Shown: piece by piece, positions 1 through 61,216 of the stretch
Layout of the letters: each line of letters starts with the position of its first letter
How positions within the stretch are numbered: position 1 is the stretch's first letter
Virus record (IMG/VR): IMGVR_UViG_3300045988_055475
Span: 1-61,216 of that record
Reading direction: 5' to 3' (one strand)
From: a virus
Length of the DNA stretch: 61,216 nucleotides
The notes under the pieces: generated by a model
Database searches by the model: none
Told to the model about the DNA's origin: nothing
What the model saw: only the letters and a program-made list of their open reading frames with translations
Made by a program: the position numbers and the translations under genes

Positions 1-55
1 ACCTTATCTGATTACGTTAGGCGTTTAGCTGCTGGTAAGACGAAAAAGTTTGCTG
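1..55. repeat. Terminal direct repeat: nt 1-55 are identical to 61162-61216. This is most simply the overlap from circularising the assembly.
   Basis: Exact 55-nt match read directly between window start and end; an ORF continues in frame across the junction. Confidence 0.85.
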
Positions 56-606
56 CGGATTTTCCTTCGCTCATTGATATGAATAGGCGTGTCCTTACCA
101 AGCTTAAACATGCTAAGGCTGAATTGAACGCAGACAGGATTGCAGTTATTCAGTTCCATAATGGGTGTCAGAACTTGTCTGGTATTGACTTTGCAAAGAT
201 GTCCTGCACACACGAGGCTGTTCGTCCCGGCCTTAAGCCAGCACAGGCTGACTTCTTAAACTTGCCTGTGTCTGCTTTCTCATATCTTACTAACGCTGCT
301 TTTGGTACAGAACCTAAAGTAATCCTGAACATAGAACGTCTGCGTAAGTTTGATATGTCCACATACACAATGTTGAAGTCACACAAGGTTGTGTCCTTTG
401 CTCTTGCTCCTCTTATATCTGACGACCAAGATGTCTTTGGCTTCCTTGTCGTAGAGTTCTGCAAGCTCCGCGAAGACATAACTTCTGCTGACTTCCAATT
501 CCTTTTAAAGATGTACGCAGAGAAGATAGCTGCACTGCTTGACCGCTCTGACTTAGGTGACCTTGATGAAGAAAGACTCTATAAAGCCCCTTCTGAAGAA
601 GCCTAG
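1..606 (+). CDS. 3' part of the wrap-around first plus-arm gene (hypothetical early protein); 5' end is at 61045
   Basis: Open in frame from nt 1 through stop at 606; ORF track 79..606 is its internal-Met fragment. Confidence 0.55.
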   Translation, partial: TLSDYVRRLAAGKTKKFAADFPSLIDMNRRVLTKLKHAKAELNADRIAVIQFHNGCQNLSGIDFAKMSCTHEAVRPGLKPAQADFLNLPVSAFSYLTNAAFGTEPKVILNIERLRKFDMSTYTMLKSHKVVSFALAPLISDDQDVFGFLVVEFCKLREDITSADFQFLLKMYAEKIAALLDRSDLGDLDEERLYKAPSEEA

Positions 607-907
607 TCCTTCTGTAGTTGTTCCTGATGGTAAGGGATGTACCAAGGGAGACGAACTTCTTCGTCGTCTTCGCTTTGAATTTGGGTACGATCCCATCAAG
701 GAACTTGTGCATTTGGCTAGGTCTGCTAAGACTAACAGCGCAGAGAAGATTAAGATCGCCTCTGAACTGCTGAGCTACTACCAGCCGAAGATGAAAGCTA
801 TGGATTTCAATCCGAATGCTGGTGAAGTTATTAACGTTAACATCTCTTTCCCTGACGAAGAAACTGCTCCTGCGGGACTTAAGGATCTGGTGAAAGAAAC
901 CGCGTAA
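566..907 (+). CDS. Putative terminase small subunit (about 113 aa), immediately upstream of the large terminase
   Basis: Position directly 5' of terL; motif 'KIKIASELLSYYQPKMKA' resembles the conserved 'RIKAAELLL..GKP' stretch of many TerS proteins; start overlaps previous gene (ATG 566 inside listed 557..907 ORF). Confidence 0.45.
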   Translation: MKKDSIKPLLKKPSPSVVVPDGKGCTKGDELLRRLRFEFGYDPIKELVHLARSAKTNSAEKIKIASELLSYYQPKMKAMDFNPNAGEVINVNISFPDEETAPAGLKDLVKETA

Positions 908-915
908 GGACTGTC

Positions 916-2331
916 ATGGAAATCAACTACCAAGTCCTGCCCACGTTTGCAAAGATTCATCATGACCCTAATCCTTTTCTGTTCGTGATGGGGCCAGTGG
1001 GATCTGGCAAGTCCTCTGGTTGTATCTTTCAAGCGTTCTTTAATGCTATGCGTCAGAAACCAGACGAGCATGGAGTCAGGCACAGCAGACACCTTGTTGT
1101 CCGTGCAACGTACCCGGCCCTAAAGTCAACCACCATTAAAACGTGGTTGTCATGGTTTAAAGACAAGATCACTATCACTTATTCTACCCCCATCGTCGGC
1201 AAGATTAAGTATCCGTTAGCTGATGGTACGACCGTAGATATGGAAGTCGTATTCATCGCTGTCGACGATGATAGATCTGCTGAAAAGCTTCGTTCGTTGG
1301 AAGTGACCTCTGCTCACTTGAACGAAGCGTCTGAACTTACTGAAGGTACTTTCCAGCTTATCAAGACACGCTTTAGGCGTTACCCTGCTATGAAAGATGG
1401 TGGTCCAGTCAGGCCATTCATCATACTTGACTACAACGCCGTAAGTACCGAACACTGGTTATATCGCCTTGCAGAGGAAGACAAACCAGAAGGACATAGT
1501 TTCTACCGCCAACCTCCGGCTATGCTTAAGGTTGAAGGTAAGTATGTCCCTAATCCTGAAGCAGAGAACCTCGCCAACCTTGACAAGGACTACTACGAAA
1601 CTATGTGTCTGGGTGCAGACGATGACTTTATCAACGTCAACGTACTCAACAACTATGGTGAAGTAAAGCGAGGTAAGCCTGTTTATAAGGATTACAGTGA
1701 CCTTGAACACCATGTTGATGAAGAAGTGCTTCCTCTTCGTGGTGTGCCTGTTGTCATAGGAATGGACCAAGGATTAACTCCTTCTGCTGCTTTCACACAA
1801 CAAGCTCCAGACGGTACAGTTATTGTGTTTGATGAGATCTGCACAGACAACTGTTCGCTTAAAGAGTTCTGTGAAGAACATCTCTGGCCTAAGATCACAT
1901 CTAAGTATCCTTGGATTGTAAATAACTTTAAAGTTGTGTGTGACCCTGCTACTTCACAGAGGTCAATGAACGACGCTAAGTCTGGCATGGAGATACTGAA
2001 AGAATGTAATCTTCCTGTCAAGTTAGCTAAGACAAACAACTGGACTCCTCGCTTTGAAGCCGTTGCTCAGTTCCTTCGTTTGAAGGGTAAGTTCAAGCTT
2101 GGTCCTCAGTGCATAGCCCTAAGAAAAGGCTTTGTGTCTGAGTACAAGTACGCTGAGTCTAAGACTGTTAACGGTGTTCTTTACAAAGCGTCTCCTGTCA
2201 AGAATGAGTTCTCTCACATTCATGACGCCTTGCAGTACGCAATGATGGAGTACGTGCATAAGCGAGAGAAGAAGTTCTTGTTTAATACACAACGTAAATA
2301 TCGTGCTGCTAGCCAGATTGGAGGCTACTAA
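916..2331 (+). CDS. terL: Terminase large subunit (471 aa)
   Basis: Walker A 'GPVGSGKSS' near N-terminus, size and position directly upstream of the portal gene; RBS 'aagga' before ATG. Confidence 0.88.
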   Translation: MEINYQVLPTFAKIHHDPNPFLFVMGPVGSGKSSGCIFQAFFNAMRQKPDEHGVRHSRHLVVRATYPALKSTTIKTWLSWFKDKITITYSTPIVGKIKYPLADGTTVDMEVVFIAVDDDRSAEKLRSLEVTSAHLNEASELTEGTFQLIKTRFRRYPAMKDGGPVRPFIILDYNAVSTEHWLYRLAEEDKPEGHSFYRQPPAMLKVEGKYVPNPEAENLANLDKDYYETMCLGADDDFINVNVLNNYGEVKRGKPVYKDYSDLEHHVDEEVLPLRGVPVVIGMDQGLTPSAAFTQQAPDGTVIVFDEICTDNCSLKEFCEEHLWPKITSKYPWIVNNFKVVCDPATSQRSMNDAKSGMEILKECNLPVKLAKTNNWTPRFEAVAQFLRLKGKFKLGPQCIALRKGFVSEYKYAESKTVNGVLYKASPVKNEFSHIHDALQYAMMEYVHKREKKFLFNTQRKYRAASQIGGY

Positions 2332-2336
2332 AAACC

Positions 2337-4424
2337 ATGACTGAAAAAGATTTTTTCGGTTCTGGAACTGTAATCGACTCTGCCGAAGACAAAGACGTAC
2401 AGGACTTTCTTAAGGAAGTTTCTGACGACATGCAGGTAGATGAAGATTCCGGTGCAGAAGATACCGAAGGTGCGCCTGAAACGCCCCAAGGTCTGGCTGC
2501 ATTTGTTCGTGAAGCATTTGATCGATCGGACAGTGCACGTAAGACTATTGAAGAGAAGTGGTTGAACGCCCTTCGTCAGTACAAAGGTATCTACTCTCCT
2601 GAAGTTCTTGAACGTATGGACCCTCTTCGTAGTAAAGCTTTTGTTCGTATGACGAGAACTAAGGTCAAGACTGTTGACAGTCGTCTGTCTGACCTGCTGT
2701 TCCCTGCGAACGGAGAGAAGAACTGGGGCATTGAGCCCACGCCACTGCCGCAGTTTAGCAAGAAGAAAGAAGCTGCTATCCTTGAAGTTGTTTCTCAAGA
2801 CCAAGGTAAGCAGATTAGCCCTGAAGAACTCTATGTTCTTATGCAGGATGAAGCTAAGAACCAAGCTGGTAAGATGTCTAAGGTCATCGAAGATCAGCTT
2901 GCTGAGTTGAAGTACCGTGAGATTATGCGTGATGTCATGCATTCTGGTAATCTGTATGGTACTGGCATTCTTAAAGGACCTCTTGTTTCTATCTCTGAAA
3001 ACCGTCAGTACTATAAGAAGGAAAAGAATGGAGATAAAGAGAAGTGGATACTCTGTGAGTATGACTCCATCACACCCTTCATCGAGAACGTCCGCATATG
3101 GGATATCTACCCGGACATGGAAGCTACTTGCCCCTCCGAATGTAGATACATCATTCAGCGACGGAAGATGGATAAGCACGATGTCATCGGTCTCGGAAAG
3201 AGATCAGACTTCAATGGAGATTTAATCTCTACATATGTTGCTGAGAATCCTGAAGGTGACTATCAGAAGAAGGACTTCGAGAACCAGCTGACCTCTATGG
3301 GTGATGTGATCGACAGCGGTGTTGCTGACGCTGCTCACTCTAAGAAGTACGAAGTGTTTGAGTTCTGGGGTTTTGTAGATGCTGATGATCTGAATCAGGT
3401 GGGTGTTGAAATTCCCGAACGTATGCAGGGTCAGGTAGAGCTGGCTGCAAACATTTGGGTGCTTGGTAACCACGTCATTAAAGCGTCTCTCATGCCTATG
3501 GAAGGCGTTAAGTGGCCTTACTTCTTCTACTACTATGACAAAGACGAAACCTCCATCTTTGGGGAAGGCATTCCGTCTATCATGTCTGATGTTCAGGAGT
3601 TGATCAACAGTGCGTTCAGAGCTATGCTGGACAACGCTGCTATCTCTGCTGGCCCTCAGATTGAAGTAAACCTTGACCTTATGTCGGAAGACGAAGATCC
3701 TCGTGATGTCTATCCGTTTAAGGTATGGATGCGTACAGGTGAAGGAGCTGATGCTGCTAACCCTGCTATCCGTGTCTTCCAGCTTCCCAGTTATACTACT
3801 GAGTTTGAACGGATGATTGAACTCTTCCGCAGCTACGGGGATGAAGTTACTTCTATTCCTCGTCAGATGTGGGGAGAACCTTCTGGTGCTGCTGGTCGTA
3901 CTGCTTCTGGCTTGTCTATGTTGATGGGTTCTGCAAACATTACGATCAAGGACCAAGTCAAGAACTTTGACGATGGCATCACTAAGCCGTTCATCTCTGC
4001 TATGTATCACTGGAACATGAAGTTCAATAGTGACTCTGATATCAAGGGTGACTATGCTGTTCAAGCTCGTGGTACTTCGTCTCTTATCGCTAAGGAAATC
4101 AGAGCACAGAGTCTGATTAACTTTGCACAGATCACTAACAATCAGGTTGACCTTGGCACTGTCAAGCGTCCGAGCATTATTCGTTCGATAGCTGACGCCC
4201 TTGATCTTTCTGATGACAACTTGGTGTACACTGACAAGGAGATTGAAGTTCAGAAGCAGCAAGAACAGAAGCAAGCTCAGGAAGAACGTCAGTGGATGAC
4301 CGACATGGTTGAGACTGCACGGTCTGAAGGTGTTAGCCCTGCGGCTTTGATTGACAGTCTGAGACAGCTTCGTGAAGACATGTCTTTGATTAGTCAGCCT
4401 GAACAAGCGTATCCTCAGAGTTAA
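2337..4424 (+). CDS. Portal protein (695 aa)
   Basis: Large protein between terL and scaffold with acidic N-terminus and C-terminal charged coiled coil 'QKQQEQKQAQEERQ'; gene order terL-portal-scaffold-capsid. Confidence 0.72.
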   Translation: MTEKDFFGSGTVIDSAEDKDVQDFLKEVSDDMQVDEDSGAEDTEGAPETPQGLAAFVREAFDRSDSARKTIEEKWLNALRQYKGIYSPEVLERMDPLRSKAFVRMTRTKVKTVDSRLSDLLFPANGEKNWGIEPTPLPQFSKKKEAAILEVVSQDQGKQISPEELYVLMQDEAKNQAGKMSKVIEDQLAELKYREIMRDVMHSGNLYGTGILKGPLVSISENRQYYKKEKNGDKEKWILCEYDSITPFIENVRIWDIYPDMEATCPSECRYIIQRRKMDKHDVIGLGKRSDFNGDLISTYVAENPEGDYQKKDFENQLTSMGDVIDSGVADAAHSKKYEVFEFWGFVDADDLNQVGVEIPERMQGQVELAANIWVLGNHVIKASLMPMEGVKWPYFFYYYDKDETSIFGEGIPSIMSDVQELINSAFRAMLDNAAISAGPQIEVNLDLMSEDEDPRDVYPFKVWMRTGEGADAANPAIRVFQLPSYTTEFERMIELFRSYGDEVTSIPRQMWGEPSGAAGRTASGLSMLMGSANITIKDQVKNFDDGITKPFISAMYHWNMKFNSDSDIKGDYAVQARGTSSLIAKEIRAQSLINFAQITNNQVDLGTVKRPSIIRSIADALDLSDDNLVYTDKEIEVQKQQEQKQAQEERQWMTDMVETARSEGVSPAALIDSLRQLREDMSLISQPEQAYPQS

Positions 4425-4425
4425 T

Positions 4426-4689
4426 ATGATTGATACACCACTTAACGGTAGGCGTGTGAGCTTGGAGAAAGCCTTCAGGCTCACGGCCAATGCCGACTTA
4501 CAAAAGAATATAGTTGCTTACCTGAAGGTTCTTAGGAGCCAACGGTACAGTAAGTTACTAAGTCCTGATAATACAGACAACGTAGACCGACTTATCGGTG
4601 AACTACGTATGGTACAAAAGCTCTTAGATGTACTGGAACTTGGGAGCGAGCCCCTCTCGGACAACTTGCTCATGAGCCAAGCCAGTTAG
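4426..4689 (+). CDS. Hypothetical small virion-module protein (87 aa)
   Basis: Tightly packed ORF between portal and scaffold genes. Confidence 0.4.
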   Translation: MIDTPLNGRRVSLEKAFRLTANADLQKNIVAYLKVLRSQRYSKLLSPDNTDNVDRLIGELRMVQKLLDVLELGSEPLSDNLLMSQAS

Positions 4690-4729
4690 GACTTAGGGTA
4701 TTAACCCTCCCTAACTTAGTTATAAGAAT

Positions 4730-5689
4730 ATGAACGATCAGAACAACAAAGATTTCAATGAAGCCTTCGACGAACTTGCGAAGTCTTACGAAGATCCCTC
4801 TAAGGTAGAGCCCTCGTTTGATGATTTCATGAGTGAGCCTGAAGATCCTTCCGAAGAAGAAAACGTCGTGAGCCAGAATGATGACGACGAAGTTCAGCCT
4901 GAAAACGAATCTGAGCAGGAGCAGGAACAAGAAGCCCCTGCCCAGAATGAACAGCAGACTACTGAGCTTCCTCTGAATTATAAAGAGCTTTATGAAAAAG
5001 CAAAGCGTGACGCTGAAGCACAGAATACTCTGTGGGCTAGCAGACTCGCAGATCTGTCGCATAAGTATCAGGAACTCAAAGACACGAAGAACGTGCCTGA
5101 ACAGAAGAAGGAAGAGTCAGACGAACTTCCGGACAATGTGAAGGAACTCTTTGAGATTCATCCTGAGATTGCTAATGCAGTGAAAGCGCTTGTTGATACC
5201 AAGGTGTCTGCTGTTAAGAAGAACGTTGAAACTGAGCTTAAGACTCGGGTTGAACCTATTCAGCAGCAGATCTTCCAGTCCGAAGCGGATAAACATTTCA
5301 GTGCTATCCGTGCTGCCCACCCCGACATCAATGCGATTATGGACAGTGGTGATCTCTTTACTTGGATTAACTCTCTGCCTCCTGTGATGCAGAACGGTGC
5401 TAAGTATGTGTATCAGTACGGTACGGCACAGGAAGTTATTTCTCTTCTGGACGACTACAAGTCTGCTCGTGGCGTTAACAAGCCACAGATGACTAGGGCT
5501 TCTTCTACTCAGGTGCAGGCAAACCCTGCTGCTGAGACTGAAGACATTGTTAAACAAGTGCTCGCTGCTATGGCAGTTCGTACTGGCAAGGAACCTATTG
5601 ATATCAGCAATAAGCCCAAAGCCAAACCTCGTGAGAAGTCTTTTGATGACTTTGCCCGTGAGTATGAACGTAGCAGACGGACGCGCTAA
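4730..5689 (+). CDS. Scaffolding protein (319 aa)
   Basis: Very acidic low-complexity N-terminal half (DDDEVQPENESEQEQEQE), helical charged remainder, located immediately upstream of the capsid gene. Confidence 0.6.
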   Translation: MNDQNNKDFNEAFDELAKSYEDPSKVEPSFDDFMSEPEDPSEEENVVSQNDDDEVQPENESEQEQEQEAPAQNEQQTTELPLNYKELYEKAKRDAEAQNTLWASRLADLSHKYQELKDTKNVPEQKKEESDELPDNVKELFEIHPEIANAVKALVDTKVSAVKKNVETELKTRVEPIQQQIFQSEADKHFSAIRAAHPDINAIMDSGDLFTWINSLPPVMQNGAKYVYQYGTAQEVISLLDDYKSARGVNKPQMTRASSTQVQANPAAETEDIVKQVLAAMAVRTGKEPIDISNKPKAKPREKSFDDFAREYERSRRTR

Positions 5690-5719
5690 ACTCGTTTTTG
5701 AAACTAGGAATTATATCTA

Positions 5720-6757
5720 ATGGCTACTCCGAATACTATCATGCACACTGGTGCTACCAGCTCTTCTACTAACGGTACTCTCAGCACGATGGCTAATGTC
5801 TATGTCGTTGCTAAGATGCTCATCCGTGCTCTTCCCTACCTCGTGTTTGAAAAGTTTGGTCAGGCTTATCCCCTGCCGACCAAGAGCACGAAGACCGCTA
5901 AGTTCCGTCGCTTCGAATCTCTTGATGCCACGCCGAATGAACTGACTGAAGGCGTTACGCCTACTGCTCAGACCTTCTCGGTTACCGACATTGAAGCCAC
6001 TGTGCATCAGTACGGTAACCTCGTGACCATGACCGACGTTCTGCTCGATACCAACGATTCCCCTGTTATGGAACAGGTCACGCAGATCGTGGGTGAACAG
6101 GCTGCGGAAACTGTTGAAAACATGCGTATCGGTGTTCTGCTCGGCGGTTCCAACGTTGAGTATGCGAACGGCGAAGCTCGTAGTGACGTGAACACGCCCA
6201 TCACTCTGCCTCTGCAGCGTCGCATTACGCGTAAGCTGAAGAACCAGAAGGCTCGCTTCCTGACCGATAGCATTAAGTCCACGCCTCGCTTCTACACTGA
6301 ATCCATCTCCCCCTGCTTCGTGGCTGTCTGCCATCCCGACTGTGAAGCTGACATCCGTTCGATGCCTCACTTCCAAGACGTGAAGGACTACGGCAACACG
6401 TCTCCGTGGGAAAATGAAATCGGTGCTGTGGAAGGCGTGCGTTACCTCTTCACCACTCTGATGAAGAGCTGGCCGGATGCTGGTGGTGCTAAGACGAACG
6501 CTGCTGGTGACACGATGGTTTCGACCACCGGTACCAAGGCTGACGTTTATCCCATCCTCTTCCTTGCGAAGGATGCCTATGGTCTGGTGCCCCTGAAGGG
6601 TGCTGAGTCCCTGACTCCGGTGATCATCAATCCTTCTCACACTGAATCTGACCCGCTCGCTCAGCGTGCCCACGTTGCTTGGAAGACCATGCAGACCTGC
6701 GTGATTCTCAATCAGGCTTGGATGGTTCGCGCTGAAGTCGCTTGTACCGACTACTAA
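5720..6757 (+). CDS. Major capsid protein (345 aa)
   Basis: Follows scaffold gene; strong codon bias and higher GC than neighbours; followed by the strongest intrinsic terminator in the window. Confidence 0.7.
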   Translation: MATPNTIMHTGATSSSTNGTLSTMANVYVVAKMLIRALPYLVFEKFGQAYPLPTKSTKTAKFRRFESLDATPNELTEGVTPTAQTFSVTDIEATVHQYGNLVTMTDVLLDTNDSPVMEQVTQIVGEQAAETVENMRIGVLLGGSNVEYANGEARSDVNTPITLPLQRRITRKLKNQKARFLTDSIKSTPRFYTESISPCFVAVCHPDCEADIRSMPHFQDVKDYGNTSPWENEIGAVEGVRYLFTTLMKSWPDAGGAKTNAAGDTMVSTTGTKADVYPILFLAKDAYGLVPLKGAESLTPVIINPSHTESDPLAQRAHVAWKTMQTCVILNQAWMVRAEVACTDY

Positions 6758-6770
6758 GCCTTGACCATAC

Positions 6771-6806
6771 GGGGAGAACAACTACTCTTGGGGTTCTCCC
6801 CTTTCT
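6771..6806 (+). terminator. Rho-independent terminator after the capsid gene
   Basis: 9-bp perfect stem ggggagaac/gttctcccc, 12-nt loop, then 'tttct'. Confidence 0.65.
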
Positions 6807-6862
6807 AGTATCTAGCTCTGCTACACCTAGCTCTACAAACTAAATTTTAAGGTATAATCTTT

Positions 6863-7432
6863 ATGGCTAACACTCCTGTTTTTACTGACACCGATCTCAA
6901 CTCTGCTTCTGATATGCAGATTCGGGATATGCTTTTTGAACGTGGTCTTCACATTCCGCTGACGGAAGATAACAAGCTCATCCGTAAGCACGCTGTGCGT
7001 CTGTTGATGGACTGGAGACAGGACCATGCTAGTATGAACACGAACGCACGTAAGTGCCGGGTTATCTTTCATACGTCTTCTAATCCTTCTGCTGGCCCTT
7101 ACGTGTATGCTTCTGTGAACAGCAAGAACTTCCAAGCTCCCTACGGTAAGGAAGTGATTGTTCCTGAGTATATGCTTCGCGAATGCATTGACCGTGCGTA
7201 CACTACGTCTTATCAGACGCAACAGGATGAGTTCGGTCGGCAGTCTTCTGTTGAAGTTCACATTCCTACGTATCCTTATACGTTCCTTGGTTATGTTGAG
7301 GAACAGGTTGACGGAACGGAAGAAGTGGTTCCCACTCCTGAACAGGTTGGTAAGATGGAAGCTGATGCTCTTGACATCAAGCTGACGATGCCTGTGAAGC
7401 GTGGCCCCGGTCGTCCGCGTAAGAATAGTTAG
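6863..7432 (+). CDS. Hypothetical structural-module protein (189 aa) with a C-terminal AT-hook-like 'KRGPGRPRK'
   Basis: ORF with RBS-like context after capsid terminator; the GRP core is visible in the translation. Confidence 0.5.
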   Translation: MANTPVFTDTDLNSASDMQIRDMLFERGLHIPLTEDNKLIRKHAVRLLMDWRQDHASMNTNARKCRVIFHTSSNPSAGPYVYASVNSKNFQAPYGKEVIVPEYMLRECIDRAYTTSYQTQQDEFGRQSSVEVHIPTYPYTFLGYVEEQVDGTEEVVPTPEQVGKMEADALDIKLTMPVKRGPGRPRKNS

Positions 7433-7449
7433 TCTAACATTTTGCTTAC

Positions 7450-8172
7450 TTGAGGGTAATAATGAAAGTCTCTGATATCATCAATAGAGTAACTCTTCTG
7501 TATAATGATATGGACTATGCTCGACTCTCAAAGCACCAGTATCTTGAGTTTCTTGACGATGCTATTAATAAGCTGATCATGATGCGTCCTGACGTATGGG
7601 TTAAAACTGACATAGTTAAGTTGAACCCCGGTATTCGTCAGACTATTCCTGATGATGCTTATGCTCTCATTGACATCTACTGTAACGCTACAAAGGAAGA
7701 AGACAACACCTTTACGTTTGGTGAACCTGTGTTTCAGGTAGAGCGTAGAGATCTTGACTACTTCTCTGATTGGAGACGAACTACTCCTTCTGATGTTGTC
7801 TACGAATTTGTATATGATCGTAAGACACCTCGGCAGTTTCTTGTTAACCCTCCGGTAGCAAAAGATAAAGATGTCTATGTAGAGATGGCTTACTCTGCAC
7901 CATATACATCTTTTGCAGAAATGGATGACGATGTTGCTATGCAGCAAGACTTACAGCTTATGGGCAACTATCGTGGCCCTATTGTAGACTATATGCTGTA
8001 CCTTGCGTACAGTACTGATAGTACTTCTGCAAACGACAGGCAGATTGCACAACAGTGCATTCAATCTTTCTATCAGTCTTTGGGTCAGGAGTATAATGCT
8101 TCTGTGATTGCTATGCCGAAGATTGATGAGCTACCTACGAATCTTGGGGAGGCACAGCCCAGCAATGATTGA
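7450..8172 (+). CDS. Hypothetical head-tail joining or structural protein (240 aa)
   Basis: Position in morphogenesis operon; clean ORF. Confidence 0.5.
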   Translation: MRVIMKVSDIINRVTLLYNDMDYARLSKHQYLEFLDDAINKLIMMRPDVWVKTDIVKLNPGIRQTIPDDAYALIDIYCNATKEEDNTFTFGEPVFQVERRDLDYFSDWRRTTPSDVVYEFVYDRKTPRQFLVNPPVAKDKDVYVEMAYSAPYTSFAEMDDDVAMQQDLQLMGNYRGPIVDYMLYLAYSTDSTSANDRQIAQQCIQSFYQSLGQEYNASVIAMPKIDELPTNLGEAQPSND

Positions 8173-8854
8173 TCATTTTAATAGCGCTGTTTGGGAAGAT
8201 TTCTTCAAGTACGTGCGTCCTGATGTGCATGGTTGTCCTGTGGCTATGGTGAAAGAAGCTCTGCGAAACGCATGTATTGAGTTTTGTGAGAAGTCTCTTA
8301 TTTGGCAGCAAGAGATTTATTGTGGAGATCTTGTTAAGGATGAACCTAAGTATGGTATCAATATCGTAGACAAAGATGCTACGATTGTGATGCCTGTCAC
8401 TGTTACTATCCGTGATACTGTTGAAGGACAACTTCGTCAGTTTCAAGTAGAGAAAACAAATAGGCAAGACCTTGACTCGTACTCTCCTGATTGGCGTCTG
8501 CGTAAGGATAAGTATCCTAAGTACTTCTATATGGAAAGTCCTAATGTGATGCACCTTGTAGGTGTACCTATGGAAGACATTCCAGAAGCTTTGCATATGC
8601 TTGCTGCTGTGAAGCCTACACGAGAAGCCGATGAGATTCCTAAGTTCCTGTACACGGACTGGGCTGAGACTATTGCTTCCGGTGCACTTGCTTACTTGCA
8701 CAGTCTGTCCGGTAGAGTTTGGTCTAAGCCTAACCTTGTGAACTACTACATTCGCAAGTTCCGTGCTGGTATCTCTCGTGCTAAGTCTAAGGCTTACAAG
8801 TCTTGGGTTGCTCAGTCGAAGACGATGCTCCCTCTTAAACATAAAATTTTCTAA
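8165..8854 (+). CDS. Hypothetical structural protein (229 aa); start refined to the ATG overlapping the upstream stop
   Basis: ATGATTGA overlap with preceding gene; GGGAGG 9 nt upstream of ATG 8165. Confidence 0.5.
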   Translation: MIDHFNSAVWEDFFKYVRPDVHGCPVAMVKEALRNACIEFCEKSLIWQQEIYCGDLVKDEPKYGINIVDKDATIVMPVTVTIRDTVEGQLRQFQVEKTNRQDLDSYSPDWRLRKDKYPKYFYMESPNVMHLVGVPMEDIPEALHMLAAVKPTREADEIPKFLYTDWAETIASGALAYLHSLSGRVWSKPNLVNYYIRKFRAGISRAKSKAYKSWVAQSKTMLPLKHKIF

Positions 8855-8865
8855 AAGGAAATAAC

Positions 8866-9303
8866 ATGTCTGGTTTTAGTACTTACCTTGACAACAAGAT
8901 TCTTGGCCACGTGTTTAATGGCGACACCTACGACACTCCGGCTAAGTACTGGGCGCTGTTCACGTCTTCCACTGGCTTGACTGATAACAGCCCTGTTAGG
9001 GATGAGGTTACTGGTGTAGGCTATGCTCGTGTCAAAGCTGAGAACAGTGCTTTCACGACGCCTACTGCTAGTGTAGTGAATAATGCGAATAACATTGAGT
9101 TCCCTGTTGCTATCTCTAACTGGGGTCGTGTAACACACGTTGCTATCATGGATGCGGCTACGGACGGTAATGTTCTGGCTTGGGGTACTATTCGTAACCC
9201 CCAGTCGCTTGAAGAACGTCCGCGTGTTGTAGATGCTGGTGACCAGTTCATCATCCGCGCCGGGACTTCGATCATTCGTATTACTGACAGCGCTACTGTG
9301 TAA
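8866..9303 (+). CDS. Hypothetical structural protein (145 aa)
   Basis: RBS 'aaggaaataac' then ATG; in structural operon. Confidence 0.5.
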   Translation: MSGFSTYLDNKILGHVFNGDTYDTPAKYWALFTSSTGLTDNSPVRDEVTGVGYARVKAENSAFTTPTASVVNNANNIEFPVAISNWGRVTHVAIMDAATDGNVLAWGTIRNPQSLEERPRVVDAGDQFIIRAGTSIIRITDSATV

Positions 9304-9327
9304 AAAGTTATTTGAGGTAGGTAGACA

Positions 9328-10086
9328 ATGACACTCTTGAATCCTGTTAATGGGATGCTTGTCAACACTACCTTGATAAACGCAGGCACCCCTCAGCTTG
9401 GTGCTGTTAACGCAGATGTTATTGTCGATCTGCTTACACAAGGTAATGTCATCACGACAACTAATGTAACGGTCAAGGCCATTGCAGACTTTCTAGCTGA
9501 CCCCGTTATTCGTTCCTCGTCTGAAAAAATTTATATGTGGTCTGAAGTTAGCATGACTAACAGAGATATAAGAGAGATTATTCCTATCACAGATGTAGGA
9601 ACTAATATAGTATCTCATGTTAGCATGTCTAAGCTTCCTTTTGATGTTATCATCAGAGGTGTTCTTATAGAAGCAGCCACAGACATGGAGGCTAAGCAAA
9701 CTGTAGGTAGGGTAGGTGTTACTTCCGTTGAAGCAGTTGCACACATGGATGACACTGAAGCTGACATTCTACAGCGTGCGTGGTTCTGCGAAGCTGGAAC
9801 GGACATGGTTACTTCTGTGGTAATTGGTCGGCTTGGTGCTGTTGATATCGAAGCTATAGCAGAACCTAAACCTTGGGCTAATGTTATCTCTGAGAATGCA
9901 ACAAGCATAGAAGCTAGCCATGAATGGCCTGTAGTAGATGTCACAATCAAGGTCGGTGATGCTGTCAAGCTTGACGACTGTAATTGTGACTGCCCTGTGT
10001 ATGGGCCTAATCTTACTTTCCCTCCAGAAGGATGTGACATAAATGGCAATTCAATTTGCAAACAATGCTGCGACGACACTCTTTAG
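9328..10086 (+). CDS. Hypothetical structural protein (252 aa) with internal sequence repeats and a Cys-rich C-terminus
   Basis: Repeated 'EA(A/G)TDM...V(G/T)S/R' segments and terminal 'CNCDCPVYG...CKQCCDD' seen in translation. Confidence 0.5.
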   Translation: MTLLNPVNGMLVNTTLINAGTPQLGAVNADVIVDLLTQGNVITTTNVTVKAIADFLADPVIRSSSEKIYMWSEVSMTNRDIREIIPITDVGTNIVSHVSMSKLPFDVIIRGVLIEAATDMEAKQTVGRVGVTSVEAVAHMDDTEADILQRAWFCEAGTDMVTSVVIGRLGAVDIEAIAEPKPWANVISENATSIEASHEWPVVDVTIKVGDAVKLDDCNCDCPVYGPNLTFPPEGCDINGNSICKQCCDDTL

Positions 10087-10825
10087 CTCAGTGACTGTAT
10101 CTGATACGCAGATTGTCGTCTCTCCGGGAGGAGGTGCTTTGTTCCCAGCAGCTGGGGGTAGTAACTATTTCATGGTGACAGTGGTTGATAATATAACCGG
10201 ACTTCTTGAGATCATGAAAGTTACTGCTCGTAGTGGTGACACTTTCACTGTGGCTCGCGCACAGGAAGGTACTACCGCCAGAGCTTTTCCTACCAATAGT
10301 TCAGTAGAACTCCGCCTTACTGCCCAGTCTATTTTTGATGTAATTGGTTCAGTGATTCCTCGCGGCATCATCTCAATGTGGGCTGGTGGTGTTAATGATA
10401 TTCCCACAGGGTGGGCTTTATGTGACGGTAACAACGGTACGCCTAATCTTTCAGACAGGTTTATCGTCAGTGCTGGACAAAGTTATGGTGTAGGTGCCAC
10501 AGGTGGTAGTGTGACACAAACGCCGTCTGTGTGGACTAATGCTGCTGGTACTGGTATTCAGGTAGCGGGTACTACTCTTACAATAGACCAGATGCCTTCC
10601 CACAATCACACGCTGCTTATATATCAAGGTGGTGAATCTGATGGTGGTAGATGTACCAGCTACGGTGGAAGAGACTATATTCAAGGTGACACCTGTCTTC
10701 CTGCTGGTGGTAACCAACCTCACTACCACGGTGTTACTGACTATGGTCACGCACACACGGCGGGTGCTAGTGCAATTGATGTTCGTCCCCCTTACTACGC
10801 ACTTGCGTTTATTATGAAGCTGTAG
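10043..10825 (+). CDS. Tail fibre protein with C-terminal phage tail-collar domain (260 aa)
   Basis: C-terminal 'WAGGVNDIPTGWALCDGNNGTPNLSDRFIVSAG...QMPSHNH...RPPYYALAFIMK' matches the conserved tail-collar signature; N-terminus is paralogous to the next gene. Confidence 0.8.
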   Translation: MAIQFANNAATTLFSSVTVSDTQIVVSPGGGALFPAAGGSNYFMVTVVDNITGLLEIMKVTARSGDTFTVARAQEGTTARAFPTNSSVELRLTAQSIFDVIGSVIPRGIISMWAGGVNDIPTGWALCDGNNGTPNLSDRFIVSAGQSYGVGATGGSVTQTPSVWTNAAGTGIQVAGTTLTIDQMPSHNHTLLIYQGGESDGGRCTSYGGRDYIQGDTCLPAGGNQPHYHGVTDYGHAHTAGASAIDVRPPYYALAFIMKL

Positions 10826-10834
10826 GAGTAACAC

Positions 10835-12628
10835 ATGGCTATTCTCTTTAAAAACAATGCTGCTTCTACACTAGACTACATGTATCAAGCTCCGGATAAA
10901 GACTTTGTCGATATCTACGTGGTTGATCCTACTGTCTTTCCTACAATAGCTTCAGGTTCTGATGACTACTTTTACTTGACTCTTGTTGGTGAAAATGCAC
11001 TCGAGATAGTAAAAGTCTTTGCTCAGATAACTAATGTTAATACGGGTAAGCTTGCCTTTAGGTCTTATCGCGCACAGGAAGGTACTACTGCGCAGGAGTG
11101 GACCAAGGGTACTCGTATAGAAATGCGTATCACTGCTGAGGCTCTTGAGTCTTTTGTACCTACTGCTGTACAGCTTGCTCAAGATAACTTGGACGCAGTC
11201 GGTGTTGCTTCTACTACGAACGTTGGTTTTGCTGGTGTAGACGGAAAGACCACGAAGGCTGACGCTGAAGGTGTGATCACTGCAAAGGACGTGGCGATTG
11301 GCGGGGATCTTGCGGACTTGGCAACCGCACGAGGACAGCTTGGTCCTGCAAAAGAGCTTGGTAGTGGTGTAGACTATAATACAGTTACTGAAGCAGGCTT
11401 TTACTTGATCAATGCAGCGGGTGGTGTGAACGGACCACTTAAGGGAAGTGCTATCTACCTGCACGTTTTCTACAGTAAAAAAGATGCTTTGGCAAAGAAT
11501 CTGTATCAGATAGCCTATGCCTATTCAACAACAAGAGATCGTGTGTTCGTTAGGCAGTACCGCACAGCAAGTAAGGACTGGTCTTCTTGGTCAGAAATCA
11601 TATCGTCTGCGAGCATAGGTGATGGCATTCGTATTAACAACGGTATCATCTCTGTACCTGAGTATGAGGGTGCTACAGCATCTACTGCTGGAACGTCAGG
11701 TCTTGTTCCTCCCGCAGCAGCAGGAGAACAGGAAAGGTTCCTGACTGGTGGTGGTGAATATAAGCCTGCACTCTCGACTAAGGGTGGTTTGTTGACAGGC
11801 AGTGTGCAGATGAACGATACTGCGAACGTGATTAGTACAGCACCTGCTGCTAATACTGACCAAGGTTTGTTTCTCGCCGATAAGAACGGCGCAGTCATGG
11901 GTGGGTTTGATACCATCCAACGTGCTTCTGACAACGTGAAGTGGACACAGCTCTTTTCAAAGAGCAGCAAAGGGAACGTTGCATCTATCGCTGCTGTGGC
12001 TCATGAAGACGGCACAGGCGAGATTATTACATACAATCCTCTTCTGCTCAATACCACTCAGTTAAAAGAGATCATTGACAACGGTAACAGAGTCTTCATG
12101 CTTAGTGGGGATAACAGCAAACCGGGTTATACATTCAGGTTCTCCCCTGACACTGGTGAAGCGTATATGGATGGCCGTGCAATACATGCGAAAGCTGACT
12201 CAGCTGTATACGCAGACACAGCTGGAACCACACGCACAGCTGAAAGTGCTGCTTATTGGAAAGCTCTGAATTCTGGTGGAAACTACACCTTCCATGATGA
12301 AGTACTAGGTGAGAACCCTCCATACATTATGGGGTATGCACTTAATAGCCTGTTTAAAATATACTCAACTAGTGCATTAAGTGTAAACTATGCAAATTCT
12401 GCAAACTATGCCAATACTGCAGGCAGTGCCAACAATGCCTCCACCGCATGGCAAACGACTATAGTGCCTAATGTTACCTTTGTTGGGCGTGGTGGCACTA
12501 TGCCAGCTGGAGGTTCTTGGCTTTACATCTATATGCCTTATGACAGGCACTTTCTGACGAGCATGATGCTGGCTGGTGGTGCTGGTGCCCCGGACAATGA
12601 CGGCGGCATCGCTATAAAGGTTGGTTAA
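10835..12628 (+). CDS. Second tail fibre or tailspike-like protein (597 aa) sharing its N-terminal anchor domain with the preceding fibre
   Basis: N-terminus 'MAILFKNNAASTL...RAQEGTTAQEW' parallels 'MAIQFANNAATTL...RAQEGTTARAF' of the 10043 gene. Confidence 0.72.
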   Translation: MAILFKNNAASTLDYMYQAPDKDFVDIYVVDPTVFPTIASGSDDYFYLTLVGENALEIVKVFAQITNVNTGKLAFRSYRAQEGTTAQEWTKGTRIEMRITAEALESFVPTAVQLAQDNLDAVGVASTTNVGFAGVDGKTTKADAEGVITAKDVAIGGDLADLATARGQLGPAKELGSGVDYNTVTEAGFYLINAAGGVNGPLKGSAIYLHVFYSKKDALAKNLYQIAYAYSTTRDRVFVRQYRTASKDWSSWSEIISSASIGDGIRINNGIISVPEYEGATASTAGTSGLVPPAAAGEQERFLTGGGEYKPALSTKGGLLTGSVQMNDTANVISTAPAANTDQGLFLADKNGAVMGGFDTIQRASDNVKWTQLFSKSSKGNVASIAAVAHEDGTGEIITYNPLLLNTTQLKEIIDNGNRVFMLSGDNSKPGYTFRFSPDTGEAYMDGRAIHAKADSAVYADTAGTTRTAESAAYWKALNSGGNYTFHDEVLGENPPYIMGYALNSLFKIYSTSALSVNYANSANYANTAGSANNASTAWQTTIVPNVTFVGRGGTMPAGGSWLYIYMPYDRHFLTSMMLAGGAGAPDNDGGIAIKVG

Positions 12629-12643
12629 GGAGAAGGGAGAAAC

Positions 12644-13201
12644 ATGTCTGAGTATGAGAATATAATCCACCGTGTGGCTGATGATTCATACGTCATCACA
12701 AAGAACGGTATGCCTTACCATGTCTGTTCTAACGTCAAAGAGTACGAGGAAGAGTGGAAAGCTGTGTCTGCCTATGCCAAGATGCACCCCGAGTGTGTAA
12801 CTACAGAGCAGCCTTACATCCCCCCAGTACCAACACTTGAAGAAGCAAAGGCTGCTAAGCTCGCAGAAATCAACACGGCTGCTAATAAGACCATAGCAGC
12901 ACTCACGACAACTTACCCTGATCGTGAGATCAGCACGTTCGATAAGCAGGAAGCTGAGGCTCGTGCCTATATGGCTGACCCTGAAGCTCCAACTCCGCTT
13001 CTTTCAGCGCTGGCTAAAGCACGGGACATCGACATGGACGAACTCGTAAAGCGGGTAATTGCTAAGGCTGACGCCTTTGCTGCTGCTTCTGGCTACATCA
13101 TCGGTCAGAGGCAGGCACTGGAAGATCAGCTCGACGCCTGCAGGACAGTGAAAGAGGTACAGAACATCCTCGTCATTATCTACCCGCCGAAGGATGTATA
13201 A
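12644..13201 (+). CDS. Tail fibre assembly or chaperone-like protein (DUF4376-type, 185 aa)
   Basis: Lies immediately after the fibre genes; 'KAAKLAEINTAANKTIAALTTTYPDREISTFDKQEAEARAY...GYIIGQRQALEDQLDACRTVKEVQNI' resembles the DUF4376 consensus. Confidence 0.65.
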   Translation: MSEYENIIHRVADDSYVITKNGMPYHVCSNVKEYEEEWKAVSAYAKMHPECVTTEQPYIPPVPTLEEAKAAKLAEINTAANKTIAALTTTYPDREISTFDKQEAEARAYMADPEAPTPLLSALAKARDIDMDELVKRVIAKADAFAAASGYIIGQRQALEDQLDACRTVKEVQNILVIIYPPKDV

Positions 13202-13203
13202 GC

Positions 13204-13461
13204 ATGACCTATGGAAAGCGAACCTTGATTGCTGTTGATCAGCTCTTTAATGCAATCCTCGGCGGCTGGCCGGATGAAACCTTGTCCTCGCGTTGTTATC
13301 GTTGGGATAGAGACGGGGTGAGGACGTGGCCCCGCAAGTTCGTAGACGGGTTGTTCTTCTGGCAGAAGGAACACTGCAAGAGCAGCTACGAAAGCGAGAA
13401 GGAAGGGAGACAGTTACCTCCGGAATTGCGTCCGCTTAGTGCAGAGCCTGCTGGTCAATAA
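13204..13461 (+). CDS. Small conserved-looking hypothetical protein (85 aa)
   Basis: ATGA-type junction with upstream gene; Trp/Cys-containing globular-looking sequence. Confidence 0.45.
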   Translation: MTYGKRTLIAVDQLFNAILGGWPDETLSSRCYRWDRDGVRTWPRKFVDGLFFWQKEHCKSSYESEKEGRQLPPELRPLSAEPAGQ

Positions 13462-13479
13462 CGCTATGTAGAGGACATT

Positions 13480-15390
13480 ATGAAACTAACATTCCAACAG
13501 TTTAGCGGGGTTGCTCCTTGTATAGCTCCACGGCTTTTACCCGCTACTCTTGCACAGGAAGCTCTCGACGTTAAGCTGTGGAGTGGAGAGCTTCGACCTC
13601 AGTATGCTGATGAGGTTCTTCAGTATATCCCCAGTAGTATTAAAACCATCTACAGGTATAAGTGGAAGAACAGTAGCAATCGTTGGTTGATGTGGAATAG
13701 ACCTACTGATGTAGTTAAAAGTCCTGCTTATAACGACGATAACAACCGTATTTACTTTACGAATGAAGGTGGTTTCTTTGTAACAGATAGTTCTCTTTTG
13801 CTAGATCAAGATTATAACACAGGCTATATTCCCGCAGGGTCTTGGTATCATACAGCCATCCCCCAACCGGGACAGTCTGACATCTGGGTGTCTGGAGGCA
13901 CAGGTTCTGGTGACATTGAATCTAGGTCATATGTCTACTGTTATGTTAGACAGTGGCCTGATGGTACTATAGACGTAGGTAAGTCTAGCGGTCCCTTGAA
14001 GAATCTTCACGATAAGTCACGTTATACTGTTGATGTTCGTCCGGGGCAGACTGTTTCTATGTCTATAGAAGAACCACTCTTGACACACCATAACGGTGCA
14101 GTTAGAGGTATCAATAAGATCTATATCTACAGGTCTGAAGGTACTTCTGCTGGTCAAGCTGTGTACAGTTATGTAGACCAGTTTGATGTTAATCTTGAGA
14201 GGGTTACGAATAATCCTAACGCTGTTTGGAAGACTAACTATTACGAGTACACTGACTCTAAACCAAACACCGCTCTGGGTGAGGCTTGTCCTTCTATTTA
14301 CTGGGATCCTCCAGTAGATGGACTCAAAGGTCTTGTCTCTTTGCAGAATGGCTTGTTCGCAGCTTACAAAGATTCTACTGTGTATGTGTCAGACTGGAAT
14401 GCTCCACATGCATGGCCCTATGAACACAGTGTGACAATTGACTATCCTATCGTAGGTCTTGGTTCTTTTGGTAATACGATTGTTGTTTGTACTGAAGCAG
14501 CTCCTGTGCTGATCGTTGTGCAAGACCCGACGAATCCTACAGTTAAAGCTATTCAAGAGAACTGTCCTTGTGTGTCCGCTGATTCTATCGTGAACACACG
14601 TAATGGTGTTATCTTTGCTAGCCAGAATGGTTTGGTGTTGATCAACAGTACGAGTCCTACTTGTATTACAGAGAAGCTCATTACTCAGGACGAATGGTTG
14701 CCTTTGCATCCTGAATCACTGAAAGGTGCTTTTCTAAACAACACCTACTATGGAATCTTTACTAATCCTCCAGACAAAGCAACTGGTTTTGTCTTTGACT
14801 TAGATAGTTATATATACAGCACAGTGTACAACAGTGTCGTTTCTTCAGGTTTGGTTTTTACTACACAGCCTGCAAAGATTCTTTACAACGACATCGAGCA
14901 GTCACAGCTGTTTATATGTTATCCTCTTGAGGATAGCTCAAGGTATAGCTTGTGTTCTTTTGCTTCAGACTCTCGCCTGAACAAGTCTTTTAGATGGCGT
15001 TCAAAGATTAACACTAGTGCGCAGGGTTTGTTTAACCTGAGTGCGGCTCGTGTTATGATGACACCACCATGTTCTGTAAAAGAACGTGAGCCTATCAAGG
15101 GAGATAAACTTAAGAGGTCAAGCTTTGCAGACCGCGTTCTCGGTGGTGAACCAATCAACGGTTGGTGTAATAGTGCACACAAGCTTGATCTGGCAGACAA
15201 CACAGTGTTTAACTACTATGTCGACGGTGAGCTTAAGTATTCACGAGAAATAAAAGACTCTAAACCTTTCCGTCTTCCTTCTGGTTTCAGAGGTGAGACT
15301 ATCGAAGTAGAGATTAAGTCGAATGCTTACATACATTCGATTACTCTTGCTTCGAGTATGGGAGAGCTCGTAGAAGGAGAAAGCAAGTAA
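13480..15390 (+). CDS. Large tail or structural protein (636 aa), function unresolved
   Basis: Long clean ORF in tail region with good RBS spacing. Confidence 0.55.
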   Translation: MKLTFQQFSGVAPCIAPRLLPATLAQEALDVKLWSGELRPQYADEVLQYIPSSIKTIYRYKWKNSSNRWLMWNRPTDVVKSPAYNDDNNRIYFTNEGGFFVTDSSLLLDQDYNTGYIPAGSWYHTAIPQPGQSDIWVSGGTGSGDIESRSYVYCYVRQWPDGTIDVGKSSGPLKNLHDKSRYTVDVRPGQTVSMSIEEPLLTHHNGAVRGINKIYIYRSEGTSAGQAVYSYVDQFDVNLERVTNNPNAVWKTNYYEYTDSKPNTALGEACPSIYWDPPVDGLKGLVSLQNGLFAAYKDSTVYVSDWNAPHAWPYEHSVTIDYPIVGLGSFGNTIVVCTEAAPVLIVVQDPTNPTVKAIQENCPCVSADSIVNTRNGVIFASQNGLVLINSTSPTCITEKLITQDEWLPLHPESLKGAFLNNTYYGIFTNPPDKATGFVFDLDSYIYSTVYNSVVSSGLVFTTQPAKILYNDIEQSQLFICYPLEDSSRYSLCSFASDSRLNKSFRWRSKINTSAQGLFNLSAARVMMTPPCSVKEREPIKGDKLKRSSFADRVLGGEPINGWCNSAHKLDLADNTVFNYYVDGELKYSREIKDSKPFRLPSGFRGETIEVEIKSNAYIHSITLASSMGELVEGESK

Positions 15391-15842
15391 TGGCTACTGC
15401 AAAACGAGTACAGCTTTCTGATGTACCTTACACAGAAGATCGAGGTACCTACGAGTATCTTACGTCTGTTAATGCTGCTCTTGCTTCTTTGCAACAGCAG
15501 GTGAATGCACTTAACGAACGTGTGGATAAAGAAGGTGTTATCACTGGTAAGTCGGGTAATGCTTGGTACGTAAAGTTGCCAGATGGTGCCCTTATCCAAG
15601 GTTCACAGAACCTATTACCTTCAGGAATAGCAGACATAAACGTATACTGGCCTATAGAGTTTATCGATACAGAGTACACTGTAGTATCTGATGTTACAGG
15701 AAACAATGCAGGTTCTGTAGTGCATTCTTGGGTTTGGTCTAGGGATAAAACCTTTGCTCACATAGGTGTACGAGAAACAGGCAACATTACCGCTACAGCA
15801 AACTACATAGTTATGTGCGTAGCTATCGGGAGGTGGAAGTAA
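15390..15842 (+). CDS. Hypothetical structural protein (150 aa)
   Basis: Start overlaps upstream stop (TAATG). Confidence 0.5.
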   Translation: MATAKRVQLSDVPYTEDRGTYEYLTSVNAALASLQQQVNALNERVDKEGVITGKSGNAWYVKLPDGALIQGSQNLLPSGIADINVYWPIEFIDTEYTVVSDVTGNNAGSVVHSWVWSRDKTFAHIGVRETGNITATANYIVMCVAIGRWK

Positions 15843-17348
15843 ATGTACAACTACGGATACTTCCCTACTTACACTACAATGCTGCCTCTCTACCAAACGA
15901 TGATAGGTAGCTATGGTTTAGGTGGTATTGGCACCCAGAAGAGTACGTCTAGTCGTAACAAATGGTACGACATGCAAGACCGTTTCTCTAGCCAGCAGTC
16001 TTCTTCTGACAATGAGAAGGCTAACAAAGGTACTACTCTAGGCAAAGAGTTTACTAGCAACAGAGACGGTGGTGGTCGTGACGGTTTTAGCAATGATTCC
16101 ATAGGTAGTACTTCTAGCAAGGGTAATGATGCTGGCCCCTCTAATAAGGGGCATAGCTTCACTGACCAGCAAGCTATGGACGATGCTATTAGTGGCCTTA
16201 GCACGATAGGTATAGACGCTGCTACTAAGACTGGTATGGCTCTCGCCTTGGACGCACCTGTTAATGTTGCTATGAACTTCGGCTTGTCTGGTCTGCCTAG
16301 TGGTCTTGCCAATACTGTTGGTCAGGTAGCCGCTAAGTCCTTTGGCATGACGACAGGCACAGTACCGGGAGCTGTGGTTGGTAGTATGCTTGGTTCCCTT
16401 GCTGGGCCTATTGGCGGACTGCTTGGTGGGCTTATAGGCCCCACGATTGGTGGTTTGCTTGCTGACGCCCTTAACATGCGTGATGAAGAAGTTACGCGTG
16501 ACGCCCTTGAAGATGCCATTGGTCCGATTACTGGCCGTCAGATTGGTGCAGCTTACGCTAACAACATTGCTACACATAATATGGACATGGCCACAATCAA
16601 CGATATGACTCTTGCTGAAGCTCTCAACGATGCCATCTCTGGCTCTAAGTCTTTGAGTCCTTCTCAGGTAGCTAATGCAACTGCTGCGGTAAACAACTCC
16701 ATCGGTCTGGCTAATCCTACTTCTTCTTGGGGTAGAGATCTAGTCGGCCCTGTTGCTGCTACATACGCTGGTGCTATGGCTAGCCTTGGTGATCTTGGTG
16801 CGGACACTGGCTCCGCTAATGATGAAGCTAGCCCTGTGGGTGGCTTTGCAGAGACTGGCCAGTTCGGTGGTCTAGGTAAAGATCAAGGTGGCTATGGCAC
16901 AGACGTTGGTGGTCCTATTGGTGGTGGTGCTATGTCACATGGTAAAGCGCAAGACAACTTCGGTGGTATTGGTCTTTCTGGTGTTGGTGGTGTGACAGGA
17001 GAAACTGCTGCTGATACTGCTGCCTCTACTTCTGCTGCTGAATCTGATACTGCTGGTGGTACAGCTACCGGTGGAACAGACACAGGTACTGACTCTGGTA
17101 CTACTGGTGAAGACGGTGCTAACGAAGGCAATGATGCCGGTAACGACTCTGGTGACAACGGCTCTACCGGTAATGATGGCGATTCCGGTGGTAGTGGCGG
17201 AGACGGTAACGGTGGTGGTTTTGGCAACGACGGCGGCGGAGGCAGTGGTGGCTCCGACAGCCAAGGCACTGGTGAAGGACAAGCCGGTGACGGCACTGGT
17301 TCTGGAGCCAACGGTCAGAACGATGGTGGCGATGACGGTGGCTGGTAA
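15843..17348 (+). CDS. Gly/Ser/Asp-rich low-complexity structural protein (501 aa)
   Basis: C-terminal about 150 aa almost entirely G/D/S/T/N repeats; ATGTAA overlap with previous gene. Confidence 0.5.
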   Translation: MYNYGYFPTYTTMLPLYQTMIGSYGLGGIGTQKSTSSRNKWYDMQDRFSSQQSSSDNEKANKGTTLGKEFTSNRDGGGRDGFSNDSIGSTSSKGNDAGPSNKGHSFTDQQAMDDAISGLSTIGIDAATKTGMALALDAPVNVAMNFGLSGLPSGLANTVGQVAAKSFGMTTGTVPGAVVGSMLGSLAGPIGGLLGGLIGPTIGGLLADALNMRDEEVTRDALEDAIGPITGRQIGAAYANNIATHNMDMATINDMTLAEALNDAISGSKSLSPSQVANATAAVNNSIGLANPTSSWGRDLVGPVAATYAGAMASLGDLGADTGSANDEASPVGGFAETGQFGGLGKDQGGYGTDVGGPIGGGAMSHGKAQDNFGGIGLSGVGGVTGETAADTAASTSAAESDTAGGTATGGTDTGTDSGTTGEDGANEGNDAGNDSGDNGSTGNDGDSGGSGGDGNGGGFGNDGGGGSGGSDSQGTGEGQAGDGTGSGANGQNDGGDDGGW

Positions 17349-17373
17349 GCCATACATACAAGGAAAGTAAACA

Positions 17374-18195
17374 ATGGGACTTTTTGATAACTGGTCTTGG
17401 GGTGATACATGGAGTGCCCTTGGTACCGTAGGTAATCTTGCCTCTACCGGGTACGACATTTACTCCGGTATTAAAGCGGCTAACCAAGCGTCAAAGTATG
17501 CTGACCTTGCGTTTGGTTCTATCGAGAAACAGGACGAGTACGCTTCCGAAGCTTGGCAGAGACAGAAAGAAAAGTACTGGCCTCTTGAAGATTTGAATAT
17601 TCAGTATAGTATGGAAGATCTTCAAACGCTTAGACCTCTAGGTCAAGCACAAGCACAGTACGCAGTAGACAGAGGTCTTGCTGATATCCAGCAACAGCGA
17701 GAACTTGATCCTCTTTATAGAGATACTGAGAAGTCTGTTATTCGTAAGCTCACTGAAGGTGAGGATGTCATTCGTGACAGGCTTATGAATCAAGCTACTG
17801 CTGACGTAGCTGCTGGTTATGCACAACAGCGCGAGCAGGACATTCGTTCTATGGGCATGGCTGGTATCAACGCTAACTCTGGTGCCTTCTCTAACTATAT
17901 GAACCGCATGGGTACAAGCCAAGCTTTGTCTGAAGCTATGGTTAGAACTCAGGCTTCTCGTCAAGCTGAAGACCTTGCTCTGTCTCGTCAGTCACAGGCA
18001 CTTAACTATCGTAAGGGTGCTTCTTTGCAAACGTATCAGGCTACGCCTTCAGTGAACAGCTCTTCTATTCTTTCTGGTCTTGGTAGTGCTAGTACTGGAA
18101 GTATGGGTCTTGCCAACATGTATATGCAAGATGCTCAGAACAGCTGGAACGGTGCTGGTCGTGGTATCCAACGTCTAACTGGAGGTAATGCGTAA
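17374..18195 (+). CDS. Coiled-coil structural protein (273 aa)
   Basis: Q/A/E/R-rich helical sequence; operon context. Confidence 0.5.
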   Translation: MGLFDNWSWGDTWSALGTVGNLASTGYDIYSGIKAANQASKYADLAFGSIEKQDEYASEAWQRQKEKYWPLEDLNIQYSMEDLQTLRPLGQAQAQYAVDRGLADIQQQRELDPLYRDTEKSVIRKLTEGEDVIRDRLMNQATADVAAGYAQQREQDIRSMGMAGINANSGAFSNYMNRMGTSQALSEAMVRTQASRQAEDLALSRQSQALNYRKGASLQTYQATPSVNSSSILSGLGSASTGSMGLANMYMQDAQNSWNGAGRGIQRLTGGNA

Positions 18196-19346
18196 TGCCT
18201 TCTATCGGACTTGCACTACATGCTGGTCGTCAGATGTGGGAAAGCGAACGTAAGGAAAAAGAAGCCAACGATCGTTTTCTTGCTGGACGTAAGCTCTTTG
18301 AAGCACAGCTTAAGGAACAAGAAGCTGCTGCTGAATATTTGAATCAGGCTAATGAACAGGCTCGGGCTGCTAAGAAGTCTATTCTTAACAACCGTGAACG
18401 TATCCTTATCGGTGACCCTACTGGTACTGCTAACGTACTGAGGGACACTATCTACCGTGACTTTGACGGTAAGGTTACTGTAGACCCTGAGACTAAAGAA
18501 GTTGTCCTTATAAGCAAGGACGGCAAGGAAGTAGGTAGACAACAGCCTCTTATGGGCATGGACGGTGTTGCTAAGTTGATGCAGCTTGGTAACACTATTG
18601 ATCAGACCTATGCAGCTAACGTCGCAGCTCAGCAGCTTGCTGAACAGCGCGCTTATGAAATGACTAAGATGCGTGAAGAGAAGGGCTTTGACTACAAGAA
18701 GGCTGTTGACGTTGAGAACATCAAGTCTAATGCTACTCTTGGTTCTGCTGCTATGGGAGCTAGAGCTACGCTTGGTTCTGCTGGTATTAAGGCTGATACT
18801 GAAAAGTATAAGGCTAACCTTGATTTCCAGAAAGCTTTGCACACAAGTACACTGGAAAACTTGGACAAGATTGAACGGGCTAAGTGGGTACAGGCTAATG
18901 CTGCTGCAAGTGGTCTTGCCCCTACACTGGACTCGGCAACAAACAACCTTATGCTCGCACCTCTGTCTCCTGAACAGGCTGCGAAAGCGTTGAACTACTA
19001 CTCTGGTATGACTGGTCTGTCAGGTAAGTATGGCCCCGGAATGATGCCCTCACAAGTCTACACTGATGAAGTGCTGCGTGGTAGGTCTGATTCCGCTCTG
19101 GCTACACAGCGCATGTTTGACTATGAGACACAGGCTCCGTTGGGTGTACCTGCTCTTACGTTCAGTACTGGTCTTTCTGGTGTTCAGGGTAATCCTTACA
19201 ATAACTATGGCTTCAACTTTGGAGGCCAGCAGCTTAGTGCTGTTCAACAAACTCTTGATAAGCAGGCACAGGATGCTGCCGCTGCTGAGGCTGCAAGGCA
19301 GGCTAGAGCTCTTGAACGTGCTCGCTTCTATGGTTTTATACGTTAA
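18195..19346 (+). CDS. Coiled-coil structural protein (383 aa)
   Basis: ATGCGTAATG overlap with previous gene; helical, charged. Confidence 0.5.
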   Translation: MPSIGLALHAGRQMWESERKEKEANDRFLAGRKLFEAQLKEQEAAAEYLNQANEQARAAKKSILNNRERILIGDPTGTANVLRDTIYRDFDGKVTVDPETKEVVLISKDGKEVGRQQPLMGMDGVAKLMQLGNTIDQTYAANVAAQQLAEQRAYEMTKMREEKGFDYKKAVDVENIKSNATLGSAAMGARATLGSAGIKADTEKYKANLDFQKALHTSTLENLDKIERAKWVQANAAASGLAPTLDSATNNLMLAPLSPEQAAKALNYYSGMTGLSGKYGPGMMPSQVYTDEVLRGRSDSALATQRMFDYETQAPLGVPALTFSTGLSGVQGNPYNNYGFNFGGQQLSAVQQTLDKQAQDAAAAEAARQARALERARFYGFIR

Positions 19347-19399
19347 CTAATTAAAGGCCCTTAGAATCGAAATATGGGCCAAAGAAAGGTATTCTAGAT

Positions 19400-22300
19400 A
19401 TGGCACTGGATGGTGTTTTGAATACGAATATTTCTGCAGCACAAGCGTATGCTGCTGCTCAGGCTGCACCTGCCTCTTCTGGTGTACAGCCCTATAGTGT
19501 TGTGATGGTCCCGGGCCTTACTGAGCAGGGACCGATGCAAGATACTCTTGCTCGTCGGGCTGCGTACCCGCGTCAGCAGTTTACGACTAGTGTTCCTCGT
19601 AGAGGGCCTAGTCAGGCTGATCTTGGACCTGCCTACGTAAGCACAGTACCTGATGAAGTTCCTGTGCACATGGCTGTTCCGGCTTTTAGTGGTTACTCTC
19701 AACCGTTTGAGTATCAAGAACCGAAGCCAGAACATGGTGAATATGTAAAGGGTTTCCTTCGTTCTATTCCTCAGACACAAGCTCTTGTTGCTGCTGGTGG
19801 TGCTGCTCTTGCTGACCTTATGGGTCATGAACAGACTGCTGGTGATTTGATGTACTATGCACAACAGAAGCAAGAAGAAGCACAAGCTCCTGAGCTGAAA
19901 GCTGCTGTTGAATCTTACAAAGATGTAGACAGTATTCAGAAGTTTGGTGATTACTTTGCTAGTCTTCTTGGCGAACAGACATTGAATGTAGGTATGTCTC
20001 TGACTGGTGGTGGCGTAGGTGCTGCTGCGGGTAAGAGAGTACTTGCTGGTGCTTTGTCTGGTGCTATTGAAAAGAAGACTGCTCAGCTTGTAGCTTCTGG
20101 TGTTGCTGAAGCTGAGGCTCGTGCTGCTGCTACTAAAGCTGTGACCGCTACTGTTGGTGCACAGATTGGTGCAATGGCTCCTGAGTTTGTACTGAACACT
20201 GGTGAGAACTACTCTGGTAACTATGCTGAGGGAGGGTTGCTTACTTCTAATCCCGGCATGGATATTGGTACCGGTATCTTGCAGTCTGCTGTTACACTGC
20301 TTGGCGGTGAAAGTCAACTGCTTCGTAAGATGACTGGCGTTAAGGTACCTGATGCTGTTGAACGTACTTTCAAGGAAAAGCTCAAGGCTTCTGCGTTGTC
20401 TCTGCCCAAGGCCATGATTGGTGAAGGTGCAGAAGAATACACACAGGAATGGTTGGGTGCAGTAAACAGTATGATTCAGGACGGACGTGCTCAGCTTACT
20501 GCTGATGACTTCGACCGTATGATGGAGGCTGGTATTGCTGGTGCTCTTGTTGGTTCTGCCTCTGGTGGAGCTAGCGTTATGGTTGACATGTTCAAGCATT
20601 CACCTAAGACAGACATTCCGTATGTTAACCCAGACCAGACGCCTCTTGAACTTCAGACTAAGTTTGAAGAAGAGCTAACTAAGATTGATCCCTTCACTCA
20701 GATCTCTAAGGGTGAAGGCATCATGCGTGATGCTATTCGTGTAGAAGCACAGAAAGCTGTAGCTGCTTCTGAAGAATCTTTTGCTCGTGCTCGTAATCCT
20801 ATTGTCAATGCTTTGCGTAAGACAAAGGATGAGTTGACTACTGCTCGTGCAGGTACGTCCCCTAAGTACGCTCTGCTTGCTACGCAAGAAGCAAAGGACG
20901 CGTACATCAAGAAGCTTGAACGTGCCCAGCAGAAGTATGCTGCCCAGCTTGCTCGGCTTGCTCAAGCAGAGCGTGAAGACATTAAGCAACGTAAGCAACA
21001 GTTTGAGAAGGATCTTTCTGAGTCTGATAAGAAGGCTCGTAAGGCTTTCCGTGAAACTGTAACAGAACGCTTTAAGAAGCTCGGCTATGATACCAACCTT
21101 ACGGCTGAACAGATTGTTGATGACCGTAGGTATCAGGAAGCTTTGTTTAAGAAAGACCCGGTCAAGTACACTGAGATTATAAACAGCATTCAAGATACTC
21201 AGCAGTACGTACAGCGTAAGCTTAATCGTGCTGACGAACGTATGTCTAAGCTGCACGCACGTAGAGCTGAATACAATGTATTCCTTGAACTCTTGCAGCA
21301 GAATGCTATTCCGTACAGCGAACGCCAGTATGAGTTTGTTACAAGTGAGCTTGCTCGTATTGACAAAGAACTTGCACAGACAAATAGATTGAAGGCAGAA
21401 GTTAGAAAATCTGCCGTCAACCTTGCTCGTTCTGCTGCACGTTCACAGGACTTGTCTGAGATTCAGACGAACATGGATGCCTTGTTTGCTAAGGCAGATA
21501 GGCTTGACCCTGCTGTTCCTTTTGAACTTGACTTGCGTAAGCAGTTGAAGGATCTTGCAGACAAGGAAACTCAAGACCGTATTGATGCTCTGCTTAAGAA
21601 TGCACGTGCTTTGCGCAGTACAGCCAAGCTGACCAACGATCCCAATTATACGTGGGATGCAGACTTTGCTGACTGGCAGGCTGCACAGATGGGCTCCTCT
21701 AATCAGCAGGCTGCTCTGCCTAGTGCTGATGCTTTCTCGCAGAAGTATGGTGCTCTTCAGCAGAATGTTGCCCTTGAGCAAGCTGCTGCTCTGAACAATC
21801 AGATTGATCGTGACAGAGTTGCTGCTGACCAGTACATGCGTAACATGATTGCTGAACAACAGCAGCGTGCGTATGAAGCTTCTCCTGCTTATCAGGCGCA
21901 GCTTAAGGTGGCTCAGGATAAGGCTAGCTATGACAACGCTTTGGATGGTAACATCCCTGCACGTCAGGCTATTCCTCAAGAGACTTCTCAAGCTCGTCGT
22001 GACCTTGAGTCTGAACAGCTCAGGCGTATGTACAAGCAAGAGCAGCGGTCCAAGCAGATTCGTAATGACATTGAAGTACAGCGCCAGTCCTTTGAACGAT
22101 ACACTCAGCAGGAAAAGGAAGTAGACTTCCAGCTTGCTTCTGAAGCTACGCAGCAGGTGTACGACTGGATGAAGAACACGTTGACTCAGCTTCCCGGCTT
22201 GAAGGATGTTGTGTCTATCTGTTCTTCTGTCACTGACAGCAACGTGCCTACTGCTGTGCATGATGCTCTTGTTAACCTGTCCTTTAAGAGTACAGACAAG

Positions 22301-25300
22301 AAGGCTATTCCGCAGGCAGTGTACTGTGATGGGAAGATCTATGTGTTCGCTGACCGAGTAAAGTCTAAGGCACAGGCAGTACGTCTGCTTATGCACGAAG
22401 GTGTTGCTCACTATGGTCTGCGTGCTATCATGACTCCTCGTCAGTTTACTGGATTCATGGCTGCTGTCTATCGTGATGCTTACGACACTCCTCTGTGGAG
22501 AGAGTTTGAACGTCAGCGTCCTGCATACGAGAATGCTAATGACCTCGTTCGCACAGAAGAGTTCATTGCTTGGATAGCTGAACGTGAGTCTCCTAAGTCT
22601 TTGCTTGAACGTCTCCCTGTCATTCGTGACCTGTACAAGTTTATTCGTAAGCTGTATCAGAAGTTGTTTGGTGTAGACGGTTATGTTACTGAAGCTGATG
22701 TCAAGGATGTCCTTGCTGCTTCTGCACAGAATCTTGCCAGCACCAAGCCTCAGGGTGTTTCCTCTGGCTACACTATCTGGGGTCGTGCTACGTACATGAG
22801 CTCGGCTATGAATAACGTGGCTCCTCAGTACGAACGTGTTGACCTTGTGGGCCCAGACGCTTTTGCTGCTCCATATGGTTGGGGAACTTACTTCTCTCAT
22901 CCTACGAAGCTTGCTGATTACTTCAGGAGATTCAACAACAAGCAGTCTGGTCTTCCCGGACAGATCTATAAGAACTACGCTCCTTCCTTTGAACAGTTCA
23001 TGAACTGGGAACGTCCTCTGTCTGAACAAAGATATGTTGCAGAACATCTCACCCGTTTGTTCAAGCAGATGCCTCCTCAGCAGGTTCCTGCACAGGATGG
23101 TATGCATATCCAGTTCTTGGGTAAGGACATTGGTGTCTTCCTTGACAAGAATGAACTTACTCAGTTTATGAAGAACAAGAGATACCTTGAACGTGTGACT
23201 GGGCAGGATGTGTACGAATACCTTGCTTCTCAGCTTAATGACACTAAGCAGATCTCCAGTATGCTGAGAGACTTGGGTGTGGCTGGTACTACCTTTAACT
23301 ACAACAACTCTCAGAGCTATTGTTTGTTTGAAGGTGATGATATCAGTCATACTGCTCCTGCATACAGTTCTCCTGAAGTTCGCTTCATGATAGCTGAAGA
23401 TACTACTTACAGTGACATGCCTCCTCTCTACCTTGAAGAGTGGAAGCGTGCACAGATGAGACAGCAGAACTGGAATGGCTTTATCGCTAAGGTAAGAAAC
23501 CTCGGTAAGTCCGTGGGCTTGGACGGTAAGCTAGTTTCACACACTGGCTTTGAAAGACTCGTAGATGGTATGTACGACAAGTATCGTCGTGTTCAGATCG
23601 TGCAGAGGTATATCAAGGATACGATTGGTAAGAATGTCATTACTCCTGCTACGAACATCTACCGTCATTTGACTGGTATGGTGAACAGGATTAACGAAAA
23701 GCGTACTGACATCATGAACCAGAAGTTTGCTCCTCTTTGTGAAAAGATTGGTAAGCTTGACATCCCTGCTGTGAAGGAAGCTCTTGACGATCTGCGTAAG
23801 GCTGGTCGTAAGATTACTGAGCAGGACAGGGTCAATGCTATCTGGTCTGCTCTTGACGAGTTCCTTCTGGCTCGACATGCGCTTGAACGTAACGCTGAAG
23901 TTAACAGGCGGTATCGTGGTAAGAATAAGCTAGAGTCTCCTTCTGGTCTTACTGACCAGCAGGCACAGGCTATCATTGACAAGTACTCTGACGTACCGGG
24001 TATGAATGAGATTGCTGCACAGTTTGACCAGCTTGGTAGATACCATCTGGACTTGCTGGATAAGTATCGCATTGTACCCAAGACTCTTACTGACAAGCTG
24101 CGTGCTACCTATAAGCACTACGTCCCGTTGAAGAACTGGGAAGAGTTCGTCGACGATCTTGATCCTGACTATGCACACAAGAGATCTAAGGCTGGTATTT
24201 CTATGGGCGGTCGGGAGTTGTTGAAGAAGGCGAAGGGGCGGGAAGGTCTTGCAGAAAGTCCTTCTACACACCTGATGTTGCAGATCATGGATACTATCAA
24301 CATCGGTGAGAAGAACGATGTGTCTCGTCGTCTGCTCAACCTCGTTCGAGAAGCTCCTAATGAAGAGCTGTGGGAGATCGCTACGGATAAGAATGAGAAG
24401 GGACAGCCCTACTTCCGTATGTCTGAGAAGGGAGACGGTACTCTTTACTATGTGAGGAAGTCGCATAGTCTTGAAGGTAAAGACTACAAGTTCATCAACG
24501 TAATTGATGAAAAGGGTAACCGTGTTCGTATTGCTATCAAGGACGCGGCTCTTGCTGCTGCCTTGCGTAATGAGAACAACCTTGAGACAGGCGCAATCAT
24601 TAACAACATTCGTAAGCTGACACAGAAGTTCGCTGCTCTGTACACTACGTACAACCCTGTGTTTGCTATCAAGAACTATCCTCGAGATATTCAGACTGCT
24701 ATCCTTAACGTAGGTAATGTGATCTCTGAAGCACAGGCAAACAACCTGCTTGGCAAGGAGAACAACATTCGTCAGCGTATCGTCAAGGACGCTATGTCTA
24801 TGCGCATGGTCAAGTTCCTCTGGGCAGAACTGAACGGTAAGGAATACGGCGGTAAGGATGCAGCGTACCTCAAGGAGATGTACAAGAAGTTTACTGAGTC
24901 TGGCGGGCATACTCGTATGTTCCTTGCCAACGACTACAAGACTATGTACAAGGATGTACGTGAGCTGTCAAAGCAGAAGGGTAAGTTTAAGGAAACTCTT
25001 GACAAGGCTCTTAAGTATCTGGACACTATTTCTGACGTGTCTGAAAATGCTACTCGCTTCTCTGTGTTCGTTGCTCTGACTCAGGAGTTTGATAACCATC
25101 TCGCTCAGGAAGCTAAGCGTAATGGTTGGTCTGCTAAGCAGATGCAAGAGATGATGGAAACTGCACATCAGCGTGCAGCTAACGAAGCTCTGGAGATCAC
25201 GGTTAACTTTACTCGTAAGGGTTCGTGGGCTCCGTTCTTCAACAGTCTGTGGGCATTCTCCTCTGCTAACATCGGTGGTAACGTGCGTATTCTGCGTAAC

Positions 25301-26383
25301 CTCTGGAGACGTGGAGACAGCTTTGCTAACAACGCAAAGAGAACTGCTGCTTACATGGCTTACTCAATCGCTTGTGGTGTTCCTCATGCTCTGTTGTGCA
25401 GATGGCTTATGGGAGATGACGATGACGGTGTGAGCAAGTATGATAAGATTCCTGACTACATCAAGGACAGTAACCTTATCATCCCTGCACCTTTTGGTGA
25501 CGGTGGCTACGTAAAGATTCCTCTGCCCTATGGGTACAACATCTTCTGGGTAGCTTCGAATGCAATAGAAGGTGTGATCAGCGGACGCACCAAACCTTCC
25601 TCTGCTGCTGCTAAAATCTTTGGTGCTTCCTTTGATAACTTCAACCCTGTTGGCGGAGCTTCTTTGTTGAACTTCATGCCTACTATCTTCCGTCCTATTA
25701 GTGAAGTAGTTGCTAACCAGAACAGCTTTGGTTATGCTCTTATGCCTGACAGCACACACAGCTTCAAGGGTGAAGTGCCTAACAGTCAGAAGTACTGGGG
25801 TACTAATCCTATGTGGTGTCGTGTTGTGGCAGAGACGCTGAACTCTTGGACGTTCGGGTCTAAGGTTGAGAAGGGTTGGATTGACGTGTCTCCTGAAACC
25901 ATTCAGCATCTTACTGAATCATACATGGGTGGTCTTGGTAGAGTCATCACTCAAGCTCTTAACATAATGGTTTCTCCTGTTACTGGTGCTCCTGTTGAGC
26001 TGAAGAATGTACCTCTTGCTAGTTCTTTCTTCGGCAAGGTTGGTTATGGTGATACACTTAATGAGTACAGTAAGGTTCGTAATAAGATTCAAGTAGGTTT
26101 GAATGAACTTGACCTTGCTCAGAAGGATACGACTCTTTCTCCTGACGAACGTACTGCGATTAGAAATAAGAACAGAACTATTCAGCAGCTCAAGGGCAGG
26201 TATGATTCTGTCAACGCTCGCTTGAACAGTGTACGTAAGCTTGAGAAGTTGAATGAAAAGAACAACAGGTCTTCGGGTGCTAAGTACTACGAAGAAAAGG
26301 AACGGCTGCAGAAGCGCAAGGAATTCTTGATGAAGGAACTTACTCGTGTGGCTAAGCAAGCAGGTCTTGACTACAGGGATTAA
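19400..26383 (+). CDS. Giant 2327-aa protein: candidate internal virion / ejection (injected) multi-domain protein
   Basis: Single uninterrupted 6.98-kb ORF after the tail genes; long coiled-coil and Ala/Gly-rich segments; no polymerase motifs recognised by eye. Confidence 0.8.
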   Translation: MALDGVLNTNISAAQAYAAAQAAPASSGVQPYSVVMVPGLTEQGPMQDTLARRAAYPRQQFTTSVPRRGPSQADLGPAYVSTVPDEVPVHMAVPAFSGYSQPFEYQEPKPEHGEYVKGFLRSIPQTQALVAAGGAALADLMGHEQTAGDLMYYAQQKQEEAQAPELKAAVESYKDVDSIQKFGDYFASLLGEQTLNVGMSLTGGGVGAAAGKRVLAGALSGAIEKKTAQLVASGVAEAEARAAATKAVTATVGAQIGAMAPEFVLNTGENYSGNYAEGGLLTSNPGMDIGTGILQSAVTLLGGESQLLRKMTGVKVPDAVERTFKEKLKASALSLPKAMIGEGAEEYTQEWLGAVNSMIQDGRAQLTADDFDRMMEAGIAGALVGSASGGASVMVDMFKHSPKTDIPYVNPDQTPLELQTKFEEELTKIDPFTQISKGEGIMRDAIRVEAQKAVAASEESFARARNPIVNALRKTKDELTTARAGTSPKYALLATQEAKDAYIKKLERAQQKYAAQLARLAQAEREDIKQRKQQFEKDLSESDKKARKAFRETVTERFKKLGYDTNLTAEQIVDDRRYQEALFKKDPVKYTEIINSIQDTQQYVQRKLNRADERMSKLHARRAEYNVFLELLQQNAIPYSERQYEFVTSELARIDKELAQTNRLKAEVRKSAVNLARSAARSQDLSEIQTNMDALFAKADRLDPAVPFELDLRKQLKDLADKETQDRIDALLKNARALRSTAKLTNDPNYTWDADFADWQAAQMGSSNQQAALPSADAFSQKYGALQQNVALEQAAALNNQIDRDRVAADQYMRNMIAEQQQRAYEASPAYQAQLKVAQDKASYDNALDGNIPARQAIPQETSQARRDLESEQLRRMYKQEQRSKQIRNDIEVQRQSFERYTQQEKEVDFQLASEATQQVYDWMKNTLTQLPGLKDVVSICSSVTDSNVPTAVHDALVNLSFKSTDKKAIPQAVYCDGKIYVFADRVKSKAQAVRLLMHEGVAHYGLRAIMTPRQFTGFMAAVYRDAYDTPLWREFERQRPAYENANDLVRTEEFIAWIAERESPKSLLERLPVIRDLYKFIRKLYQKLFGVDGYVTEADVKDVLAASAQNLASTKPQGVSSGYTIWGRATYMSSAMNNVAPQYERVDLVGPDAFAAPYGWGTYFSHPTKLADYFRRFNNKQSGLPGQIYKNYAPSFEQFMNWERPLSEQRYVAEHLTRLFKQMPPQQVPAQDGMHIQFLGKDIGVFLDKNELTQFMKNKRYLERVTGQDVYEYLASQLNDTKQISSMLRDLGVAGTTFNYNNSQSYCLFEGDDISHTAPAYSSPEVRFMIAEDTTYSDMPPLYLEEWKRAQMRQQNWNGFIAKVRNLGKSVGLDGKLVSHTGFERLVDGMYDKYRRVQIVQRYIKDTIGKNVITPATNIYRHLTGMVNRINEKRTDIMNQKFAPLCEKIGKLDIPAVKEALDDLRKAGRKITEQDRVNAIWSALDEFLLARHALERNAEVNRRYRGKNKLESPSGLTDQQAQAIIDKYSDVPGMNEIAAQFDQLGRYHLDLLDKYRIVPKTLTDKLRATYKHYVPLKNWEEFVDDLDPDYAHKRSKAGISMGGRELLKKAKGREGLAESPSTHLMLQIMDTINIGEKNDVSRRLLNLVREAPNEELWEIATDKNEKGQPYFRMSEKGDGTLYYVRKSHSLEGKDYKFINVIDEKGNRVRIAIKDAALAAALRNENNLETGAIINNIRKLTQKFAALYTTYNPVFAIKNYPRDIQTAILNVGNVISEAQANNLLGKENNIRQRIVKDAMSMRMVKFLWAELNGKEYGGKDAAYLKEMYKKFTESGGHTRMFLANDYKTMYKDVRELSKQKGKFKETLDKALKYLDTISDVSENATRFSVFVALTQEFDNHLAQEAKRNGWSAKQMQEMMETAHQRAANEALEITVNFTRKGSWAPFFNSLWAFSSANIGGNVRILRNLWRRGDSFANNAKRTAAYMAYSIACGVPHALLCRWLMGDDDDGVSKYDKIPDYIKDSNLIIPAPFGDGGYVKIPLPYGYNIFWVASNAIEGVISGRTKPSSAAAKIFGASFDNFNPVGGASLLNFMPTIFRPISEVVANQNSFGYALMPDSTHSFKGEVPNSQKYWGTNPMWCRVVAETLNSWTFGSKVEKGWIDVSPETIQHLTESYMGGLGRVITQALNIMVSPVTGAPVELKNVPLASSFFGKVGYGDTLNEYSKVRNKIQVGLNELDLAQKDTTLSPDERTAIRNKNRTIQQLKGRYDSVNARLNSVRKLEKLNEKNNRSSGAKYYEEKERLQKRKEFLMKELTRVAKQAGLDYRD

Positions 26384-26385
26384 CT

Positions 26386-26853
26386 ATGTTAAACATAATC
26401 GCTAAGCCTGTTGAAGCACTTGTTTCCGGTGTTGTGGGATGGTTCACAAGTAAGCAAAAGCTTAAAGAGGTAGAGTTGCAGAGTAAGATCGAAGTAGCTA
26501 AAGCTAAGGCTGCTGCTAAGATTGATCTCTACAAGTCTGGAGTGGTGGGAGATATTGCGTGGGAGAAAGACTCCCTCGACAACTCTGAATGGAAGGATGA
26601 GTTCTGGACACTAGTTATCTCTATGCCACTTATTCTTGCTTGGTGTCCGTGGACAGCAGATTGGGTAACACATGGGTTTGAAACCTTTGCTACTATGCCT
26701 GATTGGTATCAGATAGCATTTGGTATCTGTGTGTCGTCCGCCTTTGGTTTCAAGAAGTTTGCTGAGATCATGTCCCTCAAGAATGGTGTCAATGTTTCAC
26801 GCGTACAAGAAATAAAACAGCTTCTTGCTGATGTGCCTGAAGATAAAAATTAG
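26386..26853 (+). CDS. Small membrane protein with two predicted TM helices; holin-like candidate (155 aa)
   Basis: Hydrophobic stretches 'TLVISMPLILAWCPW' and 'WYQIAFGICVSSAFGF'; last gene of plus arm, directly before the bidirectional terminator. Confidence 0.45.
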   Translation: MLNIIAKPVEALVSGVVGWFTSKQKLKEVELQSKIEVAKAKAAAKIDLYKSGVVGDIAWEKDSLDNSEWKDEFWTLVISMPLILAWCPWTADWVTHGFETFATMPDWYQIAFGICVSSAFGFKKFAEIMSLKNGVNVSRVQEIKQLLADVPEDKN

Positions 26854-26855
26854 GC

Positions 26856-26903
26856 AAAAGAAAACCCCCTAAGAGCCCGAAGGCCCAAAGGGGGTTTCTT
26901 TGT
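26856..26903. terminator. Bidirectional intrinsic terminator between the convergent plus and minus arms
   Basis: 'aaaaccccct...agggggttt' stem flanked by an A-run on the left and 'tctttg' on the right. Confidence 0.65.
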
Positions 26904-26905
26904 AT

Positions 26906-27214
26906 CTACAGTTCGATAATGCATTCTGTTTTAACTTGTGTTTCTGTACAACCATGAATAGTCGAATGCTCTACTAGTTCAGGGTTACTGACTTCTTTCT
27001 GTTGTGCAGGTTGAATAGTTTGTGTTGCTAGAGTCATACCTAGAATAGCTTTAGCTTCTCCAAGTTCTGCTTCAAGCTGACGTTTCTTAACGTCCACTTC
27101 TTGCTGAATCTTAACACCGTACATTTTAACAGCGTCATTGTCAGAAGCTAATAGCTGCGTGGCTATAGGTGCCCACGTATGAACGTATTCTGCAAGAGCA
27201 GTAAGTTTCGACAT
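26906..27214 (-). CDS. Hypothetical protein (102 aa), last gene of minus arm
   Basis: RBS 'gaggag' 6 nt before ATG 27214. Confidence 0.5.
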   Translation of the reverse strand: MSKLTALAEYVHTWAPIATQLLASDNDAVKMYGVKIQQEVDVKKRQLEAELGEAKAILGMTLATQTIQPAQQKEVSNPELVEHSTIHGCTETQVKTECIIEL

Positions 27215-27230
27215 CGTAACTCCTCTAATA

Positions 27231-27275
27231 GAAAACCCCCTGCAGTTCTTGATCTTTCCTGCAAGGGGTTTCTGC
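27231..27275. terminator. Terminator or attenuator-like hairpin upstream of the last minus-strand gene
   Basis: 13-bp near-perfect stem 'aaaccccctgcag'/'ctgcaaggggttt' followed by T-run on both strands. Confidence 0.4.
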
Positions 27276-27427
27276 GTGTGTATGCAACCAGTGGGTCACT
27301 CCCAGAGTACAGCCAGTCCACGCAACTGTCGCTCTTGATTATAAAATAATCATTAACGAGAAGTTGTCAAGACCTAGCGTCCTCTTTTCTTCTTTTTCTT
27401 ACCACCACAGGCCATACGTACCTCCCC

Positions 27428-27658
27428 TTAGAGGAATGCGATGCGGGCAGGTTCCATACTCTCAAGATCGAGTACGAGGAGCTTGCCATCCCGCACGTCT
27501 TTCAGCAGGGAAAGCTCCCCTACCCGAGACAGTTCTTTATTCAAGCAACCTTGATAGCGTTCAACATTATGAACCGCTTTATCAAGTTCACTTTTATATA
27601 TTTCAGCATTACGCTGAGCTTGCTTAATACGTTCTTCGATTGAAGGAACACCAAACAT
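27428..27658 (-). CDS. Small coiled-coil protein (76 aa)
   Basis: RBS 'aagga' before ATG; charged helical sequence. Confidence 0.45.
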   Translation of the reverse strand: MFGVPSIEERIKQAQRNAEIYKSELDKAVHNVERYQGCLNKELSRVGELSLLKDVRDGKLLVLDLESMEPARIAFL

Positions 27659-27670
27659 GTTTAGTCCTTA

Positions 27671-27697
27671 TAAGAAAGGGGGAACCGTAGCTCCCCC
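27671..27697 (-). terminator. Intrinsic terminator-like hairpin after the membrane-protein gene
   Basis: 'ggggga-accgtagc-tccccc' followed on the minus strand by 'tttctta'. Confidence 0.45.
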
Positions 27698-27722
27698 AAA
27701 CTATCAAGCTATGCTTTAACTA

Positions 27723-28448
27723 CTAGGCAGCAGGCGTGGTAGTAGAAGCCTTAGACAGTGCTTCAATGATAGCACGGGTCTGAGCATTCTGAGACAGCTG
27801 CATCGCAAGCGCAGCGTTCTCGCGTTCCAGCCCACTGATCTTTTCCTGAGTCATGTAACCAATGATCGCCGCCTGATTAGCCTGAATGGCAGCAAGCGTT
27901 TCACAATGGTTGGCGGCCATGCGGGTCTTGATGTCGCAGAATTCCTGCTGGTTCTGGAACTGATTGGCCGTAGCCTGTTCCCGAATACCAGTAGCAAGAT
28001 CCTGCATACGGAGCTGCGTCTGGCAGCAGCAATCGGAAAGCTGGTGAGACAGCGCGTCAGTGGCACGCTGAGCAGCATTCGTAGAACGTTCGATGTTCAG
28101 ATTGGTTTCGCAGCAACACTTCGAGGCAGCGTCACGGGCGTCACGAATACTGTTGTTCAGAGAGAATGTAGTATCACACATCCCGTTACCAAGCGAGTTC
28201 AGACGATCCATAATCTGGAACGTATCAGAAGTCGCAGCACTATTGGGCATAGCAGCCCCACCACGATTACCAAACATACCGTTCCCGAACCCTCCGAAAG
28301 CAAACAAGATAATCAGGATCCACCACATCCACTGCTGGCCACCCATAGCACCGCCGTTCATAGCCATCATTTCAGCGAGCTTGTTGTCGTCACCAGACTT
28401 AGCAAGAGTAAGGAGATCCGCAAGAGAGCCCTGTTCCATCATGTTCAA
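27723..28448 (-). CDS. Membrane protein (241 aa) with one TM helix and unusual 'CCCETN'/'CCCQTQ' triplets
   Basis: TM 'WMWWILIILFAFGGFG'; Gly/Asn/Gln-rich; Cys triplets read in the translation. Confidence 0.5.
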   Translation of the reverse strand: MNMMEQGSLADLLTLAKSGDDNKLAEMMAMNGGAMGGQQWMWWILIILFAFGGFGNGMFGNRGGAAMPNSAATSDTFQIMDRLNSLGNGMCDTTFSLNNSIRDARDAASKCCCETNLNIERSTNAAQRATDALSHQLSDCCCQTQLRMQDLATGIREQATANQFQNQQEFCDIKTRMAANHCETLAAIQANQAAIIGYMTQEKISGLERENAALAMQLSQNAQTRAIIEALSKASTTTPAA

Positions 28449-28592
28449 CCTTCTAGTTAGTTAAGCATTAGGACAGAGACAGGTAGCCAAGGAGATAAAG
28501 TCCACCTGTCTCTGACGTAGCTAACAACTACGTTTAAGGCAACATGATGTGCCTTACAATAAGGATAAGACTTGTTAGAGATTTGTCAAGGG

Positions 28593-28733
28593 CTACTTAC
28601 CCATTTGCTGACAGGCCATCTTCAGCAACCTAGAGAACTGGTCCCAGTCTTCCTGCGTAACATCCTTCGGAACTTCAAAGTCAATGTTGTAGTCCTTGCC
28701 ATTACAAGTAGCCTTGATTTCAAACTTAGTCAT
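28593..28733 (-). CDS. Small ORF (about 46 aa), unlisted because under 60 aa
   Basis: ATG at 28733 whose position nearly abuts the stop of the 28726 gene; protein-like composition (MTKFEIKATCNGKDYNIDFEVPKD...). Confidence 0.3.
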   Translation of the reverse strand: MTKFEIKATCNGKDYNIDFEVPKDVTQEDWDQFSRLLKMACQQMGK

Positions 28734-28929
28734 GTTTCTTTACCTTTTCTTCAAGAAAGATTGAGGGTTGGTAATTGTCACACGTATCACAGGTACATTT
28801 GTCTGGGTACATCCAGTCAGTACATTGGTCTTTATACTGCTGGTCTTCATACCAATGACAAGTACTAGGCCTCTTTTGAGGACTCTGCTGTGTGCGGAAG
28901 AACATACACAAGGTCTCTAGCAAGCTCAT
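28726..28929 (-). CDS. Small Cys-rich protein (67 aa or shorter from an internal Met)
   Basis: C-x-C-D-T-C-D pattern; overlaps the thyX 3' end, so the start is uncertain. Confidence 0.3.
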   Translation of the reverse strand: MSLLETLCMFFRTQQSPQKRPSTCHWYEDQQYKDQCTDWMYPDKCTCDTCDNYQPSIFLEEKVKKHD

Positions 28930-29623
28930 CTACTTCCTCCTTATAAAGTTGATAGATGTCTTCAAACACAGGTGGAAAGAGTTTATGCATATCACTCAGC
29001 AGCCGTAGCATAATGTACCGCATGTCCGGGTGAGCATCCTTTGCACATCTGAGTTTGAAGATTGTTCTCCACTCTCGAAGGTTAGCAGTTACTACGATAT
29101 CAGTGGCAAGGGCATTGGGAAGAACAGACCTAGCCTCCTGTGGACTACGTCCGCAGTGGTTTATAAGCTCTTTGTAAACAACACCAGCATCTTGACATGC
29201 ATCGTACCATTTGATGATAGCGTACTTCTTGACATTCTGACTAGGATTAGCCAAGTAGTAGCTGTAGTTCTCAAGAGCTTTGTCTGCTTCTTCGTTGGTA
29301 AACCAAGAAGGTCTTATAAACTCAATGTCCTTATCCTTGTAGTTGCAATATCGAGTACTTTCTTGAGCGAAACTCGCAAGGCGGTGACGCACCAGTTCAT
29401 GAGAGATACCACGGTCAATCCGAAAGTGTGCAGTAGCGTACCCGTGTTCGAGCATAGCTTCATGCCCTCGACGAACAAGTCGCTCGATGAAAGCCACATA
29501 GGAAGTTTCATTAATCTTGTCCTCCGATTTATAACAGGTACGTCCAGCGTCTTCAATCGTTTGCATGATGAAGTGTGGAGCAGATTGCAAAGAGACTATG
29601 ACAGAAGGATCAATTACTTTCAT
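28865..29623 (-). CDS. thyX: Flavin-dependent thymidylate synthase ThyX (252 aa)
   Basis: Canonical ThyX motif RHRX7S present as 'RHRLASFAQES'; size typical. Confidence 0.9.
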   Translation of the reverse strand: MKVIDPSVIVSLQSAPHFIMQTIEDAGRTCYKSEDKINETSYVAFIERLVRRGHEAMLEHGYATAHFRIDRGISHELVRHRLASFAQESTRYCNYKDKDIEFIRPSWFTNEEADKALENYSYYLANPSQNVKKYAIIKWYDACQDAGVVYKELINHCGRSPQEARSVLPNALATDIVVTANLREWRTIFKLRCAKDAHPDMRYIMLRLLSDMHKLFPPVFEDIYQLYKEEVDELARDLVYVLPHTAESSKEA

Positions 29624-30566
29624 GAGCAGCCTTCAGATAGATGCTAGGGTCTTGGAAACCATACATCGTAAAGCCTGCTGCATTCTTATGACCACGGATA
29701 CCAGCAACGGTAGTAAGGTCGTTATCACCTTCAGAGCGCATACTGAAGTGCCATTCCTTTCCGTCCCAGTAGTACCAGCCAAAGCCAAAGTAACTATCAT
29801 CAAGCTTCTGCATAGGGAAGTCATAGCTATCAGAAAGCTTTGAGTTCACCATAAGGAACTTCTTGCCTTCAATCACCATGTCGTGCACATTACGTTCTCG
29901 TTCCTCAGCAAGGCCAAGGCGATACATATGTGCAACATTACCCATGTTGATAAGCTGCAAGACTACATCCCACTTCATACGCTTAGCACGTTCTTCGTCA
30001 GGTGCATCTGCAGGAAGAGTGTCGATAGTTTCAAAGCACGCTTTCCAAAACTCATAACCATCTTCCGTAGCAGGGTCGGTGATGATGAGCTTCATACCAG
30101 TGATGAAAGGAACAATGCGTTCATCTGCCTTATGATCCCAGACATCATATCGACCAGTCATCCACACAGCCGGAGGCATCTTGGCTTCACCCATAAAGGT
30201 TCCCCAAGTAATCTCACAACCAGACTGGTAGATACTATGGTACACACGGATGTAAGGCTTAGTGTCCGTCCCTGTCGTATCGTAGTCCTTAGCCCACACA
30301 GAAGACTTGTGATGGTCAACAACTACGATAGGGAAACCCTTGTCGTGAAGAGCCTTGAGGTCTTCTTCCGTAGGACAGAAGTCAAGGAACACAAGCCGGG
30401 CACCAGCTTCGAGATCACCGAACATCTTGTCAGCGTCATAACCGTAGTTAATGGTGCGAAGGTCAAGCTCTTCGTTCTGGCCATTCTGTTCACAAGAATA
30501 CTTGAAGACAGCAGCAGCACAATGCCCGTCAGCATCTTCGTGGTAAAAAACATACGTACTAGGCAT
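29610..30566 (-). CDS. DHH/DHHA1-family phosphoesterase (NrnA / RecJ-core-like, 318 aa); start refined to the internal ATG
   Basis: Motifs 'HEDADG', 'VVDHH', and DHHA1 'GHKNAAGF'; strong RBS 'aggaga' 7 nt before ATG 30566; the 60-aa N-terminal extension in the listed ORF overlaps the upstream gene. Confidence 0.8.
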   Translation of the reverse strand: MPSTYVFYHEDADGHCAAAVFKYSCEQNGQNEELDLRTINYGYDADKMFGDLEAGARLVFLDFCPTEEDLKALHDKGFPIVVVDHHKSSVWAKDYDTTGTDTKPYIRVYHSIYQSGCEITWGTFMGEAKMPPAVWMTGRYDVWDHKADERIVPFITGMKLIITDPATEDGYEFWKACFETIDTLPADAPDEERAKRMKWDVVLQLINMGNVAHMYRLGLAEERERNVHDMVIEGKKFLMVNSKLSDSYDFPMQKLDDSYFGFGWYYWDGKEWHFSMRSEGDNDLTTVAGIRGHKNAAGFTMYGFQDPSIYLKAAHESN

Positions 30567-30927
30567 TGAGTCTTTCTCCTCTAGCAAAAGGTGCAACTTC
30601 TTCGTCAGCTTCAACAGCAAGGGCTTCCTGATTCTTGGTCTTAAAGAGTCTCTTAAGGTCAAGCCTCTTAAGTCCATCCTCATCACAGTACCAACGGGGG
30701 CATTCAAGCTCATCCGCAAGGACACGGTGACGTTCGCAATCAGGTTCAAAGGCAACGAAGACTACAGCGTCACCCTTTGCAATGACAGTGCCTTTCTCAC
30801 TGAAGTCTGCGCTGTCGGTCACATGCATGAACACAGTGTCATATCCGTCGAACTTGCCGGCTGCTGCATAGTTCTCAAGCAGGCTAAGCAGATACTTGTC
30901 TTGGTAGACGAAATATACCTTACCCAT
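30559..30927 (-). CDS. Hypothetical protein (122 aa)
   Basis: Clean ORF; stop 2 nt before the DHH start. Confidence 0.5.
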   Translation of the reverse strand: MGKVYFVYQDKYLLSLLENYAAAGKFDGYDTVFMHVTDSADFSEKGTVIAKGDAVVFVAFEPDCERHRVLADELECPRWYCDEDGLKRLDLKRLFKTKNQEALAVEADEEVAPFARGERLNA

Positions 30928-31360
30928 TCTGCACCTCTTCCTTAACTTCAGGCTGTGCTTCCTGTTCCTTCCTTACTTCCGCAAGAGCTTCTTCAAAGCC
31001 GAGACGCTTGCACCACACAAGAGAAGCATAGTGTGCAATCTTGAGCAGGTCACGCGTAGCTTCAAGCTCACCACGAGAATTAGAATCAATACGGTTCACG
31101 TACTTCTGAATCTGTTTGACACAGTCATCAGCAGACCAAGAAGCAACGTTGTCATCAGGGAAGTCACCGTACTGAGGAACAGTGTACTCTTCAACGTGCC
31201 TGCCTACTTCTTCAGAAAAGCAGTCCCAAAGAAGAAGACGATTAGAACGAGGAACGTATTCACCATCAGCTTCGTTCTCCTTAGCCATTTCCTTCACCCA
31301 AGCATCAACAGCCAACTGAGAGCGCACTTCTTCCAACACAGCTTCTTTATTAACCGACAT
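30920..31360 (-). CDS. Hypothetical acidic protein (146 aa; start refined)
   Basis: RBS 'aaggaag' 6 nt before ATG 31360; the N-terminal part of the listed 172-aa ORF overlaps the neighbouring gene. Confidence 0.5.
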   Translation of the reverse strand: MSVNKEAVLEEVRSQLAVDAWVKEMAKENEADGEYVPRSNRLLLWDCFSEEVGRHVEEYTVPQYGDFPDDNVASWSADDCVKQIQKYVNRIDSNSRGELEATRDLLKIAHYASLVWCKRLGFEEALAEVRKEQEAQPEVKEEVQNG

Positions 31361-31583
31361 ACATTTCTTCCTTTCTTTTCTTTTGTTCATGAGGTTCAAT
31401 CTTCCAACAGACAACATGTCCAACATCCTGCCCTTCACGCTCAGTCAAACGCTTGGTCACTTCAGAGATACGCTTGTCTGCTTCTTCCTTAGCTTCAACT
31501 TCGTTTGTTGCGTTGATGAACATCTGAGTCGTGACATATTTTCCGTTGGCTCCTCTACCACGATAACGAGCACGGAACTTCAT
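31350..31583 (-). CDS. Small basic protein (77 aa)
   Basis: Operon context. Confidence 0.4.
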   Translation of the reverse strand: MKFRARYRGRGANGKYVTTQMFINATNEVEAKEEADKRISEVTKRLTEREGQDVGHVVCWKIEPHEQKKRKEEMYVG

Positions 31584-31591
31584 ATCAACTC

Positions 31592-31951
31592 CTAATACAG
31601 CCAGATGGTTGGGCTCGGCTTCTTGGGATCGCTGTCCACATGGATGAAAGACTTAGCGACACCGATGCGAGTGAAGCCTGCTGTAATAAGAGCCTGAACA
31701 ATTTTGAACTTCTGTTCACCAGTAGTCGCACTGATATCAGCAGCGTACCCAGTTGTATGGGATGAGCCAGCTACACCACCAACAGCTTTGTTGTGTGCAG
31801 GACAACGGTATCCAGAAGTAATGACGAAAGGAATACCGGCGATTTCGCGAGCAAGGGTGAGCTTATCCACAAACTCTTGGTTCATCTCGTTTGTGTTACA
31901 CCCACACTTACACTGAAATTCTTTTGCCTTGAAGTATGTTGTGTCTTTCAT
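31592..31951 (-). CDS. Peptidase M15-family zinc D-Ala-D-Ala carboxypeptidase-like protein; candidate endolysin (119 aa)
   Basis: 'SGYRCPAHNKAVGGVAGSSHTTGYAADI...FIHVD' matches the M15 signature; ATGA overlap with upstream gene. Confidence 0.78.
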   Translation of the reverse strand: MKDTTYFKAKEFQCKCGCNTNEMNQEFVDKLTLAREIAGIPFVITSGYRCPAHNKAVGGVAGSSHTTGYAADISATTGEQKFKIVQALITAGFTRIGVAKSFIHVDSDPKKPSPTIWLY

Positions 31952-32220
31952 TTTTTCTTTACCTTAAAGTTGAGAGGGTCTGCAACACGCTTGCACATTG
32001 TCGATGCAATGTAACACGCTTTCTCGAACACCTTGCAGAACTGACAAGGCTTGATGCCTGTTTTCTTCAAGGATGAAGGAGGTGTTGATTCCTCTCTGTT
32101 TGTGCACATACGACACATCCTAGGCAATGTCCCCCAATAGTGCTCGTCCTTCCTGCGAGGAGGAATTGGAATCTCATCGGAGTGTTTAATTGCCTTGTCA
32201 ATCATATCGAAGAAGCTCAT
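31948..32220 (-). CDS. Small Cys-rich, zinc-finger-like protein (90 aa)
   Basis: 'CRMC...CQFC' pairs. Confidence 0.45.
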   Translation of the reverse strand: MSFFDMIDKAIKHSDEIPIPPRRKDEHYWGTLPRMCRMCTNREESTPPSSLKKTGIKPCQFCKVFEKACYIASTMCKRVADPLNFKVKKK

Positions 32221-33347
32221 TCATAATCCCTTATAGCCGTGACTACGGGGTTGCCAATGGGGGTACCATCCTTAGAGAAGTCAGAGCAACGTACTGTTGC
32301 TTTCTTACCTATCCAAGTGCTGAAGTCTAAACAACCCTTCCTATATGCTTCTTGTCGTTGTGCTTTTGTCCAGCAAGGAACAGAAGAGAAAGGTTTACCT
32401 TTGTTAAAGAACTCAAAGATAATACATTTATCTACGTCTGCTGAGAACCCTGTTACTTTGTACTCAGTGTCTCTAAAGTTCTTATACTTCAGAAGATCAT
32501 AAGACCTAACACCTTGCCGATACTTAGCACTGTACTTGCGTAGCATCAGTCCTTCGTATCCTTCAGCAAGATAGTCTTCTTGTTTCTTCTTTATATTAAC
32601 TATTCCTTTGACATAGTCAATAGGACAAGCAATAACTTTTTTCAAGTTCTTGTCTGCCAGCAGCGCACGATACCTAACGATGCGTTCAAACTGAAGCTCA
32701 TCACTTATAGTATCATACACCCAGTACTGCAACTTATTTGTAGTAGGACTATAAGCTTTAACAGCAGACACTATGTCTTGCAGAGGCATACCATGACAGT
32801 AGATCTCACCGTCCCATGCGCATCCATCTGGCATTACATCAAACAACTCTTCACAAAGTTTGTTATGATGGTGCAGGACATCATATGCTTTGCCTGTCCG
32901 TGACATAAAGGTCAACTTGTTACCATGTCTCTGGACTGTACAACGGACACCGTTGAGCTTAGGTTGGCAGATATAGATCGTGTCGTCATTGACTTTGTTT
33001 TGATGATCTATATAAGACTGAGCTAGCATAGGACGAATAGGGAGAGCAGACAGCTCAGCCTTGCTCTCCCTGTATCCCTTATCAAGCTGCTTCTTGAACC
33101 TAGACTTAGTTTCATTTACAGCTTGTTGTAGCGCAGTCGTAGCATTCTTCTTGCCAGCATTCTTACCACAATCATAGGAACGAGTAGTCTCCTTAAGAGT
33201 ACCACCTTCGTAACCAGACTGAATAAGTATACTGGCTGTACCGTCTTCGTTTTCATATGCATGAGCTTGCCACGTCATAGTCTTGCCGTTAGCAGTCAGT
33301 GCATAGAGAAGAGCGGTACTGTATGCTATTACGCTGCTGTCTTGCAT
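32217..33347 (-). CDS. ATP-dependent DNA ligase (376 aa)
   Basis: Motif I 'KLNGVR', motif III 'DGEI', motif IV 'EGLMLR', motif V 'LLKYK'; RBS 'aaaggaag'. Confidence 0.85.
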   Translation of the reverse strand: MQDSSVIAYSTALLYALTANGKTMTWQAHAYENEDGTASILIQSGYEGGTLKETTRSYDCGKNAGKKNATTALQQAVNETKSRFKKQLDKGYRESKAELSALPIRPMLAQSYIDHQNKVNDDTIYICQPKLNGVRCTVQRHGNKLTFMSRTGKAYDVLHHHNKLCEELFDVMPDGCAWDGEIYCHGMPLQDIVSAVKAYSPTTNKLQYWVYDTISDELQFERIVRYRALLADKNLKKVIACPIDYVKGIVNIKKKQEDYLAEGYEGLMLRKYSAKYRQGVRSYDLLKYKNFRDTEYKVTGFSADVDKCIIFEFFNKGKPFSSVPCWTKAQRQEAYRKGCLDFSTWIGKKATVRCSDFSKDGTPIGNPVVTAIRDYE

Positions 33348-33619
33348 TCGTCTTCCTTTGTGTTGGTAAGAGTAATACTTTTAGGAAGAGTAGTTTCTTC
33401 CTTCACATATCTATCATTAACCACTCCTGTGGAATTGTCAACGATATCTTCTGCAATTTTCTTACTCAACTTACCAAACACTCGGACAGACTTCTTTGTC
33501 TTGCCACAACGAGAGCACTTGAACTGTTCGACTTCAATGCGGATGATGTCATACGCAGTGCCAGTCCACATCTCAGTGCGTTCCCAGTTGTGGTCTTTGA
33601 GCCAACACATGACTCCCAT
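33329..33619 (-). CDS. Small Zn-ribbon protein (96 aa)
   Basis: 'CSRCGKTKK' motif; overlaps ligase start by 19 nt. Confidence 0.4.
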   Translation of the reverse strand: MGVMCWLKDHNWERTEMWTGTAYDIIRIEVEQFKCSRCGKTKKSVRVFGKLSKKIAEDIVDNSTGVVNDRYVKEETTLPKSITLTNTKEDECKTAA

Positions 33620-33632
33620 AGCTTACCTCAGC

Positions 33633-33941
33633 TTATGCTGCGTGACGGTAATGTTCGTTCTCCTTATACCCTTCCATCTTACGGACTTTCATGTCAGCAA
33701 TCAGACGGATAGCAGAAGCAGCAACCTGACAGGCTTCTTCACAAATCGCAACAGTGTCACGCCATCTCTCCGGTTTGTAAAGCTCATGTTTCAGCTCGGC
33801 CATCTCTTCTTTGAGAATCCAAGCAGAATGCTCGATAGACGGATGCGTCTCAGGGTGGCGTTTATGCGCGTCCTTGATGGCTTCCTTTACTTCTTCGAGT
33901 GCTTCCATGTTTGCCTGTTCTACAAGTCTTTCGTTCGACAT
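33633..33941 (-). CDS. MazG-like nucleotide pyrophosphohydrolase candidate (102 aa)
   Basis: All-helical; 'ILKEEMAELKHEL' resembles MazG/HisE EExxE metal-binding helix. Confidence 0.45.
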   Translation of the reverse strand: MSNERLVEQANMEALEEVKEAIKDAHKRHPETHPSIEHSAWILKEEMAELKHELYKPERWRDTVAICEEACQVAASAIRLIADMKVRKMEGYKENEHYRHAA

Positions 33942-34344
33942 TAGTACTAGTACTCTCAGCTAAGGTATCGGGCTTCCAACACGGATACCCGTGTTTCTTA
34001 GCCCACGTTTTGTACGTGGTGGGGTTCTTTGTAGACCGAGAGATAACTTTATCTTCAAGCATGAAGACGAAGCGTATATCTAAGTCTGGATGTTGCTCAC
34101 GAATCTGAGCCATCTTACTTCGCATAGAGGGATCAAAGTATCCCTTTGCTTCGACAAAGAACTCCTCACCGTCTGGAAGTGTAACCTTAAAGTCAGGTTT
34201 ATAATATCGTACAGCGGGCTGCCAAGGAATACGACAAGGTTCATACTCCCACTTGATACCAAGCTCGTCGAACTTTTTAGCAAGTTCTGCTTCAAACTTA
34301 GAAGCAAACCTTGTCTTGTTATAGGTTGATTTTATCGATCTCAC
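33862..34344 (-). CDS. T7 endonuclease I-like Holliday-junction resolvase (160 aa)
   Basis: 'FE..L...WEYEP', 'YKPDFKV', 'FVEAKG' match PD-(D/E)XK pattern of phage endonuclease I. Confidence 0.62.
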   Translation of the reverse strand: MRSIKSTYNKTRFASKFEAELAKKFDELGIKWEYEPCRIPWQPAVRYYKPDFKVTLPDGEEFFVEAKGYFDPSMRSKMAQIREQHPDLDIRFVFMLEDKVISRSTKNPTTYKTWAKKHGYPCWKPDTLAESTSTNVERKTCRTGKHGSTRRSKGSHQGRA

Positions 34345-34362
34345 ATATGCACACTACCTCTG

Positions 34363-34548
34363 TTAAGACAACCAGACAAGCCTAGCCAGCCTTGGAGTGC
34401 TTACATAAGAAGATTCGTTGCCACAGTCAGAACATTTAACAAAGAGCAGTCCGTTCGGTGCTTTGTATACGTCAACATGTTTACTGGAACATATTGGACA
34501 CATACTCCCGTTTACCAGCGGGAACAGTTTCATAACAGGCTCGTCCAA
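34363..34548 (-). CDS. Small Zn-ribbon protein (61 aa)
   Basis: 'CPICS...CSDCGN'. Confidence 0.4.
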   Translation of the reverse strand: MDEPVMKLFPLVNGSMCPICSSKHVDVYKAPNGLLFVKCSDCGNESSYVSTPRLARLVWLS

Positions 34549-34891
34549 AGTTTACCTCCCCAGACACAAACGCCTGATACAAACCAGACGCCAGTGTGGA
34601 AATTTGTGTATGGTTCAACTTCAAGTCTCCGTGCACATCAATGGCTTCGATAACTTCATGAACGAAGTTACTGCCACCGATGCCCGGCTTGTCCGGGACA
34701 TGCATCAGAGAAATGGTAGTCGTCTGAGGATCATATTGTGCAAGCACAACATCAGTCTGCTGACCGCCCTCCACTACCTCGATAGGGTCACTGAAAACTT
34801 TTACGCTTACGTCATGACCGAACACGCTGAGCGAGCTAGGATACTCCATATTAGATACCTGCCTTTGCAATGTCTTGAATGTTTTGTTCAA
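34481..34891 (-). CDS. Hypothetical protein (136 aa)
   Basis: Operon context. Confidence 0.4.
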   Translation of the reverse strand: MNKTFKTLQRQVSNMEYPSSLSVFGHDVSVKVFSDPIEVVEGGQQTDVVLAQYDPQTTTISLMHVPDKPGIGGSNFVHEVIEAIDVHGDLKLNHTQISTLASGLYQAFVSGEVNFGRACYETVPAGKREYVSNMFQ

Positions 34892-35045
34892 GCATCTGGA
34901 TGGTACGCTGTATGTCTTCCATCGTGCTAGTCTTTACGCGGATAGCAATGTCCACGAGAAAGAGAGGAAGGTTAAACACAACCATCATACCCCAGTACAC
35001 ATTAGCCATACACCGCCAGATAGTCCCAAAGAATTTCTTAATCAT
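34851..35045 (-). CDS. Small membrane protein (64 aa)
   Basis: TM 'VYWGMMVVFNLPLFLVDIAI'. Confidence 0.45.
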   Translation of the reverse strand: MIKKFFGTIWRCMANVYWGMMVVFNLPLFLVDIAIRVKTSTMEDIQRTIQMLEQNIQDIAKAGI

Positions 35046-35212
35046 TCTTGTACCTCCACAGTTTGAATAGTATATCGCACCCAGTCTGTCTGTTCGAGTT
35101 TATTAAACTCTTCAAGGCCAGAGCGACCTAAGATAACAGCATGGACATAGGCTATTTCTTCTACGACAGGCTCGCTTCTTGTTTCCAGCCTAAGAATTAC
35201 ATCTGCTTTCAT
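35042..35212 (-). CDS. Small protein (56 aa), unlisted
   Basis: RBS 'ggagcagtt' before ATG 35212; ATGA overlap with downstream gene start 35045. Confidence 0.4.
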   Translation of the reverse strand: MKADVILRLETRSEPVVEEIAYVHAVILGRSGLEEFNKLEQTDWVRYTIQTVEVQE

Positions 35213-35268
35213 AACTGCTCCTTAATAGGTGAGGTAACCTTAGCTACCCCACCTGTAAAAGTTAAGCA

Positions 35269-35532
35269 CTATGCATTTGCCTTCGCTGCTAGGATATCTT
35301 TGAGAGGAGCTACGTATTCAAATCGTTCCTTCTGCTGCACATCAGGATACTTCTCCTTATCCACATTAGACAGGAACATATCAATAGGTCTAACGAACAA
35401 CCTGCGATCTCCATCAAGCGGACGATAAACAACAAACTCATCATCGAGTTCAGTGTGCTTAGCAGTCCCAAGTACGAGATACTGGTTACCTTTGAAATGC
35501 TTGACAACAGTCATCGGTTCAAGCTTGTTCAT
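35269..35532 (-). CDS. DUF1653-like protein (87 aa from refined start)
   Basis: 'VKHFKGNQYLVLGTAKHTELDDEFVVYRPL' matches the DUF1653 core; RBS 'agagga' before ATG 35532. Confidence 0.55.
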   Translation of the reverse strand: MNKLEPMTVVKHFKGNQYLVLGTAKHTELDDEFVVYRPLDGDRRLFVRPIDMFLSNVDKEKYPDVQQKERFEYVAPLKDILAAKANA

Positions 35533-35717
35533 CGCTAGTCCTCTATGGTTGAGATATCCTTCATAACCTTGAAGCAACGAACGAAGTCGTCTTCCTTCAA
35601 AGTAACCTTGATACCAGACCGAAGTTGCACATCGACAATACCCTTGTCTCTATATGTAACAATGGCAGGTATCCTCAACTCATATCTAATCACTACACAA
35701 TCACCTCCTTCGTTGAC

Positions 35718-36044
35718 TTAAGCTTGTACATGAGGTGCCTCCCCTTCAATGACAATGTATCTTTCTGTGAGCTCCTTATTAGGAACAACGTACCATTCGT
35801 TGTCCGCAGGATCGACCTTGAACCAATCGCCGACGCGGATAGTCATAGCGTACACGATAAGGCCGTCCTCGTCCCTTTCTATGATATCAGTCAGAGGACC
35901 GCCTTCTCGTTTGTGCAGGAAAGTTTCAAGTCCTAGCTCAGCCCATAACTTGTACAGCTCAGCAAAGTTGTCGCTGGTGTATCGTATGGCGTGCTCGACG
36001 GTCGCGTCTTCACACCACTTAGGATTGTACATTATCTTGATCAT
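35718..36044 (-). CDS. Hypothetical protein, tandem paralogue 1 (108 aa)
   Basis: Clearly similar to the adjacent gene (YNP.W.DD...Y.....F.EL.K.WAE.G.E...HK......L.DII.R.ED..IV.AMTI.VG.WF); RBS 'gaggag'. Confidence 0.55.
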   Translation of the reverse strand: MIKIMYNPKWCEDATVEHAIRYTSDNFAELYKLWAELGLETFLHKREGGPLTDIIERDEDGLIVYAMTIRVGDWFKVDPADNEWYVVPNKELTERYIVIEGEAPHVQA

Positions 36045-36357
36045 CTTTAGGCTCCTCTACAGCAACAAAGGCTGCTGCAAATTCCAAGTCTGTAGCAATG
36101 AACCATTCGTCCTTGAGCATAGGGTCGAACAGGAACCACTCGCCAACGCCAATTGTCATGGCGTCTACGATGCGGTTGTCTTCGCCTCTCTGAATGATAT
36201 CAATCAGCGGGTCAACGTCTTGCTTATGAACAAGAAGTTCGAAGCCACGTTCAGCCCAGACTTTAGACAGTTCGGAGAACTGCTCATCCTTGTACTGTAT
36301 GGCATATCTGATCTTTGGGTCATCATGCCAGTTAGGGTTATATCTTACCTTGAGCAT
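36019..36357 (-). CDS. Hypothetical protein, tandem paralogue 2 (112 aa from refined ATG)
   Basis: Paralogue of the 35718 gene; RBS 'taaggag' 7 nt before ATG 36357. Confidence 0.55.
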   Translation of the reverse strand: MLKVRYNPNWHDDPKIRYAIQYKDEQFSELSKVWAERGFELLVHKQDVDPLIDIIQRGEDNRIVDAMTIGVGEWFLFDPMLKDEWFIATDLEFAAAFVAVEEPKDDQDNVQS

Positions 36358-36661
36358 CTTTCCACTCCTTATTGACACAGCATTGTTGAAACTGTTTAGG
36401 AGTCAGTATGTCCAGCCTTGACAAGTTTTTGTTATAAACAAGATATTCATCTACGTCTGCTACTGAACAGCCTCCATCACCAGTAAATTCAACACAGTAC
36501 TTTTCATTATGAAAGTCATCAAGAAGATTTACATGAGATACACCAAAGGCTCTCCATGCAAAGCGACGTACTTTGTCGAACTCCTCGTCGGTTAAGGTCT
36601 GTACATTAGGAAGCTGTATGAATTCACATTCATATGTGCATGTGCAAGGAACTACATCCAT
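36338..36661 (-). CDS. Hypothetical Cys-containing protein (107 aa)
   Basis: RBS 'aaggaag'; TGATG overlap with upstream nuclease gene. Confidence 0.45.
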   Translation of the reverse strand: MDVVPCTCTYECEFIQLPNVQTLTDEEFDKVRRFAWRAFGVSHVNLLDDFHNEKYCVEFTGDGGCSVADVDEYLVYNKNLSRLDILTPKQFQQCCVNKEWKDAQGKI

Positions 36662-37575
36662 CACTCACTTCCTTTGTTTTGTGATTCTCTCCAGCTTTTA
36701 TACTGGTTGCACCACTGTTTCACAGGACAGTACTTCTCGCAGCGAGTACGTTCGCCCGGACGAAACTCAATCTTGTAGTCAGGACCAAGTCTCTTGTGTC
36801 GGATGTACTCGTCTGCTTCTTCACGAGTGTCACAAAGTTTTGTGGCCTTGGCTGCACCCATCTTGTAGATGGCATACTTAGCAGGCTTCTCCCAACATTC
36901 TTCCGGAGTACATGTAGGCAGCATGTCATCGTTCAATGATTCAGCTTCCACATGCATACGAAGGCGTTCCTTGTAGAAAGCCTCACGCTCAGCAAGAGGA
37001 AGCACTTGGAACTTGAACTCATTGAAAGGAAGTTCGGGATACTTGTCGTCTTTGTACCGTCCAGACTGAGGTCGCCAGTCCATGTAGATGGCATTGATGG
37101 CGACATTCTTTACAGGATACCCTTCTTTCTCAAGGAAGTACGCATTGATGTTGAGCTGGTCAATCCATTCTTTCTTACCTGTGCTTCCGTGCATGTATGA
37201 GGAGCAAGTCTTCCAGTCAGAAAGAGTTTGTGTCTCTTTATCATACAGGTCAAACTTTGCGACGACCCGTCTGTATGCTGACTCATCGCTTCCATCAGGC
37301 TTGTCAAAGCGTGTGACTTTACGTTCGACCAGATACCTTGGATTGTTTGAAAGAGCTGATTCCATCTCATGATGTACTGCGTTACCTCTCCAGACATACC
37401 ACTGGTCCATCAGGTCTTCAACGATCTCATGCTTGTGTCTCTTATAGAGCTGCACATAACGCGGACTGTCAATCAGTGATGTAGCACTGTAGTCTGATGC
37501 ACCAACAGGGTCATAGGGTTGAGGTTGAAGAGCGTCTTCAAATGCTTTGGGTAGACGATACTTGTTCGTGTACAT
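36661..37575 (-). CDS. Cas4/RecB-like PD-(D/E)XK exonuclease with C-terminal Fe-S cysteine cluster (304 aa)
   Basis: N-terminal nuclease-like core and C-terminal 'CTPEEC...C...CEKYC...WC'; RBS 'aggag'. Confidence 0.65.
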   Translation of the reverse strand: MYTNKYRLPKAFEDALQPQPYDPVGASDYSATSLIDSPRYVQLYKRHKHEIVEDLMDQWYVWRGNAVHHEMESALSNNPRYLVERKVTRFDKPDGSDESAYRRVVAKFDLYDKETQTLSDWKTCSSYMHGSTGKKEWIDQLNINAYFLEKEGYPVKNVAINAIYMDWRPQSGRYKDDKYPELPFNEFKFQVLPLAEREAFYKERLRMHVEAESLNDDMLPTCTPEECWEKPAKYAIYKMGAAKATKLCDTREEADEYIRHKRLGPDYKIEFRPGERTRCEKYCPVKQWCNQYKSWRESQNKGSE

Positions 37576-37584
37576 AACACTCCT

Positions 37585-37658
37585 AAAAAGAAAAGGCCAG
37601 TATACGATGCATATGCTGTCAAGTTACATATTCACATCAGTAGACTGGCCTCTTTTTG
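37585..37658. terminator. Long-loop hairpin with flanking A- and T-runs between two minus-strand genes (terminator or processing site)
   Basis: 8-bp stem 'aggccagt'/'actggcct', A10 upstream, T5 downstream. Confidence 0.35.
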
Positions 37659-37669
37659 AGTTAAGCTAA

Positions 37670-38101
37670 TTATCTTACCCAAGCAGGAACTTTGCTGGTA
37701 GCAGCCATAGCGGCCTCACTACCTGCAACACCTTGTGACTTGAGAGCTTTCTCTTGCTCTTCTGTCAACGGTTCATATGTGGGAAGGTCTTGGCGCTCAC
37801 CGAGCTTTTCAACGGAAGCAATATCCCACATATTACCACCTCGTCGAACGAACTTTATGATGACAATGTCACCCGGAGAACATGCCTTCTGGAAGAACTG
37901 TACAATAGAACAGTTAGGGCGTTCGATACCCTTCTCAATTACTGTGGTAGCAGTATTGTCAAAGAGAATCTTTTCATAAGGAGTGTTAGGTTCTTTGTTA
38001 AAACCTTTGCGTTCTCCTTTGAGGACGTAACCAGTAAAGGGACGGCCAGCCCTAGACACCAGATCGTTCTTCAGTTCGATACTATCAAAAATAAACCACA
38101 T
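37670..38101 (-). CDS. Hypothetical protein (143 aa); possible ssDNA-binding protein by position only
   Basis: Sits between polymerase and nuclease genes; no motif recognised. Confidence 0.45.
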   Translation of the reverse strand: MWFIFDSIELKNDLVSRAGRPFTGYVLKGERKGFNKEPNTPYEKILFDNTATTVIEKGIERPNCSIVQFFQKACSPGDIVIIKFVRRGGNMWDIASVEKLGERQDLPTYEPLTEEQEKALKSQGVAGSEAAMAATSKVPAWVR

Positions 38102-38153
38102 GGTCTTTTCCTATATTTTCGCACGCGTACAAAAGAAAGATAAACATGAAAGA

Positions 38154-40115
38154 CTAGTTGTCAAGGAAGGCAGGAAGATCGGCAAAGATCTTATCCATGT
38201 CTTCTTCCTTGATAGCTTTCATGCTACCATAATCATACCCTATCTCACAGTCTCCTGTCAAGGGTGCCACAATATCCCAACCAAAGTATTCTTTAGCAAG
38301 CTGAGGAAGGCTATGCATCAGCTTGATAGCTTCACGACATAACGTCTCTGCTTCTTCGATAGGAGCGTCAAATACCATAGAGTCGTGCACTTGAAGAATA
38401 AACTTGGCAAGAAGTTTATGCTCTTGTGTACGTGTAAGCAACTTCCACATAAGCAAGTACATAACGTCAGTAGACCCAGATTGTACTGGGTAGTTTGACA
38501 CCTGCTTTTCGTCAACAGTCTCTACACCATCGTAGCCCATCATGTTGTCAAACGTAAGGACACGTCCAGATGGATTACGTACATACCCTTGGGACTTGGC
38601 GAGCTGCACGTTTGTGTCTTGCCACTTCTTAAGTCCTTGGTACTTTTGATAGAAAGCTGCAACAATCTCTTTCCACTTCTTTAGACTGTAGTCAGGCATC
38701 CGTTGATCTCTATAGAACCCAGATGCTGAACCACCGTATAGAAGACGGAACGACATTGTCTTGGCAGTAGTGCGAAGTTTCTTAAACTCTTTTGAATCTC
38801 GTGGGTATTTGTCTGCACCGAAGAAACGTAGAGCATTATCAGCATGAATGTCCAAACCTTCGTTCAACTCACGAAGCATGACAGGGTCTCGACTTAACTC
38901 AGCAGCTATACGCCATTCAATCTGAGCTAGGTCAATATTTACGATAACTCCTTGTGTGCTTTTAAAGAATGTCTTGATGGGGCTGGTACCACCTCTGGGC
39001 AGATTTTGTCCGTTCGGATTGGAAGAAGAGAGTCTACCTGTACGAGTGACGCACTGGTTAAAGGAAGGATGAATCTTGTTATCTTTACCGACAACAGCAA
39101 TCAAACCTTTCTCTTCTTTGGAACCAGCAATTGTGGACACTACTTTGTTCAGTTTCTTCTGATCTCGTAGTGTTTGGAGGAAGGACTCAGAGCGTTCGTC
39201 GTTAGACTTTAATAGATCAAGAGTATTCTTATCGGTCAAAGGCAAGCCAGTCTTTTTGGATACGCAGCCTTCTGGAACTTTGAAGCCAAGTCCCTTGATA
39301 GGAATCTCAATCTTAGTCTTACGTGTGGTGATCTTAAACTTACCGCTCTTCAGCTGACGAGCTACAAGTTCAGGAACTTCTTTCTTTAAAGAACCACCAT
39401 ACAAAACAGCACTGAGCTGTGAAGAAGAGGAGGGAGTAAAGTTAATGCCAGCCAGATCGACAAGAGTCTTGTCCATTGCTTTAACCTGATCACGTACTTG
39501 ATCACAGTAAGCACTAGCTTCTTCTTTGTCGAAGGCTGCACCAGATACTTCTACATCAGAAAGAATCTGGGTTATACGGAAAGAAAGTTCCGCTATCTTG
39601 TCAAGTCCTGCACGCTCAATAAGCGGCAGCTGCTTCTTGAACACGGCGTGTGTAAGATGTATGTCCTGCTTGAGATAGTCTTCATGAATCTCCAACGGAA
39701 TCTCATCCGTCTCGTATCCAGCTTGCCAGTACATAGCCATGGCGTCGAGCTTGTGCCCTAAGTCATAGCGTTCTGCAACAGCATTGAGACTGTACTCAAG
39801 TCTACCCTGACCATTTATGAGATAGTCAGCTATCATCGTACACCAGACTGGCTTGTTCTTGACATTCAAACCAATCCACTTCAACCAGTTCAAGTCGAAC
39901 TTAATGTTGTGCCCAACCAATAGGTCAACTTTGTCAATCTCTTGTTGGATTTCAGCAATAAGTTCTTCATGTGGTCTATCATTCGGATTGAAGAACCACA
40001 CAGTTGAGGTACCGTCCTGACGTTCAATACCAACAGAGCACAAGAATGAACCTACTGTCCACGGCATGTGCTTCGGTGCTTTAGAACATTCTATGTCAAG
40101 TACCACGTAAGGCAT
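38154..40115 (-). CDS. Family-A DNA polymerase with N-terminal 3'-5' exonuclease domain (653 aa)
   Basis: Exo I 'VLDIECS', motif A-region 'RTGRLSSSNPNGQNLP', motif B 'RTTAKTMSFRLLYGGSA', motif C 'QVHDSMVFD'. Confidence 0.9.
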   Translation of the reverse strand: MPYVVLDIECSKAPKHMPWTVGSFLCSVGIERQDGTSTVWFFNPNDRPHEELIAEIQQEIDKVDLLVGHNIKFDLNWLKWIGLNVKNKPVWCTMIADYLINGQGRLEYSLNAVAERYDLGHKLDAMAMYWQAGYETDEIPLEIHEDYLKQDIHLTHAVFKKQLPLIERAGLDKIAELSFRITQILSDVEVSGAAFDKEEASAYCDQVRDQVKAMDKTLVDLAGINFTPSSSSQLSAVLYGGSLKKEVPELVARQLKSGKFKITTRKTKIEIPIKGLGFKVPEGCVSKKTGLPLTDKNTLDLLKSNDERSESFLQTLRDQKKLNKVVSTIAGSKEEKGLIAVVGKDNKIHPSFNQCVTRTGRLSSSNPNGQNLPRGGTSPIKTFFKSTQGVIVNIDLAQIEWRIAAELSRDPVMLRELNEGLDIHADNALRFFGADKYPRDSKEFKKLRTTAKTMSFRLLYGGSASGFYRDQRMPDYSLKKWKEIVAAFYQKYQGLKKWQDTNVQLAKSQGYVRNPSGRVLTFDNMMGYDGVETVDEKQVSNYPVQSGSTDVMYLLMWKLLTRTQEHKLLAKFILQVHDSMVFDAPIEEAETLCREAIKLMHSLPQLAKEYFGWDIVAPLTGDCEIGYDYGSMKAIKEEDMDKIFADLPAFLDN

Positions 40116-40116
40116 A

Positions 40117-40329
40117 TTACTTGCTCGACTTATTCGTCGTCACAGCAGGCTCATCAAGCGAAAGAGACATAGCAGCGGCAGCAGCCGGAGCATAGTTCTT
40201 GAGAGCGGTCAGCATGTCGACGAGGGAGAGATCGCGCAGAGCAAGACCAGTTTCCTGTTCCAGCTTAGCAACAAACTCTTCGAAAGCGATATCAGCCTGA
40301 GCAATAACCTTGTTAGTAAATACGGACAT
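40117..40329 (-). CDS. Small acidic protein (70 aa)
   Basis: Between helicase and polymerase; 1-nt spacing. Confidence 0.4.
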   Translation of the reverse strand: MSVFTNKVIAQADIAFEEFVAKLEQETGLALRDLSLVDMLTALKNYAPAAAAAMSLSLDEPAVTTNKSSK

Positions 40330-40331
40330 GT

Positions 40332-41711
40332 TTACTTCTGTTCCAAGTTAGGGTTCCCATATATCTCAGACAAGAGTGTCTTGAAGGTTGACTTGATCTC
40401 AGGTGAGCCAGAACCGTGGTGAGACTGGTCGTCGGACTTCGACACTTCAGAGAAGCTACCTGACGCCTTGTCAGTGTATAAGGCACATGAAGCATTGAAC
40501 ACTACTTCATACCTGCCATGTCTACCTTCATTCATCTTGTTCTTGCATAGAGATATATATCTAATACTGCAAACAGGATTGTCAACATCATCCAGTGATT
40601 TTCCTATCCCGATTGCATAGTCAAGCTCACCGGGCTTACCGGTCTTGCTGTTATCCATGTCAGATGTCTTCAGCCATTTAGCACCTTCTGCTGAAGCTGA
40701 CGCCTGACCAACAGCAATGACATCACAGTCGTATGCTTTAGCAAGTTCGCGAAACTTACCATATACAGCTTTAAGTCTTTCAACAGTTGACATATCTCTG
40801 TCACCAGAGAAACGAACCTTGTCACCTTGGTCTATAACTAAGAGGCGTACATTGTACGTCTTCATCAACTGTTCAATGTCTTCAACTGAGATGACAGCTT
40901 GATCATAGATTTTTATCTTGTGTCCGCCTAGTTTGGTGAACTCTTCTTCTGCATCAGCAGGATAGTTGACGAGATCAGCCTTACTGCACTTAAGCACTGA
41001 CTGATATATACGAAAGAGAACACGCTTGCCTTTCTCTTCGTTGTTACACCAGAGTATAACCTCATCATCCTTCAGCTGTGACGCGAAGTTAGAAACTTCT
41101 GATACAATAAACGATGTCTTACCTGTGTCGACTCTAGCAAATACGTGACCAAGGCTACCACCTCTTAGTTCTCCGATGCTTTCGTTCAGGCATGACAAGC
41201 GCCATTGTAATCCAGCTTCATGTACTTCTTCTTGTAAGAGTTCAGTCAAGTTAGACTTTACAAAAAGTTGGTCTTCATCTTTGTTAAGCTTTACTTTGCA
41301 TTCGTTGAACTCGGATAACATATCCTGTACTTCGTCAAGGACAGAGTATGAATCACCGTCAAGAACTTCAGTCAACTTAAACACCATCTCACTTGCAAAA
41401 TACTTTTCAAGGAAGTGGTTTAAGTTTTCTTCAAGGACTTTATTATCAATCTCAGTCGAACCTAAACGCTCAAGGTAAGCAGAATAAGATGTTCTCTTCT
41501 TCAGGATAGGGTGCTTCACTGAAAAGAAAACAAGTAATTCTTCAACACTAAGGACTTCCTTATCAGGATATTCAGAGAAATACTCCTTAATTGTTTTCAG
41601 AAAGTTCTTAGTTTCGAGTTCAAGGTTCAACTCAAAGATGAATTTAAAGTACTTGTCAAAGTTTTCTTTGCTTAACAAGAACAAAACAAGGGAGATTTCC
41701 TCAATGTTCAT
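40332..41711 (-). CDS. DnaB-like replicative helicase (459 aa)
   Basis: Walker A-like 'GSLGHVFARVDTGKTSF', RecA-fold C-terminal half; located next to the AT-rich origin-like region. Confidence 0.7.
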   Translation of the reverse strand: MNIEEISLVLFLLSKENFDKYFKFIFELNLELETKNFLKTIKEYFSEYPDKEVLSVEELLVFFSVKHPILKKRTSYSAYLERLGSTEIDNKVLEENLNHFLEKYFASEMVFKLTEVLDGDSYSVLDEVQDMLSEFNECKVKLNKDEDQLFVKSNLTELLQEEVHEAGLQWRLSCLNESIGELRGGSLGHVFARVDTGKTSFIVSEVSNFASQLKDDEVILWCNNEEKGKRVLFRIYQSVLKCSKADLVNYPADAEEEFTKLGGHKIKIYDQAVISVEDIEQLMKTYNVRLLVIDQGDKVRFSGDRDMSTVERLKAVYGKFRELAKAYDCDVIAVGQASASAEGAKWLKTSDMDNSKTGKPGELDYAIGIGKSLDDVDNPVCSIRYISLCKNKMNEGRHGRYEVVFNASCALYTDKASGSFSEVSKSDDQSHHGSGSPEIKSTFKTLLSEIYGNPNLEQK

Positions 41712-41739
41712 AGTGCCTTGCTTGTTCAGGAGTTAAGGT

Positions 41740-42040
41740 CAACCTACTAATTCAGAAGAAATATAGTCTTAATGTTCAAGGCATTAGTTACCTATAGTAC
41801 TTATGAATTAAGAGTTAGGTTTAGACTTAAGATATTATACCTAATTAAAGTACTTACGAAGTAGGTTATTTAAGATATTATACTTAAGTAAGGTTAATTA
41901 ACAGTTAAGTTAAACTTAATTATATTATAATACTTAATTAAATTAAGTCAAGTTAACTTATTAAGTAATATAATAAATAAACCTAAAGGTTAATCTATTA
42001 GGTTTACTTATTAAGTAACCTATAGTACTATATGTATAAG
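41740..42040. repeat. AT-rich iteron block between helicase and primase genes: candidate replication origin
   Basis: Direct repeats 'acttattaagtaa' (x2), 'taagatattatac' (x2), 'cctatagtact' (x2), 'aggtttaS' (x2) in a roughly 300-bp ORF-free, very AT-rich tract. Confidence 0.5.
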
Positions 42041-42079
42041 ATCAAATACCTGCCTGTCAAGTACCTGTCCGCACATTTG

Positions 42080-42367
42080 TTAGGCGGCTATGGCGTAATC
42101 GAACGACTTCATCCTGATGTTGTCAAGATAGCCGAGGCTCGAAGTGTTGTACGTGTGATACTTGCGAACAGTGGAACCACACTTAGGACAGGGCATGTCC
42201 TTGAGCTTGTCAGCGAAGAGAGTTTCACAGTCTTCACACACGACCAGTTGCATGTCGTAGAAGTTCGACAGCTGGTTACGTTTACGAGACAGGGTACGCT
42301 GCACTTCGTAACCGGAAGAGGAAGAAGACGGTACGAAAGAGACAGTCTTGTCGTTGAAGCTAAGCAT
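42080..42367 (-). CDS. Small Zn-ribbon protein (95 aa)
   Basis: 'CEDC...CPKC'; an alternative overlapping frame (42109..42372) was judged less likely. Confidence 0.4.
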   Translation of the reverse strand: MLSFNDKTVSFVPSSSSSGYEVQRTLSRKRNQLSNFYDMQLVVCEDCETLFADKLKDMPCPKCGSTVRKYHTYNTSSLGYLDNIRMKSFDYAIAA

Positions 42368-42557
42368 GACACACCTCCCTAGTCGCCTTACACAAAGTAC
42401 GCCAGATAGATCGGGCGTTGCTGATGATGTTGATCACGTTCCAGAACAACTTACGAATGATCTCGAAGATGCTCATGGTCTTCTTGCCAATGGTCACACC
42501 GATGGACACGTCCTTCCACGTAGGCCCATCGTAGGTTTTCTTTCCGAATCCGAACAT
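42360..42557 (-). CDS. Small hypothetical protein (65 aa)
   Basis: Operon context downstream of primase. Confidence 0.35.
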   Translation of the reverse strand: MFGFGKKTYDGPTWKDVSIGVTIGKKTMSIFEIIRKLFWNVINIISNARSIWRTLCKATREVCHA

Positions 42558-43396
42558 GTCGCACCTCCTATGAAGCGTTGGACTTCTTCGGGTTTATAAC
42601 ACTTAGGGTCTTGATGTGACAGTACAACTGGACTTGCACTATAACCAAGTGCACGCAATTGCTTTGCGTACTTACAAGCCTCTTGTCTTTTGTCTGGGTC
42701 AAGCCAGACCTTTATACACTCTATATCTGCGTCCGCCAGAACATCACGCAAAAGGTCCATCTTCACGTAGCTTCCGAGTAGAGCAACGGCACTCACACCA
42801 GCTCTAGCTACTGCGAGGCATGAAAGTATATCCTCGACGAGTACGACCTTCGATGTTTGGTTATTTACAAACAGAACGATATCTGACCTTTGTGATCTCA
42901 CGTTCATGTACTTAGGTCTGGATGTGTCTGAAGAAAGGTTGCGGCCCTGCCAAAAGACCAGCTCTCCATCCCGGAACACAGGAAGGATTAACCTATCTAG
43001 TCTGGGGCTGTACCCAATATGATAACGGCGTATCTCATCCTCATTGACGCCGTAGGTACGTAACCACAGCAAACCTGACGCGGGAATGTCAGCTGTAAAA
43101 TCTGACGGGAGAGTGACTTTCTTCGTTACGACACTGGCATTGTCTTTGTTGCCCACTGCTCTTCGATGCAATTCACTTAAGATCGCGCTAGATGATGGGC
43201 TTTTAACTGGGTACCAGTATTTAGTGTGGCACCTATGACACCACATACTGAACCCATTCCTTTTACGTGTCACAACAAAGCCATGACTGGTTACCTTGTC
43301 TGGTTCACAGAAAGGACAGTAGGCTTGTCTTACTGGCACGTCCATAGGTGCGTTGTAATCAAGGAACTTCTCAAGCTCCTCTCGCCTGACAGTCAT
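42494..43396 (-). CDS. DNA primase (N-terminal Zn-ribbon + TOPRIM, 300 aa)
   Basis: 'CPFCEPD...WCHRCH' zinc-binding motif and TOPRIM 'VVLVEDILSCLAVARAG' with downstream acidic 'D.D' patch. Confidence 0.78.
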   Translation of the reverse strand: MTVRREELEKFLDYNAPMDVPVRQAYCPFCEPDKVTSHGFVVTRKRNGFSMWCHRCHTKYWYPVKSPSSSAILSELHRRAVGNKDNASVVTKKVTLPSDFTADIPASGLLWLRTYGVNEDEIRRYHIGYSPRLDRLILPVFRDGELVFWQGRNLSSDTSRPKYMNVRSQRSDIVLFVNNQTSKVVLVEDILSCLAVARAGVSAVALLGSYVKMDLLRDVLADADIECIKVWLDPDKRQEACKYAKQLRALGYSASPVVLSHQDPKCYKPEEVQRFIGGATCSDSERKPTMGLRGRTCPSV

Positions 43397-43647
43397 ACTC
43401 TTGCGTCTCTGTTATGGTTACAAGCTGATACATCCATGCCTCTAAACACGAGTTCATGTCTTGCCTTTACGTCAGAGACGAGTAGTATGACTGACCTGTT
43501 GTTGATGTTCTGTTTGCATTACATTTCTACGTCCCTCGGTTATGGTTGGATATACCGTTTAAACGCACGAGGATTGATTCTAAGACACGTTTAGTTAAAA
43601 GATGACTCATAGTTCATCTTCATAGTAAACGAGGCTTAAAACCTACA

Positions 43648-43986
43648 CTAGAGAGCAAGCTGCTCAGCGTCGCTTAAACGTCTTCTCTTCCCTCGCATCC
43701 AGTTCTTGGGGATGTCTATGTCAAGCAGCTTGTACTCTTTGTCAGTTCTCTTAAAGAATCTGTTAAAGAAACTGTGACAACATCCGGACACAAAGGAAAC
43801 TGTCTTGCGAACTCTTGACATCTTCTCAGGAATGATTACGTAATCACTCTTTTCCAGTTTGTCAAGTAGTTCGTTGGCAGCTTCTATGTTGGTAACGAAG
43901 TCCATGATCTTCTTCCAACCAATCTGCCACAGGGCTTTGATGCCGTTGAACAACCAACCAAAGAACTGCTTAATACGATTACGCAT
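43648..43986 (-). CDS. Hypothetical protein (112 aa; start refined)
   Basis: Strong RBS 'aggaggtg' 4 nt before ATG 43986. Confidence 0.5.
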   Translation of the reverse strand: MRNRIKQFFGWLFNGIKALWQIGWKKIMDFVTNIEAANELLDKLEKSDYVIIPEKMSRVRKTVSFVSGCCHSFFNRFFKRTDKEYKLLDIDIPKNWMRGKRRRLSDAEQLAL

Positions 43987-43999
43987 AAGCACCTCCTGC

Positions 44000-44146
44000 T
44001 TAGAGTTTGATAATGACAGTTCCGTCTTCATCCTTGGGCATGAAGATCCCGGCAAGGTGGAAGAACGGAATACTGAGTATGCCGCAGACAGTCAAACCAA
44101 CCTTGATAAAAGCTACCATGATAGCACGGGCACATTTCTTAAGCAT
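44000..44146 (-). CDS. Small membrane protein (48 aa), unlisted
   Basis: TM 'AIMVAFIKVGLTVCGILSIPFF'; fits the gap between neighbouring genes. Confidence 0.35.
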   Translation of the reverse strand: MLKKCARAIMVAFIKVGLTVCGILSIPFFHLAGIFMPKDEDGTVIIKL

Positions 44147-44149
44147 AAA

Positions 44150-44431
44150 CTAACTCCTCTTTATGGCAGGGCGAAGAGCACCCAACCATCTATGCCACAC
44201 ACCTTTCAGTCGAAGGGTGTAGTCGTGAAGGGAACGGATGAAGGCTTCCGCTTCCGTGCTACGCTTGAAGCAGAGGTCAAGCGCAGAACGAAAATCGTCT
44301 GCGGTGTATTCACCGGGGAAGTCGATCATGTTTTCAATACGCTTCTGTTCTTCTTCCGTATACAGGGGAAGTTTGAGTTCACATCCGGGAACAGAAGGAT
44401 TGCAAATCTCAGGGCGACGTGATACGATCAT
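44150..44431 (-). CDS. Hypothetical protein (93 aa)
   Basis: Operon context. Confidence 0.45.
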   Translation of the reverse strand: MIVSRRPEICNPSVPGCELKLPLYTEEEQKRIENMIDFPGEYTADDFRSALDLCFKRSTEAEAFIRSLHDYTLRLKGVWHRWLGALRPAIKRS

Positions 44432-44443
44432 GTTGTAATCCTC

Positions 44444-45994
44444 CTAGTCCAAGTCCCACGGAGGGAGGTTGTCGTTGAGAAGTGTGTCCAAGGCTTCTTG
44501 TTTACAAGAGGGGCAAACATAAACGTTTACCTTTCTTGTCTTGCCTATGGTTTCACAAGAGCAGGAGATGTGAGGCTCATGGCAGACAGCGCACTGGTGA
44601 AGTTTACTGCTCTTCGACAGCTCTTCACTTGACAGAAGACGTTCACCCTTGATGTCTGTCACCAAAACCATTTGCTTACCATCCACCGTCTTCACAAAGA
44701 ACTTCTTATCGCCTCGTACCCAGAACTTACCGTTGTATCCATCGGTAGTAGGGTACTCAAAGCAAGACGTGCACACAAACCCTATGTCCTTCCTCGACCA
44801 GATGACATGGTGATTGTCACCGCATCCCGGGCACACAGGAAGAGAACTCTTCGCCTTGAGTTTGGCCTTGTTCAAATTCCTGTTAGCCTCTCGGCTCTTG
44901 GCTCTGACTTCCTCAAGCAAGTCGTAGTACGCCATAGCGTTGGGGACTGTCACCGTATCGAAGTGTTTCATGATTTGTCTTTTGCACGTTTCACAGATGA
45001 AGAAACTGTTCTTGGTATCATACTCCATCGGCCTGTCGTCACGTGCACACACGAAGCATTTCGGTGCAGCAGAGTATGCGTACACCGCTTCAGGAGGCAT
45101 ATGAACAGGCGAGCAGGTATGAGTTTCTTCAGTGTGTTCAGGGCCATCATCAGATGCAAGCTCTTCACTACCTACTATCTCGAGAGCAGCAGAACCTTGA
45201 CCAGCATTGTCAGTAGGTTTGGGAAGAGTGTAAGTGACAGACGAATGCCCGTATCCGCTTCGGTACGTGAAGCGTTCCTTTACTCGGAAGGGTTCGTCAA
45301 TCATCTGCATCAAACGATCAGCACGAAGGATGGAAGACACATAGCTTTCAACCAAGATAAACTCATCGGCTGTGTGCTGCCGACCATAGCCACATGACAG
45401 GTTGACATGAGCGATGTCGTGCTTTTTCCAAATGTCACAGCAGTCAGAGTAAATACCACTGGCTTCATAGTAACCGAGCTTGGCAAGGAAGTAATGCAGC
45501 TTGCTCGGTAACGTAGGGCTATAGTATACATATTCATTGTGCCCTCTTCTATCAAGAGCAATGACACAATAAATATGGTCGACGAACTTGTCAAGATAGC
45601 CCGTGTTGAGGAAGTACTTCATGCCTCTTCCACCCGTTTCTTCATAGTTTGTGAAGAGAACGAATGGTTTACTGGTATGGCGTTCAATGATGTCCAGAAT
45701 ACCGGCAACACCACAGCGGTCATCACCGCCGAGGATACCGTTGGCATTCGTGAGGACACCGTATTCGGTGCACAAGATGAGAGGCTCATCCACCGAGGCA
45801 TTTCGTTTTGTGTCCACATGTGCCTGTAAGAGTACAGGACATATGGTATCAGTCGTAGGAATACCGAAGACAAAGTTCTCATTGTCTGTCAGTACTTTGT
45901 ACCCAGCGTCGGAACTCGACAGAGTACCAACGATGTTCTGTATTACCTCCGCATCCGTCATGCGAAGGATTGCCTTGAGTCTTTCAATGCCCAT
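44444..45994 (-). CDS. Two-part protein: N-terminal M20/M28/M42-like dinuclear-zinc peptidase-fold domain plus C-terminal tandem CxxC zinc-ribbon array (516 aa)
   Basis: Ordered motifs 'HVD'...'GGDDRCGVAG'...'YEETGG'...'D'...'RQHTADE' fit the H-D-EE-D-H ligand order; C-terminal half has at least 8 CxxC pairs; RBS 'aaggag' 7 nt before ATG 45994. Confidence 0.6.
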   Translation of the reverse strand: MGIERLKAILRMTDAEVIQNIVGTLSSSDAGYKVLTDNENFVFGIPTTDTICPVLLQAHVDTKRNASVDEPLILCTEYGVLTNANGILGGDDRCGVAGILDIIERHTSKPFVLFTNYEETGGRGMKYFLNTGYLDKFVDHIYCVIALDRRGHNEYVYYSPTLPSKLHYFLAKLGYYEASGIYSDCCDIWKKHDIAHVNLSCGYGRQHTADEFILVESYVSSILRADRLMQMIDEPFRVKERFTYRSGYGHSSVTYTLPKPTDNAGQGSAALEIVGSEELASDDGPEHTEETHTCSPVHMPPEAVYAYSAAPKCFVCARDDRPMEYDTKNSFFICETCKRQIMKHFDTVTVPNAMAYYDLLEEVRAKSREANRNLNKAKLKAKSSLPVCPGCGDNHHVIWSRKDIGFVCTSCFEYPTTDGYNGKFWVRGDKKFFVKTVDGKQMVLVTDIKGERLLSSEELSKSSKLHQCAVCHEPHISCSCETIGKTRKVNVYVCPSCKQEALDTLLNDNLPPWDLD

Positions 45995-47510
45995 TGTTAT
46001 CTCCTTCGCTGACATTCCAGCTGATGTTGAGGTCAGTGTTGTTGGCAATAAATCTTTTCAAGGCGTCAGGATTTATGTGAACCTGCGCTTCACTGATTGA
46101 TGCCGAGGGCAGGGAAGACAACTGCTGATAACAGGTATTGCACAAAGCATGACCACGATAAGGATACGTTAAACCATAGGAACCACAACATTCACAGGTC
46201 GTCTTGTGCAAGAGGCTGATGCAGCTATCACATACAGGGACACCTTCAATCCACTTCAAAGGCTTGTCCGACTTGGTTCCACAGATAGCGCACATGTTAT
46301 TCCATGCACACTTAGGACAGGTCTTACCTTCCTTCATCTGTGCACCGCAGACAGGACAGAACGTAACCTTCTCAACGCAGTTATCACACAAAGGATACAT
46401 CTTGTTTCTGTCTGTCTTAAGCATCAACTTGTTACACCGCTTGCAGGTAGTCAGCTTTGTTTCTTCGCATTCACTGCAAAGGAGTGTCGATCTAGTGTGA
46501 TGCTTACCACACAACAAACAAGGTGCTTCTACGCACCCATGCACATCAATGTTCCTTGTCTTGTCAGACGTAGACGAGAAGAAGAACATACGTATGGGGT
46601 CGAGATACCATCCTGCTGGCTTGTAGTCGAGGGAAAGATAAACGTCTTCATTGTTCCCATTGATGTATGACCAGTCTGCCTTGTCATCGAGCAGAGCACA
46701 CAACCAACTACACACCTTCTTGATAACGTCATCGTCAATAAACCCATAAGACTTCATGACAACAAACTTATTGAAGTCTTTGTCAAAAACAACCCAAGCT
46801 CTACCGGTGACGTTATTTCCTTGTCGGTTGTAGATTACACCAGTCAAGGGACTGAGGGCTATATCAAGCGGGCCCTTGCTGTTGAATCTTCCAACCGTAA
46901 AGCATGACGAGAAACTGTTGCTACTGCCTGCCGACAACATTGTGAACATGTCCATGCTGAAACCGTAAGTCGCCTTCTTAATCGACGCAATTTCAGAATA
47001 GATGTTCTGTATAATGGCAGCGTAGTAGTCGTAGTCCTGAATGCTCAAAGCATCTTCAGCTAAGTCAGCATTCTTAACAAACGCTCCGGCACTAGGAACC
47101 TTCGGCAGCTCTTTGCTCAGCTTCATGCGAAAGGTAGTGGAATGCAAACCACTGAGGAGAATCTTCGTAGTCACATCGCTGTTGGTCTTGGCATAAGACA
47201 AGATACGTTTGGACAACTTCATCTGATTAGACGTTCTGTTCGTGATGAACTCATCAAACGTAGGCTTCTTATCTTCAGGCATCACTGCACACGCAATCTT
47301 GTATGAGAACGCAAACCTCTCACTCAAATCAACCAAAACCTCTTCCTCAACAGTCAGCGTGTCAGGCAGCCCGAGCTTAGCAGCCAGCTTAGCTTTGTTC
47401 TGCTTGCTCAGCTTGTAGATATTCTCGATGTAAGTGCCAGTGCCATCAGCAGGAATACCTACGTAATAAGACAACAGAGATGGCCATTGCTTGTTCAGAT
47501 CAATGGACAT
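45984..47510 (-). CDS. Large hypothetical protein with C-terminal tandem CxxC zinc-ribbon array (508 aa)
   Basis: C-terminal about 150 aa has at least 10 CxxC/CxxxC pairs; RBS 'ggagg' 7 nt before ATG 47510. Confidence 0.6.
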   Translation of the reverse strand: MSIDLNKQWPSLLSYYVGIPADGTGTYIENIYKLSKQNKAKLAAKLGLPDTLTVEEEVLVDLSERFAFSYKIACAVMPEDKKPTFDEFITNRTSNQMKLSKRILSYAKTNSDVTTKILLSGLHSTTFRMKLSKELPKVPSAGAFVKNADLAEDALSIQDYDYYAAIIQNIYSEIASIKKATYGFSMDMFTMLSAGSSNSFSSCFTVGRFNSKGPLDIALSPLTGVIYNRQGNNVTGRAWVVFDKDFNKFVVMKSYGFIDDDVIKKVCSWLCALLDDKADWSYINGNNEDVYLSLDYKPAGWYLDPIRMFFFSSTSDKTRNIDVHGCVEAPCLLCGKHHTRSTLLCSECEETKLTTCKRCNKLMLKTDRNKMYPLCDNCVEKVTFCPVCGAQMKEGKTCPKCAWNNMCAICGTKSDKPLKWIEGVPVCDSCISLLHKTTCECCGSYGLTYPYRGHALCNTCYQQLSSLPSASISEAQVHINPDALKRFIANNTDLNISWNVSEGDNNGH

Positions 47511-47621
47511 ATAAAACCTCCAAAGAGGCCAGCCCATGCGCACTATGTCCTTTGGGCAGTGACCCTCCCGTAGGGGTCGTGGCTTTCTCAGAGAGTACGC
47601 ATGGGCTGGTAAGTTTAAAGG

Positions 47622-48066
47622 TTAGAACAGACGGAGAGTCCTTTCGGCCAGCTCTTCGCGAACCTTGGCAGCGTGAAGATTCACGCACATGTTACGAAGA
47701 GTGGGCTCAATCTTGCTGATGTTGTCAGCAACAGGAACCATCTGGAAACCAAAGTGCTGCTCGAGTACATCCATCGGTACTTCCTCATGTCCCCAAATCA
47801 GCTTGCGCTCAGGCCGAGACACACGAGCCTTGCCTTCATTCGTCAGGTTGATGAGGTTGAAGAGGTTCTTGGCAGAACCGATACGACTACCAGCAGCATC
47901 CTTAGCATACACACCAGTCGCTTCACGAACCAGCATGTACATGTCACCGACCTTTTCACCGCTGACAGCACGGAGCAGAGCACCACGCTTAACAGAAGGA
48001 CGAACAGGGGCGGGCATGGCAATGCGAGGGGCAGCGGAGCAGAAGCAGGAAGTGTAGTTGCACATA
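47622..48066 (-). CDS. Hypothetical protein (148 aa from refined start); first gene of the GC-rich island
   Basis: Protein-like ORF in GC-rich segment. Confidence 0.45.
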
Positions 48067-48321
48067 AGAAAAACCTCGTGAGTTGAAACGTGATGAGTAC
48101 CAACCATCATGGTCACAAGCATACGCTAAACTTGGTAAACATGACTGTACTACGTGGCAACGCTAGGAGAATAGCACGTTGATCTAATCCCTAGTTGCAT
48201 AGCAGGACTCACACAACCCACACAAGACAACCTCATGTGGAGGTGCTATCCCTACACAAGACCCCGTTACGCGACTAGTCGCACCTAGTACGTATAAGTC
48301 CTGCTATGTGCTAGAGGTTAG

Positions 48322-48435
48322 TTCTTCTTGCCAAACAACTTAATCGCTTCGTTGGCATAATCAACAGTGGAGATGGTGCAGAGACCGACTACCCAGACGT
48401 AGAACATGAACCCGGCAATGCGGGTGATCATTTGT
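48322..48435 (-). CDS. Tiny hydrophobic protein (37 aa), unlisted
   Basis: ATGA overlap with upstream tiny ORF; single TM. Confidence 0.3.
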
Positions 48436-48553
48436 CACCTTCCTTGTTTCCGAATATCATGCTGTCCAACGACCGCACACCACCGTAGATGCACAGTCCG
48501 GCTACCCCGAAGTGCAGGAAACTCATACCCAAAATCTGGAGAGCTTTCCACAT
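48431..48553 (-). CDS. Tiny hydrophobic protein (40 aa), unlisted
   Basis: TAATG overlap with stop of the 187-aa gene; TM 'ILGMSFLHFGVAGLCIYGGV'. Confidence 0.35.
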
Positions 48554-49116
48554 TATTTCTTACCACCTTTACCCTGCTGCTGAGGTTTGGGCTGCTTGGT
48601 TTCCACCTTAAGAGCAGCGTCACTGGGAACCACATCAACAGCGGTGGGAGCAGGGGCCGGAGTGGGAGGAGTCATTTCCACCACACCGGCGTCAACAGTC
48701 ACAGGAGCAGGAACAGGCTGGCCGACCTGCATACCAAGGCGCTTGGCCACGGACTGGATGGCACGCTTAGCTTCTTCCGGATTGTTACCAGCCACGGTAT
48801 GCAAGTCCTGCATGATGTTGCCGGAGCCACCAACGGCAGGGCCGGTGGGGGTCACATTGAAGACAGGGCGAATCTTGCGACCAGTCCATTTACCAACAAC
48901 CCAGTCGAAGCCTTTCTGCACACCGGCGCAAGCCATCGCAGCGACAACGCCGCCAATGCAGGTGACCACAGCGTTCTGTACCTGCTGACCGATGGTGGTG
49001 GGCTGAGACGGAATGACCGAGGTGGCAATGGTGATGCCTTCTTTCGGGCCGTTCTGATTGCCACCTTTCTGCTTCTGCTGGTTCTGGTTGTTGTTGTTGT
49101 TCTGATCACCGCTCAT
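48553..49116 (-). CDS. Low-complexity Q/N/P-rich protein with hydrophobic core segment (187 aa)
   Basis: 'NNNNNQNQQKQKGGNQNG' N-terminus, 'PPTPAPAPT' and 'KQPKPQQQGKGGKK' C-terminus. Confidence 0.5.
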   Translation of the reverse strand: MSGDQNNNNNQNQQKQKGGNQNGPKEGITIATSVIPSQPTTIGQQVQNAVVTCIGGVVAAMACAGVQKGFDWVVGKWTGRKIRPVFNVTPTGPAVGGSGNIMQDLHTVAGNNPEEAKRAIQSVAKRLGMQVGQPVPAPVTVDAGVVEMTPPTPAPAPTAVDVVPSDAALKVETKQPKPQQQGKGGKK

Positions 49117-49517
49117 GTTGTAAACTCCTCTTCAGGTTTACGCTGGAGATGATAAAAGTGAGGACACCCGGGTAAGTCTCCAGTTATTTCATACCCGAGA
49201 TGTTGATAGAATCTGACAGCATCTGTGTTCGACTTGAGTGTACTCAAACTGAACCAGTGCTCAGGGTACTGCTGGTGCAAGGTGCGAAGTATCTGTCCTC
49301 CAATACCTACACCACGGTAGCGCACCCCAATCCAGTAGACGTAGACATATCTGACACGCTCGCCAGACTTGAACTCGTCAAAGATAGCAGCACCAACTGG
49401 GTAGCCATCGTCATCATACAGAGTGTAGGAGAGGTTGTCACGGTTTGACATGACATCCTCGATCCTATCATCGAAGACTTCACATAGGATGTCTAGGGCG
49501 TCTTGGTCAACACTCAC
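49113..49517 (-). CDS. GNAT-family N-acetyltransferase (134 aa)
   Basis: 'YVYVYWIGVRYRGVGIGGQIL' acetyl-CoA-binding motif A; ATGA overlap with downstream gene. Confidence 0.7.
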   Translation of the reverse strand: MSVDQDALDILCEVFDDRIEDVMSNRDNLSYTLYDDDGYPVGAAIFDEFKSGERVRYVYVYWIGVRYRGVGIGGQILRTLHQQYPEHWFSLSTLKSNTDAVRFYQHLGYEITGDLPGCPHFYHLQRKPEEEFTT

Positions 49518-49552
49518 AGCAACCTCTCCTAGTTAAAGGTTAAAGAAGAAAG

Positions 49553-49702
49553 CTAGTCCTTCTTGTCCTCCACCGGCTTGACATCAACAGTCTGGTCGGA
49601 AGCCGGGGCCGAGAACAGCGCCTGCTTGCCTTCCTTGAAAGCGAAGGAACCAGCGACGGCGGCGATGACGGCATACACAACGGGCTTCAGGAAACGGAAC
49701 AT
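49553..49702 (-). CDS. Small single-TM membrane protein (49 aa from refined start)
   Basis: RBS 'aaaggag' 7 nt before ATG 49702; TM 'PVVYAVIAAVAGSFAF'. Confidence 0.5.
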   Translation of the reverse strand: MFRFLKPVVYAVIAAVAGSFAFKEGKQALFSAPASDQTVDVKPVEDKKD

Positions 49703-49781
49703 AAGAATCTCCTTTGTTAAAGTGTGACAGGAAAGAGACAAGGACCATCCCTGCCTCTACACCTGTCACACTCCAGCCCTG

Positions 49782-50066
49782 TTACATGGTGAAGTCATAT
49801 GCCTTTCGTTGCAGGTTCTTGTCGAAGTTGGTTTCATCCACACGTTTGCACGTCCCTTGCTGATAACACATCAGCAGTTTGCCACAGTTGCTTTTCAAGA
49901 GACTGGTGCCAGACTTGGGGCAGGTGAGAAAGTTGCCTGCGTTCTTCAGCTTCCACTCTTCCACCTCTTCTTCGGTGAGCTGAGGTGACTTCTTCGGAAG
50001 GAATCGAGGGGGAGCATAAGGGTCTTTCTGAGACCAGTAGTCCAGCTTGTCATGATACGTAGCCAT
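49782..50066 (-). CDS. Hypothetical Cys-containing protein (94 aa)
   Basis: RBS 'aaggag'. Confidence 0.5.
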   Translation of the reverse strand: MATYHDKLDYWSQKDPYAPPRFLPKKSPQLTEEEVEEWKLKNAGNFLTCPKSGTSLLKSNCGKLLMCYQQGTCKRVDETNFDKNLQRKAYDFTM

Positions 50067-50149
50067 AAACTTTCTCCTTGTTATGTAAACGGACTGGGAT
50101 TAGCAGAGAGCAACCAACCCCAGTCCGAGTAGAGGTTAAAGACAAGAGG

Positions 50150-50557
50150 CTAGAATGCCGAGGTGAATAAGGCCTTGACTCTCTTTAGTCCAGTCAGAGG
50201 TTGTACCTTGTTCACATGCAGAGCATCCAGCAGCATCTCTCTTACGGGGGTTCTTCGCAGTGACCTAACAACGAGGTGTAAGACATACCATCTACTCCTA
50301 GTTGTAGCCATAGCGTCGATGAGGTCAGCCATCACCAAACTGGTTTCACATGTGAACACAAAGGTTCTCATGAGAATCCCCATCGAGTACAGCTTGTTAA
50401 GTTCCTCCGTCAACACGTGCCTGCAATGCTTGTACTCTCTATAACGTGCTCGGGTAAAAGCACACAGCCCCACGCCAACTACCAGTGCACCACCATGTAG
50501 ATAGACTTGTCGCACTACAGGGTTGGACACCATGAGTTCTCCTAGTATATCAAACAT
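50150..50557 (-). CDS. Hypothetical membrane-associated protein (135 aa from refined start)
   Basis: RBS 'aaaggag' 7 nt before ATG 50557; TM 'ALVVGVGLCAF'. Confidence 0.5.
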   Translation of the reverse strand: MFDILGELMVSNPVVRQVYLHGGALVVGVGLCAFTRARYREYKHCRHVLTEELNKLYSMGILMRTFVFTCETSLVMADLIDAMATTRSRWYVLHLVVRSLRRTPVREMLLDALHVNKVQPLTGLKRVKALFTSAF

Positions 50558-51003
50558 GACTGGCTCCTTTGTAGTCAGTAAGTTGATCTTATGAAGGACA
50601 TGATGCACATCGCTAGACTATCTTACCTGCCATATTCAGTAACAACTTCGCAGCATGGCTAGCCGGTACTCATGTTACTTGCGTCATCCACTAGCTTTGT
50701 GTTCGACCCAGACACAAGTTGTGTATCCGTAGTTTGCTTTTGATGTGCCGACATTGAGCACAGTATCAGCAGCCATCGAGGATTCTACACCTCACTCTGA
50801 TACACAAGTTTGCAAAGCGTTTACCTAACCAACAATTCATTAGCCACCCTAAGTCTACATGTTCGGTGGAGCGGACCTTGTGCGGAGGCTGCAACCTACC
50901 AGTTGCGTTGGCTCTCTTGTACACGACAGTGTCTGCCTTACTCCTTTCACTTGCAACCTAGTTCCAAACAAGGCCGAGTTGCCCCGGCCCTGCTTGTTAT
51001 GGG

Positions 51004-51504
51004 TTACATGGGATGGGAGTTAACGAGGGGCTTGATTTTATCCATCACATCCTTGGTCAGAATCTTGGACATGATGAACTCCTCAATGCCCGAGGCTTCA
51101 CGCAGAGCGTCGACAGAGGCAAGCGTTGCCGCATCGATGGCCGTCATGAAGTACTTGGCCTTCGGGTCGTCTTCGCCAACGTTCGAGACAAACGCACCGC
51201 CCATGATGGACAGAGCCTGTGCCAAGCTGAACTTGAACAGAGCTTCGTTCAGCGGATTGGATTTGATGAATCCGCCCATGCCCCAAGGCAGGCCGGATGC
51301 AATCACATCGGTCACGTTGTTCAGAACCAGACGACCAGCAGCGAGCTTGGTGATAACCACACCGGCTTCCTTGGTCTTGTCAATCTGACGGTGCATGGTG
51401 GGGGAACTGGTCACGCTTTTGGCAAGGCCGATAACCTTGGCACCGAAACCCATGGGCTCGTGCGCTTCTTCCACGTCGATGATGAACTCATTGTTTTTGT
51501 TCAT
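51004..51504 (-). CDS. Hypothetical protein (166 aa)
   Basis: Protein-like ORF in GC-rich island. Confidence 0.5.
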   Translation of the reverse strand: MNKNNEFIIDVEEAHEPMGFGAKVIGLAKSVTSSPTMHRQIDKTKEAGVVITKLAAGRLVLNNVTDVIASGLPWGMGGFIKSNPLNEALFKFSLAQALSIMGGAFVSNVGEDDPKAKYFMTAIDAATLASVDALREASGIEEFIMSKILTKDVMDKIKPLVNSHPM

Positions 51505-51534
51505 GTGTTACATACCTCCATGAGTTTCAGTGTG

Positions 51535-52584
51535 TTACTTGCTGGCCTTGGCGATCTCTTCGGAGATCTGCTTGCACTTGTTCTGCAGGGCGATGCTGCG
51601 CTTGCGCAGGTTCTGGATGCTATTACGCTTTTCTTCCAAAGCCTTCTCAGCACCGGACTTGATGATGGGGTCGTTGATCTTGGTGATGGTCTTTTCGCTG
51701 GCAGCGAGAGCCTTTTCACCTTCACGCAGTTCAGCTTCCACATTGGTCAGTTCATCGGTGGCTTCAGCCAGACGGCTCTCACGAACCTTGTTCATGCGGG
51801 CATCGTTCTTCCGCTTCTGAATGGCCTTGGTCACCACGTCACGGTGGAACTTGCAGAGGTAGCTGCCTTCCAGCTTGCGTTCATCATCGGTGATGTATTC
51901 CTGCGTGTCCTTGTCGGTGGGAAGATGGAAAGGCTTCTGCTCGGCCACCTTGCGAAGGACACTGCCGCAACCTTCAAAGGCGCAGCGAAGCACAGGCTTC
52001 TCGGTCTTACCAGCCTTGGCGTCCTTGTTGGGCAGGAGAAGAGGCGTAGCCACTTCAGGGCCGACCTTCACGGACACAGGTTCAGCTGTGGTTTCTTCCT
52101 TGACTTCGGCCTTGATGGGATTCTCGATGGCGTTGGCGGTGACACCAGCGGGCTTGGCTTGCGTGGAGAACCGGGGCTTGGTTTCCTTGGTGCCGTCATC
52201 CTTGGGCAGAACACCGAGCATCTGGAGGAAAGGCTTGGAGTCGAAGGTCTTGGAAACCACAGCCTGCATGTCAGCGGTCGCGCTGTCTTCCGCCGTGCCG
52301 CGCATCTGGAACACACCCGCCTCGTCACACACACGCAGGAGTTCATCGGCAGCGTCCATCGTCATGCCGAGTCCGAGGTAGTGAAGGGCTTTGCCGTGGG
52401 CGGTGTCCGGGTCAGCGAGGGAAGCAGCGGTCAGCACAGCGGAGGACGTAAGCACACCCTGAAGCACGGTGGGATTGGCAAAGAGGGCTTCCTTCGCAGC
52501 CTTACCAGCGATACGGGCGGTCACGAGCTTGCCAGCTTCAGCGTTGGAGTCGAGGACGATCTTGAAGATGTTGCGCATGGACAT
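51535..52584 (-). CDS. Hypothetical protein with central C/C/C/H zinc-binding-like site and C-terminal coiled coil (349 aa)
   Basis: 'CAFEGCGSVL...CKFH'; E/K-rich heptad-like C-terminus. Confidence 0.55.
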   Translation of the reverse strand: MSMRNIFKIVLDSNAEAGKLVTARIAGKAAKEALFANPTVLQGVLTSSAVLTAASLADPDTAHGKALHYLGLGMTMDAADELLRVCDEAGVFQMRGTAEDSATADMQAVVSKTFDSKPFLQMLGVLPKDDGTKETKPRFSTQAKPAGVTANAIENPIKAEVKEETTAEPVSVKVGPEVATPLLLPNKDAKAGKTEKPVLRCAFEGCGSVLRKVAEQKPFHLPTDKDTQEYITDDERKLEGSYLCKFHRDVVTKAIQKRKNDARMNKVRESRLAEATDELTNVEAELREGEKALAASEKTITKINDPIIKSGAEKALEEKRNSIQNLRKRSIALQNKCKQISEEIAKASK

Positions 52585-52650
52585 AGTAAGTACTCCTAAT
52601 GGTTTGATGGTTGCTGTTCGTTGTCTGTTTATATGGTACAGTAACAGATG

Positions 52651-53088
52651 TTACTTGCCCCGCTTGGAAGGTTCAGTGCCTATGATGTAGGCAATGGCAT
52701 CGGCCTCAGCTTTACCGATGTCAAGAACAGAGAAGCCGACAGACCTCACCGGAATGTCGTCATCAGGTTGCGACAGTTCCATTCCCATGCCGGGATATTT
52801 ATGGGCAAGATACTTGTCCTTACCCCGGCGCTGACGTTCACGTGCAATAGCAGCGGCCTGCGATCTGGTCTTACCACACACAGGACATTTGCACGTGGGA
52901 CACAGGCGTTCATACTTGTCACCAACAGGCACGAGTTCCAGCCTGCGCTTGACGCGTTCAATGATGCGGGCCTGCGGGCTATCATGACCATAGAACTCAA
53001 CCAGTTCCTCAAAGAACTTGACAACCTCATGGTCAAGCGTAGCAGAACCAACTGGTGTTCCCATAGAATATATCTCCTTGTTGTTCAT
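52651..53088 (-). CDS. Hypothetical Zn-ribbon protein (145 aa; may start at second Met, 53064)
   Basis: 'CPTCKCPVCGK'; a strong RBS 'aaggag' precedes the internal ATG. Confidence 0.5.
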   Translation of the reverse strand: MNNKEIYSMGTPVGSATLDHEVVKFFEELVEFYGHDSPQARIIERVKRRLELVPVGDKYERLCPTCKCPVCGKTRSQAAAIARERQRRGKDKYLAHKYPGMGMELSQPDDDIPVRSVGFSVLDIGKAEADAIAYIIGTEPSKRGK

Positions 53089-53243
53089 TGGTTTCTCTGT
53101 AGATGTTAAGCCAGTCCTCTACGAGTTCTACTGCCTGCGGTCTGTCGGACTCATCACAGAGTCCAAACCTAAGCATGTAGTCAAAGATAGCTTGATAGTC
53201 TACCTCCATGTTGTAGTCCTTGTTTATATGACACCTGAATTAT

Positions 53244-53522
53244 TCAGGTTCTGTCGTGTTGGATGAGGGCTTTGATGTGAGCCAGACTGATGTCAGGACA
53301 AACAAAGGTGTAAAAGATTGCTGCGGGATTCGCTGCAATGAGACACTTAAGCGCACGCTCAACAGCAATTGCCCTGTTGTGACACCGTTTCGTGCGCATG
53401 GGGTCGATGTTCATCATGCATCTTTTGCCGTCCTGTTCTACGTAACGATAGCAAGACTCAATGTCTTGTGTGAACAAGAGCCACAAGGCCCTAAGCTCAC
53501 TGAATTCGAAAAGAGAAAGCAT
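53244..53522 (-). CDS. Hypothetical protein, paralogue A of a duplicated pair (92 aa)
   Basis: Aligns along its length with the 54110 gene (EF.ELR.LWL...R.......DG........R..R...R.IAV.RALKCLIA..PAA.FY.FVCP). Confidence 0.55.
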   Translation of the reverse strand: MLSLFEFSELRALWLLFTQDIESCYRYVEQDGKRCMMNIDPMRTKRCHNRAIAVERALKCLIAANPAAIFYTFVCPDISLAHIKALIQHDRT

Positions 53523-53742
53523 CTCTTACCTCCTTACGCACACGCAGGATATCCTGCCATGTTATGTTTAGGTGTTTATCAATGATGCGAGAGCAGCAAA
53601 TTATCATGTCATCCAAAGATGCAATCGACTTGGCATACACTCGCTCGTCCATGTGCTGTCTTTTCTGTCGAAGGTCTTCCTTGATGTCCTGTACTTCACG
53701 TAAAAGGTTGAAGGCTTGACATGCCTGTTCTGATGGGTACAT
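53497..53742 (-). CDS. Small hypothetical protein (81 aa)
   Basis: Operon context. Confidence 0.4.
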   Translation of the reverse strand: MYPSEQACQAFNLLREVQDIKEDLRQKRQHMDERVYAKSIASLDDMIICCSRIIDKHLNITWQDILRVRKEVRDAFSFRIQ

Positions 53743-53747
53743 CGTAC

Positions 53748-54074
53748 TTACTCCTTGTTGGAGAAGTACTCCAAGCAGTCTTCCATCACACCGATGGCAG
53801 GAGTAACCTTCCTCAAGAAAGGATGCTTTTCAAACACGGCCAGATGTTCAAGGGACTCATCCCGATATGCCCGGAGCAGAGCGAGAGCCCGCATAAGAAT
53901 GTCAATGTCGCTGACCACAGCAGCATTGCCACTGACATCGTCATCGGCCTTGTCTTTGTCAGTGATAAAGGAGATGACGTTGATGTAGTCTTCCAACTTT
54001 TCCGGGGAGATTTTGGTCACGTTTGCAGCGAGTGCAAGCATCGTCTTGAGGATGAGAGTTTCGTCAGCAGTCAT
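53748..54074 (-). CDS. Hypothetical acidic protein (108 aa)
   Basis: Operon context. Confidence 0.45.
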   Translation of the reverse strand: MTADETLILKTMLALAANVTKISPEKLEDYINVISFITDKDKADDDVSGNAAVVSDIDILMRALALLRAYRDESLEHLAVFEKHPFLRKVTPAIGVMEDCLEYFSNKE

Positions 54075-54109
54075 GTATTATATCTCCTTATGTATGACGC
54101 CTGATTTAT

Positions 54110-54391
54110 TTAGGCATTGTCATGTCGAGTAAGGGCATCACTGTAGTGAAGGCAGACAGTAGGACACACAAAAGCGTAGAAGACTGCAGCAGGATATTTT
54201 GCAATGAGGCACTTGAGTGCACGATCAACTGCAACTATCCTTTTGTAGTATCGCTTCATGCGCTCGCTGTCGATACCAGTAGGCACCATTTTGCCATCCT
54301 TCTTTACGTAGGTATGGCAACGTTTGAGTTCAAGGCTGTACTTCAACCACAGATGTCTGAGCTCACCGAATTCTTCCAGCGTAAACATCAT
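54110..54391 (-). CDS. Hypothetical protein, paralogue B of the duplicated pair (93 aa)
   Basis: See 53244 gene. Confidence 0.55.
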   Translation of the reverse strand: MMFTLEEFGELRHLWLKYSLELKRCHTYVKKDGKMVPTGIDSERMKRYYKRIVAVDRALKCLIAKYPAAVFYAFVCPTVCLHYSDALTRHDNA

Positions 54392-54397
54392 ACCCCC

Positions 54398-54739
54398 TTA
54401 GTTGAGAGTGTTCCGGTCAATGCATTCCTTCATCACATCCATGTGCTTGAGAAGGTCAGCAAGAATCCACGCAAAACGGTACGCGTCTGCCGCTTCAAGG
54501 CCATAGCCATCCTTCATGATTGCGTACATTTCAGTGTCCATGAAGTGGCCCTTGTCAAGCAGCATCTTGGCTCTGACCATCAGTGCCACGGGAACATATT
54601 GGTATTCTTGAAAGAGTCTTCCTTCGGGATCATGGAAGTTCCTAACAGTTTCCGCAAGACCCAGAGACGGCATGACAGAAAGCAATACCGTACCACAAAG
54701 AACGCCAGCGAAAACAGACTTCTTAAAATGCTTAAACAT
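54398..54739 (-). CDS. Secreted/periplasmic protein with N-terminal signal peptide (113 aa)
   Basis: 'MFKHFKKSVFAGVLCGTVLLSVMPSLGLA-ET' signal peptide with A-x-A-like cleavage. Confidence 0.55.
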   Translation of the reverse strand: MFKHFKKSVFAGVLCGTVLLSVMPSLGLAETVRNFHDPEGRLFQEYQYVPVALMVRAKMLLDKGHFMDTEMYAIMKDGYGLEAADAYRFAWILADLLKHMDVMKECIDRNTLN

Positions 54740-54909
54740 ACAGACCTACCTTTGATGTATGGATGTTGTGACATAGCATTACTTAGTTGAATGATGTAAT
54801 CATAGCAGCAGCTATAGTTATGTGCATACCAGTCCTTATAAAAGAACTTCCTTGCACGCTGTGCCATGCAGTCCGTAGCCAACTTGCTAACCATATGGTC
54901 AAGCATCGT

Positions 54910-55086
54910 TTACAGTCCTATCGCATGGAAGATGCTAGGATTGGACATGTATGTGGTCAGCTCTGTGGATACCATGTTCATAAGGGACTCTCCCCACGAC
55001 TGATTGCCTGCGCATCCGCTCAACAGAAGTACACACAAGCAGATAAAGAAGAACATCCAGAACATTTGATTAGTGTACCATCTCAT
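54910..55086 (-). CDS. Small lipoprotein with lipobox (58 aa), unlisted
   Basis: 'MFFFICLCVLLLSGC' has a hydrophobic core then L-S-G-C lipobox; ATGA overlap with the upstream TM ORF. Confidence 0.45.
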   Translation of the reverse strand: MRWYTNQMFWMFFFICLCVLLLSGCAGNQSWGESLMNMVSTELTTYMSNPSIFHAIGL

Positions 55087-55235
55087 GACTGTCTCCCCCA
55101 GTTTCGCACGAGGAACAGACCCTGTGCATAGTAAGAACGAAAGGCATTCCGTCTATCCAAGTGCCTGCGGAACAGGTACATGGAACAACAGCCGAGGCCA
55201 AACGACGATACCATAATGACGAGTACTTCAAACAT
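55083..55235 (-). CDS. Small TM protein (50 aa from internal ATG of listed 87-aa ORF)
   Basis: TM 'FEVLVIMVSSFGLGCCSMYLF'; ATG overlaps upstream stop (ATGTTTGA). Confidence 0.35.
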   Translation of the reverse strand: MFEVLVIMVSSFGLGCCSMYLFRRHLDRRNAFRSYYAQGLFLVRNWGRQS

Positions 55236-55539
55236 CACGACCTTCCCATATAAGCGTGCGCATTCTGTTCTTTCCCTTGGGAATCTTGACTCGCACTTTA
55301 AGTTTAAGTATCCAGACATTATCCTTCTTAAAGTAGAACTTGACACTAGTCGGATGAATATCTGGCCTGTTGATTTGTTCTCGTGCCCATTTGACTATGT
55401 CCTTTTTAAAGTAGAACGTCTTGAAGGCACACAATTCCCCTATATAGCGGCCTGTCTTTTTATACAGGCGACTACCATAAACGGCTACCCTATAATTAGC
55501 GTTAATCATAGGCATATCTCCTGTGGTTAGGTGTAACAA
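55228..55539 (-). CDS. Hypothetical basic protein (103 aa)
   Basis: Clean ORF. Confidence 0.5.
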   Translation of the reverse strand: MLHLTTGDMPMINANYRVAVYGSRLYKKTGRYIGELCAFKTFYFKKDIVKWAREQINRPDIHPTSVKFYFKKDNVWILKLKVRVKIPKGKNRMRTLIWEGRDV

Positions 55540-55587
55540 ACATCAATTGAAACAAGCTGATGCACAGCCTGTTTCTCAAATGTTTGT

Positions 55588-55782
55588 TTAGAAAAGTCTG
55601 TATATGATACAGGTGTTGATTTGTTCCATGAGTTCAATCAGTCGTTGAGTTTTCCAGTCTGTATAAACAGCTGGTGACAACAGAAAGGACTCTGACAGGT
55701 TATCGGCAAGGCGAAGATAACGCCTAGATAGAAACAGCCTTATGTCAGGCATGATTGAGCTCCCTTGTTGTACATAGGACAC
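55588..55782 (-). CDS. Small hypothetical protein (64 aa)
   Basis: Immediately downstream of terminator; weak. Confidence 0.3.
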   Translation of the reverse strand: MSYVQQGSSIMPDIRLFLSRRYLRLADNLSESFLLSPAVYTDWKTQRLIELMEQINTCIIYRLF

Positions 55783-55818
55783 AAAAAAGCTCCGATAAGT
55801 CCTAGCCTACCGGAGCTT
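55782..55818 (-). terminator. Rho-independent terminator after the 298-aa gene
   Basis: 7-bp stem 'agctccg'/'cggagct' with U6 tail on the minus strand (A6 on plus). Confidence 0.6.
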
Positions 55819-55842
55819 TAATGTGCTGTGAATGCGAGAGGT

Positions 55843-56739
55843 TTAAAGCTCAATGCCGTGGACAACGGCACTCTTGAGCACTTCTTCATAGAACAGTTCC
55901 TGTTCAGGGGTAAGGTTAGACCTATCACAGTTCGACATGAGCTTAATCAGGGACGCGAAGGGAAGGCTTTCCCCCTTGAGCAGACGCACCTTAGCAAGTA
56001 CATCGTCGCTCATGTCGTTTTCGTCCGCATTCTCCAGCATCTGAATGTAGTATTCCAGACCATGCGGAGTTTCGATACCGGGGAACTTGCGCACATCGTG
56101 CACACCGGACGCCTTCGCCTGCTCAATCAGCTTGTTCAGCTTATTGGTGATGCTGGTGTACTTCGCCATGACTTCTTCTTCAGTCAAAGGCTTGTCACCA
56201 CGGCCAGCGGTCTTATCCTTCTTCCACGTATCGAAACGCGGAGCCGAGCGAAGGGAGCCAATAACGTAGTCGCACAAGCGCATCATGCCCGCCGGGTCAT
56301 TGACATTTCCGCCCTTGTCCCGGGCCAGCTTATCAATCTCGGCAGCGTCGCACAACTCGTCGCAACGCTTAGCGACCAGCTTGATGGACGACTTGAGGTC
56401 GACGATCGTCCCATCGTCCAGCGTGATGGTACTGGCATCCTTTCCACCGGACAAGGCGAAGGGCGCGAAGTAAAACAGCCAAGAAGTCCACGCCGGGCGG
56501 AGCTTTTCCGACAGGTTGCCGAGAATGTAGTTCAGCGGCTGGTTGTTGCTGTTCATCATGGCAGCGCGTACAGCGTACAGCGTGCAACGAGTGACACCGT
56601 TAACGAATTCCTTTTGGGAATGCACAAAGACGTTGACTTGAGCGCGGAAGTCTGCCTCTGTCCAGTCCGTAATCTTGGCGGGAGCAGTAGCAATTTCAGC
56701 AGTAACGGGAGCAATAGGCGTAGCAATAGCGGCGTTCAT
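55843..56739 (-). CDS. Hypothetical protein (298 aa), GC-rich
   Basis: Clean ORF with RBS 'gagg'; preceded by an operator-like repeat region. Confidence 0.6.
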   Translation of the reverse strand: MNAAIATPIAPVTAEIATAPAKITDWTEADFRAQVNVFVHSQKEFVNGVTRCTLYAVRAAMMNSNNQPLNYILGNLSEKLRPAWTSWLFYFAPFALSGGKDASTITLDDGTIVDLKSSIKLVAKRCDELCDAAEIDKLARDKGGNVNDPAGMMRLCDYVIGSLRSAPRFDTWKKDKTAGRGDKPLTEEEVMAKYTSITNKLNKLIEQAKASGVHDVRKFPGIETPHGLEYYIQMLENADENDMSDDVLAKVRLLKGESLPFASLIKLMSNCDRSNLTPEQELFYEEVLKSAVVHGIEL

Positions 56740-57065
56740 AGTAATACCTCATATTTTTAAAGGTTTATAGTCGTGTGGAATCCATTGCCTTATTGCAAAA
56801 GCCTAGTTGTCTAGGCTCTTGTATATAAATCAACGGTTATACCCAACTATCACCAGTCCATACAGAGGCACGAATATATTGACAGGTGCTTGTGTTCTTA
56901 TACAAGAGCCGACAGGCAAGACGCACCTTATACGCCTCTTGTATCCGTTGCTTTTCCCACAGGTTTACAGGAATAGAACTAGGCATATGTTTGTGTAACA
57001 TATGGGCAATAAGCCGTTGTGATATGAAAACTTGAGGTGGTACAATGTAGTACATAGTGTTCTCC

Positions 57066-57641
57066 TTAACGAAAGCGACGGGACGAACGAGTGCTTGCCA
57101 TGTCAAAATCGTCTTCCGTATGCACGACGACCTTAGCATGACGACTAACACGACGCCGAACCTTTTGAGGCTTATCCAGAGTCACGATGGCGCAAGAGTA
57201 TCCATCTTGCTTGTCCATAACTTCACCAGTGCCCACGTTAGTAGTACGATACTTAGCGCGTGGGCGTTCGCTTGTACGTACCTTACGGATGTTGATATGC
57301 TTGCCATGCTTGCCAGTTACGGACTTGTTTTGTCCGTATTCGGCATACAGGAAAGGCACATCTGCCAGACCGGGGAGAACAGGGAAGAATACCTTCCGTT
57401 CTGCTGGTGTTAAGTCAGAATAACGCTTGATAGTACCAGCAAAATCAGACCATAGAAGTGTCTTAGTGTCCAGAAACTGGCCATGCTGGTTTCTATAGCC
57501 TACACATTCCCCGCGCTTGTTCCAAACCGGACTATAACGCAGGTCTTCCTTTTCCGTCTGGTAAAGGTTATTCATGCCCTGATTCCTACAGATATTCAGA
57601 GCATTAGCCTGCCTCTTATAACCTTGTGGTTTATCGTGCAT
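57066..57641 (-). CDS. Hypothetical basic protein (191 aa), possibly DNA-binding
   Basis: RBS 'aggag' 9 nt before ATG; Arg/Lys-rich; first gene downstream of the long ORF-free region. Confidence 0.55.
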   Translation of the reverse strand: MHDKPQGYKRQANALNICRNQGMNNLYQTEKEDLRYSPVWNKRGECVGYRNQHGQFLDTKTLLWSDFAGTIKRYSDLTPAERKVFFPVLPGLADVPFLYAEYGQNKSVTGKHGKHINIRKVRTSERPRAKYRTTNVGTGEVMDKQDGYSCAIVTLDKPQKVRRRVSRHAKVVVHTEDDFDMASTRSSRRFR

Positions 57642-58450
57642 AAGTCAACTCCTGATTTAAACAACTTGACTGGTTGCAAGGGTATAACGCACCCAAGGCA
57701 CCCCATTCCCCTGCAACTGTCAAACTGTTTACAGACGGAACACCTTTATCTATTATTTATAGCCGTTGTACTGTCTCCAACGCAGGATGGAACGCATCCT
57801 TTTAACGCCAATACTCTACGGCTGTAACTTTTCTAAGGTTACTTTCAGTCTACCCTTTGAGCCGACTTATCACGTTGCTAGGTTGTAAATCTGCAACATC
57901 GTTTACGGTTTATCGGTAGACTATAGGCTTGCTGTAAGTAGGACTTGCCCCTAACCTACCTTGCACAGTGCACAAGGTCGCCAGTTAGCTTGTTCCGTCC
58001 TCTTGCTTATACGTCGCACCTAGGGATAATAGGAGTATATAAGCAAGCCCCGGCTTTTCTGTACGTCCCTACCTGCTAAACTACTACTTACACAAGCAAC
58101 GCATCTAAGACACTTTGCTAAGAGTGTAAGCCTACTATAGTTAGCTTTACGGCAGAACACGCATAACCTGCAAGCTCCATGCATAGCTCACCTTTCGGCT
58201 TGCCATAGCTGCGCCTTGTACTTGTGTGCAGCTAGTGCAGGAAGATACCATAAGCTGATACCTTTCGAAGTGCATCCGCACTTCTCGACTTCATCCGAAG
58301 TCTCTCAAGTTCTTTAACCGACTCCGCAAGCAAACGTTTTCATGCTGCTATGTTCTCGTTCCCACGACGACCTTGTGGCGGTCGTGGTACTATCCTTTGC
58401 AAGCTCCGCTTGCTAAAGGCGACCTCTATTGGAGTAGGTTTTCCCTCTTT

Positions 58451-58500
58451 CGTTGAAAGTGTTCTCTCATAAGTCATTGCGCTTGTCAAGTACTTTTGCC
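58451..58500. repeat. Repeat element copy A ('cgttgaaa'-N23-'cttgtcaagtactttt')
   Basis: Shares both end motifs and their spacing (31 vs 32 nt) with copy B at 58679-58727. Confidence 0.45.
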
Positions 58501-58559
58501 TTTCTTGTATGTGTCGTCGTTGCTCATTTTTCCGGCTGGCAACTACTCTTTAGAACGCC

Positions 58560-58607
58560 TTAACGTTCGCAAGCAAAGAACAGCTAAACGCTGTTTAACG
58601 TTCGCCT
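58560..58607. repeat. Two perfect 11-bp direct repeats 'ttaacgttcgc' flanking a 6-bp-stem hairpin 'aacagc-taaac-gctgtt'
   Basis: Exact repeats at 58560-58570 and 58597-58607; each contains palindrome AACGTT. Confidence 0.5.
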
Positions 58608-58678
58608 ATTTCTGGTTTCCAGACACAAAGGCAAGTACTCAACAAAGACGCTATTCGCTTTTGAAAGAACACATTCAT

Positions 58679-58727
58679 CGTTGAAATGGACTCTACGCGG
58701 CTTATGTGGCCTTGTCAAGCACTTTTT
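58679..58727. repeat. Repeat element copy B ('cgttgaaa'-N24-'cttgtcaagcactttt')
   Basis: See copy A. Confidence 0.45.
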
Positions 58728-59496
58728 CAACACTTTCTAAAAGAACGTATCGTGTGGGATGTACCCTTCCGATGCCTCTTATATAGCAAGCCTTGTGCCA
58801 AAACGTAAGTAGTTGAAATTATTGACTATTGGTTATCCTATAAGTTCAACTTTTTGTACCTGCTAGGTGCGCCGGCAGGTGCTTGTGGAGCTTATGGAGC
58901 CATGCTGTGCATAGTTCTATAAGTACTACAGGTACTTAGATCATGGTTCAAATATTGGTACGTTTGGCACGCATGAATACAATAAGTTGAACTTATGTGT
59001 AAACATGTGTAATTATTCAACCTTTTGACCATGCTAACCATAAGTAGTTGTTTTAGTTAGCTTTTGGTTACGTTTGGATACTATTAGTTGCTGTTGATAA
59101 CCATTAGCAGCTATTTAGTGCTATTGATTACCATTGCTGGCAGGTTTGGGGTCTTTAATCCTACCCACAAGCTAGGTTATAGGTTACCAACACTGCTAGG
59201 AGTAACACTTCAAACCTTAGGAGTCACACTGTACTTTCTTTCACAAGGGGGAGGGGGTCAAACCCTACCCGTGGGACACAGCGGAGGCACGGGGGTACAG
59301 ATGACACAGACTTCGCTCGCAACTTTTTGGGAGCTGAATGACTTCATCAGAATCATTTCTATATACGTATAGTACTCATAGTTCAGAACAAGTCTAGGAG
59401 TCATGCGTACATACCTCCAGCTATATTCCAGCATACGTAACCAACAGTAGTCAGGAGTAGTCACTAGCTACCGGCCCGGGCCCTACCTCTTGGCTC

Positions 59497-59569
59497 ACTA
59501 AAGTTTTTTAACTTTTTTTAAACTTTTTTCACTCAAACCCCTTGACTTTTGAAAAAAACTGATTATCAT
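59497..59569 (+). promoter_or_regulatory. Strong sigma70-type promoter with upstream phased T-tracts (UP/bent-DNA-like): -35 TTGACT 59542-59547, 16-bp spacer, -10 TATCAT 59564-59569
   Basis: Three T6-7 tracts spaced about 10-11 bp apart (59504-59530) immediately upstream of near-consensus hexamers. Confidence 0.5.
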
Positions 59570-59583
59570 ATTCATATGAATAT
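59568..59583. promoter_or_regulatory. Perfect 16-bp palindrome ATATTCATATGAATAT overlapping the -10/+1 of the 59542 promoter (operator candidate)
   Basis: Sequence equals its reverse complement. Confidence 0.55.
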
Positions 59584-59898
59584 GAAATCACGGAGTGATT
59601 CGCAGGCTAGCTGCTGTGATTGATTGGATGATTAATTGTCTGAGATCTGTCTCAGTTCACATGCAGAGTATTTGTACTTGAGCACTACATCTGCTTCTCA
59701 TGTGAACACGCTCTCTTTAGGTTGTGAGCGAGCCTCAAAGCGAGCGAACTACTTAGGTAGTTTGAGTTGATTAGGACATGGGAGAATAGTATCTAATGAC
59801 CTGTAACCTTCTCTCCGACTTATTAGAACTAAGCTACGCTTCGTAGTCAATAGGGCCGAGCGCCCCCATCAAATCTGAACACTAAGATATTAGTTGAC

Positions 59899-59966
59899 CA
59901 AAAGAAAAGCCCCCGTGCTAAATAGGATCCATGCTTTGCATAGTGCCTATAGTAGCCGGGGGCTTG
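59899..59966 (-). terminator. Intrinsic terminator for the 296-aa minus-strand gene (long-loop hairpin)
   Basis: 'aagcccccg'...'cgggggctt' stem preceded on plus strand by 'aaaagaaaa' (U-tract on minus). Confidence 0.5.
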
Positions 59967-60009
59967 TTGCGTTTAGAGCACCGTAAAGGCGTAGCCTTGG
60001 AGGTGCGAC

Positions 60010-60900
60010 CTATGTGTCTTTCTTATCTATAGCTAGCTTTCTTGGTTGACTTAAAAGATGCTTACTTGCTTCTTCCTTGGTTATCTTACCAAACATATAA
60101 TCGTACTTGACCTTGTTACTTGTAAAGTACTTGCTTGCTACATACTTAAGTGGTACCTTGATGAGTTCATCTGTGTAAGCTGCCTTGACATAAGGAGGTG
60201 TCTCAAAGCCAAGGTAGACCGTGTTCATGTGTTCACGTTCTGTACCAAAAGGTTCTATGATGTTACTCTGTGCCATCTCTATGTACTCGTCTGTATACCC
60301 TGTATATTCAAAGGTCTTGTCAAAGACTTGTTGCATATACAAAGCACCTCTACGCCAGTGTCTTGCATAGTAGTACGGATGGTTAGTTGCAGACACTTTC
60401 CATGTAAACCATGTACGTTCATGTCCGGGAAAGAAGTCAGTTGTTCGTGGCACAACCACAGCCTTAAGCTGAGGGTATTCTCTAAAGACAAAGTACCTCT
60501 TCTTAGGTGCACGAGACACACGCTTAGTCACACCAAAGCAGTCACGTGTTACTTGTGTCAAAGGTCTGCTGTACGTCTTCTCTTCAACAGTGATGACTGC
60601 AAAGTCTTTAAGGTCGATACCTCCTCTGTTCTTTAAACCGTTAGACAAACACCAGAGCATAACGTTAACCATTCTGCTTACTTCACTTTCAGGCAGATAG
60701 TTAAAGAAGATGTTCAGGTCATTTACAAGGTCACCTTTTGTGTACAGACCTCTGTCCCACTGTCCTTCTACTTCACACTCTGACAAACCCTTCTGACACC
60801 TACAGTTAGGGATCTTATAAGGTTCAGGTGTGTCTTCGTTGAGAATGGGATTCCTCCGCCACTTTAATTTCCTACGGTCTTTTTCTAGAAGCATCGACAT
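60010..60900 (-). CDS. First gene of the minus arm: hypothetical protein (296 aa), candidate early/host-takeover function
   Basis: Clean ORF directly downstream of the P(-) promoter at 61023-60995; aromatic- and Arg-rich. Confidence 0.6.
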   Translation of the reverse strand: MSMLLEKDRRKLKWRRNPILNEDTPEPYKIPNCRCQKGLSECEVEGQWDRGLYTKGDLVNDLNIFFNYLPESEVSRMVNVMLWCLSNGLKNRGGIDLKDFAVITVEEKTYSRPLTQVTRDCFGVTKRVSRAPKKRYFVFREYPQLKAVVVPRTTDFFPGHERTWFTWKVSATNHPYYYARHWRRGALYMQQVFDKTFEYTGYTDEYIEMAQSNIIEPFGTEREHMNTVYLGFETPPYVKAAYTDELIKVPLKYVASKYFTSNKVKYDYMFGKITKEEASKHLLSQPRKLAIDKKDT

Positions 60901-60939
60901 CTTATTTCACTTTTTCTACATTTTTTTTACTATAACCCC

Positions 60940-60967
60940 TTGACAAAATTCATATAGTTCTTATACT
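60940..60967 (+). promoter_or_regulatory. P(+) promoter: -35 TTGACA (60940-45), 16-bp spacer, -10 TATACT (60962-67)
   Basis: Consensus -35 and 5/6 -10, positioned 78 nt upstream of ATG 61045. Confidence 0.55.
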
Positions 60968-60987
60968 ATATTTTAGGTTATAGTATA
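60962..60987. promoter_or_regulatory. 9-bp inverted repeat 'tatactata'-N8-'tatagtata' overlapping the P(+) -10 (operator candidate)
   Basis: Exact reverse-complement arms. Confidence 0.5.
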
Positions 60988-60994
60988 CATAAAT

Positions 60995-61023
60995 ACTATA
61001 ATCACTAATTGACACTTTGTCAA
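60995..61023 (-). promoter_or_regulatory. P(-) promoter read on the minus strand: -35 TTGACA (61023-18), 17-bp spacer, -10 TATAGT (61000-60995). Its -35 lies inside the palindrome 'ttgacactttgtcaa' (61009-61023).
   Basis: Consensus hexamers with optimal spacing; the 15-bp palindrome provides TTGACA on both strands. Confidence 0.55.
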
Positions 61024-61044
61024 GAGGTAAAACAGAAGAAAGTT

Positions 61045-61216
61045 ATGGATAGTCAAATTTTACTAGGGATCATTAATGGTCTGTCAAGCTTAGTAAAAGA
61101 CGCTGACTATATATCACTTGCAATGCTGGGAGGGACTGCATTCATTATCCATGAATGTGCAACCTTATCTGATTACGTTAGGCGTTTAGCTGCTGGTAAG
61201 ACGAAAAAGTTTGCTG
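61045..61216 (+). CDS. 5' part of the first plus-arm gene; it continues in frame into 1-606 across the circular junction (about 240 aa in total, hydrophobic N-terminus, function unknown)
   Basis: ATG at 61045 preceded by 'agaagaaag'; reading frame is continuous with position 1 and the listed ORF 79..606; lies downstream of the P(+) promoter at 60940-60967. Confidence 0.55.
   Translation, partial: MDSQILLGIINGLSSLVKDADYISLAMLGGTAFIIHECATLSDYVRRLAAGKTKKFA
61162..61216. repeat. Second copy of the 55-nt terminal direct repeat (same as 1-55)
   Basis: Exact identity to positions 1-55. Confidence 0.85.

Follow-up and report, generated by a model that had tools for sequence, protein, structure and literature searches.

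The window analysed here, the whole stretch of 61,216 nucleotides, comes from a 61-kb circular phage genome. It carries a T7-like replication module (primase, helicase, PolA, exonuclease, endonuclease I and ligase), and within this module a non-coding tract extends over 41712-42079, from the stop codon of a zinc-ribbon ORF to the ATG of a DnaB-like helicase gene. The helicase gene is followed by a 70-aa ORF and then by PolA (38154-40115). In a preliminary description the tract had been placed between the helicase and primase genes. This placement is right except for one small gene, because the primase gene (42494-43396, minus strand) lies one gene further upstream and the gene of a 95-aa zinc ribbon intervenes. 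The genes flanking the tract are all on the minus strand; the preliminary description mentioned neither this orientation nor the sigma70-type promoters aimed at the helicase gene. The features of the region are as follows.

40332-41711, minus strand: DnaB-like replicative helicase, first gene downstream of the tract
41709-41735, minus strand: conserved end of the leader, TGAACAAGCAAGG; the helicase ATG is at 41709-41711 and a Shine-Dalgarno-like AAGG at 41716-41719
41712-42079, minus strand: whole gap between the zinc-ribbon and helicase genes, GC 0.26, with 14 CTTAA/TTAAG word matches at 12 distinct sites
41790-41800, minus strand: second copy of GTACTATAGGT, which together with the copy at 42018-42028 brackets the repeat tract
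41791-41801 and 42019-42029: CCTATAGTACT pair
41817 and 42000: AGGTTTA(G/C) pair
41827-41851, 41870-41894 and 41920-41944, minus strand: three direct repeats of ~25 bp, at spacings of 43 and 50 bp
41828-41840 and 41871-41883: TAAGATATTATAC pair
41846-41867, minus strand: most conserved inner block AACCTACTTCGTAAGTACTTTA, containing the dyad TACTT-N3-AAGTA
41875-41974: candidate DNA unwinding element, the least stable 100 bp of the window
41924-41951, minus strand: P2, the best sigma70-like promoter match of the region (TTGACT, 16 nt, TATAAT)
41956-41968 and 42006-42018: ACTTATTAAGTAA pair
41978-42006, minus strand: inverted repeat (hairpin) TAAACCTAA / TTAGGTTTA, with a T-rich run after it
42019-42034: candidate operator O1, the 16-bp palindrome CCTATAGTACTATAGG, overlapping the -10 hexamer and start region of P1
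42033-42060, minus strand: P1, sigma70-like promoter match (TTGACA, 16 nt, TATACA) starting ~20 nt into the gap
42080-42367, minus strand: zinc-ribbon protein of 95 aa, the fast-evolving upstream neighbour, with C-terminus YAIAA

The tract had been described as free of ORFs and as far more A+T-rich than its surroundings, and both statements were borne out. No ORF of at least 50 aa was present over 41712-42031, and only ORFs of 30-32 aa lie inside. A plus-strand ORF of 116 aa that overlaps the tract at its right edge runs antisense to the zinc-ribbon gene and has a non-coding score. Rfam gave no match to the tract at the gathering threshold and one chance snoRNA match (E = 0.5), a tRNA search gave none, and no intrinsic terminator was found after the zinc-ribbon gene. 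With a GC of 0.25-0.26 against 0.46 for the genome (0.264 for the whole tract, 0.19 for its central 200 bp and 0.464 for the window), the tract is the lowest-GC 368-bp stretch in the window, the runner-up having a GC of 0.33. The stability of 41875-41974 is -98 kcal/mol, compared with a window mean of -136.5 (sd 6.9). At 4-fold sites the coding-strand GC skew was -0.12 left of the gap and -0.07 right of it, with no clear switch, and the cumulative GC skew tracks gene orientation genome-wide.

P1, P2 and the promoters of the relatives discussed below were called as matches to the sigma70 consensus. P1 reads toward the helicase gene, and its -10 box is TATACA here and TATACC in most relatives. 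P2 scores 11/12 and is one of only four sites in the window with a score this high. A 16-nt inverted repeat, with arms at 41923-41938 and 41960-41975, encloses its -35 box, and the single-strand DNA fold here has z = -2.8. The GC downstream of P1 and P2 is 0.19-0.29 and this segment coincides with the global stability minimum; the two promoters point into, or sit within, the least stable and most A+T-rich DNA of the genome. The CCTATAGTACTATAGG palindrome is perfect in close relatives and broken by a single mismatch in the window; group C retains the arms, with an insertion of 1 nt at the centre. P1 and CCTATAGTACTATAGG thus provide the correctly oriented promoter with an overlapping palindrome that is expected of a promoter/operator region. 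Since the tract carries sigma70-type promoters directed toward the helicase, it is at least a promoter and leader region. The other minus-strand sigma70-like sites between 27 and 46 kb have ordinary GC and lie within ORFs or in spacers no longer than about 100 nt, and promoter function alone therefore leaves a 368-bp tract with a GC of 0.26 unexplained.

We also considered the exact word ACTATAGG as a T7-class promoter core. This word occurs only in the gap, and the ORFs scanned contained no phage RNA polymerase domain; a promoter of ~23 bp present genome-wide together with a single-subunit RNA polymerase, as in a T7-class system, was not seen, and the reading was rejected.

The tract lies downstream of P1 and P2 and would thus be transcribed, and folded as RNA it scores z = -3.8 relative to shuffled sequences. 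The transcript from P1 or P2 might act as a long, structured and A+U-rich 5' leader or as a small RNA, and govern translation or stability of the helicase mRNA, with the CUUAAG words pairing mutually or binding an RNA-binding protein. We consider this very unlikely. The words are palindromic and would trivially produce such a fold signal, Rfam gave no match, the lattices of 11 and 12 bp in relatives fit the DNA helical repeat rather than RNA structure, and close relatives differ by heavy remodelling of the tract in which no compensatory pattern is evident.

The four repeat pairs named in the preliminary description are all present in the tract. Repeated 10-mers number 12, against 0.75 in dinucleotide-preserving shuffles of the tract (0 of 1000 shuffles reach 12), and repeated 12-mers number 6 against 0.08, while inverted repeats show no clear enrichment over shuffles. 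Within the window the longer repeated words are confined to the tract, and the cluster of CTTAA/TTAAG words is unique, with 12 sites per 300 bp where no other part of the window exceeds 4. Each of the three ~25-bp direct repeats carries AAGTAT(T)ATAATAT, and the copies are 76-88% identical; they form part of a loose periodicity of ~50 bp (lag 50, z = 4.4). Two copies of the dyad TTACTTAATAAGT (42006-42018 and 41956-41968) flank the TAAACCTAA / TTAGGTTTA hairpin, and the two exact copies of GTACTATAGGT in the window both lie in the gap. The DNA of the tract can thus be described as degenerate copies of a CTTAAG-type palindromic word together with a few longer duplications. Words of this palindromic shape suggest a DNA-binding protein that acts as a dimer.

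The preliminary description called these repeats iterons, a label that is right only in part. The short-period arrays of relatives agree with it, and the A+T-rich unwinding region expected beside iterons is present at 41875-41974; on the other side, the repeats are unphased in the window and the pairs are poorly conserved. In place of at least three phased, same-orientation direct repeats of 17-22 bp there are pairs and one triplet of ~25 bp. Helical phasing of the words gave no significant period in the window, and TRF found no tandem array. DnaA boxes (TTWTNCACA), which a DnaA-dependent origin would carry, were absent between 41000 and 42800.

The gap was compared in 11 lineages across a broad clade of ~60-kb phages whose helicases are 45-76% identical. 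The phage is a member of a widespread, uncultured human-gut group of this genome size without a close cultured relative (protein identity ~35% or less). Megablast found no near-identical known phage in the phage collection, the best protein matches (32-35%) were to the Methylophilales phages MEP401 and MEP402, and a further helicase-profile scan of viral contigs gave no new loci.

A gap at the same position recurs across the clade, and its sequence turns over. In 7 of the 11 lineages a sigma70-type promoter opens the gap and reads toward the helicase and DNA polymerase genes. The position of P1 is occupied in L002, group C, L069 (with a 12/12 match) and L070, and a similar promoter lies near the gap start in L071 and L075. 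Most lineages have an A+T-rich tract, five show enrichment of CTTAA/TTAAG, and gap, promoter and A+T-richness all recur in L069, L070, L071 and L075. The gaps of L073 and L074 are short and A+T-rich with no scorable promoter, and those of L072 and L015 are not A+T-rich. At this place some relatives carry regular, phased tandem arrays: CTTAAG on a lattice of 11 bp in L069 (power 12; 95th percentile of the null, 6.0), CTTAAG-type units of 25 bp in L071, and 12-bp TTGGCCAA units in L015 (TGGCCAA units, 5.7 copies), the last lying between two CCTTGACA boxes. In L069, TATACTACCTAT forms a bracket analogous to the GTACTATAGGT pair of the window.

At closer range, conservation of the gap exceeds that of 4-fold degenerate sites in the helicase gene, both in group B (0.90 against 0.84) and in group C (0.74 against 0.60). 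The AACCTACTTCGTAAGTACTTTA block differs at 3 positions in group B and is duplicated in group C. The preliminary description had named absence of the repeats from related phages as evidence against its proposal, and this was found for half of them: two of the four pairs occur in this genome only, even in comparison with a 98%-identical tract. In group C, with helicases ~90% identical, all four pairs are gone, which is not the conservation expected of iterons. P2 is also lost in this group, and a promoter TTGACA-16-TATATT is gained close to the helicase gene. We regard the tract as a real, conserved control region ahead of the helicase gene.

Strains also differ in the tract, where L007 has a tandem duplication of 50 bp and L016 a deletion of 10 bp, and at least seven related contigs break in the gap. 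Along with the lack of conservation of exact repeats, such indels and copy-number changes would be expected if the tract were a largely neutral, slippage-prone A+T-rich minisatellite at a module junction, in which the promoter alone is functional. This is improbable, as the gap is more conserved than synonymous sites and its composition and word content persist at 45-76% helicase identity despite the turnover of sequence. The contig ends, and one full-length contig with an 84-bp terminal overlap inside the gap, could also point to a physical genome end or packaging site such as a terminal repeat. The break points, however, are scattered at 172, 175, 208, 237, 248 and ~313 nt upstream of the helicase gene, and the gap is in the middle of a block of same-direction genes and internal in the window and most full-length contigs. 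Because of this scatter, and because the gap is spanned in most full-length contigs, we rejected a genome terminus as extremely unlikely; the assembly breaks are explained by repeats within the gap and by heterogeneity among strains.

A purely transcriptional role is a much stronger competitor and nearly as likely as the combined promoter and origin reading given below. The tract would then hold the internal promoters of the helicase-polymerase operon and an operator array, and the origin would be elsewhere. The palindromes, TACTT-N3-AAGTA dyads and CTTAAG words would bind a phage regulator that times or autoregulates the replication genes, in an arrangement like the ParR-parC or omega-type arrays around promoters. 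The promoters are the best-conserved feature of the gap and turn over without vanishing, as the exchange in group C illustrates. A perfect 16-bp palindrome covers the P1 -10 hexamer and start in relatives, the 12-bp array of L015 is set between two boxes, the palindromic words would suit a dimeric protein, and an alternative origin site is available. This alternative is a second A+T-rich region at 60.9-61.0 kb, with divergent promoters and the cumulative GC-skew minimum, where the two gene arms diverge; it is a rival origin candidate in an equally classical origin position. Against a purely transcriptional role, no regulator gene was recognised by Pfam or PHROGs, no other promoter region of the genome is as long or as A+T-rich as the tract, and a word cluster that occurs once per genome would imply a one-site regulon.

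With a probability of roughly 0.4, we favour the prediction that the tract is a combined promoter and unwinding element that heads the helicase-polymerase operon and may double as a transcription-activated origin like T4 oriF or the T7 primary origin. As a replication origin it is a reasonable candidate, unproven. Both elements of such an origin are present as judged from consensus matches and composition: P1 and P2 are directed into the element, and an A+T-rich unwinding element lies just downstream of the promoter. Transcription by host RNA polymerase from P1 or P2 would open the tract through an R-loop or transient melting, and there the helicase, primase and PolA of the T7-like module would find a primer and a single-stranded point at which to enter. 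The first fork would run leftward, in the direction in which the helicase and polymerase genes and the genes beyond are transcribed. A sequence-specific protein that gates this promoter and origin may bind at the palindromic words and dyads, among them the 16-bp palindrome that covers the start of P1.

The observations counted in favour of a transcription-activated origin were the minimum of GC and stability, the excess of direct repeats, the single cluster of CTTAA/TTAAG words, the orientation of P1 and P2, the ordinary GC of the other sigma70-like sites, the recurrence of gap, promoter and A+T-richness, the arrays of relatives, the conservation of the gap relative to 4-fold sites, the T4 precedent, the T7-like replication module and the lack of a phage RNA polymerase gene among the ORFs scanned. 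Those counted against an origin were the poor conservation of the exact repeats, the rival candidate at 60.9-61.0 kb, the lack of phasing in the window, the lack of an initiator, HTH protein or DnaA box, the constant skew at 4-fold sites across the gap and the gaps of L072 and L015 that are not A+T-rich. The gene order was also counted against it, as primase directly adjoins helicase in most of the more distant T7-like relatives examined.

Among known systems, the minimal T4 origins oriF and oriG consist of a promoter and a downstream A+T-rich unwinding element, and an R-loop primes synthesis (PMC3016281). Like this tract, oriF(uvsY) and oriG(34) lie among replication and recombination genes and work without a dedicated initiator protein (PMC3016281). 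They differ in having MotA-dependent middle promoters and no array of palindromic words, whereas this tract of ~370 bp has plain sigma70-looking promoters and a proposed R-loop. Tandem promoters followed by A+T-rich DNA in a one-direction gene block are also shared with phage T7, and the replication/recombination module of this phage is gp4-, gp5-, gp6- and gp3-like. In the T7 primary origin, reportedly the subject of Fuller and Richardson's 1985 work, two promoters in tandem (phi1.1A and phi1.1B) precede an A+T-rich segment and a primase site. In contrast to this phage, in which none was found in the ORFs scanned and the T7-like ACTATAGG is confined to the tract, T7 has its own RNA polymerase. 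Its origin is upstream of gene 1.1 and not between primase and helicase, which are fused in T7.

Iterons are units of 17-22 bp that are well conserved within a replicon and adjacent to a Rep or O gene. Like the iteron origins of lambda (ori) and of P1, F and pSC101-type plasmids, the tract has repeated words beside or within an A+T-rich region, and the relatives have regular arrays with a spacing of 11-12 bp. The words in the window, however, are 5-6 bp long, degenerate and unphased, and there is no recognisable initiator gene. Short phased repeat arrays around promoters are also known from ParR-parC of plasmid R1 and the omega heptads of pSM19035, and in L069 and L015 arrays of ~10-12 bp period surround or separate promoters. 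Unlike these systems, the phage seems to be lytic and its tract has a much higher A+T content, and no ParA, ParM or ribbon-helix-helix gene was detected here.

A defined control or origin region would serve as an anchor for reading replication state from metagenomic coverage, and as a handle for shuttle or reporter constructs once the host is found. The single conserved position would also offer a natural series for the evolution of DNA-word specificity, with the 11-bp lattice, the 25-bp units, the 12-bp TTGGCCAA units and the degenerate tract as its members. If the tract is merely a promoter and operator region, it is an ordinary feature.

The neighbouring genes were searched with Pfam and PHROGs for a Rep or O-like initiator, and none was found; 30 further ORFs contained no HTH or initiator domain. 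The zinc-ribbon protein is a candidate binder of the tract. It gave nothing significant against Pfam or PHROGs and matched only generic zinc ribbons in a PDB profile search, so it was rejected as a known DNA binder, and its AF2 model (pLDDT 58) was too poor for a fold search. In L071 the small protein upstream of the gap lacks the cysteines, yet CTTAAG-type arrays are present, so that there is no clear link between the zinc ribbon and the word. It is unlikely, although conceivable, that the gap is the origin of the whole clade, a phased array of short palindromes read by the upstream zinc-ribbon protein as initiator, with ClpXP timing its firing. The array word would be CTTAAG in most lineages, degenerate in the window and TTGGCCAA in one lineage, and the conserved C-terminal YA(L/M/I)AA would mimic the ssrA degradation tag and lead to proteolysis by ClpXP. 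The YAIAA with which the 95-aa protein of this genome ends is like the end of the ssrA tag.

The tract at 41712-42079 separates the helicase ATG from the stop codon of a zinc-ribbon ORF (95 aa), and the genes flanking it are all on the minus strand. The genes around it are as follows.

38154-40115, family-A DNA polymerase
40332-41711, DnaB-like helicase
42080-42367, minus strand, zinc-ribbon protein of 95 aa, just upstream of the tract
42494-43396, DnaG/T7-type primase

The preliminary description of an A+T-rich, ORF-free tract with four direct-repeat pairs was borne out. It lacks any ORF of at least 50 aa, and its GC content (0.26, with 0.19 at the centre, compared with 0.464 for the window) is the lowest anywhere in the window. 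Duplex stability in the window is also lowest here, over the 100 bp at 41875-41974 (5.6 standard deviations off the mean), and the tract is the easiest place of the duplex to open. All four named pairs are present, and repeated 10-mers numbered 12 compared with 0.75 in dinucleotide-preserving shuffles of the tract (0/1000 shuffles as high). Autocorrelation gave a top peak at lag 50 (z = 4.4) and weaker peaks at 43 and 73, and TRF reported no tandem array in the tract. What unifies the tract is CTTAA/TTAAG, a 5-mer that represents the halves of the palindrome CTTAAG; it matches 14 times at 12 distinct sites, where shuffles gave 1.8 +/- 1.4. The word reaches 38 per kb in the tract versus 2.2 per kb in the remaining genome, and this cluster is the only one in the window. 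These sites displayed no significant short-range period in the window's tract.

Read on the minus strand, the tract has the following parts.

42060-42033, minus strand, P1, sigma70-like promoter, TTGACA-16-TATACA, about 20 nt past the zinc-ribbon stop codon
overlapping the P1 start and -10 hexamer, O1, a 16-bp palindrome and candidate operator, CCTATAGTACTATAGG
after O1, hairpin-forming inverted repeat flanked by two TTACTTAATAAGT dyads
41951-41924, minus strand, P2, sigma70-like promoter, TTGACT-16-TATAAT, score 11/12
after P2, three direct repeats of about 25 bp, AAGTAT(T)ATAATAT in each
after the direct repeats, 22-bp conserved block AACCTACTTCGTAAGTACTTTA, with the dyad TACTT-N3-AAGTA inside
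end of the repeat tract, second copy of GTACTATAGGT, as a bracket
before the helicase ATG, conserved leader end with Shine-Dalgarno-like AAGG

P1 is one of a set of CTTGACA-N16-TAT..T sites, found ahead of other minus-strand genes too. The score of P2 was reached by only four sites in the window, and its -35 box has one arm of a 16-nt inverted repeat on either side. O1 has one mismatch in the window and is perfect in close relatives. The promoter-like sites are directed at the helicase-polymerase operon and, judged from these consensus-like sites, the tract is certainly a predicted promoter and leader region as well. An RNA-level leader is an improbable account of the tract.

Among close relatives from human-gut metagenomes, whose helicases are 96-99% identical and which add 13 distinct gap versions, the layout of the gap is maintained, and the differences are substitutions and indels. 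Copy number varies between strains, with a 50-bp tandem duplication in contig L007 (5600-6000) and a 10-bp deletion in contig L016 (5214-5614). A mostly neutral minisatellite with a promoter is an unlikely reading of the tract; the gap exceeds the helicase gene's 4-fold degenerate sites in conservation (0.90 vs 0.84 in group B and 0.74 vs 0.60 in group C, two sets of relatives) and hence is under constraint. The tract is non-coding but functional. Its best-conserved inner segment is the 22-bp block, with three positions changed in group B. Group C (helicase about 90% identical) retains P1, the palindrome arms, the leader and the 22-bp block, the last in duplicate; P2 is gone, and a new promoter, TTGACA-16-TATATT, is found near the helicase. 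Conservation of the repeats in relatives held only in part: CCTATAGTACT x2 is retained in groups A and B but lost in group C, and the ACTTATTAAGTAA and TAAGATATTATAC pairs are present only in the window's own gap version. The window's tract has no conserved iterons and no phasing, so the iteron cluster proposed earlier does not stand in the strict sense, while the tract is still a plausible origin candidate, and the earlier interpretation thus has partial support.

At least seven related contigs (L008, L012, L013, L045, L047, L067 and L068), full-length ones of 61-63 kb among them, end inside the homologous gap, and in one of these (L026/L012) an 84-bp terminal overlap falls at that place, which raised the idea of a genome terminus or packaging site. 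We consider this highly improbable, as the contigs break at scattered positions and the gap is internal to most full-length ones. The ends look like an assembly-break hotspot arising from internal repeats and strain-level indels, a simpler cause.

Protein search found many phage contigs of about 57-63 kb with helicases 37-76% identical, and eight contexts (L069-L076) were compared. A gap before the helicase was present in seven.

Gaps upstream of the helicase in the wider clade (lineage, helicase identity, gap length, gap GC)
L069, 76%, 400 bp, 0.28
L070, 69%, 546 bp, 0.33
L071, 63%, 194 bp, 0.17
L072, 60%, 241 bp, 0.48
L073, 52%, 168 bp, 0.29
L074, 47%, 117 bp, 0.28
L075, 45%, 239 bp, 0.31

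The gap was absent in L076 (helicase 37% identical), the most distant of the eight, where a sigma70-family protein is encoded downstream of PolA (6841-7236). Except in L072, gap GC was 0.17-0.33 (six of the seven gapped lineages), compared with 0.35-0.46 for whole loci, and of 11 lineages compared, 7 have a sigma70-like promoter at the opening of the gap. CTTAAG x11 in the L069 gap follows an 11-bp lattice (spectral power 12, null 95th percentile 6.0), and TRF reported 10-12-bp units there. L071 has a 25-bp tandem unit with ACTTAAGTAT within, and CTTAA/TTAAG words are enriched in the L070 and L075 gaps too. L015 (68-69% identical) has another palindrome, TGGCCAAAGGAT x5.7 with a period of exactly 12 bp, and a CCTTGACA box on either side. 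Among the more distant T7-like relatives (28-34% identical) the primase mostly adjoins the helicase without a gap. By their sequences these loci form a conserved class, a putative promoter followed by an A+T-rich short-palindrome array upstream of the helicase, and comparison with them thus makes the window's tract a degenerate member. Of most interest is the series of phased palindrome arrays that recurs across the clade at a single conserved position. The arrays point to an extra sequence-specific double-stranded-DNA binding protein, a putative initiator or repressor. Hom_end and LAGLIDADG domains mark an intein or homing-endonuclease insertion in some relatives' helicases (P0003 and P0035, 785 and 759 aa), and the PolA gene is split over two or three ORFs in L070 and L071.

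We favour, at a probability of about 0.4, a tract that is both origin and promoter. Transcriptional control only is an alternative of nearly the same probability; the size and composition of the tract are not accounted for by promoter function alone, because the other minus-strand sigma70-like sites at 27-46 kb sit within ORFs or in spacers no longer than about 100 nt, with ordinary GC. Like the tract, the T7 primary origin is a promoter with an A+T-rich element downstream. This arrangement within a T7-like replication module also matches minimal T4 oriF and oriG, which consist of a promoter and a downstream A+T-rich unwinding element (PMC3016281). With the tract as origin plus promoter, a transcript or R-loop would open it, the displaced strand would be the loading site of the helicase, and the first fork would move leftward, in the direction of operon transcription.

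Several results speak against an origin here. Besides the lack of conserved iterons and of phasing, no recognisable initiator gene was found among the window ORFs scanned, no DnaA box around the tract, and no change of skew at 4-fold sites across the gap. Next after the tract in both A+T content and instability comes 60900-61100, which has divergent sigma70-like promoters (60939 on the plus strand, 61024 and 61088 on the minus strand). By codon-usage scoring and an acetyltransferase match (49113-49517, minus strand), the coding strand is minus from about 57.6 kb down to 26.9 kb, with ORF 60010-60900 farther up; there are therefore two gene arms, diverging at about 60.9-61.0 kb and converging at about 26.85 kb. 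The cumulative GC-skew minimum coincides with the divergence point at 60.9-61.0 kb, and these features together make it an alternative origin candidate.

The zinc-ribbon protein upstream of the tract diverges far faster than helicase or primase, with 78%, 35% and 27% identity to the window copy where the helicase is 97%, 90% and 69% identical. CxxC...CPxC and a C-terminal Y-A-(I/M/L)-A-A are retained in nearly all homologues (YAIAA in the window, YAMAA or YALAA in homologues, TYALAA in the L015 type). YALAA is also how the ssrA degradation tag of E. coli ends, and this tail, like an ssrA/ClpXP degradation tag, suggests a short-lived protein. The ssrA tag is treated in PMC7652416. The protein's tie to the tract is only positional; in L071 CTTAA/TTAAG words are present, yet the small protein upstream of the gap has no cysteines. 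The AF2 model of the zinc-ribbon protein was poor (pLDDT 58).

Bases 1-55 recur unchanged as bases 61162-61216, and this 55-bp terminal overlap makes the window a circular assembly of 61,161 bp, cut within a gene-dense region. No record in the phage collection was similar to it at the DNA level, and the best matches of cultured-phage proteins were about 32-35% identical. Gene content is podovirus-like (terminase, portal, major head protein, internal virion protein), with a T7-like replication and recombination module (primase, helicase, family-A DNA polymerase, exonuclease, endonuclease I, ligase and ThyX); no ORF scanned had a phage RNA polymerase domain. A plus-strand ORF of 2327 aa (19400-26383) ends the virion gene block, and its sole matches are PHROGs of unknown function with profiles 2800-3900 aa long. 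At 48400-57650 long ORFs are found on both strands, and the codon-usage scoring and acetyltransferase match make the minus-strand set the real one. At 57828-60009 a stretch of about 2.2 kb lacks any ORF of at least 50 aa and matches neither Rfam nor a tRNA, and its GC is ordinary (0.39-0.49). The stretch contains CTTGACA promoter-like sites at 58490 and 58719 on the minus strand, and may encode an ncRNA.

Follow-up and report, generated by a model that had tools for sequence, protein, structure and literature searches.

Large structured RNAs without an assigned function are, to our knowledge, few in number among bacteria and their viruses, and every one of those studied (OLE, GOLLD, ROOL, HEARO) has revealed unexpected biology. 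GOLLD runs to roughly 800 nt and ROOL to roughly 600. Both occur in phages and form RNA-only assemblies (PMC12286853). Then there is the lytic Vibrio phage ICP1, which has a gap of about 1 kb devoid of ORFs, and the ~800-nt transcript of that gap is the phage's most abundant RNA (PMC7567579). Motif screens of IMG/VR have been capped at about 150 nt (PMC10690425) and would show an RNA of such size only as fragments.

The locus described here lies in a phage genome from the same collection, IMG/VR record IMGVR_UViG_3300045988_055475, whose 61,216 nucleotides are called the window in what follows. The window contains a gap of 2,368 bp (57,642-60,009) with no ORF longer than 94 amino acids, bordered by ORFs of 191 aa (minus strand, 57,641) and 296 aa (minus strand, 60,010). 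The original prediction held that this stretch is free of ORFs, that a recoded stop codon is unlikely, and that the sequence is not random, and in all three respects it was right. TAA, TAG and TGA each occur 10-24 times per frame in six of six frames, the longest open run being 94 codons, so reassigning one stop codon opens no frame. In eight full-length relatives the equivalent interval is 2.28-2.54 kb and also poor in ORFs, the longest of which (53-122 aa) lie at non-homologous positions. Conservation within the gap is at the level of the flanking genes, reaching 95% per 50-nt block, with non-triplet indels separating the relatives, and the minus sense of 57,655-58,650 folds far better than shuffled sequence (z = -10.5). 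The strand bias towards pyrimidines noted earlier is present but small (53.5% in the gap vs 51.9% in the minus-strand gene block).

It is too much to suppose that the gap holds one or more decayed protein genes, or a gene written in an altered genetic code. The absence of ORFs would fit, and nothing further does: besides the stop codons of all three kinds in all six frames, the gap is ORF-poor in all relatives, the most distant included, the substitutions preserve base pairs rather than codons, and the standard bacterial code reads the rest of the genome normally. We looked for relatives with an intact homologous gene in the gap, found none, and rejected a pseudogene remnant. As this case shows, a kilobase without genes in a tightly packed phage genome need not be a gap of assembly or annotation, and may be a functional RNA gene.

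We propose that the gap probably combines several non-coding control elements in one region, heading the leftward early/replication gene block, and that its largest part is one large RNA (Table 1). Of the roles first suggested for the gap, that of a locus for non-coding RNAs is strongly supported by covariation on the minus strand over the left ~1.0 kb. It is also a plausible role for the right ~0.4 kb, where there are a conserved predicted promoter and terminator and no ORF. The DNA repeats that first drew attention exist, but several of them turn out to be parts of the RNA or of its promoter.

Table 1. Elements of the gene-free gap, with coordinates in the window
Feature	Coordinates	Strand	Description
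Large structured ncRNA, ~1.0 kb	~58,684 to 57,660	minus	domains D1-D4 and 3' hairpin
Predicted sigma70-type promoter	58,690-58,718	minus	-35 TTGACA (58,718-58,713), 17-nt spacer, -10 TAGAGT (58,695-58,690)
Domain 1	58,460-58,670	minus	long closing helix enclosing three hairpins
Variable peripheral region	58,270-58,459	minus	optional hairpins (0-5), GGA or GGAU in the loops of several
Domain 2	58,050-58,265	minus	hairpins and long irregular stem; three sequence types, one architecture
Domain 3	57,926-58,049	minus	helix GGCUUGC/GCAAGCC closes multi-branch subdomain; consensus helices 1-7
Most conserved core, 167 nt	57,759-57,925	minus	94% mean column identity
Long 3' hairpin	57,660-57,729	minus	-40 kcal/mol; lower and upper stem, small internal loops; helices 16-17
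Conserved block	58,755-59,085		75-91% per 50 nt; minimal covariation
Degenerate, roughly phased short repeats	59,074-59,143		TTGRWWACYATTRGYWGC; CAATNG every 10-11 nt
Direct repeat of ~24 nt, two copies	59,183-59,205; 59,427-59,450		minus sense YUACUCCUnnnnAnUGUUGGUWAC, as read from sequence
G-run/C-run block	59,224-59,320		76-78% conserved
Hypervariable segment with tandem repeats	59,298-59,400		hot spot of relatives' contig ends
Predicted plus-strand promoter	59,503-59,569	plus	phased T-tracts, UP-like (59,503-59,541); -35 TTGACT (59,542-59,547); -10 TATCAT (59,564-59,569)
Predicted non-coding transcript, ~0.4 kb	59,576-59,975	plus	folding z = -3.8
Predicted compound terminator hairpin	59,896-59,965	both	minus -37 kcal/mol then UUUUCUUUU; plus -35 kcal/mol then UUGUUGCGUUU

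The case for the RNA rests on its base pairs. Three independent RNAalifold consensus structures span 58,670-57,660, and together they contain 194 consensus pairs, 78 of them compensatory, counted on the same alignments from which the structures were predicted; the changes come from few lineages (about three to five sequence types and the distant relative L057), so cell counts overstate the number of independent events. By alignment there are 104 pairs with 37-38 compensatory, 49 with 12 (Domain 1) and 41 with 28 (Domain 2). The cells at these positions are paired in 99.2, 97.8 and 94.9% of instances, respectively, as opposed to 31-44% when the partners are slid by 1-3 columns (37-44% in Domain 1, 31-41% in Domain 2), and the slid controls yield 0-7 compensatory pairs per alignment. 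None of 500 shuffles reached the observed covariation score.

The same pairs tell which strand is transcribed. G·U accounts for 13-17% of the pair cells and A·C for about 1% or less, an asymmetry that identifies the minus strand. A scan for helices found 25 that covary in the minus sense vs 7 in the plus sense, and the folding score of 57,655-58,650, given above, weakens to z = -6.6 in the plus sense. Compensatory pairs beyond those of the controls, on a defined strand, are the general marks of a structured non-coding RNA, and this one is multi-domain and highly paired along its length. It is oriented with the early/replication block and lies directly upstream of it.

The RNA belongs to no previously described family. 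Rfam 15, searched at the curated gathering score over the whole window with models that include GOLLD, ROOL, OLE, HEARO, raiA, group I and II introns, RNase P, tmRNA, 6S and riboswitches, gave 0 matches; at E <= 10, 57,400-60,200 gave two matches, both at chance level. The large RNA of four relatives, L057 among them, matched nothing in Rfam, and ARAGORN found no tRNA or tmRNA in the genome. By eye there is some likeness to the conserved regions of RNase P, to the R/S elements of group I introns and to domain V of group II introns. We rejected all three, as their elements are wrongly ordered or shaped and there is no model match in support. No earlier description of the RNA was found in the literature, the supplements of the IMG/VR motif screen lying outside the search.

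How does it compare with the RNAs introduced at the outset? Like GOLLD and ROOL, it is a large, multi-domain phage RNA backed by covariation, with variable peripheral helices around conserved cores. Unlike them, it is longer (~1,000 nt), fails to match their Rfam models even at E <= 10, and is placed at the head of an early operon, not beside tRNA genes, in a genome that has no tRNA. It shares with ICP1 a lytic phage and a kilobase-scale gene-free gap that yields (here by prediction) a large non-coding RNA. The ICP1 RNA, however, adjoins the lysis cluster, and no homology is expected. The two cases also differ in their evidence: that from ICP1 is expression with no model of structure, whereas here it is structure, known from sequence alone.

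Domain 1 begins the molecule at its 5' side. Its closing helix is formed by GUUCUUUCAAAAG...CUUAUGAGAGAAC and by the pairing of 58,653-58,634 with 58,497-58,478, and across the relatives the helix passes through the types GAGUACUU/AAGUACUU, AAGAGCU/AGCUCUU and AAGAACUU/AAGUUCUU. In and beside this domain the original prediction saw paired elements of roughly 50 bp on either side of two perfect 11-bp direct repeats and a hairpin. The paired elements do exist (58,735-58,685 and 58,505-58,455), but the right one is the promoter of the RNA and the left one is the 3' strand of a long RNA helix. The 11-mers, TTAACGTTCGC at 58,560 and 58,595, are both within Domain 1, one of them forming a hairpin stem, and the hairpin between them is real. 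We also considered the left-hand element as a second promoter. No -10 stands at a usable distance from it, and the RNA helix in which it takes part shows both compensatory and G·U changes; for this clade the candidate was rejected.

Next comes the variable peripheral region, missing from some relatives, in which the stems covary while the loop stays constant: GCAAGC-gga-GCUUGC, ACGUUC-gga-GAACGU and GUAGAU-ggau-GUCUGC. Several hairpins with GGA or GGAU loops and covarying stems bring to mind the sponges CsrB and RsmZ, and hint at protein binding. The resemblance goes no further. There are only 0-5 hairpins of this kind, with 1-5 strong examples per genome, they sit in a dispensable region that several relatives do without, and at a lenient stem cut-off they are not enriched over shuffles. 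We dropped a sponge of the CsrB/RsmZ type.

The part of the RNA that travels farthest is the core, which has three invariant unpaired segments, CGAUAAAC, GCUCAAAGG and UUGGAGAC. The covariance model of the 167 nt, R1, detects a single copy in the window (209 bits); it also matches distant L057 over its full length (31 bits, E = 6e-6), with compensatory changes in the helices. The protein adjoining the RNA copy in L057 is about 40% identical to its counterpart.

What would drive transcription of such an RNA? The element at 58,718-58,690 has the features of a sigma70-type promoter, as judged by its sequence. It scores 10/12 (TTGACA-17-TAGAGT), lies in non-coding DNA and is preceded by an A-rich tract ahead of the -35 hexamer. 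Genome-wide there are very few matches to TTGAC[AT]-16..18-TAnnnT, and this is one of them. Every relative examined retains both hexamers and a spacer of 17 nt, the sequence of which drifts; the L020 type reads TTGACA-17-TAATCT and distant L057 TTGACA-17-TAGAGT. The predicted start is at about 58,684 +/- 3. A small hairpin with GNRA-like loops in the spacer was considered and dropped, since it is not consistently maintained.

Part of the promoter element resembles the internal RNA segment 58,505-58,455. Were transcription to begin further upstream, the element could take that segment's partner as its own, and the 5' boundary given here could be wrong. The structured RNA would then be longer, up to ~1.8 kb, starting near 59,490 from an unrecognised promoter and taking in 58,760-59,490 as well as the element at 58,718. 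There is something to be said for this: 58,755-59,085 is conserved as well as the core of the RNA, it contains two small hairpins with G·U pairs in the minus sense, one of which covaries, the region folds better than shuffles in that sense (z = -4.5), 58,653-58,634 is a possible pairing partner of the promoter element, and the tandem promoters of L057 would produce transcripts there that contain copies of the downstream promoter. Yet only 4 of 40 predicted pairs in 58,755-59,085 are compensatory, blocks within 59,500-58,800 show no strand preference, there is no sigma70 promoter upstream on the minus strand, and the repeats vary between relatives in unit and copy number, as arrays bound by proteins on DNA do. 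We regard a longer RNA as quite improbable.

At the other end, the 3' hairpin stops 6 nt ahead of the Shine-Dalgarno sequence AGGAG (57,653-57,649) of the 191-aa gene. The U's that follow it pair with an A-tract, leaving no free U-tract, and the hairpin appears to be an element of processing or stability rather than a terminator. No promoter is predicted between the large RNA and the downstream genes. Since no intrinsic terminator precedes the 191-aa gene, the RNA would be made as the 5' part of an early polycistronic transcript. The flanking proteins offer little help: none matches Pfam or PHROG, and the AlphaFold model of the basic 191-aa neighbor (pLDDT 43) is unusable.

The early leader of T7 offers a parallel: there, an RNase III site comes between tandem strong host promoters and the first early gene. 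The present locus is similar in having a strong predicted sigma70 promoter (tandem in L057), a non-coding leader and a two-stem hairpin just before the first ribosome-binding site, and this likeness is the basis of the processing step that we suggest. It differs in that the T7 leader is short and has no conserved multi-domain fold, and RNase III cleavage here is conjecture. The proposed course of events is as follows. Host RNA polymerase would start at 58,718-58,690, and the transcript would fold into D1-D4 along with optional peripheral hairpins. The RNA would probably then be cut off at the long two-stem 3' hairpin, as T7 early leaders are at RNase III sites, and a hairpin at each end would stabilise the molecule released. 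Our best guess, then, is a stable early RNA set free from the 5' end of the early operon.

The weakest step is the one that has the RNA act in its own right, and not mainly as a simple on/off leader, which seems the less likely. In its most likely form it would be an abundant early RNA that sequesters or binds one or more host or phage proteins, or else builds a higher-order particle like those of GOLLD and ROOL. Tentatively, and recognizing that the odds are somewhat against it in this specific form, we suggest a new class of ornate phage RNA of ~1 kb or more, acting in its own right as an RNA machine or scaffold. It might, for instance, assemble with itself into a particle, or serve in the first minutes of infection as a decoy that draws off a factor of host defence or gene expression. 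If so, it would be among the largest structured RNAs of bacterial viruses known outside of rRNA and self-splicing introns.

Alternatively, the 1-kb structure might serve the early operon only in cis, as its 5' leader, with no function off the mRNA: a riboswitch-like sensor, an antiterminator like HK022 put, or an element that stabilises or times the message. Location directly 5' of a gene suits a leader equally well. The only strong promoter of the area lies on one side of the RNA and the first gene on the other, no terminator intervening, the 3' hairpin abuts the ribosome-binding site, and a leftward block of ~30 kb with very few consensus promoters would find aids to read-through useful. HK022 put and the other RNAs of processive antitermination are about 70-120 nt, and the present RNA is like them in being structured, close to its promoter and at the opening of a long phage operon. 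We detected no similarity to put-type elements, and known cis-acting elements of these several kinds, at 70-300 nt, are far smaller than ~1,000 nt with four conserved domains. Moreover, no conserved and mutually exclusive alternative pairing was found, and a candidate long-range pairing with the coding region (linker 57,740-57,723 with codons 25-30 of the 191-aa gene) does not covary and was rejected. The ribosome-binding site is partly occluded in this genome and not in relatives, and where relatives have a further small ORF inserted ahead of the 191-aa gene, after the RNA, the RNA itself is unchanged. With no free U-tract in addition, we set aside a riboswitch or attenuator leader, and cis-acting leaders as a whole we judge rather unlikely.

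One other known system bears comparison with the released early RNA that we favor. ColE1 RNA II is a structured RNA that primes a polymerase of the Pol I type. Here too there is a promoter-driven (by prediction) structured RNA of at least several hundred nucleotides, and the genome encodes a family-A DNA polymerase. Unlike RNA II, it is not covered over its 5' part by an antisense partner, its 3' end lacks the signature of an origin, and genes come directly after it.

The large RNA is conserved in a clade of human-gut podophages with genomes of 61-63 kb, its core still recognisable in distant L057. IMG/VR and human-gut metagenomes together yielded 31 distinct core sequences, and one cluster of a neighboring protein has by itself 1,329 member sequences. 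A degenerate pattern of three blocks recovered only the same clade from IMG/VR and nothing from GTDB genomes; the L057-type protein led to no further loci, and deposited phage genomes contained no similar DNA. Among cultured phages the nearest are those of the HMO-2011 type and the Roseobacter CRP podophages, at ~31% portal identity, and genomes that use the terminase gave no clue to the host. Unusual size, clear architecture, many covarying helices, a promoter of host type and early position, and a lineage widespread in gut metagenomes are the assets of this RNA. Its size, architecture, promoter and prevalence in the gut make it directly testable by synthesis, probing, imaging and pull-down of partners.

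There remains the middle of the gap, ~0.8 kb between divergent promoters, and it is to this part, 58,760-59,500, that the readings of packaging site, terminus and origin may be confined. RNA structure is not supported in 58,755-59,085 or in 59,500-59,030. Instead, the DNA there is most likely read by DNA-binding proteins. The conserved block contains a 19-nt inverted repeat (58,996-58,978/58,858-58,840), and TGGTWAY occurs 6 times in 58,830-59,443 vs 0.73 per kb genome-wide, about a 13-fold enrichment. The degenerate cluster 'tgatWaccattRgcWg' described earlier is weak in this genome (2 copies within 3 mismatches, and 3 genome-wide vs 0.94 expected), but clear arrays occupy the corresponding position in relatives. 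L014 has one of 10 nt x 4.7 and one of 24 nt x 5.7, the latter containing GTTAC-N6-GTAAC, and L004 has one of 39 nt x 2.3. The G-run/C-run block is present as described. The GC palindrome GGCCCGGGCC at 59,473-59,482 is also there, and the GC cluster is conserved; relatives carry GGCCGGGCC at the site, so it is not as an exact palindrome that it has been kept.

It is possible, though we would stop short of calling it probable, that the middle segment is a site that functions as DNA: a pac site or genome end, or an origin of replication activated by the divergent promoters that flank it. Such a site is compatible with the RNA. The arrays of L014 and L004 resemble iterons and differ between relatives, and to these may be added the enrichment of TGGTWAY and the sequence GTWACCTATA, of which the genome has exactly three copies, one here and one on each flank of an AT-rich gap at 41.9 kb. 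Strong predicted promoters read outward on both sides, an arrangement that resembles the left end of T7, which is non-coding and bears promoters. Six contigs from relatives break off in the stretch equivalent to 59,298-59,395, four of them reaching it from the left and two from the right, and two end/start pairs overlap by only ~7-13 nt. Contig ends may merely mark variable tandem repeats, however, and genome-length relatives break elsewhere; the assembly of the window closes into a circle, its ends overlapping by 55 nt. As for an origin, this genome's repeat cluster, taken by itself, hardly exceeds chance, and no AT-rich unwinding element lies next to the repeats of 58,760-59,500, where GC is 0.43-0.45. 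The 41.9-kb gap (41,712-42,031) is much more origin-like. It is ~25% GC (0.337 in the 1-kb interval around it), contains three 25-nt repeats and lies between the helicase and primase genes, features that would make it the better candidate.

At the right end of the gap, the original prediction called for a strong promoter followed by hairpin-rich non-coding DNA, and this is what we find, in the form of ~400 nt of structured sequence behind a candidate promoter. Conserved in all relatives, the promoter reads TTGACT-16-TATCAT here and mostly TTGACA-17-TATACT elsewhere. We infer that transcription from it would be by way of sigma70, giving a ~0.4-kb non-coding RNA whose 5' half is evolving fast: the first ~230 nt are unrelated in most relatives, and no relative has a credible ORF in the transcript. 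The last ~160 nt are conserved, and it is there that the transcript would stop, at a terminator hairpin common to it and to the convergent 296-aa gene, which the minus-strand side of the hairpin would terminate.

The original prediction of a repeat-structured segment free of ORFs proves sound. Between a 191-aa ORF (57,066-57,641, minus strand) and a 296-aa ORF (60,010-60,900, minus strand) there are 2,368 bp without an ORF longer than 94 aa, and each of the three stop codons occurs 10 to 24 times in every one of the six frames. The equivalent interval measures 2.28-2.54 kb in eight full-length relatives, including the most distant clade, in which the 191-aa protein is 62% identical; the longest ORF there is 53-122 aa, at positions that are not homologous. 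(Relatives were drawn from IMG/VR and metagenome contigs, 61-63 kb, several with a human gut label.) The interval is as conserved as its flanking genes, in blocks of 75-95% column identity with indel-rich segments between them. Neither flanking protein has a match in Pfam or PHROG. The 191-aa protein is very basic and occurs only beside the large RNA considered next; its structure prediction is unusable (pLDDT 43). Within the window's subclade it carries a 16-residue insertion.

The left 1.0 kb of the segment is structured RNA, encoded on the minus strand, and the suggestion of a locus for non-coding RNAs was right for most of the segment. The first alignment already showed compensatory changes on plain inspection (for example UAGUCUACC/GGUAGACU becoming UACUACAGC/GCUGUAGU), and therefore 31 distinct sequences of the RNA's 3' part were gathered and folded. 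For 58,085-57,650, RNAalifold predicts 104 pairs, of which 37 show double changes, though here, as in all pair counts that follow, the changes come from about 3-5 sequence types, so that independent events are fewer than cell counts suggest. Standard pairs occupy 99.2% of 3,223 cells of this structure, and 38 pairs have changed on both sides. Sliding the 3' partner by 1-3 columns lowers these values to 33-41% and 2-6 pairs, and none of 500 shuffles matched what was observed. The same holds for 58,670-58,460 (49 pairs, 12 compensatory; 97.8% paired vs 37-44% slid) and 58,265-58,050 (41 pairs, 28 compensatory; 94.9% vs 31-41%). The strand is fixed by three asymmetries: G·U makes up 13-17% of pair cells and A·C, which is how G·U pairs of the opposite strand would appear, about 1% or less; an unbiased helix scan finds 25 covarying helices in the minus sense vs 7 in the plus sense; and single-sequence folding gives z-scores of -10.5 and -6.6, respectively. 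The variable region with its optional hairpins (see the table) fits what one would expect of the periphery of a large RNA. Some hairpins have covarying stems and conserved GGA or GGAU loops, which suggest contacts with protein, but these too are optional among relatives.

The genome has very few consensus-like sigma70 promoters, and the predicted promoter of the large RNA is one. Both hexamers and the length of the spacer are constant in all sequence types while the sequence of the spacer varies, the signature of a real promoter, from which I infer that 58,718-58,690 acts as one and that the RNA starts near 58,684. Two paired elements of about 50 bp had been noted, and both exist. One is this promoter; the other is a related segment at 58,505-58,455, whose AAGUACUUGACAAGCGC pairs with 58,653-58,634 to form the closing helix of domain 1 (58,670-58,460). 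That helix shows wobble-to-Watson-Crick and double changes, and a second promoter at this segment was rejected for this clade. At the other end of the RNA, the U's that follow the 3' hairpin pair with an upstream A-tract, so the hairpin is not a classical terminator, and the stretch from it to the downstream genes has no predicted promoter. On these grounds the large RNA would most likely be the 5' part of an early polycistronic transcript. In its two-stem shape the hairpin resembles T7 RNase III sites, and I propose that cleavage here may release a stable RNA, about 1,025 nt long. In some relatives an extra small ORF with its own ribosome-binding site lies between the hairpin and the 191-aa gene: about 47 aa in contigs L001, L004 and L008 (about 13,230-13,400) and 79 aa in the distant contig L057 (1110-1349).

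How widespread is this RNA? A homology search with the 191-aa protein finds this clade only, plus two outliers. One of these, L057, encodes a protein about 40% identical. Upstream of it come four promoter-like elements in tandem, one of them a TTGACA-17-TAGAGT promoter, and then about 0.9 kb of ORF-poor sequence. A covariance model built on a 167-nt core (57,925-57,759), of which the window holds one copy, finds a full-length match in L057 (31 bits, E = 6e-6), with helices compensatorily changed and the unpaired CGAUAAAC, GCUCAAAGG and UUGGAGAC retained. A degenerate pattern of these three motifs finds the same clade only in IMG/VR and nothing in GTDB at one genome per species. Neither in the window nor in relatives does any Rfam family match, even with E <= 10 allowed. 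This RNA forms a new family within a known kind, the large structured RNAs of phages that lack a known function.

Three properties argue for an RNA that works in itself rather than as a simple switch: how large it is, a multi-domain fold whose unpaired motifs are invariant, and indifference to inserts before the next gene. From its position one would expect it to be made first and in quantity. There are precedents: the most abundant transcript of phage ICP1 is an RNA of about 800 nt from a 1-kb ORF-less gap (PMC7567579), and GOLLD and ROOL, RNAs also carried by phages, assemble from RNA alone (PMC12286853). The motifs reported by a large screen of IMG/VR span 29-151 nt only (PMC10690425), and the present RNA would be listed there at most as fragments.

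Features of the ORF-free segment, the 41.9-kb gap and equivalent sites in relatives
Feature	Position	Strand	Details
Predicted sigma70 promoter	TTGACA 58,718-58,713; TAGAGT 58,695-58,690	minus	17-nt spacer; consensus-like
Variable region, optional hairpins	58,459-58,270	minus	wholly absent from several relatives, extra hairpins in others
3' hairpin of fold	57,729-57,660	minus	70 nt, -40 kcal/mol; ends 6 nt before AGGAG of 191-aa gene
Inverted repeat	within 58,760-59,500		19 nt
TGGTWAY	within 58,760-59,500		13-fold local excess
Degenerate short repeats	59,074-59,143
Direct repeat	59,183-59,205 and 59,427-59,450		~24 nt
Array in relative L004	11439-11529		39 nt x 2.3
Arrays in relative L014	8296-8430 and 8532-8577		24 nt x 5.7; 10 nt x 4.7
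Predicted promoter	59,542-59,569	plus	TTGACT-16-TATCAT; phased T-tracts upstream; found in every relative
Compound hairpin	59,907-59,965	both	right-end transcript runs into it
AT-rich gap	41,712-42,031		between DnaB-like helicase and primase genes; ~25% GC (counted from sequence)

The proposals of a terminus or an origin survive only for the middle 0.8 kb. The sequence from 58,760 to 59,500 is conserved, yet almost without covariation (over 58,755-59,085, 4 of 40 predicted pairs are compensatory) and without strand preference. It is not AT-rich, and I treat it as putative protein-recognised DNA. All the smaller elements claimed for the segment are present at the positions given, although the short-repeat cluster is weak here and the exact GC palindrome is not conserved. 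At the site equivalent to 59,075-59,400, relatives have different and clearer arrays that are missing from the window: one of 24 nt with the internal inverted repeat GTTAC-N6-GTAAC, one of 10 nt and a perfect one of 39 nt. The contigs of six relatives end at the equivalent of 59,298-59,395, two from the right and four from the left, and two of the end/start pairs overlap by only about 7-13 nt. Such a cluster may reflect a physical end or a packaging site, or equally the breaking of assemblies at repeats of varying copy number; the breaks of genome-length relatives fall elsewhere, and the window itself is a complete phage assembly, circularly closed, its first 55 nt (1-55) identical to its last (61,162-61,216), giving a unique length of 61,161 bp. 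Because it is so closed, its ends are uninformative on physical termini.

A better candidate for a replication origin than the 59-kb region is the AT-rich gap at 41,712-42,031, which by its sequence is more origin-like: it contains three 25-nt direct repeats (41,827, 41,870 and 41,920) along with several inverted repeats and, at 41,951 on the minus strand, a consensus-like promoter. The genome holds exactly three copies of the 10-mer GTWACCTATA. Two of them (41,787-41,796 and 42,015-42,024) flank this gap and the third (59,178-59,187) lies in the repeat-bearing middle segment, which hints at a common DNA-binding protein.

At the right end of the segment, the plus-strand promoter reads TTGACA-17-TATACT in most relatives. 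The predicted transcript of about 0.4 kb holds no credible ORF in the window or in its relatives, and folds moderately well (z = -3.8). The compound hairpin that it meets is, on the minus strand, the strong terminator of the 296-aa gene (-37 kcal/mol, then UUUUCUUUU); on the plus strand the hairpin is followed by UUGUUGCGUUU. Most relatives have the first 230 nt or so of the transcript swapped for unrelated sequence, and retain the promoter and the last 160 nt or so. What counts at this locus may be the RNA itself or the act of transcription alone, for example as insulation against read-through. Nearby lie back-to-back consensus promoters, TTGACA-16-TATACT on the plus strand at 60,940 and TTGACA-17-TATAGT on the minus strand at 61,023; the former has a T-tract and CCCCTTGAC upstream in common with the promoter at 59,542.

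Among deposited phage genomes there is no DNA similar to the window; the closest cultured phages are HMO-2011-type and Roseobacter CRP podophages, with portal identity of about 31%. Products of the plus-strand genes (79-26,853) are the large terminase, an SU10-type portal, an internal virion protein and a giant protein of 2,327 aa; the genes that run on the minus strand between about 60,900 and about 27,000 include those for a family-A DNA polymerase, DnaB-like helicase, primase, exonuclease and ligase. The C-terminal 900 aa or so of the giant protein (19,400-26,383) match only giant phage families (phrog_14770, 616 and 10691; 2,800-3,900 aa) labelled 'unknown function'. Two long ORFs, neither with any family match, overlap on opposite strands at 51,013-52,599 (plus, 528 aa) and 51,535-52,584 (minus, 349 aa), so that either strand could be the coding one. 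GC content is 54-57% at 51,000-53,000 vs about 45% in the rest of the window.

Follow-up and report, generated by a model that had tools for sequence, protein, structure and literature searches.

RESULTS

Two gene arms meet at a 144-bp gap

The window analysed here, 61,216 nucleotides in length, comes from a 61-kb uncultured human-gut phage in which a single gap, of 144 bp and 24% G+C, separates the two gene arms. Its first 55 bases are identical to its last 55, making the window a circular assembly and placing the gap between the first genes of both arms, as the initial annotation had proposed. The phage group is uncultured yet common, with dozens of 61-63-kb contigs in human-gut assemblies. 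Shine-Dalgarno motifs are present at most genes, which fits a host with canonical promoters. The portal and the terminase gave only distant closest matches (31-37%) to marine/proteobacterial podophages, so that these searches yielded neither a cultured relative nor a host, and a megablast search with positions 59500-61216 against phage records returned no match. A tRNA scan found no tRNA, Rfam yielded no family at gathering or permissive thresholds, and no lysogeny genes were seen in the parts of the phage examined.

The plus gene opens a virion arm of about 27 kb, in which the GAF-like gene is accompanied by the terminase, an SU10-type portal and further genes. Its 240-aa product, which carries a hydrophobic N-terminal segment, matched a GAF-like domain weakly (E 7e-4, below the Pfam cut-off) and, in PHROGs, one PHROG of unknown function. 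The coordinates of all features are given in Table 1.

Table 1. Genes, promoter-like sites and repeats in and around the intergenic gap (window positions)
Feature	Position	Strand	Remarks
First gene of the plus arm, 240 aa in full	61045..61216	+	ATG at 61045; continues at window 56-606
First gene of the minus arm, 296-aa protein	60010..60900	-	HU/IHF-type fold at about residues 55-150 (predicted), with N- and C-terminal extensions
Intrinsic-terminator-like hairpin GCCCCCG...CGGGGGC, then TTTTCTTTT	59900..59964	-	45 nt past the HU-like gene
T-tract and TACTATAACC, third inverted copy of the central element	60921..60937		Directly upstream of the P(+) -35
P(+) -35, TTGACA, within the extended motif AACCCCTTGACAAAAT	60940..60945	+	Sequence reading
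P(+) -10, TATACT	60962..60967	+	Sequence reading; 16-bp spacer
Inverted repeat TATACTATA-N8-TATAGTATA	60962..60987		Perfect 9-bp arms, 60962-70 / 60979-87; left arm is the P(+) -10
Predicted plus transcript start, near 60975	60974..60976	+	7-9 nt past the -10
Central inverted repeat GGTTATAGTAT-acataa-ATACTATAATC	60976..61003		Left arm spans the predicted-start overlap; right arm is the P(-) -10 region
Predicted minus transcript start (G at 60988)	60987..60989	-	From the -10 position
P(-) -10, TATAGT	60995..61000	-	Sequence reading; 17-bp spacer; AGTGAT just before
15-mer ttgacactttgtcaa / TTGACActtTGTCAA	61009..61023		6-bp arms, non-symmetric 3-nt centre
P(-) -35, TTGACA (TGTCAA on the plus strand)	61018..61023	-	Sequence reading

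Two predicted, consensus-like promoters face each other in the gap

The gap contains two promoter-like sites, P(+) (60940-60967) and P(-) (61023-60995), whose hexamers lie where the initial annotation had placed them. Each agrees with the sigma70/sigmaA consensus at 11 of 12 positions. The predicted start sites do cross, as had been claimed; the extent of the crossing, put earlier at about 12 bp, came to about 14 nt on recomputation, with each start placed 7-8 nt past its -10. Since the predicted starts cross, each transcript would traverse the other promoter, and the geometry behind this part of the annotation was borne out and is kept in ten lineages. Going by the predicted starts, P(+) and P(-) would form a face-to-face divergent pair in the sense of Beck and Warren, to whom a classification of divergent promoters in 1988 is reportedly due.

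Sites of this quality are rare by chance. We generated 20,000 dinucleotide shuffles from the 144-bp spacer; 1.1% of them held one site of at least 11/12, and a single one (0.005%) held such a site on both strands. Across the genome there are four sites of at least 11/12 (0.74 in shuffles), two of which are the pair in the gap. Related patterns are likewise in excess: TTGACA-N15-19-TAnnnT occurs 14 times in the genome versus 4.2 expected, in most cases on the minus arm's coding strand, the 8-mer CTTGACAA occurs 19 times versus 3.7 expected, and TTGAC-N-RTGATTAT twice versus 0.02 expected. The signature CTTGACAA-N9-RRTGAT-TATAnT recurs at other conserved intergenic promoters of the phage group and can serve as a working promoter signature for its annotation. 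The identification of the predicted hexamer pair as primary-sigma (sigma70/sigmaA) promoters is well supported. The plus arm contains no further plus-strand site of at least 10/12 at intergenic positions, and no terminator-like site was found between P(+) and the terminase gene; as read from the sequence, P(+) is the sole strong promoter predicted for the 27-kb virion arm. The replication arm has promoter-like sites of its own farther along.

The promoter layout is conserved in ten lineages

We compared the region in ten lineages (A-J), over which the identity of the HU-like protein falls from 100% to 28%. All ten retain the two -35 boxes, the outer edges of which lie 78-95 bp apart. At P(+), CTTGACAA marks the -35 and the spacer measures 16 bp in 10/10 lineages, so that TTGACA-16-TATAyW can be read in every one; the final base is T in six of them. 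The P(-) -35 reads TTGAC[A/T/G] throughout, lying directly against the start codon of the plus gene in lineages C, D and F, and its spacer is 17 bp in seven lineages. Lineages C and D carry a perfect TTGACA-17-TATAAT at P(-) despite a diverged spacer sequence, E and J have a P(-) -10 that is poor in itself or poorly spaced, and base 7 past the P(-) -10 is G in A-D. Overall, hexamers and spacing are kept while the spacer sequence drifts (P(-) being weak in E and J), and the predicted starts overlap by 9-26 nt. Such persistence of the predicted face-to-face geometry fits mutual exclusion or interference between the promoters.

The 15-bp palindrome that had been proposed as an element of the region did not share in this conservation. 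A 6-bp repeat like its arms occurs in 53% of shuffles, which puts the repeat by itself at chance level. In relatives its plus-strand half reads TTTATC, TTTAGC, TTGACT, TTGACC or TTTCAA, and in lineages C and D the ribosome-binding site of the plus gene occupies this position. What is conserved is only the minus-strand (right) half, that is, the P(-) -35. We therefore rejected the 15-mer as a functional element and, judging by these alignments, regard the palindrome as incidental.

Inverted repeats coincide with the predicted start sites

The 9-bp inverted repeat described at the P(+) -10 is present, perfect and correctly placed; it corresponds to a 5' hairpin of the predicted minus transcript. 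The near group retains this type of repeat, as does lineage H (ACTATATA-N6-TATATAGT), and lineage D has lost it. The repeat described at the P(-) -10 exists as well, although its arms are 9 bp long rather than 7 (TTATAGTAT at 60978-86 and ATACTATAA at 60993-61001). One perfect 9-bp repeat with a 3-12-nt spacer was found in 1.8% of shuffles and two such repeats in 0.36%.

An inverted repeat lies between the predicted starts in every one of the ten lineages, with arms of 6-11 bp that are separated, depending on the lineage, by 4 to 12 nt. In A-E the arms are GGTTATAG/CTATAAyC, GGTTATAG being invariant and its pairing partner variable. Four lineages have repeats of unrelated sequence: ACTAGTGT/ACACTGTA in F, GGGAAC/GTTCCC in G, ACGTACC/GGTGCGT in I and GTATGTA/TACATAC in J. 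To judge from these alignments, it is the position of the repeat that is conserved and not the particular TATACTATA/TATAGTATA sequences.

Because the predicted transcript overlap consists, at least in part, of the inverted repeat, the plus RNA, and in several lineages the minus RNA too, would start with a stem-loop. On the plus RNA a hairpin begins within 3 nt of the predicted start in 9/10 lineages, where 5' ends are predicted and stems weak, and in G, H and I a hairpin is found at the predicted minus start. Hairpin potential exceeded that of shuffles (combined p 8e-4); single hairpins are weak (-2 to -11 kcal/mol) and several are no better than shuffles. Mismatches between the arms are mostly G.U-compatible on the plus RNA. 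A formal covariation test of the central hairpin in lineages A-F did not rise above shuffles, the arms there being simply conserved, and the argument for a stem therefore rests on the replacement of whole stems in F, G, I and J.

The third copy of the central element, upstream of P(+), is invariant in lineages A-D; it may serve P(+) as a UP-like tract and may supply the minus leader with the 3' arm for a long-range stem. In the fold of the minus leader, ACUAUAACC forms a stem with GGUUAUAGU, the z-scores running from -3.6 to -1.4 over lineages A-E. AATCACTAATTG was read by eye as an IHF consensus (WATCAANNNNTTR) with two mismatches, and this reading was discarded.

The minus gene encodes a protein of HU/IHF-type fold and is followed by a terminator in most lineages

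The 296-aa window protein by itself gave no match reaching threshold in Pfam or PHROGs, and a tblastn search against 50,697 phage records returned none. Its assignment to the HU group comes from a profile of the family (25 homologues) and a structural model. Pfam PF00216 matched 15 of the 25 family members (best E 5.5e-8), and the family profile matched HU (7e-6) and IHF (5e-5) in the PDB. AF2 reached a pLDDT of 48 from a 7-sequence alignment; a good model, with a pLDDT of 82.6, was obtained only after distant homologues from a representative search had been added. The best 40 Foldseek matches of the model were all IHF/HU (probability 1.0, TM to target 0.6-0.78), and the modelled protein has the two-helix base and beta-ribbon arm of this fold.

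Downstream of the gene, five lineages (A, B, C, E and F) have a G+C-rich hairpin followed by a T-run in the equivalent position, the stem sequences differing between them; lineage D has none. The earlier view that P(-) expresses an arm could not be upheld: its path holds a single gene, that of the 296-aa protein, and then, in most lineages examined, a strong intrinsic terminator. A conserved plus-strand promoter at 59542, 1.4 kb upstream, is aimed across both the bidirectional terminator and the HU-like gene; with this orientation, antisense or read-through transcription from it could enter the putative switch.

A conserved 2.4-kb non-coding, covarying stretch, at 57642-60009, adjoins the promoter region. 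Alternative genetic codes were considered for this ORF-less stretch and dismissed, since reading through any one stop codon yields no convincing ORFs, and its substitutions show no codon periodicity. It may be a more unusual feature than the promoter pair itself.

DISCUSSION

We infer from these features a control region in which two host-type promoters, face to face and mutually exclusive, share a palindromic overlap, with the HU-like protein as a candidate modulator; we give this reading about an even chance of being right. P(+) adjoins the minus gene and would read rightwards into the virion arm. P(-) adjoins the plus gene and would read leftwards into the single HU/IHF-fold gene, the terminator closing the unit in most lineages. 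With no more than 9-26 nt of overlap between the predicted starts, two polymerases should not be able to occupy the region together. An elongating polymerase would have to cross the opposite promoter, and the outputs of P(+) and P(-) would be traded off through promoter competition and interference. The palindrome centred on both predicted starts could serve as a protein or bend site. A possible order of events is that P(-), with its optimal 17-bp spacer, wins first and yields the HU/IHF-like protein; that P(-) is then turned down by this protein, or by some other early product, acting on the palindromic, TA-rich core; and that P(+), with its 16-bp spacer, is thereby released. Of the compact switch put forward in the initial annotation, the overlapping face-to-face layout has held up across ten lineages, but a choice between arms through P(-) has not, as P(-) serves one gene.

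Some points weigh against a role for the neighbouring protein and against regulation as such. HU/IHF-type proteins usually read DNA shape and not palindromes, and the 296-aa protein is tied to the palindrome only by adjacency and co-inheritance; a sigma70-consensus promoter of virion genes could also be simply constitutive. A bolder version, which we find rather unlikely, is that of a self-contained early-to-late switch in a lytic gut podophage: the HU/IHF-fold protein would bend or occupy the palindrome, shut its own promoter and free P(+), palindrome and protein co-evolving. Such co-evolution would explain the full turnover of the repeat as protein identity drops from 100% to 28%.

There may also be no switch. 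The sites could be two constitutive host-type promoters in a short gap, the repeat being an mRNA-stabilising 5' stem-loop and the face-to-face layout merely giving each gene a 50-90-nt leader, with interference as a side-effect. Hairpins 0-3 nt from the predicted plus start in nine of ten lineages, and at the minus start in G, H and I, would then be expected, as would a repeat whose position is kept while its sequence turns over completely, G.U-compatible mismatches on the plus RNA, and flanking genes in which no recognisable sequence-specific repressor was found. We consider this somewhat unlikely, given that the hairpins are short and AU-rich, several being no better than shuffles, that an overlap-forcing distance in all ten lineages is left unexplained when back-to-back promoters would fit the same gap, and that it gives no reason why the partner is always one gene for a DNA-bending protein, closed by a terminator of its own. 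Alternatively, a dimeric repressor with sequence specificity might choose the arm by binding to palindromic operators, among them the 15-bp TTGACActtTGTCAA. A repeat overlaps each of the -10 regions and each of the starts, and co-evolution with a flanking regulator could account for the turnover of the repeat sequence. The bio operon, with its operator bioO, works in this manner. Restriction-modification controller regions such as that of Ecl18kI also operate so (PMC2760811). A repressor of this kind is nevertheless improbable here: the 15-mer is at chance level and not conserved, the repeat spacing changes between lineages, P(-) serves one gene and not an arm, and searches for HTH and repressor families detected none in either flanking gene, the minus one being HU/IHF-like.

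The central GGTTATAGT, which in lineages A-E places TATAGT at about +5 to +10, could be read as a -10-like element; at this position it would act either as a promoter-proximal, sigma-dependent pause site for P(+), in the manner of lambda PR', or as the -10 of a second, -35-less plus promoter; the copy at 60937..60929 would act likewise on the minus strand. This would suit the invariance of GGTTATAG in A-E while its pairing partner varies, the close resemblance to the P(-) -10 context GATTATAGT (GGTTATAAT in lineage D), the three copies of the element in alternating orientation, and a virion arm that, as in lambda, would be one long unit from one promoter. We rejected it as a general explanation because the elements of G, I and J (GGGAAC, ACGTACC and GTATGTA) are not -10-like, and otherwise give it little probability: there is neither a TG extended -10 nor a -35 at 17 bp, the stretch from P(+) to the terminase gene offers an antiterminator no terminator-like site to act on, the proteins scanned gave no match to the Q family, and the count of the motif over the genome shows no enrichment (15 versus 10.9 expected). 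The motifs might, finally, not be promoters at all, having arisen by chance in AT-rich DNA or marking genome-end, packaging or replication sites. The spacer is only 24% G+C, and the low-coverage contig L070 departs from the phage sequence exactly at 60974/5. Its partner DNA is Fusobacterium-like and of mismatched G+C, so a chimeric assembly is more likely, and at 1.7x coverage we dismissed this break as a genome end or integration junction. With an excess over chance in the shuffle tests, hexamers and spacing conserved amid diverging spacers, and the same motif preceding other genes on their coding strand, we regard a non-promoter origin as highly improbable.

If the interpretation of mutually exclusive promoters is correct, a whole virion module would be under one host-type promoter, physically interlocked with the promoter of a nucleoid-type protein made by the phage, and the region would be a very compact timing device made of parts read directly by the host polymerase.

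Comparison with known control regions

Face-to-face promoter architecture is a known type of control region. The switch promoters of coliphages 186 (pR/pL) and P2 (Pe/Pc) are arranged in this way (Dodd, Kalionis & Egan 1990 J Mol Biol 214:27; Callen, Shearwin & Egan 2004 Mol Cell 14:647; as cited in PMC3675496). As in these phages, host-RNAP promoters would here face each other at the junction of opposed gene sets, with mutual read-over and with interference as part of the logic. About 62 bp separate the two starts of 186, which leaves room for both promoters to be occupied, and interference hits a 'sitting duck' complex; the choice is between lysis and lysogeny and is set by CI and Apl. In the gut phage, by contrast, the predicted starts cross by 9-26 nt, so that occupancy itself should be exclusive, the arms are virion genes versus a HU-like gene, and a CI-type repressor was not seen.

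In the Ecl18kI restriction-modification system, divergent genes also have facing promoters in or beside the intergenic region, where promoter complexes compete directly and a protein also binds at one of the promoters (Protsenko et al. 2009, PMC2760811). Its regulator, however, is a methyltransferase acting on a defined operator, one of its starts lies opposite the start codon of the partner, it is not a phage early/late junction, and a palindromic 5' overlap is not described there. The E. coli bioA/bioBFCD region resembles ours in its overlapping facing promoters between divergent genes and in an imperfect palindrome over both starts, so that one site can govern both. These face-to-face overlapping promoters and their palindromic operator bioO were reportedly described by Otsuka and Abelson in 1978. 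bioO is a 40-bp BirA operator that represses both promoters together, whereas the repeat found here has 6-11 bp per arm, turns over in sequence between lineages and comes without a known cognate repressor. IS10/Tn10, with pIN and pOUT, shares facing promoters, complementary transcript 5' ends and one RNA that starts with a stem-loop. There the overlap is about 35 nt and antisense pairing involves the ribosome-binding site; the predicted overlap in our phage is 9-26 nt and, in lineage A, far from both start codons.

Histone-like proteins, of phage or host origin, act at several phage promoter switches, among them TF1 of SPO1, a HU homologue on early promoters, and IHF at Mu Pe/Pc. In phi29, p6 acts with p4 at the divergent A2b/A2c-A3 region, whose promoters are back-to-back and not face-to-face as here. 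The protein of the gut phage differs from these in its 296-aa length, with large extensions around the modelled HU fold, in having no detectable relative in 50,697 phage records, and in that its gene would be transcribed from one of the two predicted promoters, its binding to the region being putative. What the systems would have in common is a nucleoid-type, DNA-bending protein at a compact divergent promoter region of the early/late or lytic/lysogenic kind, a protein that in SPO1 is likewise phage-encoded and of the HU family.

Predicted facing promoters at the junction of the two arms

The two arms begin on either side of a 144-bp gap (24% G+C), and this gap holds a pair of facing predicted sigma70-type promoters, P(+) and P(-). 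Every motif that the initial annotation had described here was recovered in place. The predicted starts (~60975 for P(+) and ~60988 for P(-)) cross by ~14 nt. Four sites of at least 11/12 occur genome-wide, compared with 0.74 in shuffles, and two of the four are P(+) and P(-); when the spacer was dinucleotide-shuffled 20,000 times, a site of at least 11/12 on both strands arose once. Over-represented in the genome are CTTGACAA (19 copies, 3.7 expected) and TTGACA-N15-19-TAnnnT (14, 4.2 expected), the latter chiefly on the coding strand of the - arm, and the signature CTTGACAA-N9-RRTGAT-TATAnT is common to other conserved promoters of the phage group.

Positions of the features discussed
Feature	Position	Strand	Description
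+ arm	61045 across origin to ~26.85 kb	+	240-aa GAF-like protein, large terminase, SU10-type portal, 2327-aa LPD38 protein
Replication (-) arm	60900 down to ~26.9 kb	-	family-A DNA polymerase, DnaB-like helicase
+ gene	61045-61216 plus 56-606	+	240 aa; hydrophobic N-terminal segment (YISLAMLGGTAFII); sub-threshold GAF-domain match
First - arm gene (HU-like)	60010-60900	-	296 aa; HU/IHF fold, long N- and C-terminal extensions, conserved PNCRCQ motif
2327-aa ORF	19400-26383	+	near virion-arm end; C-terminal LPD38 (large polyvalent protein-associated domain), E 4e-40
P(+), predicted	-35 60940-45; -10 60962-67	+	TTGACA-16-TATACT, 11/12
P(-), predicted	-35 61023..61018; -10 61000..60995	-	TTGACA-17-TATAGT, 11/12
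Central element	60976-83		GGTTATAG; invariant in lineages A-E
Terminator-like hairpin	59900-59964		45 nt past HU-like gene stop; G+C-rich hairpin, then TTTTCTTTT
Predicted promoter	59542-59569	+	AACCCCTTGACT-16-TATCAT; context resembles P(+)
Promoter-like site	58690-58718	-	GTGCTTGACAAG-17-TAGAGT; kept in A, B, D, F
Promoter-like site	57728-57756	+	TTTACA/TTAACA-17/18-TATTAT; kept in A, B, D
Promoter-like site	41951..41924	-	TTGACT-16-TATAAT, 11/12
Promoter-like site	41898-41926	+	TTAACA-17-TATATT, 10/12

We assembled ten lineages with this junction (A-J) from IMG/VR, from - gene homologues and their contigs, from a metagenome scan, from + gene homologues and from distant homologues found in a representative search. 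Identity of the - gene product to that of the window runs from 100% down to 28%. In all ten lineages the HU-like gene diverges from a gene of 228-245 aa, and inward-facing CTTGACA boxes stand on both sides, their outer edges 84, 84, 85, 82, 86, 78, 91, 84, 95 and 80 bp apart. P(+) reads TTGACA-16-TATAyW in 10/10, and the P(-) spacer is 17 bp in 7/10. Lineages C and D have a perfect TTGACA-17-TATAAT at P(-) despite a diverged spacer sequence; E and J, with a poor P(-) -10 or poor spacing, are exceptions. The + gene product is 55-99% conserved across the group, always with the promoter region as its neighbour.

One metagenome contig (L070, OPXI01008882; 2250 nt, 1.7x coverage) matches window positions 60611-60974 and switches at 60974/60975, the very position of the predicted + start and of the central repeat's edge. 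Its partner DNA encodes Fusobacterium-like proteins, 74% identical to a gut Fusobacterium MAG. The G+C mismatch makes it probable that this contig is a chimera, misassembled at AT-rich sequence, a reading that leaves the position of the break unexplained.

Repeats between the predicted starts

Perfect 9-bp repeats are uncommon by chance (one in 1.8% of shuffles, two in 0.36%). The 15-bp palindrome (61009-61023), described in the initial annotation as supplying a TTGACA -35 on both strands, did not hold up as an element: 6-bp arms arise in 53% of shuffles, and its + half varies among lineages, the + gene ribosome-binding site taking that position in C and D. Since only the P(-) -35 half (TGTCAAG) is retained, the palindrome is incidental.

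The partner of the central element is the P(-) -10 region, as CTATAATC, TTATAATC, TTATAACC or CTATAACT. Unrelated repeats occupy the same place, directly 3' of the P(+) -10 and between the predicted starts, in lineages F (ACTAGTGT/ACACTGTA), G (GGGAAC/GTTCCC), I (ACGTACC/GGTGCGT) and J (GTATGTA/TACATAC); lineage H retains the other repeat, ACTATATA/TATATAGT. In G and I the repeat is wholly within the overlap, so both RNAs would start with it. Hairpin folding of the central segment, compared with 1000 shuffles per lineage, gave a combined p of 8e-4. A formal pair count over the central repeat in lineages A-F gave 89% pairing and no covariation above shuffles; what argues for a conserved hairpin or palindrome is thus that distant lineages have replaced the stem as a whole, not covariation in detail. 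Arm mismatches are mostly G.U-compatible on the + RNA, a weak point in favour of the + transcript having an RNA stem at its 5' end. In A-E, the - leader is also predicted to be able to pair over a long range with a third element copy beside the P(+) -35.

Genes probably served by each promoter

The last 55 bases of the window repeat the first 55 directly (1-55 and 61162-61216). This is an assembler overlap: the window represents a circular assembly of ~61.16 kb, the contig being circular or circularly permuted with a true length of ~61,161 bp. Its relatives, contigs of 61-63 kb, come from human-gut metagenomes, and the nearest cultured phages are just 31-37% identical in portal and terminase. 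Most genes carry Shine-Dalgarno motifs. The large terminase of lineage B (contig L041, 1395-3803) has 802 aa rather than 471 aa, with a faint LAGLIDADG match, which suggests an intein or homing-endonuclease insertion.

The - gene product alone gave no family match. A profile search found 19 relatives, Pfam PF00216 matches 15 of the 25 family members aligned, and the family profile matched HU (7e-6) and IHF (5e-5) chains in the PDB. A model built on a deeper alignment was confident (pLDDT 82.6), and its best 40 Foldseek matches were all IHF/HU. By family profile and predicted structure, then, P(-) would drive an HU/IHF-fold DNA-bending protein with long extensions. Its metagenomic relatives have 180-311 aa; a search of 50,697 deposited phage genomes returned none.

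The hairpin-and-tail arrangement 3' of the HU-like gene recurs with differing stems in lineages A, B, C, E and F and is absent in D. With this predicted terminator closing the unit, P(-) most likely serves one gene and not the replication arm, where separate promoter-like sites occur at 58718, 45594, 41951, 38164, 28589 and 27370. In the + arm we found no other intergenic + strand site of at least 10/12 and no terminator downstream of P(+), so that P(+) appears to be the principal promoter for the virion module as a whole.

A second facing pair of promoter-like sites, with overlapping -10 boxes, lies in a 370-bp AT-rich gap (41712-42080) that is full of TTAAGT/ACTTAA-type repeats and is situated upstream of the DnaB-like helicase gene. 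This gap may serve as a replication origin, as a further control region or as both.

A non-coding stretch beside the junction

Between the terminator region and the next - gene lie 2.37 kb (57642-60009) with no ORF of at least 70 aa on either strand. Every relative with sufficient flanking sequence retains the stretch (in contigs L041, L044 and L071 the gene calls leave gaps of 2.2-2.5 kb). Its substitutions lack codon periodicity (119/124/130; HU-like gene, 6/5/34), and it aligns at 72-75% between lineages, while the adjacent 62%-identical protein gene gives no blastn match. In the block at 57750-57960, compensatory double changes affect 21 of 64 consensus pairs, and several G.U pairs are invariant on the + strand; a + promoter-like site lies directly 5' of this best-conserved structured block. 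Rfam and tRNA searches of the stretch gave no match. We regard it as a candidate for one or more large structured non-coding RNAs, and it merits separate study.

Conserved promoter predictions lie on both strands inside it. That at 59542 is conserved in five lineages (A, B, D, F, G) as TTGACA-N-RRTGATTATAyy and is followed by a cassette of 250-570 nt (59576-59964) that varies even between close relatives, shows no ORF consistently and runs up to the bidirectional terminator hairpin shared with the convergent HU-like gene. The cassette may be a variable small RNA; read-through would run antisense to the HU-like gene and in the same direction as P(+).

A proposed model for the promoter pair

RNA polymerase covers about -55 to +20. 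With predicted starts crossing by 9-26 nt, two open complexes could not coexist and each elongating polymerase would traverse the opposite promoter; if the promoters are used, competition or interference follows from this geometry. We propose that P(-), with its 17-bp spacer, would fire first and yield the HU/IHF-like protein. This protein, or another early product, would act on the flexible TA-rich palindromic core to lower P(-), and P(+), with its 16-bp spacer, would then be released. The palindrome would additionally supply 5' stem-loops of the RNAs. Of all this, the analysis shows the sequence features, how they are conserved and the fold of the protein; use of the promoters, their starts, the exclusion and the part played by the protein are inferred.

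Other explanations can be weighed against this switch. The motifs might serve non-promoter functions; boxes and spacings that are kept while the spacer drifts form, judged from sequence, the pattern expected for real promoters. Both promoters might also be constitutive, with the repeat doing no more than stabilising the mRNA 5' end. A further rival is an operator bound by a classical repressor; no such regulator was found in either flanking gene. The -10-like central element might be taken for a sigma-dependent pause or a second promoter, but lineages G, I and J contradict this, as does the absence of a downstream terminator.

The layout belongs to a known class, face-to-face divergent promoters, of which the E. 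coli bio operon is one example. Histone-like proteins occur at phage promoter switches (SPO1 TF1, phi29 p6, IHF at Mu). The face-to-face class also includes 186 pR/pL and P2 Pe/Pc (references in PMC3675496), and in the Ecl18kI control region facing promoters of divergent genes compete at complex formation (PMC2760811). Unlike the known systems, the overlap here is very short and palindromic, and one partner is a one-gene HU-like unit whereas the other is the entire virion arm of an apparently lytic podophage.
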